From Macrostomum lignano (lineage: Eukaryota), in NCBI GenBank assembly GCA_002269645.1, contig NIVC01001638.1:124001-188000 (forward strand): 64,000 bases of DNA, in the 5' to 3' direction. The position numbers were made by a program, and so were the translations under genes. The notes under the pieces were generated by a model. The model was not told the DNA's origin. It did no database searches and saw only the letters and a program-made list of their open reading frames with translations. This document shows, piece by piece, positions 1 to 64,000 of this stretch; within the stretch, counting starts at the first letter, position 1; each line of letters begins with the position of its first letter.

Positions 1-236
1 GGCAGCTTGGCTGTCCGAATGGAAAATGATGTTCTCACAGGTAACGCCAGTGGCGAGGAGCTCTGCGGTGCAGGAGCTGATGGCAAGAACTTCATTTTGG
101 AAGACACTAGAGTTGACCCCAGTGTACTGAGCGTGGGTTGCGATAACCCTCCCGTTCAGGAAGATTCCAACACCAAACCGGTGTTGGCTGACTGCTTAGA
201 ACCATCGGTGTAGCAGTGAAGCTCACCAGGGTTCTA
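1..236 (-). pseudogene. RNase H domain of the non-LTR element
   Basis: Manual translation HCYTDGSKQSANTG / FGVGIF...SSVFQNEVLAI...IIFHSDSQAA, with one frameshift and an upstream TAG. Confidence 0.85.
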
Positions 237-1769
237 GTGGTCATTGATGGTTTCGCGCGAGTCGATAGCTACGGAGTAGCGTTGTCTCAGGTTGAGCGTT
301 GAGGCAATGCCATCGGTGAAGACGCGATTGGCCTGACACTCGTTGAGAATGTTGAGGCACAGGTCGCTATGCGGGACGAGGTTCCGCTTAGCAGGTGCCC
401 TCATGTAAAGGAATTTGACACCGGCATCAAGTAAACGCCGCGTCGTTCTAGCCGCCTCACCCCTGACGAAGAGGTCAAGAGGCGGTAGATTAAGGAAGGC
501 CTCCATGCCGGCAAAGGGCGTGGACCTGGTGGCGTTGCAGATAAGCCAACACGCTCTGCCCTCGATCGTGTTGAGCAAATCTGCATGGCTTTTGACCTGG
601 GTAGCGCTAACCCAGACAATAGAAGCCGTAATGGCAGGTCTAACTACGGAAGTATAGACCCACCAAAGCCGTTTTGGGGATAGACCCCAAAAAGTGCCAA
701 ATACTTGTCGGAGCTGGGCCAGAATGGCTGAGGCACGCCTGACTTTTGCTTTCACGTGGAAGGACCAGTTGAGCCGGTGGTCAAGTATGACCCCGAGACA
801 TCTGGTCTGGTGCGCGAAGGCAATATCTCTGCCGTATAACTGTAGAGGTCGTATGTTCCAGCGTATTCTGCTGGTGAATATAATAGCAACAGTTTTGGGC
901 TCAGAGAGTTCCAAACAATTGTCATTGGCCCAGAATTCTGTTTTGCGGATAGAGCTCTGCATCAGATCCCTGAGCGTGCTGGGGGACGGCCCTGCCACAA
1001 TGCCAGTGACATCGTCAGCATACCCGACTTTGAAGACGGAATCAGGTCGGGAGTCGCCCAGAAGAGCGTCCATGACTGCTCTCCCAGAAGAGCGTCTTGG
1101 TGAGGACTCCGCCTTGGGGTCCACCCTTACAGACTCTGGCGGAGGCAGTTTGCCCTAGGAGTTGGGCAGTGACCATACGGGTGGACATCACGTACATGAT
1201 CCACCGTATGAGAGTAGCATGAGCTTTGCGATTTTGAAGGGCCCTCTGAAACGCTTCAAAAATGACGTTGTCGAAGGCGCCAACAATGTCGAGAAAAAGA
1301 GCCAGGGCGTAACCGTCGTCCGTCACCCAGTACCGCCCGTTTAATCTTCTCGACTATCGCATGCAGGGTGCTATCAGTCGACCTCCCGGTACGGAAGGCG
1401 TACTGATTATTGCTGAGGGGCATCGCTGTCAGCTCGCATGAAACCATGCAGCCGCCTCTCAGTGAGCTTAAGCATTGCTGATGTTAAGCTAATTGGCCTG
1501 AGTGCCTTGACGCTCTTGTAGTCACCCTTCCAAGGTTTGGGAATGAAGACTACCCGAGCTTCGGGCCAGCACTTGGGAACGTATCCCCCCAGCTGGATAG
1601 AGGCCCGCATGAGATTGCGGGTAAGTCTCAAGAACGAGGGTATCTTAGCTGCTTCACAAAGAAGAACAGGGTAGATACCATCAGGTCCATGAGATTTGAA
1701 AGGCTTGAAGGTTTTGCGAGCGATCAAGTCTTCAGTGATAATGCCCGTCGCTAGGGTGGCTCCATCCAT
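234..1769 (-). pseudogene. Reverse transcriptase domain (frameshifted) of the non-LTR element
   Basis: ORFs 1407..1769, 1256..1447, 1042..1326 and 234..1124 carry consecutive non-LTR RT motifs, ending in LSPKRLWWVYTSVVRPAI. Confidence 0.9.
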
Positions 1770-2201
1770 CGAATGGTTGGTTCCGATCTAGCAGTGGGTA
1801 CCCTCGGGAAGAATGTGCTGAGCATATGTTGAAGCACTTCTTCAGGGTTTTCAGTAAGAGAGCCATCATCTTTTCTGATCATAGCTAATTTGGACATTTG
1901 TCCATTGTAAGGGCCTTGACAAGCCTAAAAGTAAGGTCTGTCTTGATCAGACTCATTGCAGAACTGGCGCCATTTACATTCCTTGGCCTTGCGCACTTCA
2001 GATTTGAAGTTGCGGGAGGCTTGCCGGAAAAGCTCCATGTCCTCCGGGTTTCCCGTCTTCATGGCACGGCGGTGAAGGCTTTTGGGCTTCCGCCTGTGTT
2101 TCCCCAGCTCCGGGTTCCACCACGGCGCCGAGGTCGTGCCTTTGTAGGCACGGACAGGGCAGGCCGCTTCATAGGCTGCAATAATGCAACCTGTCAGCGT
2201 C

Positions 2202-3000
2202 TCAGCGTATGGTCCACATCCTCGCAGGTCTCAATCGGACGTAAGTCCGTGAGTTCCTGCAGGTGCAGATCAAGGGTAGCCTTATAGGCCGCCCAATCGG
2301 TGTTGCGGATATTACGCCTCCAATTGATCGAGGACTGGGGCTTAGTGTCCGCAATGCTAAAGACGATAAAGCAGTGGTCAGACAGGGAGGGCTCCTCAGA
2401 CCAGACTCTATACTCCTCAACTCTGTCAAAGAGTCTTGGGTAACGAGTGTGGCATCGAAGACCTCATTCCATCTGCCATTGTTAAAGGTAGGAGTGCTAC
2501 CGCGGTTGCAGAGCATGAGGTTTGTGTTAGAGATGAGGGCCAGATGCTCCTCCCCTTTAGTATTGGTGTCTTCGCTGCCCCAGTGCTTATGGTGTGCGTT
2601 GAGGTCGCCCCTAAGCACAGCTCAGCGTTCTGGGACTCGCAGTATTGCGCAAGGCGCAGTGGACTCTCAGGTGCAGGGCCTCTGTCGCCTGGAATATAAA
2701 TCGAAGCAACGAGACACGTCCGCGGAGAGAGATGATTAGATTGGATGACACAGAGGTCTCCATCAGAGAGATCAGTCCTCAGCCAAGCCTGGAGATGGCT
2801 GGCAGCGAGGATAGCCGCTCTAGGGCGGCTGTTCCCCGGGCCACACACAAAAATCAGAGTAGCCAGAAGGAATGTTGGGCAACTTACCGCTGCGCATCCA
2901 GGGTTCCTGGATCAGGATGAGGCCTGGCCTCTAAAGCTCAGCAATCTTCATCAGATTTACTGACGCAGATATGCAATTGTCGAATAAACTAAAAATACGA
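2202..3000 (-). pseudogene. AP-endonuclease domain of the non-LTR element
   Basis: ORFs 2426..2848 and 2202..2618: VASIYIP, GDLNAHH..WGS, LCNRGSTPTF, WR....PSLSDHC; QEPW motif further upstream. Confidence 0.88.
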
Positions 3001-3322
3001 GCTGTAAGTGAATAGCGGGGCAGAAAAGAAGAAGGGCCTAAGCCGCGGGTTGAAGTTGTATTTATACTAACAATAATAAACATGTTAGCTGAATTATCTA
3101 TGGTGAATTAAAGATTGAGATTGTCTGTGGGGAAGAGCATGGTAGACGAAGGGAGTCGGCTAACTGAAAAGCACAAGGCTGAATTGCAAAACAGAAAGTA
3201 AAAATATTCAGAGGATAGAAATCCAACAGGCTCGGAGGGGGCAAAAGGTAACGATGTATAGAGGGGATTTTGAACGGTAAAAACAGTGGAATGATTAGAT
3301 AGCGAGTATTTGCGCATTGAGT

Positions 3323-4400
3323 TTAGTTCGTGGAAGCGGTAAAATGTTTAGTCAGGTGTAACAATAATTCCGCGCCGGAAGCCGAGGCGGCAGGCGGGCC
3401 AACAGACGGGCTGGTAAGCGGTCCGGCAGACGGGCCGGCAAGCGGGCCGGCAGACGAGACGGGAAGCATATTTCTTGGTGTCAGCGCCGATGACGAGGTT
3501 GTCGACGTAGAGGCCGCCGATAATGCACTCGAGCTCGTGTCGGGTGAGGTCAAAATCTCCAGAGTTAATTGCGTCCAAGCAGATCTTGTGGAGGACCGAC
3601 AGGAGAATCCACGGGCTGGGAGAGGCGTCCATGACGATGCGAGTGAAGCGCCAGAGCTCGAAGTTGCCGTCGATGAGCATTTAGAGATGGCTCTTGGGAG
3701 AATGATACGGAGAGCGTCTCGATGGCGTTCATTGACCCCGATCTGATAGAACGCAGCTTGGAAGTCGGACGAGATGGCGAAGCGGTGGGCGCGATGGACT
3801 AAAAGGACTCGGAGTAGAGAGTCAGCAGGTTTGGTCCAGGCTCTAGAAAATCATAGAGCGTAGCGCCGGCAAGAAAGGTCTTTGCTGATGCGTCGACAAC
3901 GGGGCGAATTTTTGTGGTGTTCGAGCTTTCCTTGGTGACTGGGAAGTGCGGCAGAATCTGGATGACTGGGCCAGCTACCTGGCCAGGGCTGACTCGTTCC
4001 TGGACACCTTCTTGCTTGCGCTTCTCAAACTCGGCGTAAGAAGGCCTCGCGCTCGGGAAGGCTGAGGCGGCGGTGGGTGGCTTGAGCACGACCAAAGGCC
4101 TGGCCAAAGTTGGAAGGTAGGAGCTCGGCACCAGGCTCGAATGGCAGGTCGACGGAGATTCGACCGTCAGTATCGCGCGTGATGGAGTCGGGCAGGCGCT
4201 CCTGGGGTCTGTCGTTCCTGGGGTCAGGCCTTTCAGCATCCTTTGCTGTGCCGAGAGCTTCGAGGTTGGACATGCGTTGGTCGAGGTGAAGGTTGTCGTT
4301 GTTAAGGAAAGTGTTCGCAATGACCACTTGCGAGGAGCCGAGGAAGCCATTGAGACGAGAGGCTGTGGTGTCGAGGGAGCCGTCGAGGATGGCCCTGGAG
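3323..4400 (-). mobile_element. BEL/Pao LTR retrotransposon pol fragment (RT), degenerate
   Basis: ITRDTDGRISVDLPF...SNFGQA, LPHFPVTKESSNTTKIRPVVDASAK, LYDFLEPGPNLL, ADFQAAFYQIG and LYVDNLVIG match Pao-type RT motifs. Confidence 0.88.
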
Positions 4401-5400
4401 GGTGTCGGGCAGGCTGTGAGAGTCGGTCGAAGAGCTTGGGCGGGTACGTTAGGGCCGATAAGCTGACTGGCGTTGCTGCAGGGACAAGAACTCTTTGGCT
4501 CTTGGCTGGCAGTAGAACTAAACTGCGTGGCTGGGCGAGATGTAATGTCGGCGCGAGGAGCGGGATCAGGTCGATCGGCGCCTGACGATAAGCGATTGCC
4601 GGTGCTGCGGGCTTATGGCGGCTGGGAACTGGCGTTGCCCAGAAGGATGGCGGAAGCGAAGGGCGCAGCCGGCGGGGTAGTGGAAGCGGCTCTGAGCGTC
4701 TTCAGCTTGCAGTCGAGGTGGCTGTGGAGCTGTTTTATAGTTGCATGAGAGGCTGCCCGTTGCGGATCTCGTTCTGCAGCTCGATCCAGAGGCGGCTCCA
4801 GAGTGCGTAGACGTAGCCGTCGAGGGTGCAGGCGAGCTCGCCAAGGTGGGAGAGCTGGCCGGTAGCGAGTCGGAGGGCGTCGGTGTAGGTCTCGAGCTCG
4901 TCTACGTCGGAGGCAGAGCTGCAGCATAGTCCGAGGAGGCGTTGGAAGCAGGTGTTTTTCTGCTCCTGGGCGTCGGCGTAGTTAGCCTGGTGGACGCGGC
5001 AGGCCTCAGCGTAGGCGTTGGGTTGGTAGGCATTGAGGGCGCCCAGCTTCCTGCGGGCGCGGCCGGATAGGAGACCGCGGAGTGCCTCGAACGACGTCGT
5101 TGAGGCTGGATTGATCGACGCGGTAGATGAAGGCGTCCCAGAACCCAGAAAATGCAGCAGGTCGGTGCCGTCGAGTGTCGGGAGACGGACCTTTTTGAGA
5201 ACAGTGGAGCGGATGAGCCCGGACGGATCATGAGCATCTGATGCAGGCGTTGATGCAACTGGTGTCGAGGCTGGACGGACATTGGCGGCGAGCTGCTGAA
5301 TAAGCTGCTAGTTCCGCCAGTGAACGAGCCGAGAGAACCCGAGGCCCCGCTAGGGGCCGAGGGCGAGTAAATAATTTCTACCCATGGCGGCCGAAGAAAA
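4400..5400 (-). mobile_element. GC-rich low-complexity coding-like region upstream of the BEL pol; possible gag/protease remnant
   Basis: Contiguous with the BEL pol, same composition and strand; no diagnostic motif recognised. Confidence 0.35.
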
Positions 5401-5615
5401 AAACTTCACGTTTTTTCGCCAAAAATGCTTCTGTTTTGCAACCACTGCACTGATTGAGTTGAGTGAGTTGTCGATCGATAGAAAACTTTTAGATCTATCG
5501 AATGAAATTTACTTTCAAGTGCAGAGATTTTTTAACTAAGCCTTAAATTAACTTGAAAGACGATTTTTTCAAAAGTGCTTCTAGGAGATCTCAAAATTCT
5601 GGTACACCTTACGAG

Positions 5616-6922
5616 TAGGGGTGTTCGGGGTTCGGGGTCGGGTTTCGGGTCGGGTTTTGGTACCGGGTTCGGGGTTCGGGGTAGGTGTTCCGGGTCGGGT
5701 TCGGGGTTCGGGGTAGGGGTACAGGGTTCGGGGTTCGGGGTAGGAGTACAGGGTTCGGGGTTCGGGTCGGGTTTGGCCACCGGGTTTTCGGGGGTTTCGG
5801 GATTTTGAACAATTATCATTCTCAAGAGTATTTTCAAGCACTTTTTACTCCTTATGCAAAATCCACAATGCGAAAGATATGCATTGAGTTTCAGGTACAA
5901 CTTAATTTATATTTTACATACAATTTGAAACGGAAATAGCAGATAGAACCATGGATTCATTTACACTTTCTGGTAAATAACGATTGTCGTTTTTCGACCC
6001 ATTCAGTCTTGCAGTTGATGATTTAAAAAATTACGTTCAGTAATAATTTTACATGTGCTACGTGTAACATGGTCTGAACTTCTGGATTGGATGAGGAAGC
6101 TTAAAATTTATAAATACACTATTATTCTCCACGCATCAGTCGCCAATAATTTATTATCACAATGATTACCTACTCATATCAGCATACAATTTTATGTAAA
6201 GACGTCACTTTAGTTTTTACATAGCAATTCTGTTATACCACTACTGACTTACTGTTAACTGTAGTCAAAAGTAAAAATAAATATATATTTGTGATTAACT
6301 CTCCTGTTTCATTGCATCATTGTTTTATCTGTGCTATCTCTTTATCGCTCTAGTTCTATCTCTACTGATATCTACACTACAGGGTATAATCTAATTTTAT
6401 TGTACTCTATTTTTGCAGCCTAAATAAACTCATAGATGTAATATTACTATGAAAGCAATTTCGTTGTAAGTATAGGTACGAAATGGTCCTGATTTTAGTT
6501 GTGAACTTTCATGTATCTTACTATTAGATCTTGGGTCTTGGTATTCCTTCCATCCCAATCCCAATCCCATTGCAAGAAGTGTTTCATATTTCTTTTCCTA
6601 GTTGTAGAGTAGCTAAGGGAAATAAAACCACAAGGCTATGTGGTTGAAGCTGTTAAGGCACATCTCAATATATAAAACTGAATTTAAAACTGAAATTCAA
6701 AACTGAAAACTGAAAAATTGAAAACTGAAAATTGAATTTATTAAAATGATTGACCAAAATAAGCGTGAAATGTTCGGGGTTACGTTCGGGTCGGGTCGGG
6801 TTTTGGTACCGGGTTCGGGGTTGGAAGAAATGTTCGGGACGGGGTTCGGGGTTCGGGGTAGGGGTACCGGGTTCGGGGTAAACCCCGAACCCCGAAAAAA
6901 ATGGCCGACCCGAACACCCCTA
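5616..6922. mobile_element. Non-autonomous hAT-like element (MITE), 1307 bp
   Basis: TIR TAGGGGTGTTCGGG / CCCGAACACCCCTA; perfect 8-bp TSD CTTACGAG at 5608-5615 and 6923-6930; subterminal GGGGTTC repeats. Confidence 0.88.
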
Positions 6923-7914
6923 CTTACGAGATACGGCTTCGACATCTGAAGATCAAAGTTGTCGAATTAAATTTCCTACAAAATGGTATATGGCGCTTTG
7001 ATTTATTTCTGCATCTTTATGCAGTTTTGGTGGGTTTTTTGGGTAAAGAAATGACCCTTATTTTATTATTTCGCCCCTTTTTCCTACGAAGCTTTTTGAG
7101 TTTGGGCTTCAAAGCAGTGCTTTTAGATGTGCAATGCAAATATCTACAAGTGTCTAGAGTTTTGTTTTCCTACGATTCTGCAGTGCTGAGAAAATCGACA
7201 AGAATCGATTTTCAAAAAATCACATGAGTTTCGCATTATTGCTCATTATAATTTTGAGACCATGGTGCGAATAATCCGACTTCGAATTTCCATAGCTTAT
7301 GTAGTTGCTGTACTATATTGGTTTGAACTGCCGCCATCTGATTTCGCTGCTTTCGGGTTGAAAAATCGATCAGAAATCGATAATTCGTGATTTTTGGCTG
7401 ATTGGGTGCCCGAAAAATGGATGAATAAAATTTTAAAAGAATGTTAGATCAAAGGCGGATACCGCAACGAGTCGTCCTTATGTCTGGCTAAAATCAACCA
7501 AGTTTTTAAGTGTCTGCAACATCAGGCAAAAAACGCAATAGGACGGCAATGTTTTTATGACGCCTGATTTCCCACATAACGAGGCACATTTGTGTGCAAT
7601 TTCTAGAGATTCGGTTCATTGGGTAAAAAATTATCGATAAAAAACTGAAAACATGATTTTTGACACTTTTGTTACTTCCGGGGCTAAATAACCGGGAAAT
7701 GGTAGGAATTTTGCACTGAAACCAATGCACAGTGTTTCAGACAGTTAATGTAACAAATTTCTTCAGTTTCATAACCATTCGATGTTTTCTTCAGGTAAAA
7801 AACGCATTTTTTGCACCAAAATTCATCCGATTAAGCTGCATACCGCTTTGCAAAATTTGCATTTGCATGCGATTGCTTGCATGGCTTTGGCGTTGGGCTG
7901 AGTTAAGCTGGTTA

Positions 7915-7950
7915 GAAAGGAAAGGAAAGGAAAGGAAAGGAAAGGAAAGG
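7915..7950. repeat. (GAAAG)n microsatellite
   Basis: About 7 units, read directly. Confidence 0.95.
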
Positions 7951-8045
7951 AAGGAATAATCGTACATACAATGTACACTCCCGTCCCTTCTAAGTGGGAG
8001 GCTGTGACGACGTGAGGGCTTGGGCCGGAGGGGCGTCAATAGAGC

Positions 8046-10218
8046 GGGTCTATGAAATTTGCTAGCAGGAAATCTGCTAGCCGAAGTTTGCTAGCCGAAA
8101 TGTGCTAGCCGAAATCCGCTAGCCGAAATGTGCTAGCCGAAATCCGCTAGCAGGAAATCTGCTAGCCGAAGTTTGCTAGCAGGAATTTTGCTAGCGAGGA
8201 TTTTGCTAGCCGAAATCTGTTAGCGATAATCTAACCAAAACCGGCGAACAGCAATTTACGAAGTTGTAATTTGCTAGAGACATTTTTTCTTGTTCAATTT
8301 CGCAAGAAACTTTGCAGGACTTATCATGCATGACAAATAAATTTGCGTTTTTCGCTCTAATGACTCTCTTTGTCGTGCTTATTAGCAGTGATCTGCAAAT
8401 TGCAATATATAATAATAATTGCAGCCTGCATTGTTGTATCGTAATATAATGCAATTAAAAATTACTAAATCAGAAATTAATGGCTGGTAGTGGCCGTATA
8501 TGGTATATAAGTTGTATATTTACTCGTACGAATCAAAGCAGCTCAAATCGGAATCAAAACACAGCAAATAACATGCAACAGCTACGAGAGCAAGGCAGCT
8601 AGCAAAATCCTTGCTAGCAAAATTCCTGCTAGCAAACTTCGGCTAGCAGGTTTCGGCTAGCACATTTCGGCTAGCACATTTCGGCTAGCACATTTCGGCT
8701 AGCACATTTCGGCTAGCACATTTCGGCTAGCACATTTCGGCTAGCAGATTTCGGCTAGCACATTTCGGCTAGCAAACTTCGGCTAGCACATTTCGGCTAG
8801 CACATTTCGGCTAGCACATTTCGGCTAGCAAACTTCGGCTAGCACATTTCGGCTAGCAAACTTCGGCTAGCACATTTCGGCTAGCAGATTTCGGCTAGCA
8901 CATTTCGGCTAGCAAACTTCGGCTAGCACATTACGGCTAGCACATTTCGGCTAGCAGATTTCGGCTAGCACATTTCGGCTAGCAAACTTCGGCTAGCACA
9001 TTTCGGCTAGCACATTTCGGCTAGCACATTTCGGCTAGCAAACTTCGGCTAGCACATTTCGGCTAGCAAACTTCGGCTAGCACATTTCGGCTAGCAGATT
9101 TCGGCTAGCACATTTCGGCTAGCAAACTTCGGCTAGCACATTTCGGCTAGCACATTTCGGCTAGCAGATTTCGGCTAGCAGATTTCGGCTAGCACATTTC
9201 GGCTAGCAGATTTCGGCTAGCACATTTCGGCTAGCAAACTTCGGCTAGCACATTTCGGCTAGCACATTTCGGCTAGCACATTTCGGCTAGCAAACTTCGG
9301 CTAGCACATTTCGGCTAGCAAACTTCGGCTAGCACATTTCGGCTAGCAGATTTCGGCTAGCACATTTCGGCTAGCAAACTTCGGCTAGCACATTACGGCT
9401 AGCACATTTCGGCTAGCAGATTTCGGCTAGCACATTTCGGCTAGCAAACTTCGGCTAGCACATTTCGGCTAGCACATTTCGGCTAGCACATTTCGGCTAG
9501 CAAACTTCGGCTAGCACATTTCGGCTAGCAAACTTCGGCTAGCACATTTCGGCTAGCAGATTTCGGCTAGCACATTTCGGCTAGCAAACTTCGGCTAGCA
9601 CATTTCGGCTAGCACATTTCGGCTAGCAGATTTCGGCTAGCAGATTTCGGCTAGCACATTTCGGCTAGCAGATTTCGGCTAGCACATTTCGGCTAGCAAA
9701 CTTCGGCTAGCACATTTCGGCTAGCAAACTTCGGCTAGCACATTTCGGCTAGCACATTTCGGCTAGCAGATTTCGGCTAGCACATTTCGGCTAGCAAACT
9801 TCGGCTAGCACATTTCGGCTAGCAGATTTCGGCTAGCACATTTCGGCTAGCAAACTTCGGCTAGCACATTTCGGCTAGCAGATTTCGGCTAGCACATTTC
9901 GGCTAGCAGATTTCGGCTAGCACATTTCGGCTAGCAGATTTCGGCTAGCACATTTCGGCTAGCAAACTTCGGCTAGCACATTTCGGCTAGCAAACTTCGG
10001 CTAGCACATTTCGGCTAGCAAACTTCGGCTAGCACATTTCGGCTAGCAGATTTCGGCTAGCAGATTTCGGCTAGCAAACTTCGGCTAGCACATTTCGGCT
10101 AGCACATTTCGGCTAGCACATTTCGGCTAGCACATTTCGGCTAGCAGATTTCGGCAAGCAAATTTCTCGCTAGCAAACTTCGGCTAGCAGATTTTCTGCT
10201 AGCAGATCTCGTACTCCC
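8046..10218. mobile_element. Foldback-type non-autonomous DNA transposon with opposed 14-bp tandem arrays
   Basis: Degenerate TIR GGGTCTATGAAATTTGCTAGC vs reverse-complement GGGAGTACGAGATCTGCTAGC; direct repeat AATAGAGC at 8038-8045 and 10219-10226 (8 bp, or 9 with the adjacent C); short left array opposes a long right array. Confidence 0.8.
8597..10205. repeat. 14-bp minisatellite (CACATTTCGGCTAG / CAAACTTCGGCTAG / CAGATTTCGGCTAG), roughly 115 units
   Basis: Read directly; no unique spacers. Confidence 0.97.
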
Positions 10219-10719
10219 AATAGAGCTTCATTTGCTTCGCACACAGACCAAGGAAAATTAAACCGATAAACAGGCGTCATGTGATTAGAACTTAGTATTA
10301 AATTTAGCTCTTTAACTGCACATTTAAATTGACAAAGTTTAGCGGGTGGCAAGCTCCAAGTCACAACGAGTACGTGTACAATCCCTTCCCCAGACCAAAA
10401 GGTGAGATACAGCTTATGAAGTAGCAATGTATAGTGTTTTGAAATGACTTTATTTATAGCTTTCTTTGCAACCCCGTTGGAGAAGAGGAAGAGGCTTAGG
10501 GTACCTATGCCAGTTTAGTGTACAATCTAATTGAGAGTACGAGTATTATAATATGTCCCACAAAACCGGCCTGACTTTCCAAGCACTTGAGCTGATGCTA
10601 AAGATCTTGCGCCGAAAAAACCAGCTTAATGGTGCAGTATAACCCTTCAACGCTCTGGAGACTTTTAGAAAATTTTTTAGATCGATGACTATTATAGAAG
10701 ATTCCAGTTCATCATGGCT

Positions 10720-11240
10720 GGAATTCTCTCTCTTTTCTCTCTCCTCTCTCAATCTCTCCTCTCTTCTCTCTACTATATTTTCTACTTTATATAGAAAATT
10801 ATATAGTATTTTCTACTTTTCTACTTTATATATTTCTACTTTATTTCTACTTTATATTTCTCTTATATATTCTCTACTTTATTTTCTATCTCCTGAGGAG
10901 AGAAGACCTGACGAAGAATTTACCAAATTTAAAATATCGCCAACATTAACATTAACTACATTGACTTATAAGTCCTTTCTTCACCGAATCAGCGCCTTAG
11001 ATTGGTCCTCTCTACTCATTTCTCCCTTCTCTACTCTCTTCTCTCTCATCTCTCTTCTTTCATCTCTCATCTCATCTCCTCTCTTTACTTTCTCTTCTCT
11101 CCTTTCTTTCTCTCTCCTTTTCTCTCCTGCCTTCCCACTTCATTCCCGTCTCACTCCCCTCTTCTCTCCCCTCTCTCTGCTGTCATCGCTATTCTCTTTT
11201 TCTGTCATCACTCATCTCTCATCTCTTCCTTTTTTCTCTT
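10720..11240. repeat. CT-rich low-complexity tract
   Basis: Pyrimidine-rich simple sequence; the Leu/Ser ORFs here are artefacts. Confidence 0.9.
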
Positions 11241-11269
11241 AAGGAATTTAGGATTTAGGATTAGGATCT

Positions 11270-11800
11270 CGAGTACAAAATTTGGTGCCATTTGGAGGGC
11301 TGGTGCAGAATTCCTCCTCAGCTGGAGCGGTGTGTCCAGTGATCGCAAAACTTGTAGGCAGTGGCGACGCGGGCGCGTTCAAGATGGCGGTAAAAAAAAG
11401 TCGCGCAATTCATTCCTGCGCTCCTCCGGGGTGTCGTCGGCCAGGTTCATCGCCACGCACTTTTTTGCGCCCCGTCAGAGTCCGAACGGCCGTCCAGACT
11501 CTGCGCGTCTCTTAACGTCGGGGCCGGCTGCATTGATAGACCGGACGGCGTCACCCGTGCAAATAGTGCTGGCACCTCCTGGCATCGCGGGCCAGATCAC
11601 CAAACAGCGAATGACCTCGGTTGGCTCGGACGGCCGCGCCTCTGCTGCGGCAGCAAAGCGCAGCACACCAAGGGGCACGCAGAGGTCGGCGTGGTGCGGC
11701 CAGGCGCCTGTTGCCCCCAGTCCCTGCTCCGTCGACGTCAACGCCCTCTTCACCTCGATGACTGCGATGATGCAGCAGAACAAGTAGTATGAAGACGCAC
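11270..11800 (-). mobile_element. Probable non-LTR (RTE-like) retrotransposon fragment, linker region preceding the RT
   Basis: GC-rich island; minus frame VWTAVRTLTGAKK...DDTPEERRNELRDFF resembles the pre-RT segment of RTE-like ORF2; no catalytic motif present. Confidence 0.4.
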
Positions 11801-11919
11801 ACGTCTTTTTGCCACCAGTGAACGGGCTTCTTTTTAGACGTGGGTCTTCATACTACTTGACAAACCTAGTTTTGTACCGATGAAAAAAACTTTGAGAAGC
11901 TCAAGAAAATCTGTTCTGT

Positions 11920-12170
11920 TTCTCTCCTCTCTAATCTCTCTCTCTCTAGTCTCCCCTCTCCTCGCTTCTCTCTCATCTTATCTCTTATCTCCTCTTTTCT
12001 CTTCATCCTCTAGTCTCTTTCATTTCCTCTCTCATCTGGCCCCCTGAGAGAAGAGAGGAAAGAGAGAAAAGACGAGATTGTAGATGAGATGAGAAAAGAA
12101 ATGATAGAAAATAGAGGAGAGGAGAGGAGAGAGAAGACAGACGGGAAGAGGGAGGAGAAAGGAGAGAGTA
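11920..12170. repeat. CT-rich then GA-rich low-complexity tracts
   Basis: Read directly. Confidence 0.85.
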
Positions 12171-12399
12171 GATAAGTTTTAAGGACCCCAAGGGATATAG
12201 AGAGAGGCAGATGCATGCCATAGGCCAGTTTCCACACGGGACGGCACACACATGCTTTAAACAGACGGTGCCGGATATTCTGCGCGGCAAACCAGCAAAA
12301 GAGATCAATGCTTGCCTCAAATCTTTATTTAACATAATGTACTCCAATTTTTTATTACCTCTATTCTAACTATTAAAAAGCTTTTGTTTGAATATGACT

Positions 12400-12600
12400 T
12401 AGTTCTGTTTAACGGAGAGGATTTCGATGGATTCCTCTGTTTTACGGAGAAGATTTCGATAGATTTCTGTTTCATGGAGAGAATATTGATGGAGTCCTGT
12501 TTCACGGAGAGGATTTTGGTTTTTACTTTTGATGGAGTCTTGTTTCACGGAGAGGATTTGGATTGATGGATTTCTGTCTCACGGAGAGGATTTTGATGAA
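12400..12600. repeat. Degenerate tandem repeat with core CTGTTTCACGGAGAGGATTTTGATGGA, about 5 copies
   Basis: Core recurs at ~30-45 bp spacing. Confidence 0.8.
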
Positions 12601-13363
12601 CAAATGCTGCATGCTTATATACAATCCGGCAGACGTTTAGATTTAGTTCGCCTTGGCTCAGCCGAGACCGTTGGGGGAAGGGGATGTTACGATAACGCTT
12701 GGTCTGGGCTTGGACAAGGAACGTCGGGCGTGTGACTATCGATTTTTTTCAATGCCTTCTCTCAGAAAGAGTGGAGAGCGGGAGTGTACTTGGCTGAGTG
12801 TACACTGGGGGGGGGGAGGGCTTCCACATTCATTCCGAACCCTGGCTAAGGCAGAGAGGGCGGGGGTAGTTATAGCAACAATAAAGCCTTCCCCTCTCTC
12901 TCCGCTCTTCCTTCTGGCCTTGCCCAATTCCACCCGTTAATTTAAGTATCAAGTCTTACACGGCTGCTGGTGCTGCGGGGCTGCCAGGACTGGCCGTGGC
13001 TTGTTTTAAGGCTTGAGAGCTGGAGAGGAATGCACGTAACTGAAATGAAGGTAACTTTTCTTCATTTCTTCATTTCTTCATTTGTTAATTCTAATCTGCA
13101 CTTAACCAGCTAGGGAACTTATTTATTAGGTATTTGTACGATATTTTAAAGAAAAACTTGAATAGGCCTAAGTAAGTCACTGTAATTTAAGTCTCCTGCA
13201 AGTCCCTAAAATACCTATATACGCGACTTTCAGTTTAGTACTGATGCTTATAATTTTATTTCTAGTTAAAAAAAGCAAAAAAATAAATAATGAAATTTAT
13301 ATAATCTATTCATCTTAATAGAATGAAGCAACAGATACTAATCTTTCAAGGACTATAATGCAT

Positions 13364-14634
13364 GGCAGTGCTTATCCCCACGGTACCGTGGGAATGGTTT
13401 CTGTTTTATTCCAACAGTATCATGCGAATAATTTTCTGCTTATCCGCATGGCACACTGACGAGATAGCTGCCCTATCTTCTATATATGCTGTGTGGGAAG
13501 TTTAGTACATACGATCCATAGTCAGGAAGGTGTCCGTACGCCGGAATTTTCCGGCGTACATCAGCCCCCCCCCCCAAAAAAATGGCGTACAGTTTCGCGT
13601 ACACGCGGTCCGAAAAATGGCGTACAGAGTTCTTGGCGTACACAACACAGTTTTCGCATGCAAAAATCTGTCCAAAAATCGGCCTACAATATTTGCATGT
13701 GATTGGCGTACGAACAAACGTTTAAAAAACCTGCAAACAACCCATTTACTTCGACAAAGTATTGTATATCGTTCAATTTTAGTGAATTGGTAAATCTATT
13801 TTCATCTTTAAAACGCTGAAATTACGTAAATTTTAAATCTGATTTATTGTTAACAAAACTTTACTAAAGTTTTGTGTAAGTCAGTTATTTATTTTAACTT
13901 ATTAACTAATTCTGTACAATAATTACTTTAGTATTTTAGATTTCTTCACGTTACAACAGATGACATACAGGTAAGTTAAGATTTAAGTTGCAAATTTTGG
14001 CGTACGCTTTTTTGGGCTATTCAAATTTTGGCGTACGTCAAAAAGCGCTTTTTTAGGGCTTTTCAATTTTGGCGTACACAACATTTTTTCTTAATTTTCA
14101 TTCCGGCGTACACTGGACACCTTCCTGACTATGGCATACGATTTGAGTGCAGTCTAACAACATATCTTGGCTTGAACATTTGTTCTAAAGAAATAACTAG
14201 ATTTAACGACTTTTCTATGAGAAAGAATTTTTTTGTGTAGTAACAAATGATTTAAATTAAATTAATTCTAAGAATTGTTTATTATTTAAATTTTTAGCAA
14301 AGTCTAATCTGATCTTGCCGTGATTTATATAGTCCATTGCCGCTTCCGTAGAATTTTACTACTCATGTGAATTCACAATTTTGTTTGTATCGATTATTGC
14401 ATTGCTTTAACAATTCGCTTTATTCGCTTTATTCTTTTTATTCATGCAGAAGATAGGGCAGCTATCTCGTCAGTGTGCCGTGCGGATAAGCAGAAAATTA
14501 TTCGCATGGCATATGTAGAAGATAGGGCAGCTATCTCATCAGTGTGCCATGTGGATAAGCAGAAAATTATACGCATGGTACCATTGGAATAAGACAGAAA
14601 TTATTCCTACGGTACCGTGGGGATAAGCACTGCC
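13364..14634. mobile_element. Mutator-like (MULE) MITE with long TIRs
   Basis: TIR GGCAGTGCTTATCCCCACGGTACCGT... (~120 bp, partly duplicated on the right); perfect 9-bp TSD ATAATGCAT at 13355-13363 and 14635-14643. Confidence 0.85.
13516..14134. mobile_element. Nested MITE (P- or hAT-like; CCATAG termini)
   Basis: TIR CCATAGTCAGGAAGGTGTCC / GGACACCTTCCTGACTATGG; perfect 8-bp TSD CATACGAT at 13508-13515 and 14135-14142; internal GGCGTAC repeats. Confidence 0.88.
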
Positions 14635-15900
14635 ATAATGCATAGGCCTATTAATACAATATTAGTATTAACACTTCTTTTTATTATATTTATAGTTATT
14701 ATACATAGGCCTCAAATTTTACAATTTACATGTTTTATTAAATATAATAAATATTTCGCTTTCGGGCAAAATATTATTGAATTAGGCCTATCATACTAAT
14801 TGTTAAGCAGATATTATACCCATGCCCCATAATAGTCAGGAAAGTGGCTTAGCTCCATAGGCCTAGTCAAGAAGGTGCGCCATGTGTACTTAGAATAAAT
14901 TTCCCCCATTTTTTTCTAATGTGCCATGCACCAAAGCAATGTCAGGATTATGTACTAGTGTCCTACCCCTAGTGCCATTTATGTTGCGGGAATGTTGTAC
15001 AAATGTTGACGCGCAACAAGTGGTAAACGTTGCTAGAAGCGACCGTTTGTCGCGCAAAACAACGTTGCAGAATGGTTGACGCATCAACATTGCAAAATCA
15101 ACATACATCAACATCTGTGCAACATGTAGTCGTCGTGTCTACTATTAGTAGTATCTAATGTATGTGTATTATTCTATATACTACATATATTTCGTATCAC
15201 TTTCATTCTATAATATACGACGACTCTACTATTACACTTGCTTATGTCTTTCTTTCGCATGCCATGCATTAATTTTGGATTGTTGTTAAGGAACTTCTAC
15301 CGGTAGTAACACTGACTACATAGTAAAAAATCTGTAGCTTGCACACAGGTTCAAAAATCGAGACTCCTACATCTTGAAATAATACGAAAATACGGCCATG
15401 ACTTAGCATTTGCTAAAAAGAATAAGTAAAATAGCAAAAAACGTTTCGATTTAAAGGTCTGCGAAGATTAGCTAATGAGCACCATTAATTTTTTTTGTTT
15501 TATCGTAAACACATCAGATCAGACGGTTACCATTATAGTAGGTCAAGAAAGCAATAAAAATATTTACTACATTAGATGCGCATGATGTGTATCTTTGTGT
15601 GTGACTGCAAGCTGCAACCTGCAGTGTTTCTTTTAATGAATAAAAAAGTTAGCAGGAAAATAAGAGATTCGCAAAACTATTATTAATGGCAACTGCTATT
15701 TGCATGCTGGCAAAACAGACATGTCGTTCAGAAAAGATGCAAAGATAACTAGAGATCTGATGGCGATGATTAAAAACAGCTATAGCCTCCAAAGAGATTC
15801 ACCTAACCTAGAGCGAGTCTATACTGATCTTTGTTCTTAGAACTTAGAACAACTAGTTTTATTAAGCCACCAATCCCGTGAAGTCTGAACTCCTATTTAC

Positions 15901-18525
15901 TCAAAGTTGAGTAAGTGTACAACCGTCAACGTTGATGACTTCAAATCGTTGGCCGCCATTGTCATTATCTTCGCTGCTGTCGTGAGCGCCCTCGTCGTCA
16001 GAACTGCTGTCGCTCTCGCCACTTGCATCGCCGTCAGTGTTCATGTCTGCGCCGTCACCTCCGCTTTGCCGAGTGCTCCTTGGGCCTGCAGCCGAGTTCC
16101 GAAGTTCTCCAGTCGGACGCTGTGCGGACTGCTGTGAGCACCTTTTTCGGCGGAACCGAGTGCCTGAGTGGCGCAGATGTTCGCCCACCGCGGATTCAAT
16201 GGCCTCGCCTTTGGCGTCTTTGTGAACACTCCACACGACGTCTAAAAGTAGGTAAATACTGCCCATTAGTTTTGCTTACCCAAAGTAGATTAGTATCTAG
16301 ATATGGACGTACAGAATTGATATATATTTAACTAAGCAGCTTAAATACACATTTTATCATAGAAGAGACAAAATCCTAAGCACCATTATGTTGCTTACTT
16401 TTGATAAAAGGCAGCAGGCCAGTTGACTCAAAGCAATACTTGGAAACGCCAGAACGCTTGGCACCACGGAGACTGAACTGATGAGCAAGCTTGTCATCCA
16501 TGATGTGGTATAAGATATTAGCGACGGACTTCATTAGAGTTTTGCTGGTAAGCCGCTTGAAGAACAGAAACTGAAATGTGTGGAATGAATTCGAATGGTA
16601 GACTAGAAATTGAATTAATAAACTACAAGACATTACACATTAATAGTCATGTCTTGTAATGTGTTATATTCTCTCATAAAATACATGCGGCAGTTAAGCG
16701 GCATCCAGTCGCTTTTGTAAATCGTGCAATGATAAAAATCATACAAAATACTAGCACTCACTGCATCATTTAAGCAGCCTCGATCACTTGTTAGTCGTGT
16801 GGCCCACTCAGTCAGTTTATCGACTTCGGTAAATGGCAGATCTTGAAGTATAGGCCTGTCGGTTGGCTGTTGGCCGTGCTGGGCATTGCTGGAGTTTGCA
16901 CCTGTACTACGAGACGAAGAGTTCTGCAGAGCAAGAAACTGCAGGTGAAAGTCTTTCACCTCTGTAGCCAGGCCACAAATCGCACCATGCATCGCGCGCT
17001 GGGTTGCTAAAATGAAGAAAATTATCGAGAAGATGTATCAGCCAGTCAGGGATAATAGTCAGTTAGTGACTCAAATAGATTATTCTCTATACAAACCAGA
17101 TGAACCTCCGAAACGTTAAGTACAAATTAAAAAGTGTAAATCGCAGCAAAACTCAGAATCATGCGGAGCTGAATGTTTAATAGTGCATTACGCCATTTTA
17201 ATTTAAATCGTAACTTTACTTAATTCTGGAAATGAAGAGCTCGGATTAGAACTTCTAAATTTTCTTATATCAGCGCCTCAGTAGCGAAAGAAATTTTTTT
17301 AGCTGGCTTACTTTCAATCCGCCGCACGGCTGTCACTAGAAAGTCCAATATGTCTGCACGGCTCGCGTCGTAAACGCCAATCGCAGAGGCCGCGGCAGCT
17401 GCAGCAGAAGCAGGATGGTGCTGGATTCCATGCCCCATCGGAGAGGCCGCGGCAGATGCAGCAGAAGCAGGATGGTGCTGGATTCCATGCCCCATCGGAG
17501 AGGCCGCGGCAGATGCAGCAGAAGCAGGATGGTGCTGGATTCCATGCCCCATCGGAGAGGCCGCGGCAGCTGCAGCAGAAGCAGGATGGTGCTGGATTCC
17601 ATGCCCCATCGGAGAGGCCGCGGCAGCTGCAGCTAAATTGGTGCTGGTGCTGAAGCTGCCACAAGAAGACTGTGAAAACGGGCTCAGACTCGATGTAGTA
17701 GCATGAACTGCGCTTGCCAAGATGGCTTCATGTTGGATGGAAGCCAAATTCGAACTGCTGCTTATTGTCAAAGGTGGCCTCGTGCCATCAGGTTGAAACT
17801 TTGGTGGCGCTGACGACTGTCCAGCACTCCGGCTGTTACCCAGTGTAGAGGATTTGCTCTTTGTCGTTCTCTTTCGGCCGGTTTTTCGAGTCTCAATGTC
17901 GAAATTCTCATTGTAATAGTGGTCGACAACTTGAATTCTTCGTGGAGCATCTATATCAGTAGAATCAACTTCTCCCCGACTCTCGTACCGCTTCCGCAGG
18001 TTGACAGCAGCGGGAAATTGATCTGCATGAAGGGGAATAGACACATGTACATGTACACTATATAAAATTACATCCTTTATTATTAGCTATGAAAATTCGC
18101 TTTCACGTGGGACTTAGTCATCCCACATCTAATTAAACAAGAAAAAATATCAACCCCCCGATGTAGATAATAGGAGCCACATTGAAGTACTTTTTTCTAA
18201 TGTATACAAGAAAATAGTACAATAATTGCACTTAAGACTGGCTTCATATGTAATCATAGGCATATCATATATAATCTACCTATTTGAAAATAATTCTGCA
18301 TTAGCACATAAACTCACCTCTCGATCCAATGATGTCGACTTTGTAAGGCAACCAACTATCGTCTGGGACTGACTTCGACTGGTTTGTCAAGCAAGCCTTG
18401 AACTTTTTCAGGGGAGGGCACAAGACGCTGTCGCTGCCCTGAAGCCAGGAACGACGAACGATTTCAATTTCTTCAGTTTCATTGAAGCGAACAACAACAA
18501 ATGCATTCAGGTCGTTTAGACTCAT
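15901..18525 (-). CDS. Spliced EnSpm accessory gene with a DUF4806-like C-terminus (approximate exons 18301-18525, 17265-18044, 16800-16992, 16376-16633, 15901-16240)
   Basis: N-terminal AFVVVRFNETEEIEIVRRSWL; C-terminal SVANILYHIMDDKLAHQFSLRG...AVGEHLRHSG, typical of animal EnSpm accessory ORFs. Exon boundaries are approximate. Confidence 0.6.
17385..17632. repeat. 57-bp coding tandem repeat (ASPMGHGIQHHPASAAAAA), 4 copies
   Basis: Read directly inside ORF 17265..18044. Confidence 0.95.
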
Positions 18526-19024
18526 TCATAGACTTGGCCCGAATATGCTGAAATAAAAGTTGGAGGGAAACAAAGCAAAGTTAGAAAAGCTATCGGATCG
18601 GAACACATTTTCCTTTATTATTTTATAGTACTATGGGTGAAAACGCAACGCATATATTTCAGAAGCCTACCTTCACTAAAAATCTGTTAACAAACAGCAA
18701 AACCATTTTGCGAAGCAAAGAAAACCATCTAAAAAGGGACTGTCATATATTTCGCATGTCTATGCCTAATCATGTCTAGGTCTATATGCGATTGTTGGAA
18801 AGAATTTAATATGAAAGCATGAAATTAGTGACAGCGTGAAATGATAGTATGTTCTTCCCACAAACATTTATATTTTCTAATATTACCTGCTTACTCAGTG
18901 GGAGTGGCTAAAAATGAAACCAACATTTGCTGAATGAGAAAGCAGCTAGCTAGAAGAAGTCAGACAGAGAGTTCATTCAGTTGCTTCCAAACATTTGCAG
19001 AGAAATGCTTGATGTGCGTAGAAG

Positions 19025-20937
19025 CTACGCACAGTCGACCAATGTATGTAAAATAGGGAGAATGCAGGAACGATTTTTGAGACTTACAAGCATCGCTTTA
19101 CCATAGAAATCAGTCCATCGTACAGTTACGAGTGAGTTGCTTAAAGTATTGACAACGGAAATGTGCAGAGACATTGAGTCGAAAGTTTCGTCGTAGAGGG
19201 CGGTTTGCTGAATAAATTTCTTGCCAACGAAAATACAACCGACATCAGTAGAAATTATATGAGTGACTACAACTGCAAATCCATCTCGAGTTAAAATATA
19301 GCAGTCTGGATTAGCAACAGATATATACGTTCCACGCAATACAAGACTAACTTTACGGTAAATACCAAATGTCTGAACTCCTTGCAATGAGAAGTCTACA
19401 TTCGAAGATGCAATTGGACCGGAATATTCAAAAGGCGACTGAATAGAACACATGTGCTTAGGAAAAAAACCGAGAGTCACATCTCTCTCCAGAATTCGCT
19501 TCACAGTCTGCTCGAGAGCAAAACGTGGACTGCGAACAAACTGGGTAATAAAGCGGATAAAATTTTCGCCCCAAAAGCAACTAAAACTATCCAACGGACC
19601 ACGTCGACGAACTTCTGAAGGAATATGAATTATTGAATGCACAGTGTACACATAAACTCGTCACCCCAAATAATTGCACATTCATTAACAATGTGCTTTG
19701 CCAAATCTTCGGCATAAGAGCAGTACGTTTGACAAACCAAAGGATGCGACAATAGGAAAACAAACGAATGCAGAGAAAGAAATAATTGATACACAGATTC
19801 AGGGACGTTTCCAGCTAAAACAATTGGCGCCAAGTACAAAATAAACAATCTAAACTCAGTTGCCTTCCAAAGACCCACGCACTCAATCGACCGTGGCTTT
19901 CGTGCAAAATCATGCGGAATGCAAGACGAAATAGAACACAGATCAGCACTTATCTGACGAATATTAGGTCCAGATGCTCGATGGGGCAAGCGTCCCTTAC
20001 CGAGGAATTTTAAACATTTAGGAACAATACCCTCGTATATTAAGTGCATTGGATCCAGAGGAAAATCATGAACCATGTCGATGGGCAAACTTAAAAAAGG
20101 GCTTGGTAGAAGAACATGATTTGGGTATACATCACCTCTGAAGCCAAAGTCAGTTCGTAGTGCAGCACTTAGGTCAGAAAATGTCACTCTTCCATTACAA
20201 AAGTCCCCTTCAACAGTGCACTTGTCGCAACCAAAGTATCCCCAACATGCTTTTGTTCCTTTTACAAAGCTGCGTGCTGGTGAATCGCAGGTAATCATTG
20301 AAAGTTTAAAAGGTAATATGAGATCTGACTCTGAAGTGACAGTAGAGACAAATCCATCAGCCATCAAATCACGCAATTCAGTAATACAGTCGGCAAGAAA
20401 GTCCGAAGCAGAGAGGGGTTTGCCAGTTCCATAGTAAAGCCCGATTATAAAAACAGAATGAGACAAATTCGAAACTCTACCCAACACAGGCCACAATGTA
20501 TAGGTAGTGCTATTGTGCACTTTTGCACCATCAACAAAAAGGTGGAGGTTCAAGGAATCCAGACGAGAGCGTGATCCAATATTGCTCAGGAGAAAGTCAA
20601 GACCAGCTTTAACGCCAAAATGATAATATCGCCCTGGGTTGACATAGCGAAAAGTAAGCTCCCTTGGTGTAGTCATTAGTCCACGATAGTCAGCAGCTAG
20701 ACCAGGAAACTCGTCTTGTAGATTCTGAAGCAAGTAGTTCACGCACGGCACTTCTGGGCCTGTTGCTTTAACCCAGTCTCGAAGCATGGCCTCGAGTCTC
20801 GCACATTGGTTGTCATCAGAATGAAGGGCTGATTCAATCGTTGAAGAAGTCAGGTTTCCTAAATGTAAGAAATAAATAGCTAGAGTATTATCAAAAACTA
20901 TTAAAAAGATTATGCACATACTTGTTGATAAAATCAC
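19025..20937 (-). pseudogene. EnSpm/CACTA transposase (Transposase_21-like) with a single-base frameshift near 19645
   Basis: HLFVDGA, LWPVLG, TCDSPARSFVKG, GYFGCDKC, PLDPMHLIYEG, WKATEFRLF, VHSIIHIP...GPLDSFSCFWGEN. Confidence 0.92.
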
Positions 20938-23900
20938 ATTTTTACTCTAAATTTTTGTTTAACTTTCAAAGTTACAGAAAAAATTTAAGTTAATTTATTT
21001 GTAAAGCAGAAATGAATAATGGATGGTGTAAGGTTCATATTCAGTTTAGAGGATCAAGCACACTAAGATGTCAATAAAAAGTGTTGAAAGCAATTAGGGG
21101 TTATTATAAAAAATAGATACATTCAATCTTACCAACATCATCACTAGTCATCTCCTGGTATTCAAGTTCCATTTGAGACTCTTCTGTGGGCTCAGGAGCA
21201 GCATGAATTCCAAGCTCTGCCATAGGCTCAGTTGGCTGTTGACTTGGATCTTCAGTGTGACATGGGCAATGCAGCATAACTGCAGCTTCCTCGTAGCTTC
21301 TCTTATATGTCGTTGGACTGTTCGCTTACTGGCTCCATGAACAGATGTTGAGGAAAAACCTAGACAAATTATAGAGAAATGGATGAAATGAAAGCCTCAT
21401 AATTACGCCAGCATAATGAAGCCTTCTATGCCTTCAATACCTTGAGCAAGACCTAGCAAGAAACTGTCAGAGTATCAAGATCATACCCTTGATAATGAGT
21501 ACTCAACATAAGTATATGCTTATTGCAACATATATATAATATAAATTATAGCAAAAAATATGTTTATATTACAAATCTAATATACAATCCACAAATTTCC
21601 TAAAACTTGCATCTTGTGCTTTAAAGAAAATAATAATTGTTTAACAACATTGCAAGCTTTATTTTCTCCAAACAGAAGCATTATAGATAAAAAAATTTAC
21701 TCAAAGTTTTGCCAAAAGCAAAAATAAATCAAGTTGACAATTATCATTATGAACAAATCCCAAATACACCAAATTCATCATTTAGCATAGCAAACATTTT
21801 TATAGGCAAGGTTTGATTTAGGGTCTAATATAGTAGAACTAAAACTAATAAATATAATAAATAATAAAACTAATATAGGGTCTTTAGGAGCATATATAAA
21901 AATTAACAAATTAGGTTGAATACAAATAGCCAGCATTATATACTTTTAAGCTTGATACTCAAGTCTCTTGAATTTTGACTAGCACTTCATATCCAACAAA
22001 TAACTTTTCAATAAATTTTGTTTTATTTAAATTAATTTAGCTATCATTAGCTAGTTATTAAATATAACATTTCTTATGAAACAATCTTATACCATAGTCC
22101 AGAAGAAGGCATCTTGTACCCCAGAAATTTCTAGGGTACACTCAAGAAATTTAGCATACATTGGCATACACAAAAAGTGATTTTCTAAGGCTTTTGGCAT
22201 ATATGTTTAATATTTTTGTGACACACAAAGAATGAAAAGTTATGTTATTAATAATTGTTACAATAGTTGTCCATGCATACATTACTATAAAATTTGATAT
22301 AAAATTAATGCAAAACTGAATTCTGTTTTTTATAAGTTAAAAGTCATGATTTTTAACAAAAATGCACAAAGTTTACTTTTGTTTTTTTAATATATATAAC
22401 ATTATATAAATATAACTATAACTGTTATTTTTAGTTTTTAGCTCGTCTCATTTAAATTAAATATCTAAATCACCCATCATGTTCCATCACTTATTCCTAG
22501 CAATTTAGATGTTTTGTGTAAAGTATTATAAATGGTATATATTGGCATTAAAAGAATGTTGACAGTTTTTTTGTGGGGCACATATAGTGTTCTGAACTAT
22601 AGATCTTATACAAAAAATCTATGATTTGCAACACTTTTTATTTATAGTTGAAATTTGCTCTTTAATCATTTCTAAGTCTATTTTACATCCAAAATGCAAA
22701 AAAACTTATTGATATTTGCAATCTACACTTTAATCTTTATTTTGGCAGTCTTAGTCTTACTTCTTATAATAAAGGAATGTTTAGACAAACATTTTATGAT
22801 ATAGAGCAATAGGCCTAATATAGATATATAAATAGACTATACCAAATGGTATATAATTGAGGCAAACTTGAACTAAAAATAGTTAGTATATATATATATA
22901 TATATATATATAATCATATTTATACCAACAACATGAGTTTGTATTATATTTATATTATAGGGCCTAGCAACATATTATACTAACTAACCTTAAGTATTAG
23001 GCCTATACTAACAAATGTTTGGCCTAAATAAGGCTAAGCATAACATAATCAAAATACTTTATATATTAGATAAGCATAAAAAATATATATTAGAAACAGA
23101 GTTTCATTGCATTATTATTTACCTACAACAACTGTGTCTTCACTTAGAGTAGGTGCAGAAGCAGATGGCCCAGACAAAAATACAATATTAGATGCTAGAC
23201 CACTAAGGGCCTGGTCCTGATTATTTGCAACTTCAGGTTCAACTTGATCTTTGTCTATCTCTTGGGTAGTTTTGCAAGTTACAATCAAGTAAACAAAAAA
23301 AGCTATGGTTGTAATCCCAGGAGCAAACAAAAAAACTGGCATTCCCAACTTAATATAGTAGCCAGGCTAAGGCCTAGGCAATAATATTTTTATGTTCTTT
23401 AAGTTTAAATTCAAGGGCTAGTGTAGTAGGAAGAGCTTTGCAACAACAGATTTTTATCTAATTAATTTTAGTTACGTTTTTGTATTCTAGGCCTTCGACT
23501 TATGCCAACTTTAAAGCTAAGCAAACATGCAATAAACCAAATAAAAAGCTAAACAAAAAGTCAAATAGAAAGTTAGGTAAACAGTAGGCCTAAATAGCAA
23601 CGATTTTTTTTGCAGCTAGAAATCCGTGTCGATGTGCCTGACGGTAGAAATTAAATCAAGTTGGTTAGTAAAAACTGTAGCAGCTACATTTAACAAATCT
23701 TTACGTATACATTAAAGAAACAGATTCTTCTGAATTAGAATTACATAAATGAATAACTCCGTACAATTTTAATTTAAGGAGCTCCCGAATCTAAACGAGT
23801 TGCAATAATTCAATTGCCAGAAATTCACACATTTGAAATCTTTTTCTATATCAATGTTCCTGCAACAATTCAGCAACATTTTTATGTCAACGTTGATGCC

Positions 23901-26900
23901 AAGCGCGCGCTGTCAACAACGTCAATGTTGCAGCAACTAAAGATGGCACTAGGGGAATAAACCATCGTCCCACCTTTGAAGACGACAGCGTCTTCATTCA
24001 CTAGTAGAGTAATACTAAATACTGCTAATATTAGGATCAAGTTTTCGATAGAAAATCTTTATTCTGGAGAAATCTCCACGAATGTTTTTATTATTCTCTA
24101 AGGTACTCTACTGTAAGTAGAAATAAAGCTTTTATGTCAATTTTTAGTTAGCAATTCATAGTTTTGTTTTTATTTTAAAAATAAACAAATATACATAAAA
24201 GTAAAACTAAAAAGCGTATAGGTGAGGTGTGGGTGGTTTGCAAACTTTGAAGTTGGGGCAGTTAAGAAATTTTGAATTGCCGCCTGCGTTGGAGTTCACG
24301 CGTAACGTGTTTAAAGCCGGAAGAAATATCGCGCAGTCGAATCTCGTGGATTTATCCGCTGGGTTACTCCGTCTGCCGGGGTCCTCAATTCCGGGGGAGG
24401 GTAGTGAGGTCGGGGGGGGGTTAAAGAAATGTGCTCTTTGGTAGCCGGGTTTAATCTGTTCGTTCCAGCCGTTCGAATTGGTGCGCTTCGACGTTTCAAA
24501 CAAACTTAAACGAAGATCTCGGCTGGCAGATGATGGGGAGCTCCGCCTCTGAGTTCCTCAGGCTCAGGGGGAGGGTAGCTATGGTTGCGGCTGAGCGGTC
24601 TAGTTTTGCCGACGTTCAGAATGCCGAATGCAGACTTTGTAGCCGAAATGGGGACTTCAAAATAAGCTAAATTTTGTAGAGTCTTACTAATAGTAGTAGG
24701 TCGCTGCAACCACCGCGATTATACGTGGGAAAAGCTCTAAAGCTTACAACTAGCTTGAGTTCCGCTCTAGCGCTTCTCAGTATACCTCTAAGGGTCAAAA
24801 TAAATGCTTCCAAGGTCACGAAGGCTAAGACACCGTTTCACACAAGATTAAATGGGCCGAAGTAGCAAGTGGCCAAAACCGGATATTACTATTATTATTC
24901 AACAAACGCAAAGAGATTATTGGCTACAAACAAATACTAACTTAAATATTATTGTTAAATTGCTGGGCAAGGAGTTGGTCGGGTCGGGAGGTCGGGCTTA
25001 CAATTAGGGGCCTCTCGTAGTGGGCTGTAGCTAAGGAAAGCGGGCAATTCCACGGAGTTTGGGCAAGGGCCACGAGAGTCTGGCTGGGAAAGGTGGGGCG
25101 CAGACTCCTAAAAAGGGCTCTCATGAACCACTGGGAGGAAACGGGTTACCCTGGGTGGGACAGGAGAGACACCGGGTGGGGAGAGAGGAGGGTACACATG
25201 GTGGTGATGATCAAACACCGGGTGGACCCTAAGGAAAAGCACAGACAAACAAAAATTATACTGGAGGTGGGAAGGGAAATACCTTAAGGGAAACGGATTT
25301 CCACGCAGGGAAATGACGTCAGCAATGCGCAATTTACTGGTGAGCAAATCCACACGGCGGAATTGAGTTACGTTCGGTGGGAGTAGTGGGAGGCCTTCGC
25401 CTACCACAGTAGCTGAGGTCGTAATCTAGCGGTCATAATTAGACAGGGCATTCAAGTCCTCTGACAGCGAGGTTTTATGTGCGTCGATCTGCCTTAAAGC
25501 TTACTAAGAGTAGCGTAATGCTGCCACCACCATAATTTACGTATTACGGAACGTTATATTCTAAGAGCTTGCTTAGTTGAGAATGTTATTTTACGCCCCA
25601 TGGGTAAAGTATTTAGGATGAAGCTATGAACTTATTGATCAAAGAATAAATATGAATTAATGTCATCTATTTTTGGAGAGGCTGGATAATCAGTTCAACC
25701 GAGCTGCTACGCAAGATAATTCGCAGATGCCGCGGTGCGGAGAGGCTAGTTTTAGGGGGACTTAAGCGCTAAAGTAAGTAGTAAATATAGAAGCACGCAA
25801 TAACAAAAGTAAGCAAAAGGAGCAAAAGCAAGTTCGAAAGTTGGGTAAGAAGTAAGTAAGAAATAAAGTCAAGGATCGTTTCTTTTTAACAGGTAAGCAA
25901 AAGGTAGGTGGGTTAAATAGAAGCAAAACGAGTGAACGGGTTCCTCATTTTGGAAAAATATGTACCTGTCGCAGTCCTATTTTTCAACTTGTATTTGAAT
26001 ATTGCCCTTCCAAGTTGAGGTGCTCGACTCGGAGGGGGCCAGTTGGTGGCTGTTAAAATTATGCTACATGGTATTACCTGCGCTTCAAGGGAGTTAGTCT
26101 TAATTTTGTGGTGCAACTGCAGAGACCCTACGCTTATCAAAAGATGCAAACACTGAAACAGAATAAAGAATATCACAGCTGATAGTTTGTTTAAAAGGTT
26201 GTTACTGTAGAGGAAGTGAATAATGGGTACTTGGAACTGGACCGGGGGTAGTGCATGATCAAGATCAATCGCAAAGTTCACCTGGTCATTGAGAAGCGCC
26301 TAAGAAGACATAAGTTACTTAAAAAACGATAAACTGTGGAATAGAATTTTCTGGGTTTGGTCCTTGTAATAGTATAAATATCTTGAGTTCTTTTTAAATA
26401 GCATTAATTGAGTGGGCGACTAATCTTTCCTTGTTTTCTCATCTATCTATGTAGTTATAGCTGATTTTTTCTCCATGCTGACGCATCAATAGCAAAAAAT
26501 ATGCTTCTATCAGAAAAAAACATAAATGGTAAAATGTGAGATATTAAGATGGTAAGGCAACCTTGGCAGTATGAAGAGTATTGTGGGAGTCTTGAAATTT
26601 TTATTTTCTTGCCTGAAATACCTTGAATCACCTGCACTGCATCGACCTGTGCACAGCAGATTGCCTTTTCCAGCGTTGTGAGGCGCCGCCCCGTCTTTGC
26701 CAGAGCCGAATGGAATGAGTGAGCCGACGCCAGGACCTGTCCATCACCAGAATTTCGTACTTCTGTTGATCTGGCTCCGTTGATAGTAGCAATTCTCTCA
26801 TGTACTTGTCCCGCTGAAGCAGACAATAGCTCGTATGGATTTGAAAGCCAATTGCCGATAGCGATCCTTGGTAGAATTCTTCCAGCAAGTTCGTCTCCGG

Positions 26901-28837
26901 AGTCAAATTCGGGTGTGGAGTGAACGCCTGAACCGGCTCCTTGGCCCAGACAATCTACGGTTCCCATTTCTCCAGTCGCGAGTTCAGGGCCGGATTTCTT
27001 AGAAGCGTCGTTTTGCCTGCCGCTAAATCCCCCTTGAGAATGTACGAGTTACAGCCTCTGGTTTCTCGGCTGTATCATGCTCCCTCTTCTTGGCAAGCTG
27101 TCGCCAGACTCCTGCAAACACGCCCAGTGCAGAATAGTAATGTTGCTTGGATTGATAGGTGGTATTGCCCCGTCAGTGCTTTGCATTCGCGCAAGGCAGC
27201 CTTTCGATTCGCAGGGTGGGCATTGTGTGTGCAAAAGCCGAGAAAGCTGAAGCTTGGCTTGATTGGAATCCAATGCAGTGGGTTGTAGTCCAATAACTTC
27301 TCAGTTTTCCGCTCTTGCGCTCGACTTTACTGGATCAGGCCTTTCACACTCGCTTCCTGCATCAGTAATTAAATGCCTCAACTGGCTTGACATGACTTAA
27401 ATTTTTTAATCAAACTTCAGATTCATTCTCACTTGAGATAAACCAGGCCCCTCTTTACTGTAACAACCCTTTGAATCCCCCCAGAGGCAGCAAACTCACC
27501 ACGAATTTATCACCGCCCCTCTCCATTCCTGACAAAAGCCAGACCCAAACCAGCGATTTATTTTCCGATATATCAAGACAATCTCCCGCTAGCAAACAAT
27601 TGCAAATGAACAAAGGCCTTTGGACATCTACACAATGTTTTCACATCGATAATATTGTACACTAAATATACGCGCAGATAAACCTCGAGAATGTACGAGT
27701 TAGATTTTAGATCTGGTTTGACTTCAACCAGTTCTCACAACCTCGTCCTCACCTTCGAACACAACGTTGATCTCGTTCTCTAGCTTGCAGCAAAAATTCT
27801 CGTCATCCAAGGCGTTCTTAATCTCTTTTTAAACGCTAGGAGCGTTTCAAACGAGTAGCCAAGAACTTAAAGTTTGTAAACTTAGTGATTAGTCCATTAA
27901 ACGTGTAAAGTCGCTCAGCAAACTTCGTGCCAATGTCCAAACGTTTAGCAACCTTGTCTGTTGACAGCTCAAGTTGATTCTTGAGCGTCGCTAGTACTTC
28001 AGCCTGCTCTCTTCTGGCCAGACATCTTAGGACCTCTAGGACCCCGCAAATGCCTCTAGAGCGTTAAATTGGTGTTGCATGTTTTCTTCGTCGCCTTGCA
28101 AGCAGCCGTGCATAACTGCTTGGCGTTGACAAACCTAAAAGAAATAATATGATATCATAATGTGAATAAGGTCAAAGTTTTGCTTCCATAAACCTCTAAT
28201 CTATAAATCATGTTTTCATCAAGTCAAGAATTAAGTTGAAAATTTTGTGAATAGTCAACCAACCAATCATGCATTCACCAACCAATGGGGGTTTTGGCAG
28301 CTTTTTGGATGACGCACAGGGAAGTTCCCCATTTTGAGAGGTTGTGTGGAAGCTCCTTTTTTCTGAGAATAATGGATGCTGTATGGAGCAGTGTTGGGGG
28401 ATTGTAAGTTCCCCCTTTCATCCAAAATGTACTATTGCTAATGTGAGAATGAGTTGATGTCTGCGTTTAGACTCTTTGAGAGTACACACATACTCTCTTG
28501 AGAGTACTAACTTGAAATGAGTTTTCCAAAATCCTTGAAAAGTTTTACTTAATTTAAATCAATTGAGATAAAATTAACATTTTAGAAAAACCTTCTGAGG
28601 GCATAAGGGCGAGGGCACCTTCCAAAGTAAAAAGTCGCTAGAAAAATTAGGGTCGGTTAATTTATAATAAATATTTCTTATATTAGTGGGGAGGGTCTTA
28701 AAGCAATTTTTAAAGTAGTAAAAAAGTAAAAGTATAGACCCTTGTAGAGTGGGGGCTGCCCTCAGCATTCAGTACCCTCACTGTTTTATAAAATATAAAC
28801 AATATCATATACTAGTTTAGGGGATCTAATAACTAGT

Positions 28838-28983
28838 AGTAGTGGAAGATATTAGGGTATGTGGACATCAAGTGAACCATGAACAAATGAACGAGCGAGC
28901 GAAGCGAGAGAGTGAATGAGTGAATATGTGAACAACCGACGAAGGAGGGGGTATGGCCACATACCTTAATATCTTCCACTACT
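28838..28983. mobile_element. Very short MITE (146 bp)
   Basis: Near-perfect ~27-bp TIR AGTAGTGGAAGATATTAGGGTATGTGG / CCACATACCTTAATATCTTCCACTACT; TSD not evident. Confidence 0.7.
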
Positions 28984-30984
28984 TACGTTGTTTTTTTTTT
29001 CACAAAAATAAAACATTTTTTGGCGATGTCTTTGTAGAAAACTTGGAACAGCTGCAAAAAAAGAATGAAAAAGCTTTTTTGCTACTGTTGGTACTAAAAA
29101 ACTACGTGGCTTTATTTTGCTTTTCAATGAGAGCTTTACGCATAGGCAGTGTAAGTTTTCCTTTTTTGTATCAATCTACATCCATTGATCTGGCGCGACA
29201 ATTTGGACATGTTACACCATTAATTGTTGTTTGACGAAAACAGTCTTAACATATGAATGCCCGACAACATGTCATGATCATACGATTTTTTGCATATGTC
29301 TGCAGATCAAACAGTGATTCGGTGTTAACTTAGGGTGTTTGAGCTGGAGCTTGATTTGGTTGAGTTGGATGTTCTCGGAATTCATCCATAGCCTCATTCA
29401 ATCGTCTCTGCGCCTCCTGGCACAATAGACGTTGTTGATAGTATTTCTAAAAGTATTGAATAGTAAGTGTTTAATAGCTAGATGTAGCTAGGTAAATGAA
29501 TAATATATCTTTTACTTTGAGCGCCTGAAAAAAACGTTCTTCGTTTGTCCTGATGTTGTTATGTCGGTTGGTGATAAAATGTTGAACATCAATTACCTGA
29601 AACATAAACTCTTGATGACGACGTCGAGGGTGTTGGTGTCGAGATCTAAGTGTAACTTTGGCTGCTGTTAAACGCTTAAGTAGATTAGTTTATGATGGCA
29701 TATTAGAACGCTAAGAGTTGTAATGGTAGAAAACTTTTGGCGCTTCATGATGAGATTAAAAATCTTCTTGTATACTTCATATAACAATTAGGTGGAATGT
29801 TGTTTCTATCTGTCTAGACTCAGAAGTTTCCTTTTGATGGTACAACACTGTAGTGCTTCTTTTTGTATTATGCTATGGGTTACCCATCGCTTGTCTCGTT
29901 GTGGCACTCTGTGCGCGGGCTTGGGGTGGTACTGTGAGTCATATTGTTTTTGCTAGCATACAAAATAGCCAGTTTGACCACACCCCTATACTCAATTTCT
30001 CAATAATTTTTCTATGACAATTTCAATGTCAGTCATGTCGAGCTTGCGAGAGAGATTTAGTCAAGTAGAACTGAACTACTGGGTTTGAAGCGTGGCATAG
30101 GTATATATACAACGAGTAATTCTTTCAAATAGCGTTACCGTGTCTCTTTCCTCTAATGACTTACTGTGTAACACATAGTGTAATGGAATGAGTAATCAAC
30201 CCCAGAGAACTGTTGATTCAGCGTCAGCGTCAGCGAGTCAGCGTTTTTCAATTGTGTTAGTAGAAAATTTTTTCTTTATTTTACTTTTAAAGGGTAATTA
30301 CAACCAGACTCGTCTATATCTATACTAATAGCTCTTCTTGAAAAAAAGATCATGAAAATATGATCATGCCAAACCTTATCCTCAGTTGGTTTCAGAAGAA
30401 TTTCTCGAATTGTTTGCTCCATTTTTACTATAGAAACTTTAACAAGTGCTAAGTGAAATCGACTTAAAGTCCAATGACTAGCAAGGACATTGACTTCCTC
30501 TTTCAAGCCACAACGTAACCTATGAAATTCTCCTGGGTATTTTCCAGTGGAGAAGATGGGTGGTAGTTTTGTTATAGCTGACTGAATATCTAAAGAAGAA
30601 CCTAGAAATAATGGTTTACCGAAGGCCATTTATATAATGAAAAAAGTAAGTAGTCTCAAATCGGATGACACTTTCATATTGTTTTTTATTGAAAATAGAT
30701 TATAGCTCGTATTAACTCCAAAACCACACATTTGATTTATCACCCAATTAACAATACCAAACCCCGTCTGACCTTGATGAGATTTCCTAGCTCGAGTCAA
30801 CTTTGCTGCTGCCGAACGCACTCGTTTCTTCTTCTGACGGCGTTGTGTTCCCATCTCACTTGATTCTACTAAAAGAGCCAACTACATTTGCTTATACACA
30901 TGGGCCAATTTACGAGCAGTATATTTTAAACTGCAGTGAAAAGCCACCACCAATACACAAATTCCCACCACCGGCATGACCCGG

Positions 30985-31410
30985 CGCGTGCATCAGATGA
31001 TGGTGCTGCCCATGCCGCCCGTCTCGGAAACCGTCACCGGCTCCGACTGTTGGTTTCACACCCTCGGAAGCTGGCCCTCCACAGCTCGACCAACTTCAAC
31101 AGGGGGCATGGCACAGCGCTCCAGAACCAGCTGGGCCACGTAGGTCGTACACGGCAGATGAATCTTCTCCTCTGTCGTGTTATACGTTCGTACAGGATGA
31201 CGCGGAGGTCCCCGGTATAGTCCGGATCCACTACGCCACCCTGCACAGTCAGACCCCGATTGGCCCAACTTGAACGGCTCGCGATCCGGCCGTAGGTGCC
31301 CGGCGGCAGGATGACGCGAAGGCCTGTGCAAATTACGGCTCTGTCCCAGGCCTCCACGACCCGGTCTTCACATGTGGCTAAGTCTACTACTAACCCCCTG
31401 CACTGCTATC
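30985..31410 (-). pseudogene. dut: Trimeric dUTPase pseudogene
   Basis: All five motifs recognisable: SAG..DL, GRIASRSS, GGVVDPDYTGDL, VAQLVLE (after a frameshift) and ETGGMGST. Confidence 0.9.
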
Positions 31411-31866
31411 ATCCTAGAAAATTGAAAAAAAAATACGAAGAGAAAGAAGGAAAGAAAGATTGTTGCATATACATTCTATAGCGCACATATATTGTGAGCA
31501 GAAAAACATAAACAGACAAAAATAGAGAGAACAATTCAAGTCAATGACCAAATGGGAGGGACGCGTAGGGATCAACCCAGGCTCGCTTCGTGTCGAAAAA
31601 GCTAAGCGCTTGCTTGTGCTGCTCAAGAAGATAAAGCCGCGACGTAATCGTCCGCACATTCCTCAAAAGCCCGATGATGACAGTCCGATAGCCACCGCCT
31701 CGCGGTCTTCGGCTAAAAATATCCGGCATTCTGTACTTGGACACCACGAAGAATCTCGACTGGAGTCGTGGTTTGAAGCACTCGTGGAGACTTCCTTTCG
31801 ACTTTGGGAGGCTTAGCAACCTTGTCTGTTGACAGCCCAAGTTGATTCTTTAGCGTCGCTAGTACT

Positions 31867-32299
31867 TCAGTAGTACTTCATCAGAAATCCAACCCATTGT
31901 GGAGTAAACGCTGTGTTCTTTTCAAGGCACAAAGTCCGAGGTTGACAGCGCTCGTTCCATGTGGAGATAAATAGTGCCTGCCTAAATTCCATATTGAAGT
32001 GCGTAGTTGTCGATCGTTTTGATCTTTTCCCGAATGGCTTCCAGTTGCTTGGCAACATTCTGGATATCATGCGCGCCTGTTGCGAAGACTTCAGTAGTCG
32101 GTTCCAGAAGATTGCTGCGGTAATCGATAGACTACCGATAGACACTATCGATAGACATCCCATTTTTGAACGCTGCAAAGAGAGAAGACGCAGCCCATTT
32201 CTACCCGATCAGTTGTTTAATAAACAAAAAGCCCAATATTTGCTTACCGTCTCTCACATAACGCTGAGCTAATTCTTTCATTCGGGCGGATTTATCCAT
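31867..32299 (-). pseudogene. Chimeric spliced orphan gene: microprotein exon 1 fused to the C-terminal half of the 53689-family protein
   Basis: Exon 1 32248-32299 (MDKSARMKELAQRYVRD), GT-AG intron 32173-32247, then AFKNG...EVFATGAHDIQNVAKQLEAIREKIKTIDNYALQYGI*AGTIYLHMER; contains stops. Confidence 0.75.
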
Positions 32300-33159
32300 A
32301 GTTGGTTTTTTGAGTGCAATGCGATTGTTAAGACAAGACTAGAAAATCTTCCGTATTACTGTTGGTTGGATATTATATTAAAATAAATTACTCAGGGGAC
32401 GAGTGACCGTGCGGTGGATTAAGGAGGGTCAGGGTTTGTTGAGGTGTAAGGGGGAAGGGGTGGATCGAGTTGGGAGCCGCTAAAATTGTGCTACGCGACG
32501 TAACCTCCCCCATTAAGGGAGCAGGAAGGGGGAGGGCTGGCTGGTGAGGGGTTTCGTGTTGGCAGCTGCTGAAATTTCGCCAAAAGTAGTTATATAAAAT
32601 TACGTCCATAACCAATTTTTCCAATAGCAAAATACGTAATAAGGTACCCGTCAGAAATTTTATTACGCACAACTTATTTTTCTATTCAAAATCAAATAGT
32701 AAGGTACCGAAGCAAATGGTAGGGTATTCTAAAGGAATTCTAACTACACTGACCGCACCTACAAAGAACAAAAGAAAGTAGCTCAATAAAACGCGGGAGT
32801 CAAATCGATGCAGTCAATTTTCAGGCCCCCCTCCCCCCAAGCGAACAAAACGCAGTTCAGAGTAGCGCACAGACAGTAAATAAAGTCAGTTCTGCTTTAC
32901 ACTCGCTCCATAACACACATTGTCTTCTCTACCTCCCAAATAGTGCATTCTGACTACACAATCTACCGCACCACCCACCAAAAACGGCGAAAGAACGAAT
33001 CTCAATTCCTATCAACGAACTTGTCCAAAAACGCATTCACGTTTTATTTCGCTGCATTAAAAGATTTAAAAATCCAGTCGATTGCCAACACTGATTAAGG
33101 ATCTCGGCGGCGCACCCGCGGCGGAGTGCGCATGTACTCACACCAAAAGCGATTAGCGG

Positions 33160-33613
33160 TCTCATCCACCCGAAACGATGCTACACTCCGAATTGACACG
33201 GAGCCGTCGGACTCCAAGCAGCGGTGATAGCCAGCGCCGTCCAAGGAAGTGCAGCGACGGTCGGGCGGCACTCCCCAAGGCGCCGTCGCTACCCCTCCCC
33301 GTGGTTTCCACGCATATTAATTCCCTCCGCCTGGCACGCCGTCCGGATATCATCGATCCGGGCGACCGTCATCAGCTGCCGCGGCGTATAAACGACCGCA
33401 ACGGACACGGCCCTGGCCACGGTGTCTGCGTGGAAGCAGCTGCGGCATTGGAATTCCGTCTCGCTGTCCATCCAGGCGCACGCGCTGGATCTGTGTGCAA
33501 AGCGCAGGAACTGAGGGGCTCCGACACCACTCATCCCGTATGTAGCGCGCTAACGTGGTGAAAACTGCCAGGCGGGACGTGCAGGGCGCGGCTTCGCTCT
33601 GTGTTGGTTCCAT
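33160..33613 (-). pseudogene. Frameshifted orphan ORF of unknown function
   Basis: GC-rich coding-like island; overlapping ORFs 33350..33613 and 33289..33534 join into a plausible single protein (CAWMDSETEFQCRSCFH). Confidence 0.3.
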
Positions 33614-34699
33614 TGTAATTGTAGCCGTGGCTGAAAGTCAGGAAAAATGAATTCTGTTTCTACTCACTGACAATTAATTTTAATCCACTTCTAGACACTG
33701 GGGAACAAGGGCCTAGGTATAAACAAAATCGAATAACTCTTACTGCAGCGGATCCTCTTGAGGTTGGTAGTCGGCGGAGTCTTGTTGCTTGTAGGGCTAG
33801 CTAGCTTGATGAGCGGTGGCGGCGGCCGGTTTCGGTGAACAGCTGTTGTCTCTTGGAGTCCTTAACTTTATCTGTGGGTTACGAAAACGAGAGCGAATTA
33901 AACTTTTGCAGTGTTGTTGGCGTGTCCACGTACTAAGAAGGTAAGTAGTTTTTGATCTAGTAAGCTTGGTGGCTGGAAGTCTCGAGAGAACATTAGGAAG
34001 AACGGTGTGTTCTCTGTTGAACGGTATACTGCGCTGTTTTAGGCCATTGTCACTGACTGTAGATATATAATCCAATTTTCAGGTTACTTATAGACTGTCA
34101 AATGCTTAAAATACTTAAATAAAGCCTAGAACTTATCCAACACTATCTACTAGAGTAGCAAGGTCTGAGAATAAATGAAGCCTAGCTTTGCCTTTGGTTG
34201 TCTAGCTAAGTTAAGAAAGACTAAGCCTATTATAACTGTTAAAAAAACAATTCGAGGTGACTGGTGATTTAACTATTGAAAAATGACTTATAGGTAGTGT
34301 TAGGCTCTACACTAGCCAAATATAGGCAACGTTCTAACAAAAACTATCTAACAAGGGGCAATGGCTACAAGCTCAGGAATTTAACCCATGCAAATTTGCA
34401 TTATTTACGCCTTAAGTTTTATAAACGATAAATTGTATTGAGCAATACACTTCTAACATAAAAATAGACTTCTTTGGGCCTAAAAAACTACAGAAAAAAT
34501 TTGAAACTTATATCTAAATTTTTCTGTCCCTCGGCTTTTTTTTCGAAAGAACAGACTTTTACCAGCTAAATAGTATTAATATTTTTTTAATTTTTGAGCA
34601 AAGTCGTGTCTTATTTTCTACTATAAGCAGCCTCAGTAGTAAAATATCACTATTAATATTAATAAAAGTAAAATAAGTAAAATATTAATAAAATATCAC

Positions 34700-34809
34700 T
34701 ATCACTGTTGTCACGACAACATTGTTACAATGAAGCTGCAACATAAAATGTCACGGCAATATCTGTGCAACACTGTCAACATTGGTACAACATAAACTCA
34801 CACTAGGGG
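34700..34809. mobile_element. Isolated EnSpm-like terminus
   Basis: GCAACA subterminal repeats ending CACTAGGGG, like the right end of the 14966-23955 element. Confidence 0.55.
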
Positions 34810-34899
34810 AGCTCGGTTGCTTCGGAAACGTTAGAGCCAAATCTTCTGAGTCGGCAAGGAAAGTGTTAGATAGCAGTTTTCCTTTAACAGTGTGATATT

Positions 34900-35254
34900 T
34901 TTGTATTTTCGCGAGTCTTGTGGTTTAGCTTGTTGTTAGGCTTGTGGTTGAGCTTGTGGTTGGGCTTCTTGATAAGGCAGCGGAAGTTCAGCAATCCTCA
35001 GCGCATGATTTTCTTGATAATCTTCGACTTGTCTACTGTAATTAGCCGACCTTTTTTTCATATGTCTTGCTTTCGATAAGAGTCTTCAGGAAAGTAATCG
35101 TATTCTTGATTCTTTCCTCTTCAACAGCAAGAATCTCTTCTGAGACGTCAGCGAATAGCGTTTTTGATTTAAGTCTTCAAAGACGATCGGAAGTTGCAGT
35201 TAACTGCATCTGTGCTGCCCTCTTCCTAGTTATTAACGTTGCGTGTCCTGCCAT
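34900..35254 (-). pseudogene. Orphan ORF pseudogene, probable paralogue of 63065..63517
   Basis: MAGHATL...DRL*RLKSKTLFADVSEE...ELPLPYQEAQPQAQPQ; one TGA and one frameshift. Confidence 0.5.
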
Positions 35255-36431
35255 TTTCCAGTGTGTTTTCGAGAAGCGCAGAAAAACTAGATTGAATAAA
35301 ACTCCAGAGTAAAAGACGTTCCCACTTTAAGTATGCTTGCTGAGAATAGAGTGGTATGAAAAAATGTGCGCATGAAAGAAAACCTACTATGTGTACTCAA
35401 AATCTCTTACCCCATTGTGACAGTTTTAAAATGTTTGCTAATTTCGGACAACTGTCGTAAAACTGCCAGATATTTGTCGGCTTAAAACGCTCTTCGTTTA
35501 CTATAGGTAGTCAATCAGACATCCTCTGCATGCTAACATGATCCTCCGAGTCCTAATTTAAGCAAAAAAGTCATGCAAGTTTCAAACAATTTTGAAAAAT
35601 AGTTTGACTTGAAAATGAAAACAACATGGCTAAAATTTTCTTAGAAAAAAAGGAAAGCAACAATCTGAATGTTCGCGATACACTTCCAAAAAATACTATG
35701 ATTCTATTATATCCTATTATGTCGATGGTGAAATCAAGGAATACAAACATATAAAGCCAGTAGTAATGAAAAATTACACAGAGAGCCGTTTTTACCATTA
35801 CGAATCAATGGGTAAGGTACCCGTCAAAAATTGAGTTACACACAGACCCCTTTTTTCCATTACGAATCAATGGGTAAGATAATGCCCCATCCGCTCGTGC
35901 TTTCGACAGAAATTGCAACGATTCTATTCTCGTTTTCTGTCACAAAGAACGAAAGAAATAATATTTTTTCTTTTACTAACCTGTCAAAAGAAACACGATC
36001 TATATCCGATGTATAGCGGGTAGCGACGTTAGAAGAATTGAGGCAAGTAAATAAGTGTAGCAAGTTCGACTTCCATCCTAGACAATTTCATGCGCCACAC
36101 ACACACAGCGAAGAGAGCTAGCCCAGATAACACTTTAGCGCCGAGTCAAAAGGCAGTCAGTCTAGCTTGAAAACCGAGAGAGAAAAGCTGAGCGTTCACC
36201 CCCTCACGAGAGTATGTCTAGCATTATTATTGTATTAGTATATTATACGTTTTTCCTAATACTTTCTGCTTGCATTTTTACTAAAATAAATTAATTCGCG
36301 GTTAACTCGTTTTACTATAGCCATATAAGAAATACACAAGAAACTAAAAATTACAGCGTACGTACAACAGGTGTTTTTCAAAGCTTATACGTTATTAAAA
36401 TACATCAAAGTTCAATGTTACGATTCACATC

Positions 36432-36774
36432 TCAGTTCACTTGATCATCCCTCGTTAAATCAAAATACTCCTCAGACTTTATCTCTCCACATCGTCCATC
36501 CTCGATATTCAAACGATAGCCCTCGCAACCACCACTCGTTGACAGTAGAACCATCTCCACGCGTGCTTGTTCTCTTTCACATATTCCAACGCAATATTCG
36601 TAGCCATGTGGGGGTCTGTTAAATACCCCGTTTTTATGGCTGCAAGAAGTATAAATGTAAAACATTACGCAATGACCATTTAAAGATTTTTGTTAAACAC
36701 AAAGGAGCTAGTAAATGCTTACCTTCTTTGACATAGCGCTCGGCTAAGGCCTTTTTTTGAGCCGAGTTGTCCAT
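36432..36774 (-). pseudogene. One-intron microprotein gene, copy B (1-nt short in an A run at the start of exon 2)
   Basis: Exon 1 36723-36774 MDNSAQKKALAERYVKE, GT-AG intron 36640-36722, exon 2 KNGVFNRPPHGYEY...EYFDLTRDDQVN*. Confidence 0.75.
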
Positions 36775-37368
36775 ATAGCCTCGCTCGTAGCTCGTAATTA
36801 TTCGTAGGTAATTTTTTAAATATTCTTTTGGAACGTGGTAAAGTTGGAATTTTTTCTTTATTAACTTACGCTCGTAAGAGATTGAATGAATGCGCTGGCT
36901 CGTGTTTTAATTCTCTTCGCTCAATAGGATCGCGCACACACACACACACACACACACACATTCAACAAATCAAAGACAAATTCAGTTTTAAGACTGAGAA
37001 GCGGTACTCCCCTCAGTCAACATCAGGGGTTCGGTCAAAAAGCGGAAATGAAATTCTCGAACCTGCTCTCAGCCCGAGAAAAAAGATTAAACAGCACCTT
37101 CACGCTGTTTACAATTTCCAGTGAGCAAACAGACATTGTTGTCTAGGCAACTGCAGCTCGATCTGTTTGAGAGGGTCGCCCTCACCTTTGACGTGGGCAC
37201 ACAATTTCCAAACCTAAATCTCCCACGTGGAATAACTGACGTTGGCAAATAGATCCACGTGCATCATCCCACACAAAGTTGGTCTATAAAAGAAAGCGTA
37301 AAAACCGACCCCTCGATCAAGTGGTAGAGGCCCAAACTCGACGACTGTACTGTTGCGTTCGCCAAAGC

Positions 37369-38225
37369 ATGACTGCCATCACGTCAGAGGACGTCCTAAC
37401 TCTGAGTGCTCTGACGGAGGGAGCAAAAATTAACATCGGTGAGGTCTCGAGGAACGAGGAATGCTCGTTTCGCTCCGTCTCCTGGAGCCGCAAGGGCGAG
37501 AAGAAGAGACATCCACTGTGTCTACAGTCTGAGAAGCAGATTGAGCTGCTTCGTCAACAGAGTGGAGCATCAGCACTCAAGCGCTCAACCAAGCTCTGCT
37601 GAACAACGAGATGAGATCGCACTGTCTTTTCTGGGAGAAGGCTTCTGCAAAACTCTATTCAATACGTTGAGGTAAAATTTTAGCTTTTTTTTCTAGTTCG
37701 AGAAATTGAAGTACGACTAATTAACAAAATCCTATTCTACACCGTGCAGATTTGTGGAACGGGCAATAGTCCGGGAGTTAGAAGAGAAGGCTGATTCTAA
37801 GACGCTGATTCGCGTGACCTCGTTCTCTGCCCGCAATTCACCTGATGGAAACTCGAGAGAAGCCGTACCTGCAGTGCAACGAGTTACAATTAGGCCAAAT
37901 TTCACCTGCCTTGCCCTTCGCTTAGACGAAAGCAACAGCCGGCCAGAGGGACGAGAGGCCAGGATTGAAGAATTTAAAGAGTTGACTGGCCGATAGCATG
38001 TCAAAATTCAAGTAAATTCACTGTACTGTCCTGCTAAACCGGGGACCAACTGAAGGCTCTCGTTCGCACTTCGCTCCATTGTGCTCACCGAGTGCAACCC
38101 GAATCGGCTGGAGACATTCGCAGTGCTTCGCAGACAAGTCCAACTAATTCCAACTACACTGTACCGCACCCACAAAGAACGAGAAAGAAAGACCCCAACA
38201 ACACCGATCAACCAAGTTGCTGAAA
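37369..38225 (+). pseudogene. Frameshifted spliced orphan gene, tentatively of the 53689 family
   Basis: Coding-like segments with a putative intron ~37672-37748; EGREARIEEFKEL resembles NEKEARIEELNKI of ORF 53689..54360. Confidence 0.35.
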
Positions 38226-38905
38226 AACGACATAGCTATTTCTGCATTACAAGAATAGAGGAAACACGCACCCACAAAGAACAAAAGAAAAGATCTTAAT
38301 AAATTGCAGAATTCAAAATTGTGCCAAAATCCCTCTGCAAGCAAAACCCAGCTCAGATCAGGACACAGGCAGTAAATAAGCCACCTGCTGCGCCCAGCCT
38401 TTTGTAACATGAGTCTTTCAAGACCCCAATTTTTTAATTTTCGAGAAAAGACCATTGAGACTTACGAAACTAAATATACTTGAATACAACTTGACTAAAA
38501 TATAATACGCCAAAAAAATATGCAGTTTTTAACTCTCAGTCACTGATCGACAAACCGATCACATCCGAAAAACCGGGTAATTGTAAGTGTTGCTGTGACA
38601 AGATTCTTCTGAGTTCGCTACTGACGGCCATGCACAATAATAAACTGAACCATCGTAGTAAGAAACAGTCTTTCGGTCGAATCAAGTTGACATGTCTATA
38701 TATTTTAACAGATCGGATACACCTTTAGTTTCATGACGTTAATTTCTTGATGCATGGTAAACCACCACAAATGAACGCAAAATTGCGATTTGACAGTCTT
38801 AAATAACTTTAAAATTCCCTAAAGAATATTGGATAAATAATTACAATACTAATATTACCAAATTATACACGAGAAACTACATATCACTATCGTTCCATTG
38901 CACAG

Positions 38906-39223
38906 TCAGGCGTCCGCAGTCAAATCACAGTAGTCAACAGTAGTGAATCTTCCCGACTCCTTCTCACGGAAAAAGAATCGGAAGCAGCCAGCACCTAGGG
39001 CTTGTACAGCCAGGGTGTATTCACCTTCACAAGCCGTGACATGCTCGGGGTACATATATCCCGGAGGCGGCCGCACAAAGACCCCGTTCTTGAACGCTGC
39101 AAAGAGAGAAGACGCAGCCCATTACTAACTGATCAGCCTCTTAATAAACAAAAAGCCCAATAACTGCTTGCCGTCTCTCACATATCGCTCAGCTAGTTCC
39201 TTCTCTCGGGCGGATTTGTCCAT
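38906..39223 (-). CDS. One-intron 80-aa microprotein gene, copy A (intact, GC-AG intron)
   Basis: Exon 1 39172-39223 + intron 39097-39171 + exon 2 38906-39096 give 243 nt open: MDKSAREKELAERYVRDAFKNGVFVRPPPGYMYPEHVTACEGEYTLAVQALGAGCFRFFFREKESGRFTTVDYCDLTADA*. Confidence 0.75.
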
Positions 39224-39924
39224 ATTCGTAGTGAGTGAGAGTGTTAAGACAAGACTAGAAAATTTTCCGGACTGCTGTCGGTAGGATCTTATATTCAGCA
39301 AAATTACTCATAGGAACGACTGAGATCTCATGTGGTGGATTAGAAAGGGTCAGAGTTGGTTGAGAGGAAGGGGTGGATCAAGTTTGGAGCCGCCAACGTA
39401 AAGGGAGCGAGAAGGGGGGTTCGTTCTACCCAGTCAGCAGGGGTTTTCGCGTTGGCGGCAGCTGAAATATCGCAACACAGCACAACTATTGCCCCCCCCC
39501 CCAGCGTCACTTCAACGAGTTGGGGGGGGGGTGACTCATTTTGAGTGCCTGGAATTTCAACTTATTGTGCCGCTAGCTACGGTACCTACCATGCAGATCC
39601 CATGGGATTATTTCCACTTCAGTGAGTCATCGCAAGCCTCGGGGAGTGGAGGATGCGTTTTGCCACGTAAACTAGACTATGTCGACTTATCCACGTTGCA
39701 TTATTAGAACAATGGAGCAGCTGAGCTCACACGTGGGGTGGAGCGACCCGAAGCTAACATAGCAACTATAGGGATTATTCAAGCCCAACCCTCAGAAACT
39801 GCCACGTGGCACAAAAAGCCAGATGGCGCCCCTCCCCACCAAATCCTGCTCTAAAAAAGAAAGTAGAAAAATTCGCTCAAACTGCCAACGAGCCAAGGAC
39901 AACAGGAAGCAAGAAATGTTGAAA

Positions 39925-40682
39925 ATTGTACAAGTGTACAAACTTACCACATCCCGATAGCGCAGCTCCACAGTCTCGGTGGCCTCGGCGTGCGGAACAA
40001 AAGCCTCGGTGCGGCCGCCAAACAGGGCTTCCTCCAGACGAATAGGATGCTGGACTTGCGCTCCCTCGTCCTGATAGTCATGCTCCTACATGACACGTAC
40101 ATTGTAGGCAGTGGAGAGCAGGCGAGTGAAGCGCTCAGTCTCCTCATAAATTGCCCGCATTGGCTGGTTCTTGAGCGGGTGCAGCACATCGCCGTTGGGG
40201 AAGCACTTGGGACAGCCATGGTAGAAGCAGCCGTGAAATTGGAGCACCGTCCTAGTCTCTGGGTCGAAGCCATCCACCTTTCGGCCCATGGCGAAAGCCT
40301 CGCCGCCAGAGTCGGCTGTCCGAAACCGGCCGTCAAACTCGGTTGCATTCAAGTGTGCAAGCCAGCACCGCGCCTTGTGCGACTGCACATCTGACCGGCG
40401 AGAAATCACCCCAAGAGTGTTGGGCACCATAAACTTGGTGGTGAATACTGTCATAGATTGTACAAATGCGTCCAGTCCGCAAATGTCCTTAATCAGGCGG
40501 CCGTACTTAAGACAGCCTTCCCGCAATATTAGCGTGTCCTGCAGGCAGTCGTCAAGTATTCCTTGTTAAAATAAAACACTTGGCCCTCCTGCTTTGCCAG
40601 CCAGTCAGCGATGGAGTCGTGTTGCTTATTCTTTTTCCCGCCATACATTTCAATTGAGCAGTAAGGCCCCATGTAGCCCCAG
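39925..40682 (-). pseudogene. Polinton/Maverick protein-primed DNA polymerase B fragment, including the inserted Vsr-like nuclease region
   Basis: GYMGPY...FYFNKEY, ILREGCLKYG...GLDAF, KVDGFDPETRTVLQFHGCFYHGCPKC, LEEALFGGRTEAF, YRDVVSLY (PolB motif A). Confidence 0.88.
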
Positions 40683-41640
40683 TTAAAAATCTCACAGGAG
40701 GCGCGCGAACCGAAAGGCAGCCTGGTGTCGAACATCGTAGTTTCGCAGTCCTGGCTTAGAAAGCGCCACTTTAAACCAGTAAGACAATGGTCATCAGGAC
40801 TGATGGCGACGGACCTGTAGGCATCTTTAAAATCCACTTTGGCCATAAAGGAACCGGGCTTTAAATGCTTTTTGAATTCTCGAACAGAGCCAAAACGGAT
40901 GCCTTTTTCCTGCTGATAGTAGTCCTTAACAGAGTCGCGGAGCGGAGCAGATGGATCGTGAATGAGGCGAACTTTCCCGTTGGCTTTAGGCAAGGCACCA
41001 ATGGGTTCACTTTCACAGGCTCCTGAGTAACGGTGTAGCGGCCGAGCCGAAGCTCATCCAGAAGCTGAGCTTCCACCTTGGCGGCATTCTGGCTAGCGGA
41101 TGCGTAATTATCTCTCAGAGTAGTAATATTAGGTTGCTTATTATTAACCAGACGAAAGCCGTGAACAATACCATTCATCAAATACTGCTTGTCGGGGTCG
41201 TTATGCAACAGTTTTTCCCAAGCAGAAGCCTTAAAGTCGCCAGCAGAGGAGTTAAAATTTGGTTGACGCGGAGGATTAAAAGCACTATAAAATTCACTCA
41301 GTTTTTTGTCTCCTGCATTGGCGGCGAGTCATCAGGACCGCGCTGGAGTAGTTGAGCAGGATGCTGGTGTTAATGGGCAAGATGCTGCCGTCCACAGCCC
41401 TTCACTTTGCAGATGTGGCGGTAAGAGCAGGAGTCTCTCTGGCAACCAGCAATGGCGTTGTAGCTGAGGCACACGGGCCGCGGGCATGCAGGCTGGTCTC
41501 TGCTTTGGGGTAGGCGTACACTGGTTGGTGCATGCAAATGCTTGTGATAAAGCTGAGGTGGCTCGCACCCCCACTGGCTCCCTGTGGAATCGTGCATGAG
41601 CTAGCGGAGGTAGCTGCATGAGGTAGCGGATGCAATTGTT
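40683..41640 (-). mobile_element. DIRS/Ngaro-like tyrosine-recombinase retrotransposon fragment (gag C-terminal Cys/His motif plus RT N-half)
   Basis: WEKLLHNDPDKQYLMNGIVHGFRL, GKVRLIHD, FMAKVDFKDAYRSV, TRLPFGSRASCEIF; upstream CSYRHICKVKGCGRQH. Confidence 0.85.
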
Positions 41641-41644
41641 ATAG

Positions 41645-42084
41645 GAGTTGATTTACCATCGTGCAAATTCACATTGACATTGGCGGCTGGATATCAAGTA
41701 GATTTTACGAGTACAATTGCAAATTCACTTAGAACCATATTAGGATTTAATTCCCGAATTGTTACCGCATCAAGCACGGGTGATACCGTAGGAAACATTG
41801 AGGGTGGAGTTAATCCAATAAAAAATACAACTGATATCTCAAACGGCGGTTATATAACAGACGACAGCGGGTTTTTGGTTCAACGCGGAATTATATATTC
41901 GATTCCATTTCTAGCAGTACCGATTGGAGATAAAATGATAGTTGCACCTTAAACCCCAATATATTACTTATTAAATCAATATAATATTCAATCAATTTTT
42001 ATTCGTGTTGTGGATGATTCTGATAGATTAATTAGTTTTGGTGGACAAGATATAACATTAATTTTAAGAATAAAACAAGTTTAA
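41645..42084 (+). pseudogene. Polinton/adintovirus-like minor capsid (penton) protein, C-terminal part, one internal TAA
   Basis: SLRTILGF...IIYSIPFLAVPIGDKMIVAP*TPIYYLL...IFIRVVDDSDRLISFGGQDITLILRIKQV* matches the typical Polinton mCP C-terminus. Confidence 0.75.
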
Positions 42085-42096
42085 TCCATATCAAAA

Positions 42097-42273
42097 ATGG
42101 GTAACAATCAGTTAAAAAAACAAACGGATAAAGCTCAAAAAGCAAAAAACACATATGAAACTGAATTAACGAAATTAAGACAACTTCAAGCAGAAAAAAC
42201 GAAAAAGGAACTATTAAAACCACCAACGAATAAACAAACAAAATCAAAAAAGTTTTTCAATAACTTAAAATAA
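42097..42273 (+). CDS. 58-aa basic ORF between penton and protease
   Basis: MGNNQLKKQTDKAQKAKNTYETELTKLRQLQ...; open frame, tightly packed between the two flanking viral genes. Confidence 0.45.
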   Translation: MGNNQLKKQTDKAQKAKNTYETELTKLRQLQAEKTKKELLKPPTNKQTKSKKFFNNLK

Positions 42274-42275
42274 CT

Positions 42276-42692
42276 TTGAGTTGGGATGCATTTAAACAAA
42301 GATATGGAGTTGACACAACTAATAATATTGAGTTAACAAAGTGGGCGCGGCAATTAAAAATAAAACCATTCAGATGTGTTATGCGCGATGAAATAAAAGA
42401 TTTACCAAAATATGGGTCTTTCATTGTCAATATTGAAACGACTAAAGAAAACGGTGTACACTGGTCAGCAGTTTATTCAAAACCAAAAGTTGTTTACTTT
42501 TTTTATTCTTATGCATTACCTCCATTGCAGGAAATGGAAGACAAATTTAATCATACAAAAAATCGTTTATGTGGAGATCATCATGAACAATTTCAAACCT
42601 TTGATAAAAGTTATTGTGAACAGGCGGCGTTGTATTTTTTATATCGAAATAATAATTCTAACCAATCGCCCGAAGATTTAAAAATATTTTAG
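42276..42692 (+). CDS. Adenain-like (C5) cysteine protease of Polinton/adintovirus type
   Basis: FIVNIETTKENGVHW, YFFYSYALPP (canonical D replaced), QFQTFDKSYC: catalytic His, oxyanion Gln and Cys in the expected spacing. Confidence 0.8.
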   Translation: MSWDAFKQRYGVDTTNNIELTKWARQLKIKPFRCVMRDEIKDLPKYGSFIVNIETTKENGVHWSAVYSKPKVVYFFYSYALPPLQEMEDKFNHTKNRLCGDHHEQFQTFDKSYCEQAALYFLYRNNNSNQSPEDLKIF

Positions 42693-42713
42693 ACTCTATA
42701 AAATAGACTAAAA

Positions 42714-43350
42714 ATGTTATTTTCTGGAACACCCTCATGAAACGGAACAGCACGAACCGGCGGTGGAGAATCAACCGGCGTTTATGTTTCATTTGCAGAT
42801 GGCAGATATATAAATGAAGATGTAGGTTATAAAAAAGTGAAATAGATACTAAATTAAATTTAAAACGGAATGTTGCAGATTCGTATACCAAAACTGAAAT
42901 AGATAATTCAATAAACTTAAAACGTAATACAGCAGATTCCTATACCAAAACAGAAATTGATAATTCCTTAAATTTAAAACGGAATGTTTTTGATTCATAT
43001 ACCAAAACAGAAATTGATGATTTATTAAATTTAAAACGCAATATATTAGATTCTCATAGTCAAGCTGAAGTTGATTCTGCAGTTAATGCAAAAAGAGAAA
43101 TAAGCGATTCCTATTCTCGAACCGATTCTGATTCGCGTTATGTTCAAACCACAGCAACTGGAACCTTGGATATGAGTAACAATAGAATTATAAATGTTGC
43201 AATTACAACGAATAACTCAGTAGTTGATAAAAACTTCAATGCAAAAAAAGTCAATGCACGAGCTAATGTAACTGATGATGATATTTTTGACACGCCACTT
43301 ACATCAAATACATCAAATCCTGATTTTATTCTTACAGCTTCTAAAAAAAA
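42714..43350 (+). pseudogene. Fibre/spike-like protein with 19-aa DSYTKTEID repeats, truncated
   Basis: Four to five 57-bp repeats DSYTKTEIDNSLNLKRNxA followed by GTLDMSNNRIINVA; stop and frameshift near the start. Confidence 0.6.
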
Positions 43351-43379
43351 CAATGACGCAATTAAGTGCCCCTGCTCAA

Positions 43380-43790
43380 ACTGCATCAGGGCCTTCGCAG
43401 TTGACAGATTCTCGATAGAATAGGTCAGCTTCTTAAACCTCGTATCCAAGTCTACCTTTGTCGTTCCATTCAAATTCATGGCGATCAAGTTGAGACCTTC
43501 GGAAATTGCACCCAGAGACAACTTTACACCGCGACTCTCATTCTCTTCCAGCTTCGCGTATATCCTTGCAATAACTCTCTCTCGCTCGCTCTCTTCCATT
43601 TTCTTGGGAAGCGCCCTCTTCTTATCCGGAATCAATTCAAGCTCTTCCAAGCTCGCCTGGAACCTTACCAACTCTTCTTTCCAGCTGCTCAGTCTGCTTC
43701 TCATTGCCGACCTTTCTTTAGATGACAGCGAGACCGCCAGTTCGGCAATCGTTGCAATTCTTGTCTCTTTTGAAGAAGAAACTAGAAAAT
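43380..43790 (-). pseudogene. Coiled-coil-rich orphan ORF fragment abutting the fibre-like gene
   Basis: Part of ORF 43144..43704; abrupt composition change near 43355 marks a junction. Confidence 0.35.
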
Positions 43791-44384
43791 GAAGAGCCAG
43801 ATTCTCAAGGCAGCAAAGATTTAAATAAACACATTCCAGAATCTTCTTGAAGTGGGTTGCAAATGTATGCTATAGCAGCTTGGAGGGGGTTGATAAATGG
43901 CTGTTCGCAGCTAATCTAAACCTTTAATTCTTTGCATGATGCTGAAGGCTTTTTGAGTGAGTCATAGAGTATAGAAGACAGAGGGTGATGGACATATAGA
44001 AAGTAAAGTGATATGAAAGAAGCCATGATTCTTAGTCATCGTGACAACAATGATGTCTACAATTCGAATACATTCTGTCGCACAGGGTAAAAGAGATTTT
44101 TTTTGAAATTCAGAAGAAATTCTATTGTGCAAAAATCTGCATCAGAAGTTTATTAATGTTTTAGCTTTTCATTGTTAACGAATAAATTGTAACTTCTGTT
44201 GGGGTTACTATCGTTAAATTGGTTGACACTTTCATATTGTTTATTCTTGAAAATAGATTATATTAACCCCCTAAACCACACATTTCTCATGGTTTTACTC
44301 ACGAACTCTCGAAAATTGCACTTTTTATAATATTTGAAAATCACAAAAAATCACTGTTTTCAGACCATTTTTACGTGTTTTTAG

Positions 44385-44695
44385 TCAATTTCACATATCT
44401 TTAGTGATTTTTAAATGAGTGAGGGCATGAAAGCGAGGGAACGCTTCTTTTTTGAAAGTATAAATATTCTGAAAAAATCTGTGTTTCGCATGCCCTCACC
44501 CTCAACACCCTCAATATATATGTATATAAATATACATATATATACGAAATATGTCGTATATATATAGCTCGTATGGATACAATATCTGTGAAAAAAATCT
44601 GTGTTTCGAATTCCCTCACCCTTAACACCCTCACAATATATATATATATATATATTGTATTGTATGTATATATTGTATATATTGTATGTATATTG

Positions 44696-44734
<39 letters not shown>

Positions 44735-44865
44735 TGTGAGGGTGTTGAGGGTGAGAGCATGCGAAACACAGATTTTTTCAGAATTTTTATACTTTCAAAA
44801 AAGAAGCGTTCCCTCGCTTTCATGCCCTCACTCATTTAAAAATCACTAAAGATATGTGAAATTGA
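44385..44865. repeat. Long palindrome: ~130-bp near-perfect inverted arms around a loop with (TA)n tracts and a third partial arm copy
   Basis: Arm 44385-~44515 is the reverse complement of ~44733-44865. Confidence 0.92.
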
Positions 44866-46879
44866 GTTGCAGTACAATACAGTTGCAATATATATTTTTA
44901 TTGTATTTATATTGTATTATATTTATTGTATTTATATTATATTATTATATTTATATTGTTGCTTATATTTATATATTTATATATTATTTATATATTTATA
45001 TTCACATGTTGTGTATATTCACAACAATATATACAGTATATATTCACACACACAATATTTATCCCCCCACCCACTTGCAACTGCGACTTCCTGGTAGTAG
45101 TAGCATGATGTAAGGGGATGAGTCATCTGCGAATGGAGCGAACTGCGCCCGAGCGATCAATGTGGCTCCTCCCCTTACATCATGTACTACTCTTCTCTTC
45201 TTTCCTAGCCTTTTCCATGTGACGTGGTTTAGGTTTTGTTTGCTCGTATGGGCAGTGTTGATATTGGCGTGAGTCTCAACGCTGCCACCAGTATTGTGCT
45301 TTTTGGTTTGGCTCTCACTACTGTGGCGGGTTTTTGACAGGTACTGCTGATGCCTGAAGCAACCTTACCTAGCACGTGTATGGGGACTGAGACTGGGGAA
45401 AAGTCTAAAATTAAGGGTAGTGCTGCCACCTGCCTAGGTACCGTAGGATCCGCAATGAAGGGGTTTGTTTGGGTTCCACGCAAATAAATAACGCTATAAA
45501 AACTAGTCTCAGAGATTTCAATGTCAAGATAACAGGAGTCAATGGTACCAAATGGCCTAAGCGGCGCAGTCCTGGCACTGACTGAAATTGTCAGTGCTTG
45601 AGCGTGTCTGAGTTTTGCTCTCAGAGGACTCCTAACTCCTGATAACCTTGATGCTAACTAGTCTCACGCAGATGGGTGGCGAGGATAGGTCTATGCGCCT
45701 GAAGCAGCATATAGCGGATGTTTTTGTTGTTTATCCACTACCTTCTGTCTACGACAGCAAAGGATGGATAGAACACAATACACTGATTTTAATTGCCTAG
45801 CTACATTTTTCCGTAGCCACGAGCCTACGGCCGAGCTCAGGCCCGTAGTGGAATCGCGCACGTGTGCTGCGACGGCACAATCACTCTCACTCTTGAAGCT
45901 CGAAGTTCGAAGAATGATAATTACTATTTGGCACGCGTATGAATAGAGTATGAATTGGTTACGAGATTGAGCATAGTTTAAAACAATAGATTGCCCTGAA
46001 GGGTGTTGAGATTGCTATACCCTGAAAAATAATGGCTACAACGCCTAATTTGAGACCTAAGTGGCCTGTCACGGCGACAATAAGTAAAGTAACAAGAGAA
46101 ATGCATAGAGGAAAAATTAGATTGAATAAAAGAAAAGGTTAATGCGTTCCTGAAATTGTAATAGTTGTTAAATTGCACCGTCAGTTAAATTGCCTTCAAA
46201 GTTCTATTCCCGCAGCTCGGCTTTAAGCAAAGGTGGCAGGCCCTGGTAACCTTGCTCGGCGGCAATTCTGTGGGCCACTGATCCGGCCGTCTGCCGGTTG
46301 AACAGTCCGCCCGATAGCTTTTCAGCGGCCAGGCTGGTGGCTCATTCAAAGAGGCTGACCCGATACAGCCGGTCCTCAGCCCGGAGCTGCGCCGACAGGT
46401 CCGGTGGCAACCCCTCGAAGATATTCCCGCGCACGCCGGCCAATAGATGATGTCGGCGATTTCAATCGCCTGCCGCTCTCTTATCCACGCGGCTAAATCC
46501 TCCATCGAGGAGGCGCGACTAATCGGCCACGACGGCGGCGCCTTTGCCCTAGCCTCTGGGCAAGGTCCTGGCGGCCTGACGTTACGAGCATGTAACGGGG
46601 TGACCGTAGCCACCTGGGCAGCAGCGCGGCGCAGCTTAATAAAGAGCTGCTTGCCCGCCGGGCCGCAAAATCGCCCTCCTCTTCTACCACGTTTTCGCGA
46701 GTTTGGTGGGTGCCCTACGGGGTCGCTCCATCCTTTGAACTGCGCGCCTGTTTTGCCGCGCTGGCTCCTATCAGGCGCAAGCCCCCGGCTTGCTGCACCA
46801 CTGCATCGCCGCTATCAGATGGCACCAGCCGGTTAAGGCGTAGCGGCGAGGCAACAGTCCATCGGTGAGTCTGGAGCTC

Positions 46880-47835
46880 CATCGATAGTAAGTCTGTCCT
46901 CTCGATCAGCGGAGCTGGTACTGGTGCTATTCCACGCCTTTTTACATGACTCAGAATCGAACTTTTCATAGTTTACTTTTCAGTGAATACTTTGTACATT
47001 TCATCACCACTGTCTATGTCGCGGAGTATGAGTGCTACCTTGTACCAAGAATCATAGTCTTGGTCTTGGTTTTTGTGTGCATTATATTTAACAACTTTGA
47101 AACTCCTTCACAAGTGGGTGGTGGAACGTCGCTTTTTAGTGCCTTTTTATCGGATTCTTGGTTTTCCGTTTTATCCTGTGGCTTAATTAATCTATTTATC
47201 TCATCAAGAATTACATCTGGCATGTCTATTAAGCCTTCGGGCTTTATATGTTTGTATTCCTTAATTTCACCATTCACATAATAGAAACCTGGTGGAGCAA
47301 ATACTAAAGCCGGAATATCAAAACCCACTCTTTGTTGAATCGTTACTTTTAATGTATCTACCTTGTTAAAGTAAAAGTGGTGACCCTTGTTTGTCTGAAC
47401 AATCCAATCACAATGAGTCATACACAGTTCATTCAACTCAGGGCATAGGTCAGCATCATCAATATCGATTACGGTTATATTCGAATTTCGAGTATCTATC
47501 CAAATCATGTTGTCTACCTCTGGTCGAAATGGTGGGGAGGTTGAATTCCTATCTGCTTTTGTTGGCATTCCTGACGGTATTTTTTTCTTTGTTTTACTAT
47601 TCCATGTTATACTGCAACTTCCGAATCTAAAATTAAGTTCTCCATAGAGATTAATTAGTTTATCGTACAATTTTGTTTGTTTTAAATTTCTTAACCTTGG
47701 TGGTGGGGCATCATGATTTTGAAGAGGATCCTGTACGATCACAGGAGAGAAACTTAAATCGTTTTGATTTTTTCCTTCCATTTTATTAAAAATAAATTTA
47801 ACAATATAATTCATCAGTTGCAATGTACTTCTCAA
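46880..47835 (-). pseudogene. Bifunctional primase-polymerase (Prim-Pol) domain plus PriCT-2 domain; helicase portion missing
   Basis: ITVIDIDD and QTNKGHHFYF (AEP motifs), VFAPPG; after a frameshift DYDSWYKVALILRD...KKAWNS...DRLTI (PriCT-2-like). Confidence 0.72.
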
Positions 47836-48299
47836 GGGTTATGGGGAGTTTGAAAATGTTCAATTTCAGCATGACGAAAAATTCATCATTCCTTATGTGC
47901 TGTCTCGAAATCAATGCCCATTTATCAACATGTGCAAGATATACTCTGAATGAATACAAATATGGGGGCATTTAAAATCGGTGTGTTTTAATATTTCTGC
48001 TTTATATTCATCGTAAGCTTATCAATTTCTTCAATTCGTCGAGCCTTTCGAGTGGTGTTTTTATTTGAGAAAATGATTTAATAGAATCATAGCACTTTTG
48101 TGATAGAGCATTTCGTACATTTGGGCTATTAGCTTCCATTTTTTCTAGGAAAATTTAAGTCACAATCTGATTCAAGTGGAAGTGAGCCCGTTACCAACAA
48201 CAGACCTCATGCTGAGAATATGTAAATGCAGACTTATCGAATCGGCTGTAGTGTGTTTGCAAATTTCTGAATATAGTGGACTTACCCCCAGATTGTTAC

Positions 48300-48560
48300 T
48301 TTTAGTAGTTGACTGAGCCTTCTCTTCCTCCTTTGGTGTTGCTTTAAGCCCTTTACGCTTGTATAACTTTCAACATCTCTAGGGGTTCGTTGTAGCCTTT
48401 CAGCTTTTTTAGTTCTTCGGCTGCTTTTGCTGCGTCAATTTCTCCTTTCACAGCGGTAGCTATAGAACCTGCTGCTGCTCCTGCTTGTGCAATTAGAGGT
48501 TAGTTGTCTTTTACTAAGTTTCCTACTTGCCTAGCAAAGATGCAAAACCCTCTCCTCGTG
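48300..48560 (-). pseudogene. Possible Polinton-type core/virion protein fragment
   Basis: RGFCIFARQVGNLVKDN*PLIAQAGAAAGSIATAVKGEIDAAKAAEELKKL: amphipathic Ala/Gly-rich pattern; contains stops. Confidence 0.3.
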
Positions 48561-49173
48561 TATTTTCGTCTCTATACCCAAGTCTGCCATATTGTTCTTT
48601 TGTTATATTCATTTTCAGCTTCTATTTTTAGGGGGTAGAAAAATTCGTGCACGCGAGCCCAGTAGTGGTCAATGAGTAAGACAGGAATGCAAAAGACTCT
48701 TAAGACACAAAAGAGGGCTGACTCAGCCTGAGCGGATCTGGTGGAGCACGCTGGGCGCCGTTTATTCAAATAGATGGTGTGCATTTTACTCTATCAAGTA
48801 AAATTAGTCAGACACTAGCACAATGTTCTGCTTTATTTTAAAAAGATGCGTTCTTGGATATAATTCAAAGCGATTCAGTCACTATAATGAATCTTGATGA
48901 AAAATTATGAATCCTGATTCATTGGCTCCTCTATACCTCCTGTTCGTCTTGGTCGCGGGAATTCTCGAATGTGGTGGTTCCTGCTGTGGCGGCGGCGGCG
49001 GAGCGTATGGAGTGTAGTGTGCGTACGCACAGTATGGTACGCCCGGGCAGTCTGATTGGCTGCGGAGTGGGGTGGGTGCCGCCACCCCAATTCTAACTCC
49101 ATAATATATAGACGCGTGCCCAGCGCGGCGAGATTTGTAAGAGTTTGGCTACACAGCAAACACGGCCTCTGAC

Positions 49174-49491
49174 TCAGTTACTACATGGAGGTGGTGGTTT
49201 AATTGGAATTAAAGCAGCGGCATTACCAAGTATTTGCTCCTGCTGTAGCTGATTATGAACACTATCAATAGAGCGCTCTTTTCGTATGAGCTTTTGAGCC
49301 AGCTTCAGCAGTGCTATATCCGCGTTGATCTCGTTGAAATTATCTCGACATCGTTGAAGAAATTGTTCGGTCGTCATTGTGAAGACAAAATGTGTCTTTG
49401 AATACTGATCCATATAAACGGCTAGAAATGTGTTGGCTTCAACTCTGTATGAGGGATGTTGCGCGCGAAGAGTTGGTCTCCCGGCGGCCAT
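49174..49491 (-). CDS. 105-aa orphan ORF
   Basis: Open ATG-to-stop frame with TATATAAG about 30 nt upstream of the ATG; no motif recognised. Confidence 0.35.
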   Translation of the reverse strand: MAAGRPTLRAQHPSYRVEANTFLAVYMDQYSKTHFVFTMTTEQFLQRCRDNFNEINADIALLKLAQKLIRKERSIDSVHNQLQQEQILGNAAALIPIKPPPPCSN

Positions 49492-50151
49492 TTCGTTTTT
49501 TCTTAGATGACAGCCTTATATAATAACTTATTTATGTATGGTGATAAAACCATCTTTGCGCCAAAACTTATATATGCAAACGCGCACCAATCCACACTCA
49601 TTCCGTTTTCACAAGTAATTTTTATTGGTTGGCAAAATATTGTCACTGGCAAAAATTTCATTCTGGCAAAAATTATAATTCTGCCAGTGTTTCTAAGAAT
49701 AGACTTCCTAAAACCTGCTCAATCCTGTATAATCAAGGATTGTGTTAGATTTTTTTTCATTGTGGCACTGAATGCGAGTGCTCGGGGTTGGTCAATCTGG
49801 CTATTTTGTATGGTAGATTACTACTGCCAGTGAAAAAAATATCATGCAACATACTAGGGGTGAAAATGAATAATTCTAACACCCACAGGTTTAGAGAAGT
49901 GTGACTTACTGCGGAAGCTTTGGATTGTGCACTTATACGCAGTTAACTAGTTTTCGCTTGCCCATTGAAGGGTTTAGAAAGAAATAATGGTTTACTGAAG
50001 GCCATTATATATATATATTAATTTACTAATTTACTATCGTTAAATTGGATGACACTTTCATATTTTATATACCTAAAATTGCATTGAATTGACCCGTGAA
50101 TCCAACTTTTCTCATGGTTTTACTCTCGAAATCGTAAAAATTGCACTTTTT

Positions 50152-51960
50152 TTAAAATGATGCCCTTATGATGCCCTTCTTCAGCATATCATCGAGCATC
50201 TGATCCAATTGCGGTCGTAGATGCGGAGGTATCCGGCGAGGAGGAATCGCGATTGGCGTCGAGTCTGTGAGCACTATCTCATGAGTTACCAGGTGTGTCA
50301 GTCCGTGGTCCACTGGAGTAGAAAGAATGCCTTCTCGCATTCCTTGAGTAAATCTTGAACCTGATGCCTCTGGTGGCTGTTCAGCTGGTCTCCGATGTCG
50401 ACCTCGTTGATCCAACTGTCAGTCGTTTCTTCAGCCGTTAGCAGTTGACGGACTTCTGGCTCATTCGACTCGCTGAAGTACTCGAGGTCCTGGGTCTTGA
50501 GTGGTGTAACTCCCATTAGCATGTTGCGACGCAATTGAACCTCTGTATCTGATGGGTTAAGTACTTCCATCACTCCTCGACCTTCTGTCATCGTATGCAG
50601 GACCGGGGCTGCGTCTAACTGGTGATGCTTCGCTCGCAGTCCTGATTTGAGTGGTTCGATAATCATCGGTGAACCGTAGTTCTGCTGATGACCTTCGGCT
50701 AGTTTAATGGCGACGAGGCAGGAACATTGAGGCGGCAGAGTGCATTTTTCAGCGACGTACACTCGGCAGGCCTTCAGTTCTCTCCTTGAATAGCGTACCG
50801 GAAGTCGGGTGCCTTGTCGGAATGTGAGCATTCCTTGCTGGAAGTCTAGTCCTTGGCAATGACTCCGCATGAAATCAATTCCTAAAAGATTTTCACAGTC
50901 TCCTTTGGCGACGAAGAATTCGGTTTATGCGACATAGTCCCAGAATTCAACTAATAGGATAACCTTGGCGGCGAGACTTAACTCGGTCCCGTCGTACATA
51001 GCGACTCGGTTAGGGTAAGCAGGTGCAACTATACAACGTGGTGGACGACGCCTAATGGCGGCCCAAGTGGACGCTCCGAGGAAGTTTCTTCTGCTTCCGC
51101 TGTCTAGCAGAAAAGCGACCTCTCGTCGAGCCACTCGTCCTGTAATAAATGGATCGGCGTCACGCGCATGGACTGTATTTACAAAGGAGGCGTTCACGAA
51201 ACCTCCATCGACCGTTTCTTCGATTACTGACGACTCGGACGAGTCAGCTACCGCGGCTCCGGGGCCATACTCTTCCGGGTAGTGTTCGGGTAGTGTTCGG
51301 CTGTGGCCTGCTGTGCCAACGTGTTGAGTAGATGCTGCTGCTGCTGCATCATTGCAGATTGTTGCTCAACGACTTTTTCCAACTTCGAAAGGGCGCTGTT
51401 GTTGGGCTCCTTTGAGGCTTGTCCCTCCCCGTCCAACATTCTGACCGGGGGCTCGTTCGAAGGATGAGCCAGGTCTTTGGCTAGTCCATCCTCTTCAGTG
51501 TTTGCAAGGCTTCGCTGAGTGTCGTAGGTCGGATCCAGGAAAGTTTCTCGCGGCAGTCTGATTGAAGAGTTGATTCGGGAGGTGATCAGTCACCCGAAAA
51601 CTCCCACTTCCAGACACTTAAGCCTGGGAACAGAATCAGTGATCACTTACTGTGGCGGGCTCTTCTTCTGTGTCGGGCAGGTTCTACGAGCTCCTTCCTT
51701 GTTTCTTCTTTGTTGCGCGCGTTTGTAGAGTTCGCTTCTTCCAATCTTCTTCTCCGGAGGAATCTTCTTGAAGTCTTCGAAGTCCAAAGTCGGCCGAGAG
51801 TGAGAGCAGAACAGTGAAGTCGACGTCGAAATATCTCCTTGAGTGCGGGATTCAGTACGTTTCTCGAGTGTCAAATCAGTATCAACAGTGCGCCCTAATA
51901 AGCTCAAATTCTAACGCGAGGTCCTCCAAAGGGGGCGTCTTCTTCTAGATCTAACGGAAT
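50152..51960 (-). mobile_element. Gypsy/Ty3 LTR retrotransposon fragment (gag remnant, aspartic protease, start of RT)
   Basis: VAFLLDSGSRRNFLG (protease), HEIVLTDSTPIAIPPRRIPPHLRPQLDQMLDDMLKKGIIRAS (RT start); truncated at 50152. Confidence 0.88.
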
Positions 51961-52884
51961 CGGAGTCGTGTGCTCCTATCGGTTAATCTAGTATAATCCA
52001 AATCAACAGTCAGTAATCCTCTAAGGGTATCGGAATCGGTCCGCAGATCCTATCCAATCCCTTAAGAAAATGGGAGGCCTCAAATAGTCTCAGTAAAGTC
52101 AACGGATCAGCAACGGCCGGCCGGCAATAAAATCGCTCTCAGTAGTATAGGAAAAGTAGGTTTGAGCGCAACCCATTTTGAAAAATCACAAAAAACAGAT
52201 AAAAATCGACTAAAAACAGGTGAAAATTGTCTGAAAACAGTGATTTTAGTGATTTTTCAAAACTTTTGAAAAATTGCTTTTTGCGCGATTTCGTGACTAA
52301 AACCACAAGAAAGTTTTGATTCGTGGGTTAAAATAACCTATTTTCAGGTTTAATCATTTCAAAACTAGCATCAAATTTAATAATAGTCATTTCTCCCATT
52401 GCATAACGCCCTTCAATAAGCCAATCTTACTAGCTTTGCTTTTAACGATCAGTCAGCTACCATCTATGCATAAAAATTGTCCACTCGAGGCAATACAATG
52501 CTTCTACAAAAGTCAATAATTTGCTCCACATTCGCTTTGTCCCGAGACTTTAAAATGGCTTTAATGCTGTTTTAGATTTTTACTTAAAGATAATAGAGGA
52601 CATTCAAGAACATGGAGTGCTTATTTAAATTTTTCGTGGCATGCATACTCGACTACTAGAGCACTAACCGCAGCACTCAACATTTCTATTGGCTGCCTAA
52701 ATTTCTGCCAAAACCAAAATTTTTGCCAAAATTTCTGCCAAAAAGTGTTTGGTTCTGGCATCCAATAGGAGTGGCTCGTGCAAATCTTTTGTGTTCACCC
52801 TCTATCTAGCTGTAAAAAAAGACATGAAGTGGGCCACGCAAGTTACAAACGAACGAACAATCGCAACCCTACCTACGGACGATT

Positions 52885-53447
52885 TCACTAACCCTTTTCT
52901 AAATTATGTATCTTAAAAATGGAACAAAAAGTATGAGAAATTCTCCTCAAAGCAATTGTTATATTGTGACTCAGCTTTAACGTCGTGCGAAACCCACACT
53001 GAGTGAAGCGTATGGTCAAATAGGCTCTCGCAGGAACTCTAACAATTGGTCAAGGACAGCTTCCATTACACAAAGTTAAATTTAATTCACGTAAATCAAA
53101 ATTGCTTTAATGAAAATTAATTATAAAAATTTAAAAAAAGATAACAGCGGAGATACTATTTTTTCACTCCTTAAAATCCGTTCTTAGGTTACACTTCGCA
53201 TAACTTATGCAAATAATAATAATGGTTTTGTATTTTAAATATTAAAGTAGTGATTATTAAAACAGAAACAAAAAGTCCTCAAACGCCTATGAAGAACAAA
53301 ATTAAAACATTAGAGCAATTTATTAATATTGACAAATTAGTCCATGGTCACCACAAGTCATCAATCATCTAGTTTTGGTTAGGTGATGAAGCAGCAGTGC
53401 CTCGGGTGTCAGCAGTGCCTCGGTTGTCAGCAGTGCCTCGGTTGTCA
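52885..53447. repeat. Left copy of the long inverted repeat
   Basis: Matches the reverse complement of the last ~563 nt of the window, including three 18-bp units. Confidence 0.95.
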
Positions 53448-53688
53448 ATTTTAGCTTTTTCAGTTTTTAATTTTAGCATCCAATAAAAATGACTCAGGCA
53501 AGTCGCTAGAAAATGTACCACGTCAGATAGAATAGATAGGTATTAATGAATGATAATGTCTCCTTAGCATCCACCCCAAAAACAGATACTGCAGTTTTCA
53601 AATTTGAGGTTGCTGCCAATTATGCTCACATCTGTCTCATTTAACAAATAGCTCACAGCACCCACCCCAAAAACAGATACTGCAGTTT

Positions 53689-54360
53689 TCAAATTTGAGG
53701 TTGCTGCAACAACTCATCCGCTGCCTCTTCATCCAGCTTCTTCATGACTTCCGGCAGATGTTGTATGCACGACCGAATCTGATACAGTGATAGCGTGCAG
53801 CCATGTAGGCGTGGATGTGCCTGTGCCAAACTCGCAAGCTTCATTAGAAAGTTGATCCACGCATTGCTGAAGCGGGTGGATTTTTTTGGTTCCTTGAACT
53901 GATTCTTCGAGAGATGACGCTTCATATTGTTGTAAATTGCTCCTGCTTGGATGCCATACTTGACTCCATAGTTATTAAGACGCTTCAGCTTGTTGAATAT
54001 CTGGATAAATTGATCCTTTACAACATGAATAGTAAATCTACCAGTACAGAATTCTTCATTCGATGGATCCCGAGCATCCACAGGTTCGCACGAGGTGCGG
54101 AAAATCTTATTCAGTTCCTCGATTCGAGCTTCTTTTTCATTAGAGGTTTTAGGTAGGCTATCCGTGATAGTGGATAAAGGAAACCGTACTCTTGCAATAG
54201 CGTTGTAATTGCCAACCCACACCTTCCAGTTGCTCAAGTCGTCGCTCTTGAAAATTGACTCCAGCAGGTGCTCTAAACTCTTGCAGTACTCGTCCGCGTT
54301 GTCAACTTCCATTTGGTTTTCCATTTTTAGTATCCGAGTTGGCGCTAAGAGGATTGTCAA
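53689..54360 (-). CDS. Orphan helical protein (probably the last large exon of a spliced gene)
   Basis: 223-codon open frame with an acceptor-like CTCTTAG near 54345; clear paralogue at 31867-32092. Confidence 0.6.
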   Translation of the reverse strand: MTILLAPTRILKMENQMEVDNADEYCKSLEHLLESIFKSDDLSNWKVWVGNYNAIARVRFPLSTITDSLPKTSNEKEARIEELNKIFRTSCEPVDARDPSNEEFCTGRFTIHVVKDQFIQIFNKLKRLNNYGVKYGIQAGAIYNNMKRHLSKNQFKEPKKSTRFSNAWINFLMKLASLAQAHPRLHGCTLSLYQIRSCIQHLPEVMKKLDEEAADELLQQPQI

Positions 54361-55216
54361 AAGAGAAAATCTATATTATCCGTTCTACGAGTATATTATA
54401 TATGTTATGTAGGTGATGGTTGAATTTACTTACCAGATACTCGTAAATTCTGAGCTTAAAGCAGAATGTCGCTGAGTGGCAATGGATTTTAAAATTTTAG
54501 AAAAAAAGCCAGCTGTCTTGATGCTCTGCCAGATTTTCAATTTTACTTAAACACGATACAATTGAGTTGGGGCAGGGTGGGCGTACAATTCCTGCTGCAG
54601 CAAGATTTTGCAAGCTAGCGGAAACTGCAAATTACTTCTTAAGCTACAGACAACAGTATGTCATTCTGCTTTGACTATCACCTGTGTAGTGTGTGATGCT
54701 CAGCTTCTCAGCAAACTAGCTCGTATACTTCTGAATCACACGGCTAGCTTTTCTTCTACAGCCCCTGCACGTGAGTCAGTTTACGCTTTTTTTAAATTTA
54801 TAAAGATTTGAGCTAGTTGAGTTGCTTCCTTTCTCTGTGAAAAAATGAACAATAGAGTCGGGGTTTAAGAAGTGCTCAATTCCTGCTGCAGCATGCTGAT
54901 ATATAAAACTTATTGACTCAACTGGTAAACTGTTAGGGTTAGGTACATGTAAGTTGCTTTGCTTCATTCTTGATGCAAAAAAGCTAGAAAGAATGTTGAG
55001 TCATTTGTGATTCGAATAAAAAGGGAACATAGTTTCTTTCAGTGTGCATTGTGCAGTGCGATGCCATGCATCTCAAGTACATTTGGCGCTTAAAAAATAA
55101 AAAAAATTGCAAAAAATTGCCATGCTAAATTGCGAAAATTGTGCAATTTTTTTATATTAAATTGCCGAAAATTATACTTAAATTTCATTTTTTCTATATT
55201 GTGAGATTTTGTTCTG

Positions 55217-55385
55217 AATTGCAATTTTCACAAGTAAAACAATTTTCTTGTATTTTCTTCAATTGAAGTTGTAATTAAATTACAATTTATTTGTGCAGCA
55301 AACAGAACAATTGCAATTTTTACAAGTGAAACAATTTTCTTGTATTTTCTTCAATTGAAGTTGTAATCAAATTACAAATTATTTT
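55217..55385. repeat. Tandem duplication (~93-bp period) within an AATTGC-rich tract
   Basis: AATTGCAATTTT...ACAATTTTCTTGTATTTTCTTCAATTGAAGTTGTAAT occurs twice. Confidence 0.8.
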
Positions 55386-56423
55386 TGAAGCATAGCCCCG
55401 GTTTGTAAAAATTGTGTGCCCAATTCTTCACCTGCCTTCATTTTAAGCAATTCAAACTGCATTTTATTAAAAAATGATTGATATTCAATCAGCGCCTTTT
55501 CGTTTGCTATTTATACACAAATAGCATGGCGTCTCACATATCGATCTAGGGAAGGATAAAGAAAATAATAACTAAAACTGTTATAAATCTCATCCAGCAT
55601 GCAATTTTTACTTTATAACGAACAATGTCAATATGAAGATAAATTAAACTAAAAAAGTTAAAATTATTCATGTTTATTTAAATATACGAGTATGTACCAA
55701 AGTTTAGCTTTACCTAAAAAGTTATTGTCAAAATTGACAATAAAAACTTCAGATTAAGACATTTGCTTAAAATGAATGTAGTTGTTTGTTGGCGCAAGAA
55801 AAGATTGAATAAATTTATTTATTACAATTATAAATATAATGATGCCATTTAAAGTACAGTATAATAGCCCGCTAAAAATTCTTTTACGTCTTTGCCGCAA
55901 CTAATTTGGCTGGAGTCAGCCCATAGCAGCCATATCTCGAAAATGTAAAAGAAGTAACCGAATAATAAGCTACTGAAGTCCACTTAAATTGTGCGGAATC
56001 AGCGCAGAAAGCAGACAAAGACGACGCACCAGGAATTTTCCCTAAAGTTTTTTGTGCTGCTTCTTTGGTTTCTGAAAGCAGCGCTGAATCTGGCAAGTCG
56101 AATCAAACAAAAAAGCAGCAGAATTTTTAGCGGGAGTTTTAGCTACCATAACAATTATAATAGTATAATAAGACGTTTATAGGTGGATGTAACGAAATGG
56201 CTATTGTAATACGAGTAGTATTTAACTGGGAGCAGACAAAATCAGACAAAAAGAAACAAAATAATTAGATTTAATAAAAACAATTTAAAAAAATCAAAAA
56301 AAATACAATTTTTATACTTTCTTATAGCCAAAAAGTAGAAAAAATAGCTTAAATAAATTGCGTTTGATTTAAATTTACTATGTTAATGTTTTGATTAGAG
56401 AAATGTTCAATTCACTAAAAACT

Positions 56424-57665
56424 TTACGCGTTAGCTTGGCATGCTTCCCAACATATTTCTGCTATTCCTTGACTGGATCCTGATCGGATGAGCCAGCTTT
56501 TTTTAGCTTTAGTTGCCATATCTCTAAACATCTGGTTGAGAGACGAGCGAACAGCGCTCCAACTGAATGACTCGAACCAGTTGGAAAGAAGGTCCTTTAT
56601 TTCCTGGACGTCTTCAGGACACATGACAACATGATCGGATTTGGACTTAGGCTCGACAATAGCCTGTTTGCAATAGTCTTTGCCATACTTTTTTAAAACG
56701 AAGTCACGTGCAAAAGTTGTAGGTTGAGACGGTAGCTGCGATAGCCTGAAGTTGGAACCATCGTGGCTGATAAAAATTTTATCGACACGCTCCAGTTTCT
56801 CGCGTGGGGCTAGAATGTCTCTTATTAATAAACTGTTTTCTTCCGTCTTGTTGAGAATTTGCTTTAAAATGCTTGTTTGAACACGCGCTTCTAGCAGAAG
56901 AAGTTGTGTTGAAGATGTGGCCTGCTGATTGATCTCGGCTGTGGACTGCCTTTTTGGTGTTTCTTTAGTGGCATTTGGTGTTCTGACACTAGAAGATGAT
57001 GCCTTTCTTGAAGTGTTTTCATTTTCACAGGGAGGCGTTGAGATAGGCCCAGAACTTCTAGATTGCAAATGACGTAACGAGTGCTCCTCGAGGTGAGGTC
57101 TTTTTGAAAAATTAGCAAGCAGATGTTGCTCTTTCTCCATTTCAGCAGCCATAGCTTTGTGCACAGACGGCTCACGACACTCTGTCGCAGCAACCGCTGT
57201 TGCTGCGCTTCTTTCATGAATGCCAGCTGTCAGCTCAGTTCTGTCCTTGGGGGGCGCCGGTACGTAAGTCTCGTCATTAACCTCGTCATCGCTGTCGATT
57301 CTGTCAGCATCGCTGCTCTCACTTTCCACCTCATTGTCATTACCCAATGTCTCAATAATGGCGTCTGTAGCCATTCCTGACTCAGCATACTCTTCAACGC
57401 GTTCTTCAGCTTTTTTTATATCATTGTAGCTGCCTAGCTTAAGGATAATGGCCTCGTGATAACCTTCGCTGTCGCGGATCTTGATAGTTTGTCCCTCTCG
57501 GAGCCTGGACTTCTCAGAAGAAGAGAAATGCCGAAATGGAGCAGAGTTAATATACATTGCACCGCTATGGCGATTGGTTTTGCTAAACCATAGTAGCAAA
57601 TGGTTGAATGTGGCGCTGGAAAATGCATCACCAATTTCCCTAGGAGCTCTTCGCAACCGGTTCAT
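56424..57665 (-). CDS. EnSpm accessory protein with a C-terminal BEN-like domain
   Basis: 413-aa open frame: coiled coil followed by TTFARDFVLKKYG...EDVQEIKDLL...WSAVRSSLNQMFRD, a BEN-like helical pattern next to the transposase. Confidence 0.6.
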   Translation of the reverse strand: MNRLRRAPREIGDAFSSATFNHLLLWFSKTNRHSGAMYINSAPFRHFSSSEKSRLREGQTIKIRDSEGYHEAIILKLGSYNDIKKAEERVEEYAESGMATDAIIETLGNDNEVESESSDADRIDSDDEVNDETYVPAPPKDRTELTAGIHERSAATAVAATECREPSVHKAMAAEMEKEQHLLANFSKRPHLEEHSLRHLQSRSSGPISTPPCENENTSRKASSSSVRTPNATKETPKRQSTAEINQQATSSTQLLLLEARVQTSILKQILNKTEENSLLIRDILAPREKLERVDKIFISHDGSNFRLSQLPSQPTTFARDFVLKKYGKDYCKQAIVEPKSKSDHVVMCPEDVQEIKDLLSNWFESFSWSAVRSSLNQMFRDMATKAKKSWLIRSGSSQGIAEICWEACQANA

Positions 57666-58161
57666 TGCAGCTGAAATGAAATTTTGGTTGAAAAAAATAT
57701 GTATAATTAACCTGTCTTAAACATTTACATTTAATATAAAGTGTAGTAGAATCAAAATAAGTTACATTTCATTATTTCGATTATCATATATATTTGATAT
57801 GCACAAATTTATAAAATATTTATTATTTAAGAAATATATAACCAGTAGCACTACCACAAATTTTTCAAGGGGGTGGTGGACCCAGGAGTGAGGTGGAGGA
57901 TGTGGCTCTGTATTTTGGCAAAAATTTGCTAGCCCCCTCTAGATTTTTTTCTAGTCTCTGCGAAAGGGGGGAGGGCGCTCATTTATGTTTGCACATCCTT
58001 AATAGTGAGTAATTTTAATTTGACATACTTCACTCTATCTAATCTCCTTAAAAAGAAAACATGGAGAAAAAAGTAGAGGCAACTTGTAAACACAAGTTAT
58101 TACCATGTGCATCCACTTTATTAACAATTGCTTTCATGAATGGTTGTACAATATAGCAAAT

Positions 58162-60740
58162 TTAATTTAAAAAATTATGGTAGCATTTAAAGGAGTTTGA
58201 AACAGTTTCAGTTGCAAAGAATGTTAGAAAATGCTTTTGGACATTGTTCAAAAAATTTATAACCAACTGGAGCACCAAAAGTGAAGCCAGATTATTTTTA
58301 AATTCACAAAACTGATATAGAGTTAGTGCAGAATTAGCCTTACTTTGCAGTTTTAAAATAGTCAAGTTTAGGCAACCAAAAACGATGCTAATGTGTTTAA
58401 TTAAATAGTGAAATAAAATGGTTTCACCCATAGTCTGGCACTAAGTCATCAACTAGTAAAAGTGTTGACTGGGGATTCACATAGGCGACACAGGAACATT
58501 TTATTTCCGAAACAGGATACATGCATTCAGTTGTTGATGGCTTACCTATGAAAAAAACTATTTACAAAGAAATCAATGGCATTGGCAACAGATTCATCAA
58601 TATGCTGGAAATTGAAAAATGGCTCATCAATAGGATCATACAGTTGAACAAGAGCATCAACTGAATCATTGTTAAAAAAAATCAAAACTTTACCAAATGA
58701 ATGATTGTGAAAAAAGTAGTAGCATGACTTGTTTGAACTAGGACTAAATGCATACATTTTATGACCATCAATGCTAATACACTTGCTTGAAATAAATGCT
58801 ATTTGCTTGGTACCACCACAACTTCTTGGAAAGTCAAGCAATGATAAAAGTTTTTCTTTACCAGCAAAATTTGATTTTGAAACAACCAAAGAACACATTT
58901 TAGTTAAAATAGTTTTTTCACAAGTCTGCTTCAGATGGTAGCGTGTGCCTCGACAAAACTTTTTAATTGATAGAAAATTGTTTTCAAATGAAAACGTAGA
59001 ACACCTTCCTAATGGTCCAAACTTTTTAATCTGTGGAAAAATATGAAAAAGAAGATGAAAATTCATAGTATAAATGTTACTATCAAAAACATTTCCAATA
59101 GTTGATAGGAAAAAGTGTATTATTTTATCCAACTGATCAGAATAAGAAGAGGCATCAACATGATTTGAAACTCGACAAATAATAGAAAAAAGCAGCAGAG
59201 AATTAGCATGATCATGCTTGTCTCTTTGCTTAAGGTAAAGAGCCAAAACTGGAAAAATTGAATTGCAATAAATTTGTAGTCTCGAGCTTTCCAAAAAGCA
59301 CGCTCCTCAATATTGTGAGGAAAAGTTAAATATGCAGGCACAATTGCACTATGCAGTAGTTTATTAATAGGCTCATGACTTCGACCAAGGTAAAATGACT
59401 TTTGCCAGTTCTGAGTTTCAAATTGATACTTCAAAATTGTTTTGTACAGTTTTCATACAAGAGATGAAGTGAATCAATCAACACATTTTCAGGAATCCTA
59501 CAGAACTCTGAAAGTATTGATACACCTTTAATACCAAAAAGTGATGATTTGCAGCCAGATTGTACAATTGCATGAAGACGTTGCTTATAAATTGAATTGG
59601 TGACAACATTTCCCAAGACTGGAAACTTCATAGAATGACCTTTGCCAACTTTAACTCCATGACCAGAAGCATCACAAAAAAGACATCCAAATTGACCAGT
59701 GTAGCTTTTATGGTTGATTACACTTGCCATTGCAAATCAAAAACTGCTGCGAAAATTTCAAACTTGACAGGAACAATACAGTTGTGAATTAAAAATTTGT
59801 GCATCTGGCTAAAACCAATTTTTGCCAGATATTCATCAAGAAATTCGGACCACTTAGGCTTTTGTCCACCAATGAACACAGCTAACATGATTGTGTTCTC
59901 CACCTTTGACCGTAATGCTGGGGGCAGATTCAAAATTTGTGCTTGCACGGGCCAAATAGATTGCGATGAATATGAATAGAGTTTTGCTCCGTCTGTTGAG
60001 AAATGAAAATAAATCATAAGAGGTTCCATACTTTTAGGAACATCTTTTAGAATATCAGTCTTCATTTCTTTACTTGTTGAGTAATCCAAGATTGTTTGAA
60101 AGTGCTGTTCTAGAATCAGATGTAGTTGAAATTTGAAGTCAAGATAAGCACTTTTACTTGTCATGGTTCCACAGCATTTTTCAGAAGGAAACAATTTAGA
60201 ACAACTAGCATTGGTGCAAACTTCCTTCATGGAGATCCACATCTCTGGTTTCAGAGCTTTGCGTACAATAGACTTAACTCGCCTTAATGTTAAAGGCTGG
60301 GTTAGCAAATTACCAGCAGCTAGGACTTGTAATATAGAATCAATGCTTAATTCTGTCAAGCCAAGATTAGCAATAATGTACATTATTGCCATGCACATTG
60401 TCAGATGGACACTACTCTCAAGTTGCAATACATTAGGCAATTGCAGAAAGCACGGTGCTGCTCCTTGTCTATCCAGACTAGTTGATTCATCACTTATGCC
60501 TAGTTCATGCACATCATGGGCCACTAGATAATGCTCTTCATTTTGACTTGGGCCAATATTAGCACTTGACAAACTTTCTTCATGGCATGGTACATTATGC
60601 TCATCAAGATCATTCAAACAATTGAAAGTGGCCAAAGCATCAAAAAACTCTTCTTCCATTTTAAAGAAAGGTTCGAAATGAAGTGACCAATAATTAGCTG
60701 ACAAAATAAAATAGCATTTATTTAATTTGGTTACAAGCAT
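58162..60740 (-). pseudogene. Second EnSpm/CACTA transposase, multiply frameshifted
   Basis: FSTDGAKLY..SQSIWPVQAQILNLPP, GQFGCLFC, IDSLHLLYEN, WKARDYK, NFHLLFHI..QIKKFGPL...STFSFEN. Confidence 0.9.
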
Positions 60741-60950
60741 GATTATGATTAATAGCTAATAGCATTAAAATACTTGATGAAAAAACAATATATAATAGGA
60801 CTAAGTCTAGATATAAATAAAGAATCAAATAAAAGCCCAATAAAAATTATAAGATGATTTATCAAGGCTTTAACTAGATTAGATAAATTAAACATACTAA
60901 ATAAATTAATAAACTTAGGGAATTTCAATAGTATTAAATAGACATAAACC

Positions 60951-61411
60951 CCATAGTCGGGAAGGTGGCACAGTGTGCGCTGGAACTATTTTGATGGCTT
61001 TTAAGCACTGTGCGCCATGCGCCGTGAAGAAAAGATTTTGTGTGCCGCAGCGCACCATGATAAGGTAAGTCTAAGGTAAGGTAAGGTAAAGTAAATAATT
61101 TATTGGTAAATAAATTTAAATTTACAATAGACAAATTTAAATTTCATTCATGTATTTTATATCGTGATTTATGTAATTTTAGTACTCTTTGATAACATCT
61201 AAAAAAACTCTTTGATAGTATAATAATGAATATAACTATAACGAAGTGTAACTATATATTTTTTCAGTGCCATGTGCCATGTGCGCTACTAGAGTGTTTC
61301 CAATTTTTAGTGCGCTATGCGCCATGTGCGCCGTCAGAGCATTTCCAATTTTTCCTTGTACACCATGTACGCCAGAAAATTCACCAAAAACTGCCACCTT
61401 CCCAGCTATGG
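60951..61411. mobile_element. MITE of the same CCATAG family as 13516-14134
   Basis: TIR CCATAGTCGGGAAGGTGGCA / TGCCACCTTCCCAGCTATGG; flanks CATAAACC / CATAACCT (imperfect TSD); internal GTGCGCCATG repeats. Confidence 0.78.
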
Positions 61412-62614
61412 CATAACCTAGTACTACTAACTCAAATAGTAAAAATATATTAAAATATTCAAATAAATATTTAGGTTTAACTAGGTTTATTAGGTTTAAA
61501 GCACAAATAGCAAAACATTTCTATAATAGTTAAACCACTATAATAGTATGTGAATAAGCCTAACCTAAGAAATAGCCAAATCCTAATCCTCAAAATCTTA
61601 GACTAAGGCTTAGTCCCTAATTCTAATAGTAGGCCCAACACAAACCTAATGCTATTATCAATATTTGATATAGATAGACAGCCTAGGCCAAAAACCCAGG
61701 CTATGAATATAAGAAAAGCTTTGTATTTTTTTAACTTTTTGGGGCTAACACATATACAGTGTAAGTAAGCCTAATATAATTAATTTTATATAATATAAAA
61801 TTTTATATAAGTAAATTCAAGCTCTAATATTAAAACCATAAGCTCAGACCTACTAGACTATATATATCCATGGCCATACATAGCCTTAGACCTACTTTAT
61901 AATGCTGGAATTAAAAGTAGTATAGCCACTAGCCTGTTAAAATAGTCAGATAATGTAAACTCTAGGCCCTAACAATTTTCTTATGTTCAGTTTAGCCTGT
62001 CAGTCTCACTTATAGGCCATAGACACCTAGATAGAAAAAACAGATTTGCAAAATTACCAAACAGATAAAATTCAGCTGCTAAAATGTTATGACTGCATTG
62101 CAATCCACTCAATTGTTTAACATCGAGTAAACATCAAATTTAGTGTGCACCATGTTATAAAAATAAATTCTACACTTAAATTTGATCTGAAAAATTATTA
62201 GCAAAAAATAAAATGAAGCGTATTTGGCAATCAAATACAAATATGTACGGACAAATTAAAAACATTATCTATAACAAACACTTTCTTTTAAAATATTCAG
62301 TATAATTTAGTTAGACTTATTAATCAATAAAAGTGTATTTAACTGTTAATAAATTATATTTTTTAAGATCTTACCGTAAAACAATACAAACTCTTCTTTC
62401 TTTGATTTTTTTGCTAAAGTGTTTTGTAACAGCATAGTATTCTACTAGTAGTAGAAAAAAAAGAAAATGAATACTATATTTTATGTTTACGTTCGAAACA
62501 TACATGACATATTTCTGCAATAGTAATAATCACTTGACAAAATAATTAAGCATGAACAAAAGCCACTTTGCTGCAACATCATCTTGCTATATAGTAGCTA
62601 GGGTGCAATTAAAA

Positions 62615-62820
62615 AAAATGAAAATTAATAATTGAAAAAATTGCAATTGCTCTTTCATTCAAATTGCAATTCAAAAAATTAAAAATTAATAATTGAAAAA
62701 ATTGCAATTGCTCTTTCATTCAAATTGCAATTCAAAAAAATTATTCAATTAAATTGCAATAAGGAAAAGTTTCGCAATTTTATTGCAATTCTTTTATATT
62801 TTTTGTGCAATTCGGGTGCC
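62615..62820. repeat. AATTGC-rich tract with a ~61-bp tandem duplication; possible EnSpm subterminal region ending ...AATTCGGGTG
   Basis: Read directly; resembles the 55080-55400 tract in inverted orientation. Confidence 0.55.
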
Positions 62821-63064
62821 AGGTGTAACTACAATTCTGACTCATGTGGATAGAATTTTTTCTGCATCTGGCATGAGCCTGCAAAGTTGCATTCCATTCA
62901 CCCGGTGTCGCTTTCTCATTGGTTGTCATCAATGAGGCACCAATGAGAATTGAGTTTATGCGCTGCTTTTGTATTTTCACATAATATTAATACAGGAATG
63001 AATTTGGAAAGATGGCTGATAATTTTCTCCAAATTCATTGCAACAATAAAAAGCTTTAATAGAC

Positions 63065-63517
63065 ATGCCATCCGAAAATGAACTTCGCAAGAGATATAGG
63101 GATCATCGAAAGGAATTCGAACTCACAAAGCAAAAGATTCGAAGGTTCATGCCATTAACTATATTTGCAGATCTAGATTCTGAGAGACTAATCAATAAGC
63201 TACAAGGTTTAGATACATTCAAGTCCTTTACAGAGGAGGATAAGCTCCTGAAGGAAAATGTGTCAAAAAGAAAAAGCATGCAAGATATTGCACTATCCTA
63301 TCAAAGCCAATCTCAAGCCATGCAAGCGATTGGTGATTTGGATACTGAAGAAGATAGCCTTCCACCACCCTATGAGATCGCTGCTGACAACCGAGGCACT
63401 GCTGACAACCGAGGCACTGCTGACAACCGAGGCACTGCTGACAACCGTGGCACTGCTGACAACCGAGGCACTGCTGACACCCGAGGCACTGCTGCTTCAT
63501 CACCTAACCAAAACTAG
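63065..63517 (+). CDS. 150-aa orphan protein with a PPPY motif and (ADNRGT)6 tail, ending inside the right inverted repeat
   Basis: Intact ATG-TAG frame; six 18-bp units at 63383-63490. Confidence 0.6.
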   Translation: MPSENELRKRYRDHRKEFELTKQKIRRFMPLTIFADLDSERLINKLQGLDTFKSFTEEDKLLKENVSKRKSMQDIALSYQSQSQAMQAIGDLDTEEDSLPPPYEIAADNRGTADNRGTADNRGTADNRGTADNRGTADTRGTAASSPNQN

Positions 63518-64000
63518 ATGATTGATGACTTGTGGTGACCATGGACTAATTTGTCAATATTAATAAATTGCTCTAATGTTTTAATTTTGTTCTTCATAGG
63601 CGTTTGAGGACTTTTTGTTTCTGTTTTAATAATCACTACTTTAATATTTAAAATACAAAACCATTATTATTATTTGCATAAGTTATGCGAAGTGTAACCT
63701 AAGAACGGATTTTAAGGAGTGAAAAAATAGTATCTCCGCTGTTATCTTTTTTAAATTTTTATAATTAATTTTCATTAAAGCAATTTTGATTTACGTGAAT
63801 TAAATTTAACTTTGTGTAATGGAAGCTGTCCTTGACCAATTGTTAGAGTTCCTGCGAGAGCCTATTTGACCATACGCTTCACTCAGTGTGGGTTTCGCAC
63901 GACGTTAAAGCTGAGTCACAATATAACAATTGCTTTGAGGAGAATTTCTCATACTTTTTGTTCCATTTTTAAGATACATAATTTAGAAAAGGGTTAGTGA
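63438..64000. repeat. Right copy of the long inverted repeat (continues past the window edge)
   Basis: Reverse complement of 52885-53447. Confidence 0.95.

Follow-up and report, generated by a model that had tools for sequence, protein, structure and literature searches.

A tandem cluster of a short two-exon gene that appears restricted to Macrostomum

The 64,000-nucleotide stretch of DNA analyzed here (the window) contains three copies of a short coding unit, all encoded by the minus strand and starting with ATGs at 39223 (copy A), 36774 (copy B) and 32299 (copy C). A fragment of a Polinton-type DNA polymerase lies close to copy A, and the locus raises the question of what these copies are: genes of the host, cargo of a mobile element, remnants of genes, or a repeat that has never encoded a protein. 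Our data support, with a probability of about 0.78, that they are three members of a small protein-coding family restricted to Macrostomum, that is, an ordinary host orphan gene to which the Polinton fragment is incidental.

Three copies and their shared gene plan

Exon 1 is 52 nt in each of the copies, and its translations are MDKSAREKELAERYVRD (A), MDNSAQKKALAERYVKE (B) and MDKSARMKELAQRYVRD (C). It is followed by an intron of 75 nt (GC..AG) in A, 83 nt (GT..AG) in B and 75 nt (GT..AG) in C. Translation and the splice bounds bear out the common first exon that had been described from the sequence-only reading of the window, and the three intron lengths were also as that reading gave them. 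The position and phase of the intron (phase 1, after the codons of the helix and before those of AFKNG) are identical in A, C and two loci of Macrostomum lignano, L001 and L002, that hold annotated relatives. Copy B has its intron in the matching place, with exon 2 out of phase. An AG approximately 50 nt 5' of the ATG is kept in all copies. In the gene plan of the family, a 49-52-nt exon 1 would encode an N-terminal helix that is charged and amphipathic, the phase-1 intron would follow at a fixed position, and exon 2 would encode KNGVF-x-[RQ]-PP and a predicted C-terminal beta-sheet segment that ends in [YF]-x-DL-[TS].

Copy A (38906..39223, minus strand) is the sole intact member, a status based on its translation, its splice bounds, its 81% identity to the M. 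lignano protein PAA71600.1 and its dN/dS. Exon 1 (39172-39223), the 75-nt GC..AG phase-1 intron (39097-39171) and exon 2 with the stop codon (38906-39096) give a fully open frame with an 80-aa product, in agreement with the initial description of this copy. The predicted intron fits the minor GC..AG class of U2-type introns: the donor, G|GCAAGC, has its GC in an otherwise consensus context, and the acceptor, TCTTCTCTCTTTGCAG, has its AG after a pyrimidine tract. Provided that this intron is spliced, copy A would encode a soluble protein of 80 aa. The region upstream of it (39224..39480, minus strand) is 70-79% identical to that upstream of copy C and is probably a promoter or a 5' leader. The 3' flank of copy A (38146..38905, minus strand), which includes a repeat that we call Y (38146-38468), is collinear with positions 10319-11404 of the M. 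lignano locus L001 at ~84-87% identity.

Copy B (36432..36774, minus strand) is an old, diverged paralogue that consists of exon 1 and a 68-codon homologous exon-2 frame. This exon-2 frame, which was used in our searches exactly as it stands, is 37% identical to that of A (tblastn E about 1e-7 to 1e-8) and retains KNGVF.RPP.GY.Y and Y.DLT.D, as had been noticed from the sequence. The view of copy B as a spliced gene fared less well. Under the sole consensus GT..AG pair its two exons are one base out of phase, which is equivalent to one frameshift, and the canonical 83-nt intron fails to join exon 1 to the conserved frame; spliced as it stands, the copy would have an unrelated tail of 59 aa. 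Copy B is probably a pseudogene or else the user of an unusual splice. It may represent an ancient paralogue that was under selection for most of its history and whose exons are now one base out of phase.

Copy C (32159..32299, minus strand) is a 5' stub with one truncation, containing exon 1, the 75-nt GT..AG intron and ~14 nt of exon 2. It aligns with A and with the M. lignano gene as far as 32159, ~14 nt into exon 2, and its frame closes nine codons past that point, giving 30 aa. The earlier suggestion that copy C diverts into another protein after AFKNG was not sustained. The region upstream of copy C (32300..32580, minus strand) is homologous to that upstream of A, and the copy is likely a dead 5' duplicate of the upstream region, exon 1, the intron and those first nucleotides of exon 2.

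The flanks of the copies point to how the array may have formed. A repeat, X (32585..32777), lies just upstream of copy C and has three copies in the M. lignano locus L001 that are 86-87% identical to it. The order in L001 is the gene, then Y, and then repeat X. In the window, the place of X immediately 5' of copy C is the mark of a unit duplicated head to tail. A Y-like segment adjoining X (32736..32883) is 67-82% identical to 38146-38379, and a degenerate X downstream of copy B (35759..35958) is 62% identical to 32585-32777. With all copies on one strand and blocks X and Y in common in their flanks, the three head-to-tail members on the minus strand would have arisen by local segmental duplication.

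Relatives in Macrostomum lignano and selection on the family

No family had been recognized for these copies when they were first described. This held for Pfam, in which copy A, PAA71600.1, the protein model A0A1I8JQG7 and the exon-2 peptide had no match up to E 10, but not overall, as two annotated hypothetical proteins of M. lignano, the GenBank models PAA71600.1 and PAA91589.1, belong to the family. The gene family is consequently not an unannotated one. Copies A and B (exon 2) and these two proteins share similarity across the N-terminal helix, KNGVFx[RQ]PP and the C-terminal [YF]xDL[TS].

The closest relative of copy A is PAA71600.1 (BOX15_Mlig002782g2, UniRef A0A267FCT9), which was matched in a protein search at E 7e-37 with 81% identity over the full length. 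Like copy A, it has 80 aa, a 52-nt exon 1, a 75-nt phase-1 intron and the same stop position, and the flanks of its locus, L001, are 84-87% identical to those of A across about 1.1 kb. It differs in having a GT donor and in its upstream sequence beyond -45. A large palindrome encloses the gene, whose neighbours are RRM_1 and RIG-I-like helicase genes, and no synteny was found between the window and L001.

PAA91589.1 (BOX15_Mlig012951g3) is more distant. It was matched by the profile at E 1e-4 against 1.8 billion proteins, and at E 9e-25 with the four-sequence profile, which itself includes PAA91589.1. It shares with copy A the N-terminal helix, KNGVF-x-Q-PPP, a C-terminal FEYWDLS and the position and phase of the intron; unlike copy A it has 185 aa, with an S/T/Q/P/N-rich insert of ~130 residues, and a 350-nt intron containing tandem repeats. 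A further model, A0A1I8JQG7 (P0002; M. lignano ML2 assembly), has 51 C-terminal residues that are ~90% identical to exon 2 of copy A. Outside these residues, the 333-aa model is unrelated translation of low complexity, and it lacks the PPPGY segment. Exhaustive HMMER searches also produced matches beyond M. lignano to repeat proteins, including the Bacteroidetes-type Ig_7. We rejected these as spurious because such proteins score by adding many weak stretches and because the one tested with hhalign (P0011) had a probability of 0.09%.

The GenBank annotation of M. lignano was built solely from assembled transcripts, and those overlapping repeats were removed (PMC5730564). Because the annotation is transcript-derived, transcription and splicing of the M. 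lignano members are implied (PMC5730564). Mlig002782 names a transcriptional unit in which an RNase P p30/RING gene is included as well (PMC5816591 supplement). The name Mlig002782 had no main-text match in the literature as far as this was covered, and its one supplement match named g6 only. The M. lignano relatives would then be transcribed and cis-spliced, the closest one being cut out of a multi-gene transcriptional unit.

Past purifying selection, which had been proposed from the conservation of protein over DNA, was confirmed by these comparisons. Copy A and the M. lignano L001 gene have a dN/dS of 0.18, with differences of 8, 6 and 21 at the first, second and third codon positions, and in a simulation of 35 random substitutions only 0.05% of outcomes gave 15 or fewer amino-acid changes (P=0.0005). 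Between A and B, pS is 0.85 (saturated) in exon 2 as against a pN of 0.41, and 0.71 in exon 1 as against 0.16. To judge from these sequences, purifying selection on the family is clear, with the tests resting on few comparisons since the database members are only three and all from one species. A dN of 0.09 set against a flank divergence of ~10-15% suggests that the constraint was only moderate.

The predicted protein

The protein resembles nothing in the collections that we searched for domains: neither PHROGs nor a sequence and profile search of the PDB gave a match for the family. An AF2 model, built on a four-sequence alignment and of low confidence (pLDDT 60), had a helix at residues 3-20 and three strands. 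Foldseek comparison of this model with PDB and BFVD returned nothing at E <= 0.001, which is a weak test of the fold given the low confidence of the query. The UniRef name of A0A1I8JQG7, "Agenet-like domain-containing protein", led us to consider an Agenet/Tudor-like small beta-barrel. This candidate was dropped, as Pfam up to E 10 and the PDB profile search were negative and Foldseek, with the same low-confidence model, found nothing.

A signal peptide and a membrane segment are absent: the N-terminus is hydrophilic, and the maximum mean Kyte-Doolittle value over 19-residue windows is not above 0.9. Cysteines are not conserved. These features would be compatible with a small intracellular protein that acts by binding partners, for which the conserved KNGVFxRPP segment and the helix-plus-sheet core are the likely predicted contact surfaces. 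Members of the A type may additionally offer a PPxY motif, a type of ligand that WW domains recognize. The PPGY motif noted at the outset is indeed present in A, within RPPPGY, and in PAA71600.1, but it is absent from B, which has PPHGY, and from PAA91589.1, which has PPPDQ, and so it is not conserved across the family. PPxY-bearing ligands of WW domains include Nedd4-family adaptors and viral late domains. The likeness to them lies in the PPGY of the A-type members; the differences are that the motif is not conserved and that the protein lacks a membrane segment.

An RNA element in the conserved intron was also considered and rejected: Rfam had no match between 31000 and 41000, and the intron folds no better than its shuffles.

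The Polinton-type neighbour and other readings of the copies

The polymerase fragment (39936..40526, minus strand) is a protein-primed DNA polymerase B of Polinton type (closest to P0013, an M. lignano DNA-directed DNA polymerase; PF03175, E 1e-17). It is a single piece with one truncation and corresponds to about 130 residues at the N-terminal end of its closest relative, with no interruption visible inside the alignment. The distance of ~700 bp from copy A reported earlier was accurate, the fragment being 712 nt upstream of the ATG. Abutting it is a reverse-transcriptase-like fragment (40529..41208, minus strand; RVT_1, E 1e-3, below the Pfam cut-off). We also suspected that the ORF at 42276-42692 was a Polinton protease, and searches gave no support for this.

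The proximity of this fragment had prompted the idea that the microprotein serves the nearby Polinton/Maverick-type element, or some new mobile element, as an accessory (cargo) gene, a proposal that did not withstand our comparisons and that we regard as quite improbable. It has in its favor that copy A begins 712 nt downstream of the polymerase fragment on the same strand, that the 185-aa member at L002 is 6.2 kb upstream of, and on the same strand as, an intact polymerase (Endonuclease_7 + DNA_pol_B_2), and that repeated segments X and Y flank the copies. A short gene near a protein-primed polymerase B, at two of the three family loci, is also what likens the family to the accessory ORFs of Polinton/Maverick elements. 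The family differs from them, however, in its spliceosomal intron, whose position is conserved between distant members, in having one polymerase-free locus, and in the lack of relationship between the adjacent polymerases. L001, the locus of the closest relative, is free of polymerases within 10 kb and lies among genes of host type; the polymerases of the window and of L002 did not match each other in tblastn; and the homology of A ends 45 nt upstream of the ATG with L001 and about 260 nt upstream with C, in each case well short of the polymerase fragment. No relatives of the family were found in IMG/VR, in JGI metagenomes or, by fold search, in BFVD, and a search for terminal inverted repeats bracketing the L002 gene was negative in a locus that ends 0.5 kb past the polymerase. 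Of a Polinton bounded by terminal inverted repeats and containing polymerase B, integrase and capsid genes, the window holds only the truncated polymerase fragment, and recurrent linkage to one element lineage together with presence in virus-like contigs was not found. A variant of the proposal is that polymerase B is near two of the three loci for a reason other than chance, the product being a Macrostomum-specific Polinton-linked protein, either shuttled cargo or a host factor, with a fold absent from the PDB; we consider this very improbable.

The remaining doubts concern the copies themselves. It is unlikely, albeit less so than a Polinton origin, that all three window copies are pseudogenes, A included by a change of its donor from GT to GC, with functional members only at other loci. 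In favor of this reading, neither B nor C is intact any longer, fragments of transposons crowd the window and protein A itself was absent from the protein collection searched; given its GC donor, in place of the GT found in the M. lignano gene and in copy C, copy A could be a recently disabled copy. Against this, the frame of A is fully open, most of the changes between A and the M. lignano gene fall at third codon positions, and the GC donor of A is followed by AAG. GC with AAG is the usual donor context of the minor GC..AG class of introns, which is removed by the major spliceosome. It is scarcely credible that there is no gene at all, but a non-coding repeat with chance open frames in its copies. 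Although the region is repeat-rich, the 5' module of exon 1 and intron is better conserved than exon 2 and was duplicated alone in copy C, and 345 of 2000 shuffles of local sequence had an open frame as long as that of B, both the codon-position bias and the simulation indicate coding constraint. In addition, amino-acid motifs are kept between A and B despite saturated synonymous sites, the position of the intron is conserved in a member with 41% identity, and the M. lignano gene models are transcript-derived.

We consequently favor the reading of the copies as members of a host orphan family, and the locus looks like a lineage-restricted host gene cluster. What would have made it interesting is the suggested tie to a Polinton-type virus, for which the evidence at hand gives no support. 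The main value of the finding is in annotation, as it adds one intact, one out-of-phase and one truncated member to a flatworm-specific orphan family. Comparison of paralogues can recover short two-exon genes of this kind that ORF scans miss. With its copies of three different ages, the tandem array illustrates in a small space how a lineage-restricted gene undergoes birth and death.

An intact two-exon gene and its relatives

Copy A lies on the minus strand of the window at 38906-39223, with its ATG at 39223 and a TGA ending at 38906. When the 75-nt intron behind the 52-nt exon 1 is removed (39171-39097; GC donor G/GCAAGC, pyrimidine-rich AG acceptor), an open frame for a product of 80 aa remains, as a sequence-only reading of the window had described. 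Copy A is the sole intact family member in the window, and its intron is of the GC..AG type.

One strong database match to protein A was found, the M. lignano hypothetical protein PAA71600.1 (BOX15_Mlig002782g2, 80 aa), which is 81% identical. Its gene, in locus L001 on contig NIVC01001153.1, has a 52-nt exon and a 75-nt intron as in copy A, but with a GT donor, and is 84-87% identical to the window across ~1.1 kb, intron and 3' flank included. No synteny was found between the window and L001, and the copy A locus is therefore separate. L001 (21881-42198 of its contig) is itself a large palindrome, in which the small gene is followed by an RRM_1 gene and a RIG-I-like helicase, then by an inverted RRM_1 gene and, last, by the small gene's flank again, as an inverted second copy that extends past the locus end.

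Only two further real relatives, both from M. lignano, emerged when 1.8 billion representative proteins were scanned exhaustively with HMMER. P0002, a model of an older assembly, has final 51 residues ~90% identical to A exon 2; an "Agenet-like" UniRef label on it was a lead that was not reproduced. PAA91589.1 (BOX15_Mlig012951g3, 185 aa) resembles the family in its N-terminal helix, in KNGVFTQPPP and in FEYWDLS at the C-terminus, these conserved parts surrounding a long insert rich in S/T/Q/P/N, and its gene (locus L002) has a 350-nt intron whose position and phase are exactly those of the intron in copy A and L001. The other HMMER matches were repeat proteins, including Bacteroidetes-type Ig_7, whose scores sum weak stretches, and they were rejected (hhalign probability 0.09% for P0011, the one tested). 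The window thus derives from Macrostomum, be it M. lignano or a close relative. The family had been described as unrecognised; GenBank already holds PAA71600.1 and PAA91589.1 as hypothetical proteins.

Expression, constraint and protein properties

For GenBank, the M. lignano assembly was annotated solely from assembled transcripts with TransDecoder ORFs, once repeat-overlapping transcripts had been taken out (PMC5730564). Because this annotation was built from transcripts, the two annotated members imply spliced mRNAs. According to the supplement of PMC5816591, "Mlig002782" is a transcriptional unit that also includes, as g6, an RNase P p30/RING gene, and such a multi-gene unit fits the same-strand gene row in L001.

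The suggestion of past purifying selection was borne out. Copy A and the L001 gene differ at 35 nucleotides (8/6/21 by codon position), with a dN/dS of 0.18; of 20,000 simulations that scattered 35 substitutions randomly, at the transition/transversion mix observed, only 0.05% yielded no more than 15 amino-acid changes. Synonymous divergence between copies A and B has reached saturation (pS 0.85 for exon 2 and 0.71 for exon 1), against non-synonymous divergence of 0.41 and 0.16, respectively. The dN of 0.09 between A and the L001 gene, set against a flank divergence of ~10-15%, suggests only moderate constraint. Third codon positions differ at 21 of 81 sites in this pair, faster than the 3' flank (~10.5% mismatches). 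Exon 1 plus the intron is better kept (119/127 identical) than exon 2 (158/191; window 38906-39223 versus L001:10001-10318), which may reflect gene conversion or constraint; the conserved intron had no Rfam match and its fold is not unusual.

Sequence searches of Pfam, PHROGs and PDB gave no family match. The AlphaFold and Foldseek check proposed earlier was run: an AF2 model from four sequences had low confidence (pLDDT 60) and showed residues 3-20 as a helix and three beta strands between residues 44 and 74, and Foldseek searches of PDB and BFVD with this model returned nothing significant. The protein is most likely soluble and intracellular, since the N-terminus is charged, no stretch has the hydrophobicity that a membrane segment would need and cysteines are not conserved. 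The invariant residues are concentrated in KNGVF-x-[RQ]-PP and [YF]-x-DL, and the PPxY motif is confined to A-type members. We infer that it may act as a small partner-binding protein.

Copies B and C and their arrangement

Copy B (start 36774, minus strand) has a 52-nt exon 1 with 65% protein identity to that of copy A, an intron of 83 nt with consensus GT..AG ends, likewise at the same position, and an open exon-2 frame of 68 codons that is 37% identical to A exon 2 (tblastn E ~1e-7 to 1e-8). The frame retains KNGVF, RPP, GY, CE and Y.DLT, in agreement with the earlier description of a diverged copy that keeps most of these motifs. Phase-1 introns had been claimed for all three copies, and the placement of B's intron stands; for B as a working gene the claimed phase does not hold, as joining its exons at the consensus intron leaves them out of phase by one base, with an unrelated tail in the product as it stands. 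Copy B thus has one frameshift-equivalent, unless a non-consensus splice site is used, and is an old out-of-phase family copy. Between copies B and A, two ORFs of 107 and 80 aa, both on the plus strand (37370-37996), may be exons that belong to a further small gene lacking annotation.

Copy C (start 32299, minus strand) combines the same 52-nt exon 1 with an intron of 75 nt of the GT..AG type. Its similarity to copy A and to the L001 gene ends ~14 nt into exon 2, at 32159, its frame closes nine codons further on, giving 30 aa, and ~260 nt of upstream sequence are common to A and C. For these reasons copy C is a duplicated 5' stub, and does not divert into another protein as had been thought. 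Just downstream, a 58-nt direct repeat (31813-31870 and 27945-28002; 96.6% identical, 3.9 kb apart) may mark the ends of an inserted element.

All three copies have the same orientation. In L001 the gene is followed by a repeated segment, Y, and then by another, X. In the window, Y (38146-38468) follows copy A, a degenerate X (35759-35958) follows copy B, and X with a Y-like piece (32585-32883) lies directly upstream of the copy C promoter region. The layout looks like a head-to-tail array of duplication units, which would be of differing ages and would have been broken up by later insertions. Elsewhere in the window, a 28-nt unit is repeated 57 times in a tandem array at 8613-10211 (93% matching), to which a 14/29-nt array at 8054-8224 is related. 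ORFs 47035-47835 (-) and 58542-60740 (-), with weak matches to Prim-Pol and to Transposase_21, DUF1258 and DUF4218, are further mobile-element fragments.

Neighbouring polymerases and the origin of the family

A Polinton polymerase fragment had been placed ~700 bp from copy A, and this was confirmed. For ORF 40086-40526 (-) the match is a DNA-directed DNA polymerase of M. lignano with PF03175 (E 1e-17), the aligned piece (39936-40298) covering the first 132 residues of that relative; taken as 39936-40526 (-), the fragment is a single, truncated piece, and 712 nt separate its end from A's ATG. A C run and a G run ~20 nt apart (39495-39530), an inverted homopolymer pair, sit between A's upstream region and the fragment. 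A reverse-transcriptase-like fragment at 40529-41208 (-) (RVT_1, E 1e-3, below the Pfam cut-off) abuts the polymerase fragment, which suggests that different mobile elements inserted side by side or one inside the other. In L002, an intact protein-primed polymerase B gene (17315-20401, +; Endonuclease_7 and DNA_pol_B_2) lies downstream of the gene for the 185-aa member, at a distance of 6.2 kb. ORF 15753-16181 (+), about 1.1 kb upstream of this polymerase gene, matches the TATA-binding-protein domain (PF00352, E 2e-7); a TBP-like gene beside a Polinton-type polymerase is unusual.

That family loci lie near a polymerase B gene in two of three cases is a residual oddity, for which chance is the simplest reading, as more than half of the M. 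lignano genome is repeats (PMC5730564). The sequence-only reading had considered that the microprotein may be an accessory gene of a Polinton-type virus or of a new element; the viral-accessory interpretation is not supported. L001 lacks any polymerase within 10 kb to either side, and RRM_1 and RIG-I-like helicase genes are its neighbours. Similarity upstream of the ATG ends after 45 nt between A and L001 and after ~260 nt between A and C, in both cases short of the polymerase fragment, and the window fragment and the L002 polymerase do not match each other. Around the L002 gene no bracketing inverted repeat turned up, and scans of IMG/VR and JGI metagenomes and a fold search of BFVD revealed no family relatives. 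Overall, this host gene family is genuine, restricted to its lineage and otherwise ordinary.

Follow-up and report, generated by a model that had tools for sequence, protein, structure and literature searches.

Remains of several Polinton families at one Macrostomum lignano locus, including a family with a six-intron polymerase gene and no recognised capsid

Beta adintoviruses (group 1 Polintons/Mavericks) are described in PMC8502044 as carrying an rve integrase, double and single jelly-roll capsid proteins, an A32-type ATPase, an adenain protease and a PF03175-negative PolB, together with TIRs, AGTAGT ends and 6-bp target duplications. The Alpha-class Polintons (pfam03175, group 2) have a PF03175-positive pPolB and likewise show TIRs and 6-bp duplications; according to PMC8502044 and PMC10748475, they include the VSR-containing pPolB2 of marine nematodes and molluscs. 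Intact vertebrate Mavericks are reported to be intronless (PMC8097293). Spliceosomal-type introns have been described in the eupolintoviruses of dinoflagellates, where introners have inserted into complete protist elements (PMC12166617). AEP-SF3 replicases, multi-replicase genomes and 'transpoviron'-like capsid-less replication–integration modules are described in 10.64898/2026.10.13.758929. A literature search, from which most subscription papers were out of reach, returned no paper about Polintons in Macrostomum and none about a pPolB element that is spliced and lacks a capsid.

The window analysed here is a stretch of 64,000 nucleotides from M. lignano (contig NIVC01001638.1, positions 124,001 to 188,000), part of which a preliminary description, made from the sequence alone, had read as one shattered Polinton/adintovirus-like virus. 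The locus is ordinary transposon debris. It is very probably a mosaic in which broken members of three families, referred to as A, B and C, lie beside fragments of a likely fourth family, of a DIRS/Ngaro retrotransposon and of one more repeat. No functional product is likely to be encoded there. The Polinton/adintovirus origin of the pieces had been correctly recognised: pPolB, minor capsid, small basic ORF, protease, fibre and Prim-Pol/PriCT-2 all lie about where they had been placed, far above chance (E from 1e-14 to 1e-150 in tblastn comparison with better-preserved copies in the same genome). Every named piece except the small ORF is truncated or broken. Among 18 window ORFs, Pfam named only RT and Prim-Pol, both below cut-off, and the identities of the pieces were therefore read from sister copies.

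The first piece, on the minus strand at 39927..40684, is a family C pPolB fragment, 88–91% identical in nucleotides to dispersed copies and 87–93% in amino acids by tblastn (39948–40684). It consists of the end of the long pPolB exon, interrupted by one frameshift and two stops (39948–40684) and matching the final 250 residues of an exon ORF of 640 aa that scores above the PF03175 cut-off, followed by a 5′ splice donor (39947) and the first bases of an intron that splits polymerase motif A; the matching joint is present in sister copies. Between this fragment and the penton, the minus strand at 40679..41607 holds the gag end and RT start of a tyrosine-recombinase retrotransposon, overlooked in the preliminary description, which we take to be of the DIRS/Ngaro type. 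This 0.93 kb, 92–96% identical in nucleotides to other copies, is all that is left of the element in the window. A comparison copy resembles DIRS/Ngaro retrotransposons in its order of gag, RT, RNaseH and tyrosine recombinase, with RVT_1 above cut-off and weak RNaseH and phage-integrase matches (copy L104).

The plus strand then carries a family A block. It begins with the 3′ half of the minor capsid (penton) gene (41622..42084), identified by tblastn and sister-copy fold, which covers residues 123–273 of 273 with 85% amino acid identity to the sister copy and one stop. A small basic ORF of 58 aa (42097..42273), conserved in family A between penton and protease (7/7 neighbourhoods, 60–68% amino acid identity), precedes a broken maturation protease of predicted adenain type (clan CE; 42249..42692), again identified by tblastn and sister-copy fold; the latter is 80% identical to the sister copy in amino acids, has one stop in its front part and is altered by substitution at two conserved active-site positions. 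The block ends with the front third of a fibre-like gene (42708..43353; tblastn), with 3.6 copies of a 57-nt (19-aa) repeat, a frameshift and a stop; the sister fibre ORF of 673 aa bears an F5/8 type C domain. The collinearity noted earlier for these four genes holds, and it matches the family A order. Next to the block, an unrelated repeat fragment (43360..43773, minus; a 330–365-aa ORF with a weak HTH match) is 94–95% identical in nucleotides to four other contigs and occurs in none of the Polinton comparison copies; Atlas comparison of its ORF gave low scores (0.75–0.76).

Family B contributes three pieces, all on the minus strand. Terminal and subterminal DNA (43923..45192) is 76–84% identical in nucleotides to the family B TIR and subterminal DNA and holds an internal inverted duplication (44385–44865) and an AT microsatellite. 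The Prim-Pol/PriCT-2 part of the primase–D5 helicase gene (46883..48183; Pfam and tblastn) is 92–93% identical in nucleotides to dispersed copies, its protein match (46884–47838) corresponding to residues 1–319 of 840 with two frameshifts and the helicase absent. The inner part of a TIR (49980..50158) is 86–88% identical in nucleotides to family B TIRs. TIRs had been reported as not seen; remnants of those of family B do exist, at 44205–45192 and 49980–50158. A small virion-module gene fragment of a further A-like lineage (48359..48565, minus; 51% amino acid and 71–73% nucleotide identity to family A, one stop) corresponds to the 'possible core protein' of the preliminary description. The piece itself was found, aligning with residues 22–90 of a family A ORF and with no closer dispersed copy among the best 40 candidates. 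The core label is unproven, given 51% amino acid identity only and a weak pX match that lies elsewhere in that ORF, outside the aligned residues (259–300, E 8e-4, below cut-off). As had been noted before, major capsid, packaging ATPase and integrase are missing, with no match in 39001–50500. Among the 25 longest inverted pairs listed none bounds the region, only the family B TIR remnants being present, and Rfam returned no match across the whole window, hence no group I intron.

Family A, the source of the penton–ORF–protease–fibre block, has TIRs of 354–368 nt, spans of 16.9 and 17.8 kb and a Beta pPolB. Family B, the source of the Prim-Pol piece and the TIR remnants, has a TIR of 582 nt, a length of 17.8 kb, and a Beta pPolB together with a primase–helicase. 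TIRs, AGT..ACT ends and 6-bp duplications were seen in 3/3 two-ended copies of the two families examined. Both possess an rve integrase, a DJR capsid protein, a packaging ATPase and pPolB: rve, DJR and A32 matches are above cut-off in family B, A32 is above and rve and DJR are below cut-off in family A, and the pPolB pieces of both were recognised by eye and by Endonuclease_7, without a PF03175 match. A genome profile search with PF04665 gave no matches although A32 genes exist, and is thus too insensitive. The preliminary description had left the penton and protease folds to an HHpred-type comparison, and both pass in sister-copy models. The family A penton is modelled as a single jelly-roll (pLDDT 69) resembling PBCV-1 (Z 12.3, rmsd 3.2, 131 aligned), the mavirus penton (Z 12.0, rmsd 5.7, 216 aligned) and Sputnik (Z 11.4, rmsd 5.8, 231 aligned), and the family B penton is 33% identical to it. 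The protease model of a family A sister copy (pLDDT 85) matches ASFV pS273R (E 5e-4) and adenain (E 1e-3), and His and Asp are invariant in 13/13 sequences. A single jelly-roll penton and an adenain-type cysteine protease are accordingly predicted in both families. Families A and B are thus like the Beta adintoviruses in all the features listed for these above (integrase, both capsid proteins, ATPase, protease, polymerase, TIRs, ends and duplications), while family B differs by its added AEP primase–D5 helicase, and the window differs in that only fragments survive there.

Family C is an element of ~9 kb whose long TIRs measure 903 and about 1400 nt (100% identity); it is flanked by 6-bp target duplications and has a six-intron Alpha-class pPolB. 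The duplications were present in 39/39 tested elements with family C ends (4/4, 17/17 and 18/18), and three pPolB scores against PF03175 were 63.9, 49.2 and 54.2 bits (cut-off 25.8). Apart from its TIRs, the element is taken up by pPolB, a PC4-like gene and a single acidic ORF. The closest relatives outside Macrostomum are animal and metagenome pPolBs, 21–30% identical. An N-terminal OTU domain and a VSR insertion mark the Alpha adintovirus PolB, and a motif suggests that the VSR label may apply to the family C polymerase. The family is like the Alpha-class Polintons in its PF03175-positive pPolB, TIRs and 6-bp duplications, but differs in its ~9-kb size and in that no integrase, capsid, ATPase or protease was seen, and its ends, ACTACT..AGTAGT, run opposite to the (AGT)2//(ACT)2 on record. 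There was no rve match among the six ORFs of copy C493, for which the whole element was read, and no match inside any family C copy with the A and B integrases, queries that pick up other families at 33% identity; the single INT match, at L207, falls in the flank. Capsid, ATPase and protease were found in none of 7 pPolB-selected and 37 end-selected elements. In this respect, family C resembles the 'transpoviron'-like modules, its replicase module being mobile without a morphogenesis module. A sister Alpha subfamily, C2, spans 9.5–9.6 kb in three copies with TIR pairs; it was considered as the autonomous form and rejected, 7/7 of its neighbourhoods being without A/B-type morphogenesis or integrase matches. 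Whole-length palindromes with no recognisable gene make up 24 of the 37 elements sampled by the family C end motif, and nine ORFs of one of them gave no Pfam hit.

The six GT-AG introns of the family C pPolB gene measure 761, 70, 232, 69, 70 and 70 nt. Three of their joints were found in 3/3 putative RNA runs, two in 2/3 and one in 1/3, and none of the six in the putative DNA run, the run types being tool guesses with no run recorded as RNA. Four intron positions are common to two subfamilies that are 53–71% identical in protein. The polymerase of family C is thus not the intronless ORF of the vertebrate Mavericks. It is like the dinoflagellate eupolintoviruses in having spliceosomal-type introns inside a Polinton-like element; unlike these, family C is a capsid-less family of an animal.

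Family C would likely be copied by protein-primed synthesis, helped by its PC4-like protein, a single-strand binder, and its insertion would depend on the rve integrase of another element. With no capsid or integrase gene seen in it, the family likely borrows the integrase, and we consider such a helper-dependent mechanism probable. With somewhat less assurance, we favour the view that family C is a stable nuclear Polinton-derived lineage that lost capsid and integrase, bears host-type introns in its polymerase motifs and is still jumping; its spliced pPolB and PC4-like protein, with the borrowed integrase, would also replicate the more numerous 8–9-kb gene-less palindromic passengers with the same ends. 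A tentative alternative, which we think has perhaps one chance in three, is that family C represents one half of a bipartite Polinton, the half for replication, with integrase and capsid carried by the other half between the same ends. Integrase-type 6-bp duplications in an element with no integrase seen would fit this arrangement; however, capsid, ATPase or protease was matched in 0/37 elements with the shared end motif, the one pair of 10.5 kb found among 66 proves to be C1158, a pPolB copy that has been rearranged, and a second capsid group carries its own Beta pPolB and lacks family C ends. Because the queries were Beta-class proteins and a single exact motif of 27 nt, these tests would miss a partner matching in the outermost bases only. 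With PF21738 as query, the genome yielded 73 matches, which pointed to family B and to a further complete Beta family, and not to a family C partner.

The mosaic nature of the locus emerges from copies elsewhere in the genome. Three separate DNA searches, with pPolB, the penton block and Prim-Pol, led to three different contig sets, and 0/21 neighbourhoods (20–30 kb) hold two of the three at family-level identity; the sole cross-matches were an orthologous protease (69–70%, 3/7 B sites) and the 'core' piece (70–71%, 4/7 A sites). Since the searches scored the best 40 candidates, a rare chimera of A and B modules may have escaped notice. The source families of the three pieces differ in ends, polymerase class and GC, the last being 0.55 (pPolB), 0.32 (penton block) and 0.35 (Prim-Pol). 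The closest dispersed copy is 85% identical for A, 91% for C, 93% for B and 96% for DIRS, an inequality expected for separate insertions. The pieces were likely assembled through elements inserting into one another, with deletions afterwards, an order of events that we infer.

It is doubtful that a single family A element, invaded by family B copies, left both the A block and the 'core' piece, with pPolB and DIRS as the only foreign parts. The block and the 'core' piece are oriented relative to each other as in C1405 and C151, and B ends lie between them, but the 'core' is 71–73% identical to family A as against 80–85% for the block and lies inside B-type DNA (in three other contigs, 48515–48733 is next to DNA upstream of Prim-Pol), and no target duplication was found flanking the B pieces. 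The junctions pPolB/DIRS and DIRS/penton were seen in the window contig only and might reflect an assembly error. A second version of the locus, C1157, matches the window over 37710–40684 (97%) and then, 30 kb on, from 40679 (99%), with ~30 kb of additional remains of families C and A at the point where pPolB meets DIRS in the window; both C1157 and C1158 contain 42091–50158 at 97–98%. The pPolB/DIRS join, hence the compact 9-kb appearance, might come from a collapsed assembly and not from a genuine loss of DNA; it is found in one of three locus versions amid repeat-dense surroundings. A collapse seems unlikely, because the joined ends share a 6-nt overlap in which 4 positions match, resembling a repair junction, and because C1157 and C1158 bear a different deletion of their own (41313–42090), which indicates that structural variants are common at the locus. 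Finally, that one endogenous Polinton/adintovirus was broken up in place, as first described, is very improbable: although the pieces are all of Polinton type and fall within a 9-kb stretch, with a block collinear with family A, copies elsewhere place them in separate elements, an outcome that the preliminary description had itself named as refuting its reading, none of the 21 neighbourhoods combining them, families A and B own a Beta pPolB unlike that of the window, GC is 0.55 versus 0.32–0.35, pPolB sits 30 kb away from the other pieces in C1157, a bounding TIR pair is absent, and the donor of the window pPolB is a capsid-less family.

The mosaic locus, being decayed transposon DNA, is of little weight in itself; it serves as a warning that Polinton hallmark genes in close proximity may stem from different elements. 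By published accounts, intact animal Mavericks lack introns and encode an integrase of their own, and family C departs from them in its introns and in showing no recognised integrase. If family C is indeed a nuclear lineage with a borrowed integrase, it would exemplify a virus-like element settling into purely nuclear life, with fresh target duplications, and would belong to a three-tier parasite system made up of an integrase donor, a polymerase donor and a palindromic rider. The palindromic riders offer a direct handle on the copying of an excised element by pPolB, in a laboratory flatworm with RNA data.

All gene pieces named in the preliminary description are present in the window (G000:C1638:124001–188000, from an animal assembly of 764 Mb in 5269 contigs), as identified by comparison with less-decayed copies from the same genome: pPolB (39948–40684), minor capsid (41623–42081), protease (42249–42689), fibre (42708–43381), Prim-Pol/PriCT-2 (46884–47838) and a 'core'-like piece (48359–48565). 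That inventory was nevertheless incomplete, as a fragment of a DIRS/Ngaro tyrosine-recombinase retrotransposon (40679–41607) had been overlooked and the TIRs reported as not seen do persist, in the form of family-B remnants. Every named piece is shortened or carries a stop or frameshift, the sole intact one being a 58-aa small ORF, and the window protease has substitutions at two conserved active-site positions. The closest UniRef records to the pPolB are from Macrostomum lignano. Folds were predicted on a sister copy. The minor capsid model matches the PBCV-1, mavirus and Sputnik pentons (Z 12.3, 12.0 and 11.4, the best non-capsid row reaching 6.1) as well as viral minor capsids in BFVD, while the protease model matches ASFV pS273R and adenain. 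These models support the minor capsid and protease folds proposed for the locus.

Transposon remains densely fill the window. The region from 52885 to beyond 64000 belongs to a young element, at least 11 kb long, whose inverted arms are 99–100% identical and which has CACTA/EnSpm-type transposase ORFs (weak Transposase_21 and DUF4218 matches) as well as further ORFs at 53689–54375 and 56424–57716. A satellite with a 14-nt unit occupies 8054–10211 (57 copies of the 28-nt dimer), including a short inverted block at 8054–8224. Listed together with a dUTPase gene at 31034–31405 (Pfam match over cut-off) are a Gypsy-like gag/protease (50152–51590), a LINE reverse transcriptase/endonuclease (234–2900), a BEL/Pao-like element (3300–5400) and a transposase-like ORF (19630–20946), all recognized by eye.

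The locus had been read as a single shattered virus. Used as DNA queries, the three main pieces each retrieved a different contig set among the best 40 candidates scored, and in the 20–30 kb surrounding seven copies of each piece, no two pieces occurred together at family-level identity (0/21 neighbourhoods). The only cross-hits in these neighbourhoods were to an orthologous protease (69–70% identity, 3/7 family B sites) and to the 'core' piece (70–71%, 4/7 family A sites). Less-decayed copies, the comparison suggested in the preliminary description itself, place the window pieces in separate elements; the locus is ordinary debris of several elements, not a single virus. The donors are three multicopy Polinton-type families, A for the penton block, B for Prim-Pol and C for the pPolB piece, and GC content is 0.32, 0.35 and 0.55 for the A block, B piece and pPolB piece, respectively. 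Family A (spans of 16.9 and 17.8 kb, TIRs of 354–368 nt) encodes integrase, capsids, ATPase, small ORF, protease, fibre and pPolB; family B (17.8 kb, TIRs of 582 nt) has the common core of this set plus an 840-aa primase-D5 helicase. Both start with AGTAGT and are flanked by 6-bp duplications (3/3). Their pPolBs match Endonuclease_7 and have no PF03175 match, a profile agreeing with the Beta-class PolB described in PMC8502044. Sister copies of the window pPolB pass PF03175, placing it in the Alpha class. No dispersed copy comes close to the 'core' piece (73% at best), which is embedded in B-type DNA; a fourth lineage is therefore its likely source.

In family B, the primase–pPolB block either adjoins the TIR (C2232, C412, C620, C543, C843) or is internal and inverted (C2696, C273). 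An Eco47II-like restriction endonuclease gene (Pfam match over cut-off) adjoins the integrase at L050:4314–5024 (C2696) and in some family A copies. A further full Beta-class Polinton family (L180–L199; C1316, C66, C211, C2068 and others) has a 432-aa capsid ORF, 25–39% identical to families A and B.

Two other versions of the locus, on contigs C1157 and C1158, match 42091–50158 at 97–98%, with about 2 kb of extra insert near 43780, and are without 41313–42090. C1157 also matches 37710–40684 at 97% and picks up again at 40679 30 kb further on. These 30 kb hold family C and family A pieces, and the two sides of the pPolB–DIRS join overlap by 6 nt, with four matches. The compactness of the window locus is thus due to deletion or assembly collapse within a nest of elements. 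Elements would have inserted into one another, after which deletions would have trimmed the nest, the same accretion–deletion process as proposed for these viruses in a preprint (10.64898/2026.10.13.758929). Of all loci retrieved, C1157 and C1158 alone share segments 45192–46883 and 48720–49980 with the window.

Family C, to which the polymerase piece belongs, is an unusual kind of Polinton and is well supported as such. Four copies selected by pPolB span 9.0–9.8 kb; TIRs, 100% identical, measure 903 nt in C493 and about 1400 nt in C1412, and the ends have the form ACTACT..AGTAGT. A subterminal motif of 27 nt was counted 214 times (reversed control, 0), and 185 motif ends listed include 66 inward pairs: 11 below 8 kb, 51 at 8–10 kb, three at 10–12 kb, none at 12–25 kb and one at 40.6 kb; the only pair of 10.5 kb is a pPolB copy that has undergone rearrangement. 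Perfect 6-bp duplications flank 4/4, 17/17 and 18/18 elements tested at both ends, two elements fetched in halves being left out and C41 being scored after its boundary was moved. No integrase, capsid, ATPase or protease gene lies inside any family C copy examined; one divergent ORF is PC4-like (Atlas score 0.86, taken as a lead only). A search for a partner element with integrase and capsid genes between family C ends gave none among 37 elements sampled by the end motif, and a second capsid group turned out to be a full Beta family; a partner alike in its outermost bases alone would escape these tests. Next to the terminal ACTACTA, on its inner side, some 20 nt differ strongly from copy to copy but usually agree between both ends of one copy, and the motif beyond is fixed. 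In L112 (C558:43.5–53.3 kb), two tandem Gypsy LTR retrotransposons lie within family-C-type ends and a target duplication.

The family C pPolB gene has six GT-AG introns (761, 70, 232, 69, 70 and 70 nt), and the window fragment stops just within the intron that splits motif A. Among the rows listed, contigs from three putative RNA runs of three studies contain the joints of three introns in all runs, of two in 2/3 and of one in 1/3, and a putative DNA run contains none of them, run types being tool guesses. A sister subfamily, C2 (53–71% protein identity, 9.5–9.6 kb), shares four intron positions with different intron sequences. C2 copies (L137, C566:83.3–92.8 kb; L148–L149, C260; L134–L135, C1485) have ACTACG ends and the same pPolB intron positions as family C; the one in C1485 lies within a larger element of 18 kb that has similar ends and inverted arms of 3.4 kb. 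In the literature searched, we found neither an account of Polintons in M. lignano nor one of a pPolB element that is spliced and lacks a capsid; entries for these families may exist in Repbase.

The 37 elements fetched by the end motif comprise 24 that are palindromic over nearly their whole length (5.7–9.4 kb), five with a full pPolB gene, one palindrome built from the left half of family C itself, three 4.1-kb single-arm forms and four that are of mixed make-up or packed with other transposons, shares biased by a second batch (n = 19) chosen toward elements not known to carry pPolB. Pfam gave no match for nine ORFs of one palindrome. Palindromes such as L123 (C303:572.7–582.1 kb), L124, L129 and L209–L219 have arms about 99% identical and end as family C does, with target duplications of 6 bp, and none contains a recognizable gene; L202–L204 are the single-arm forms. 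The 11.3-kb palindrome L110–L111 (C1090:36.6–47.8 kb) consists of two inverted copies of the family C left half, which carries ORF3, the PC4-like gene and the front of pPolB.

The ends, duplications, introns, RNA joints and gene content of family C are observed; how it may be copied and inserted we infer from established Polinton biology. Its pPolB would be made by host transcription and splicing; after excision, protein-primed synthesis would copy the element while the PC4-like protein covers its single strands, and snap-back or template switching during this copying may yield the palindromes. Insertion would be carried out by an rve integrase acting in trans, the rve integrase of Mavericks being known to leave 6-bp duplications (PMC8097293). 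Family C probably propagates by a helper-dependent mechanism.
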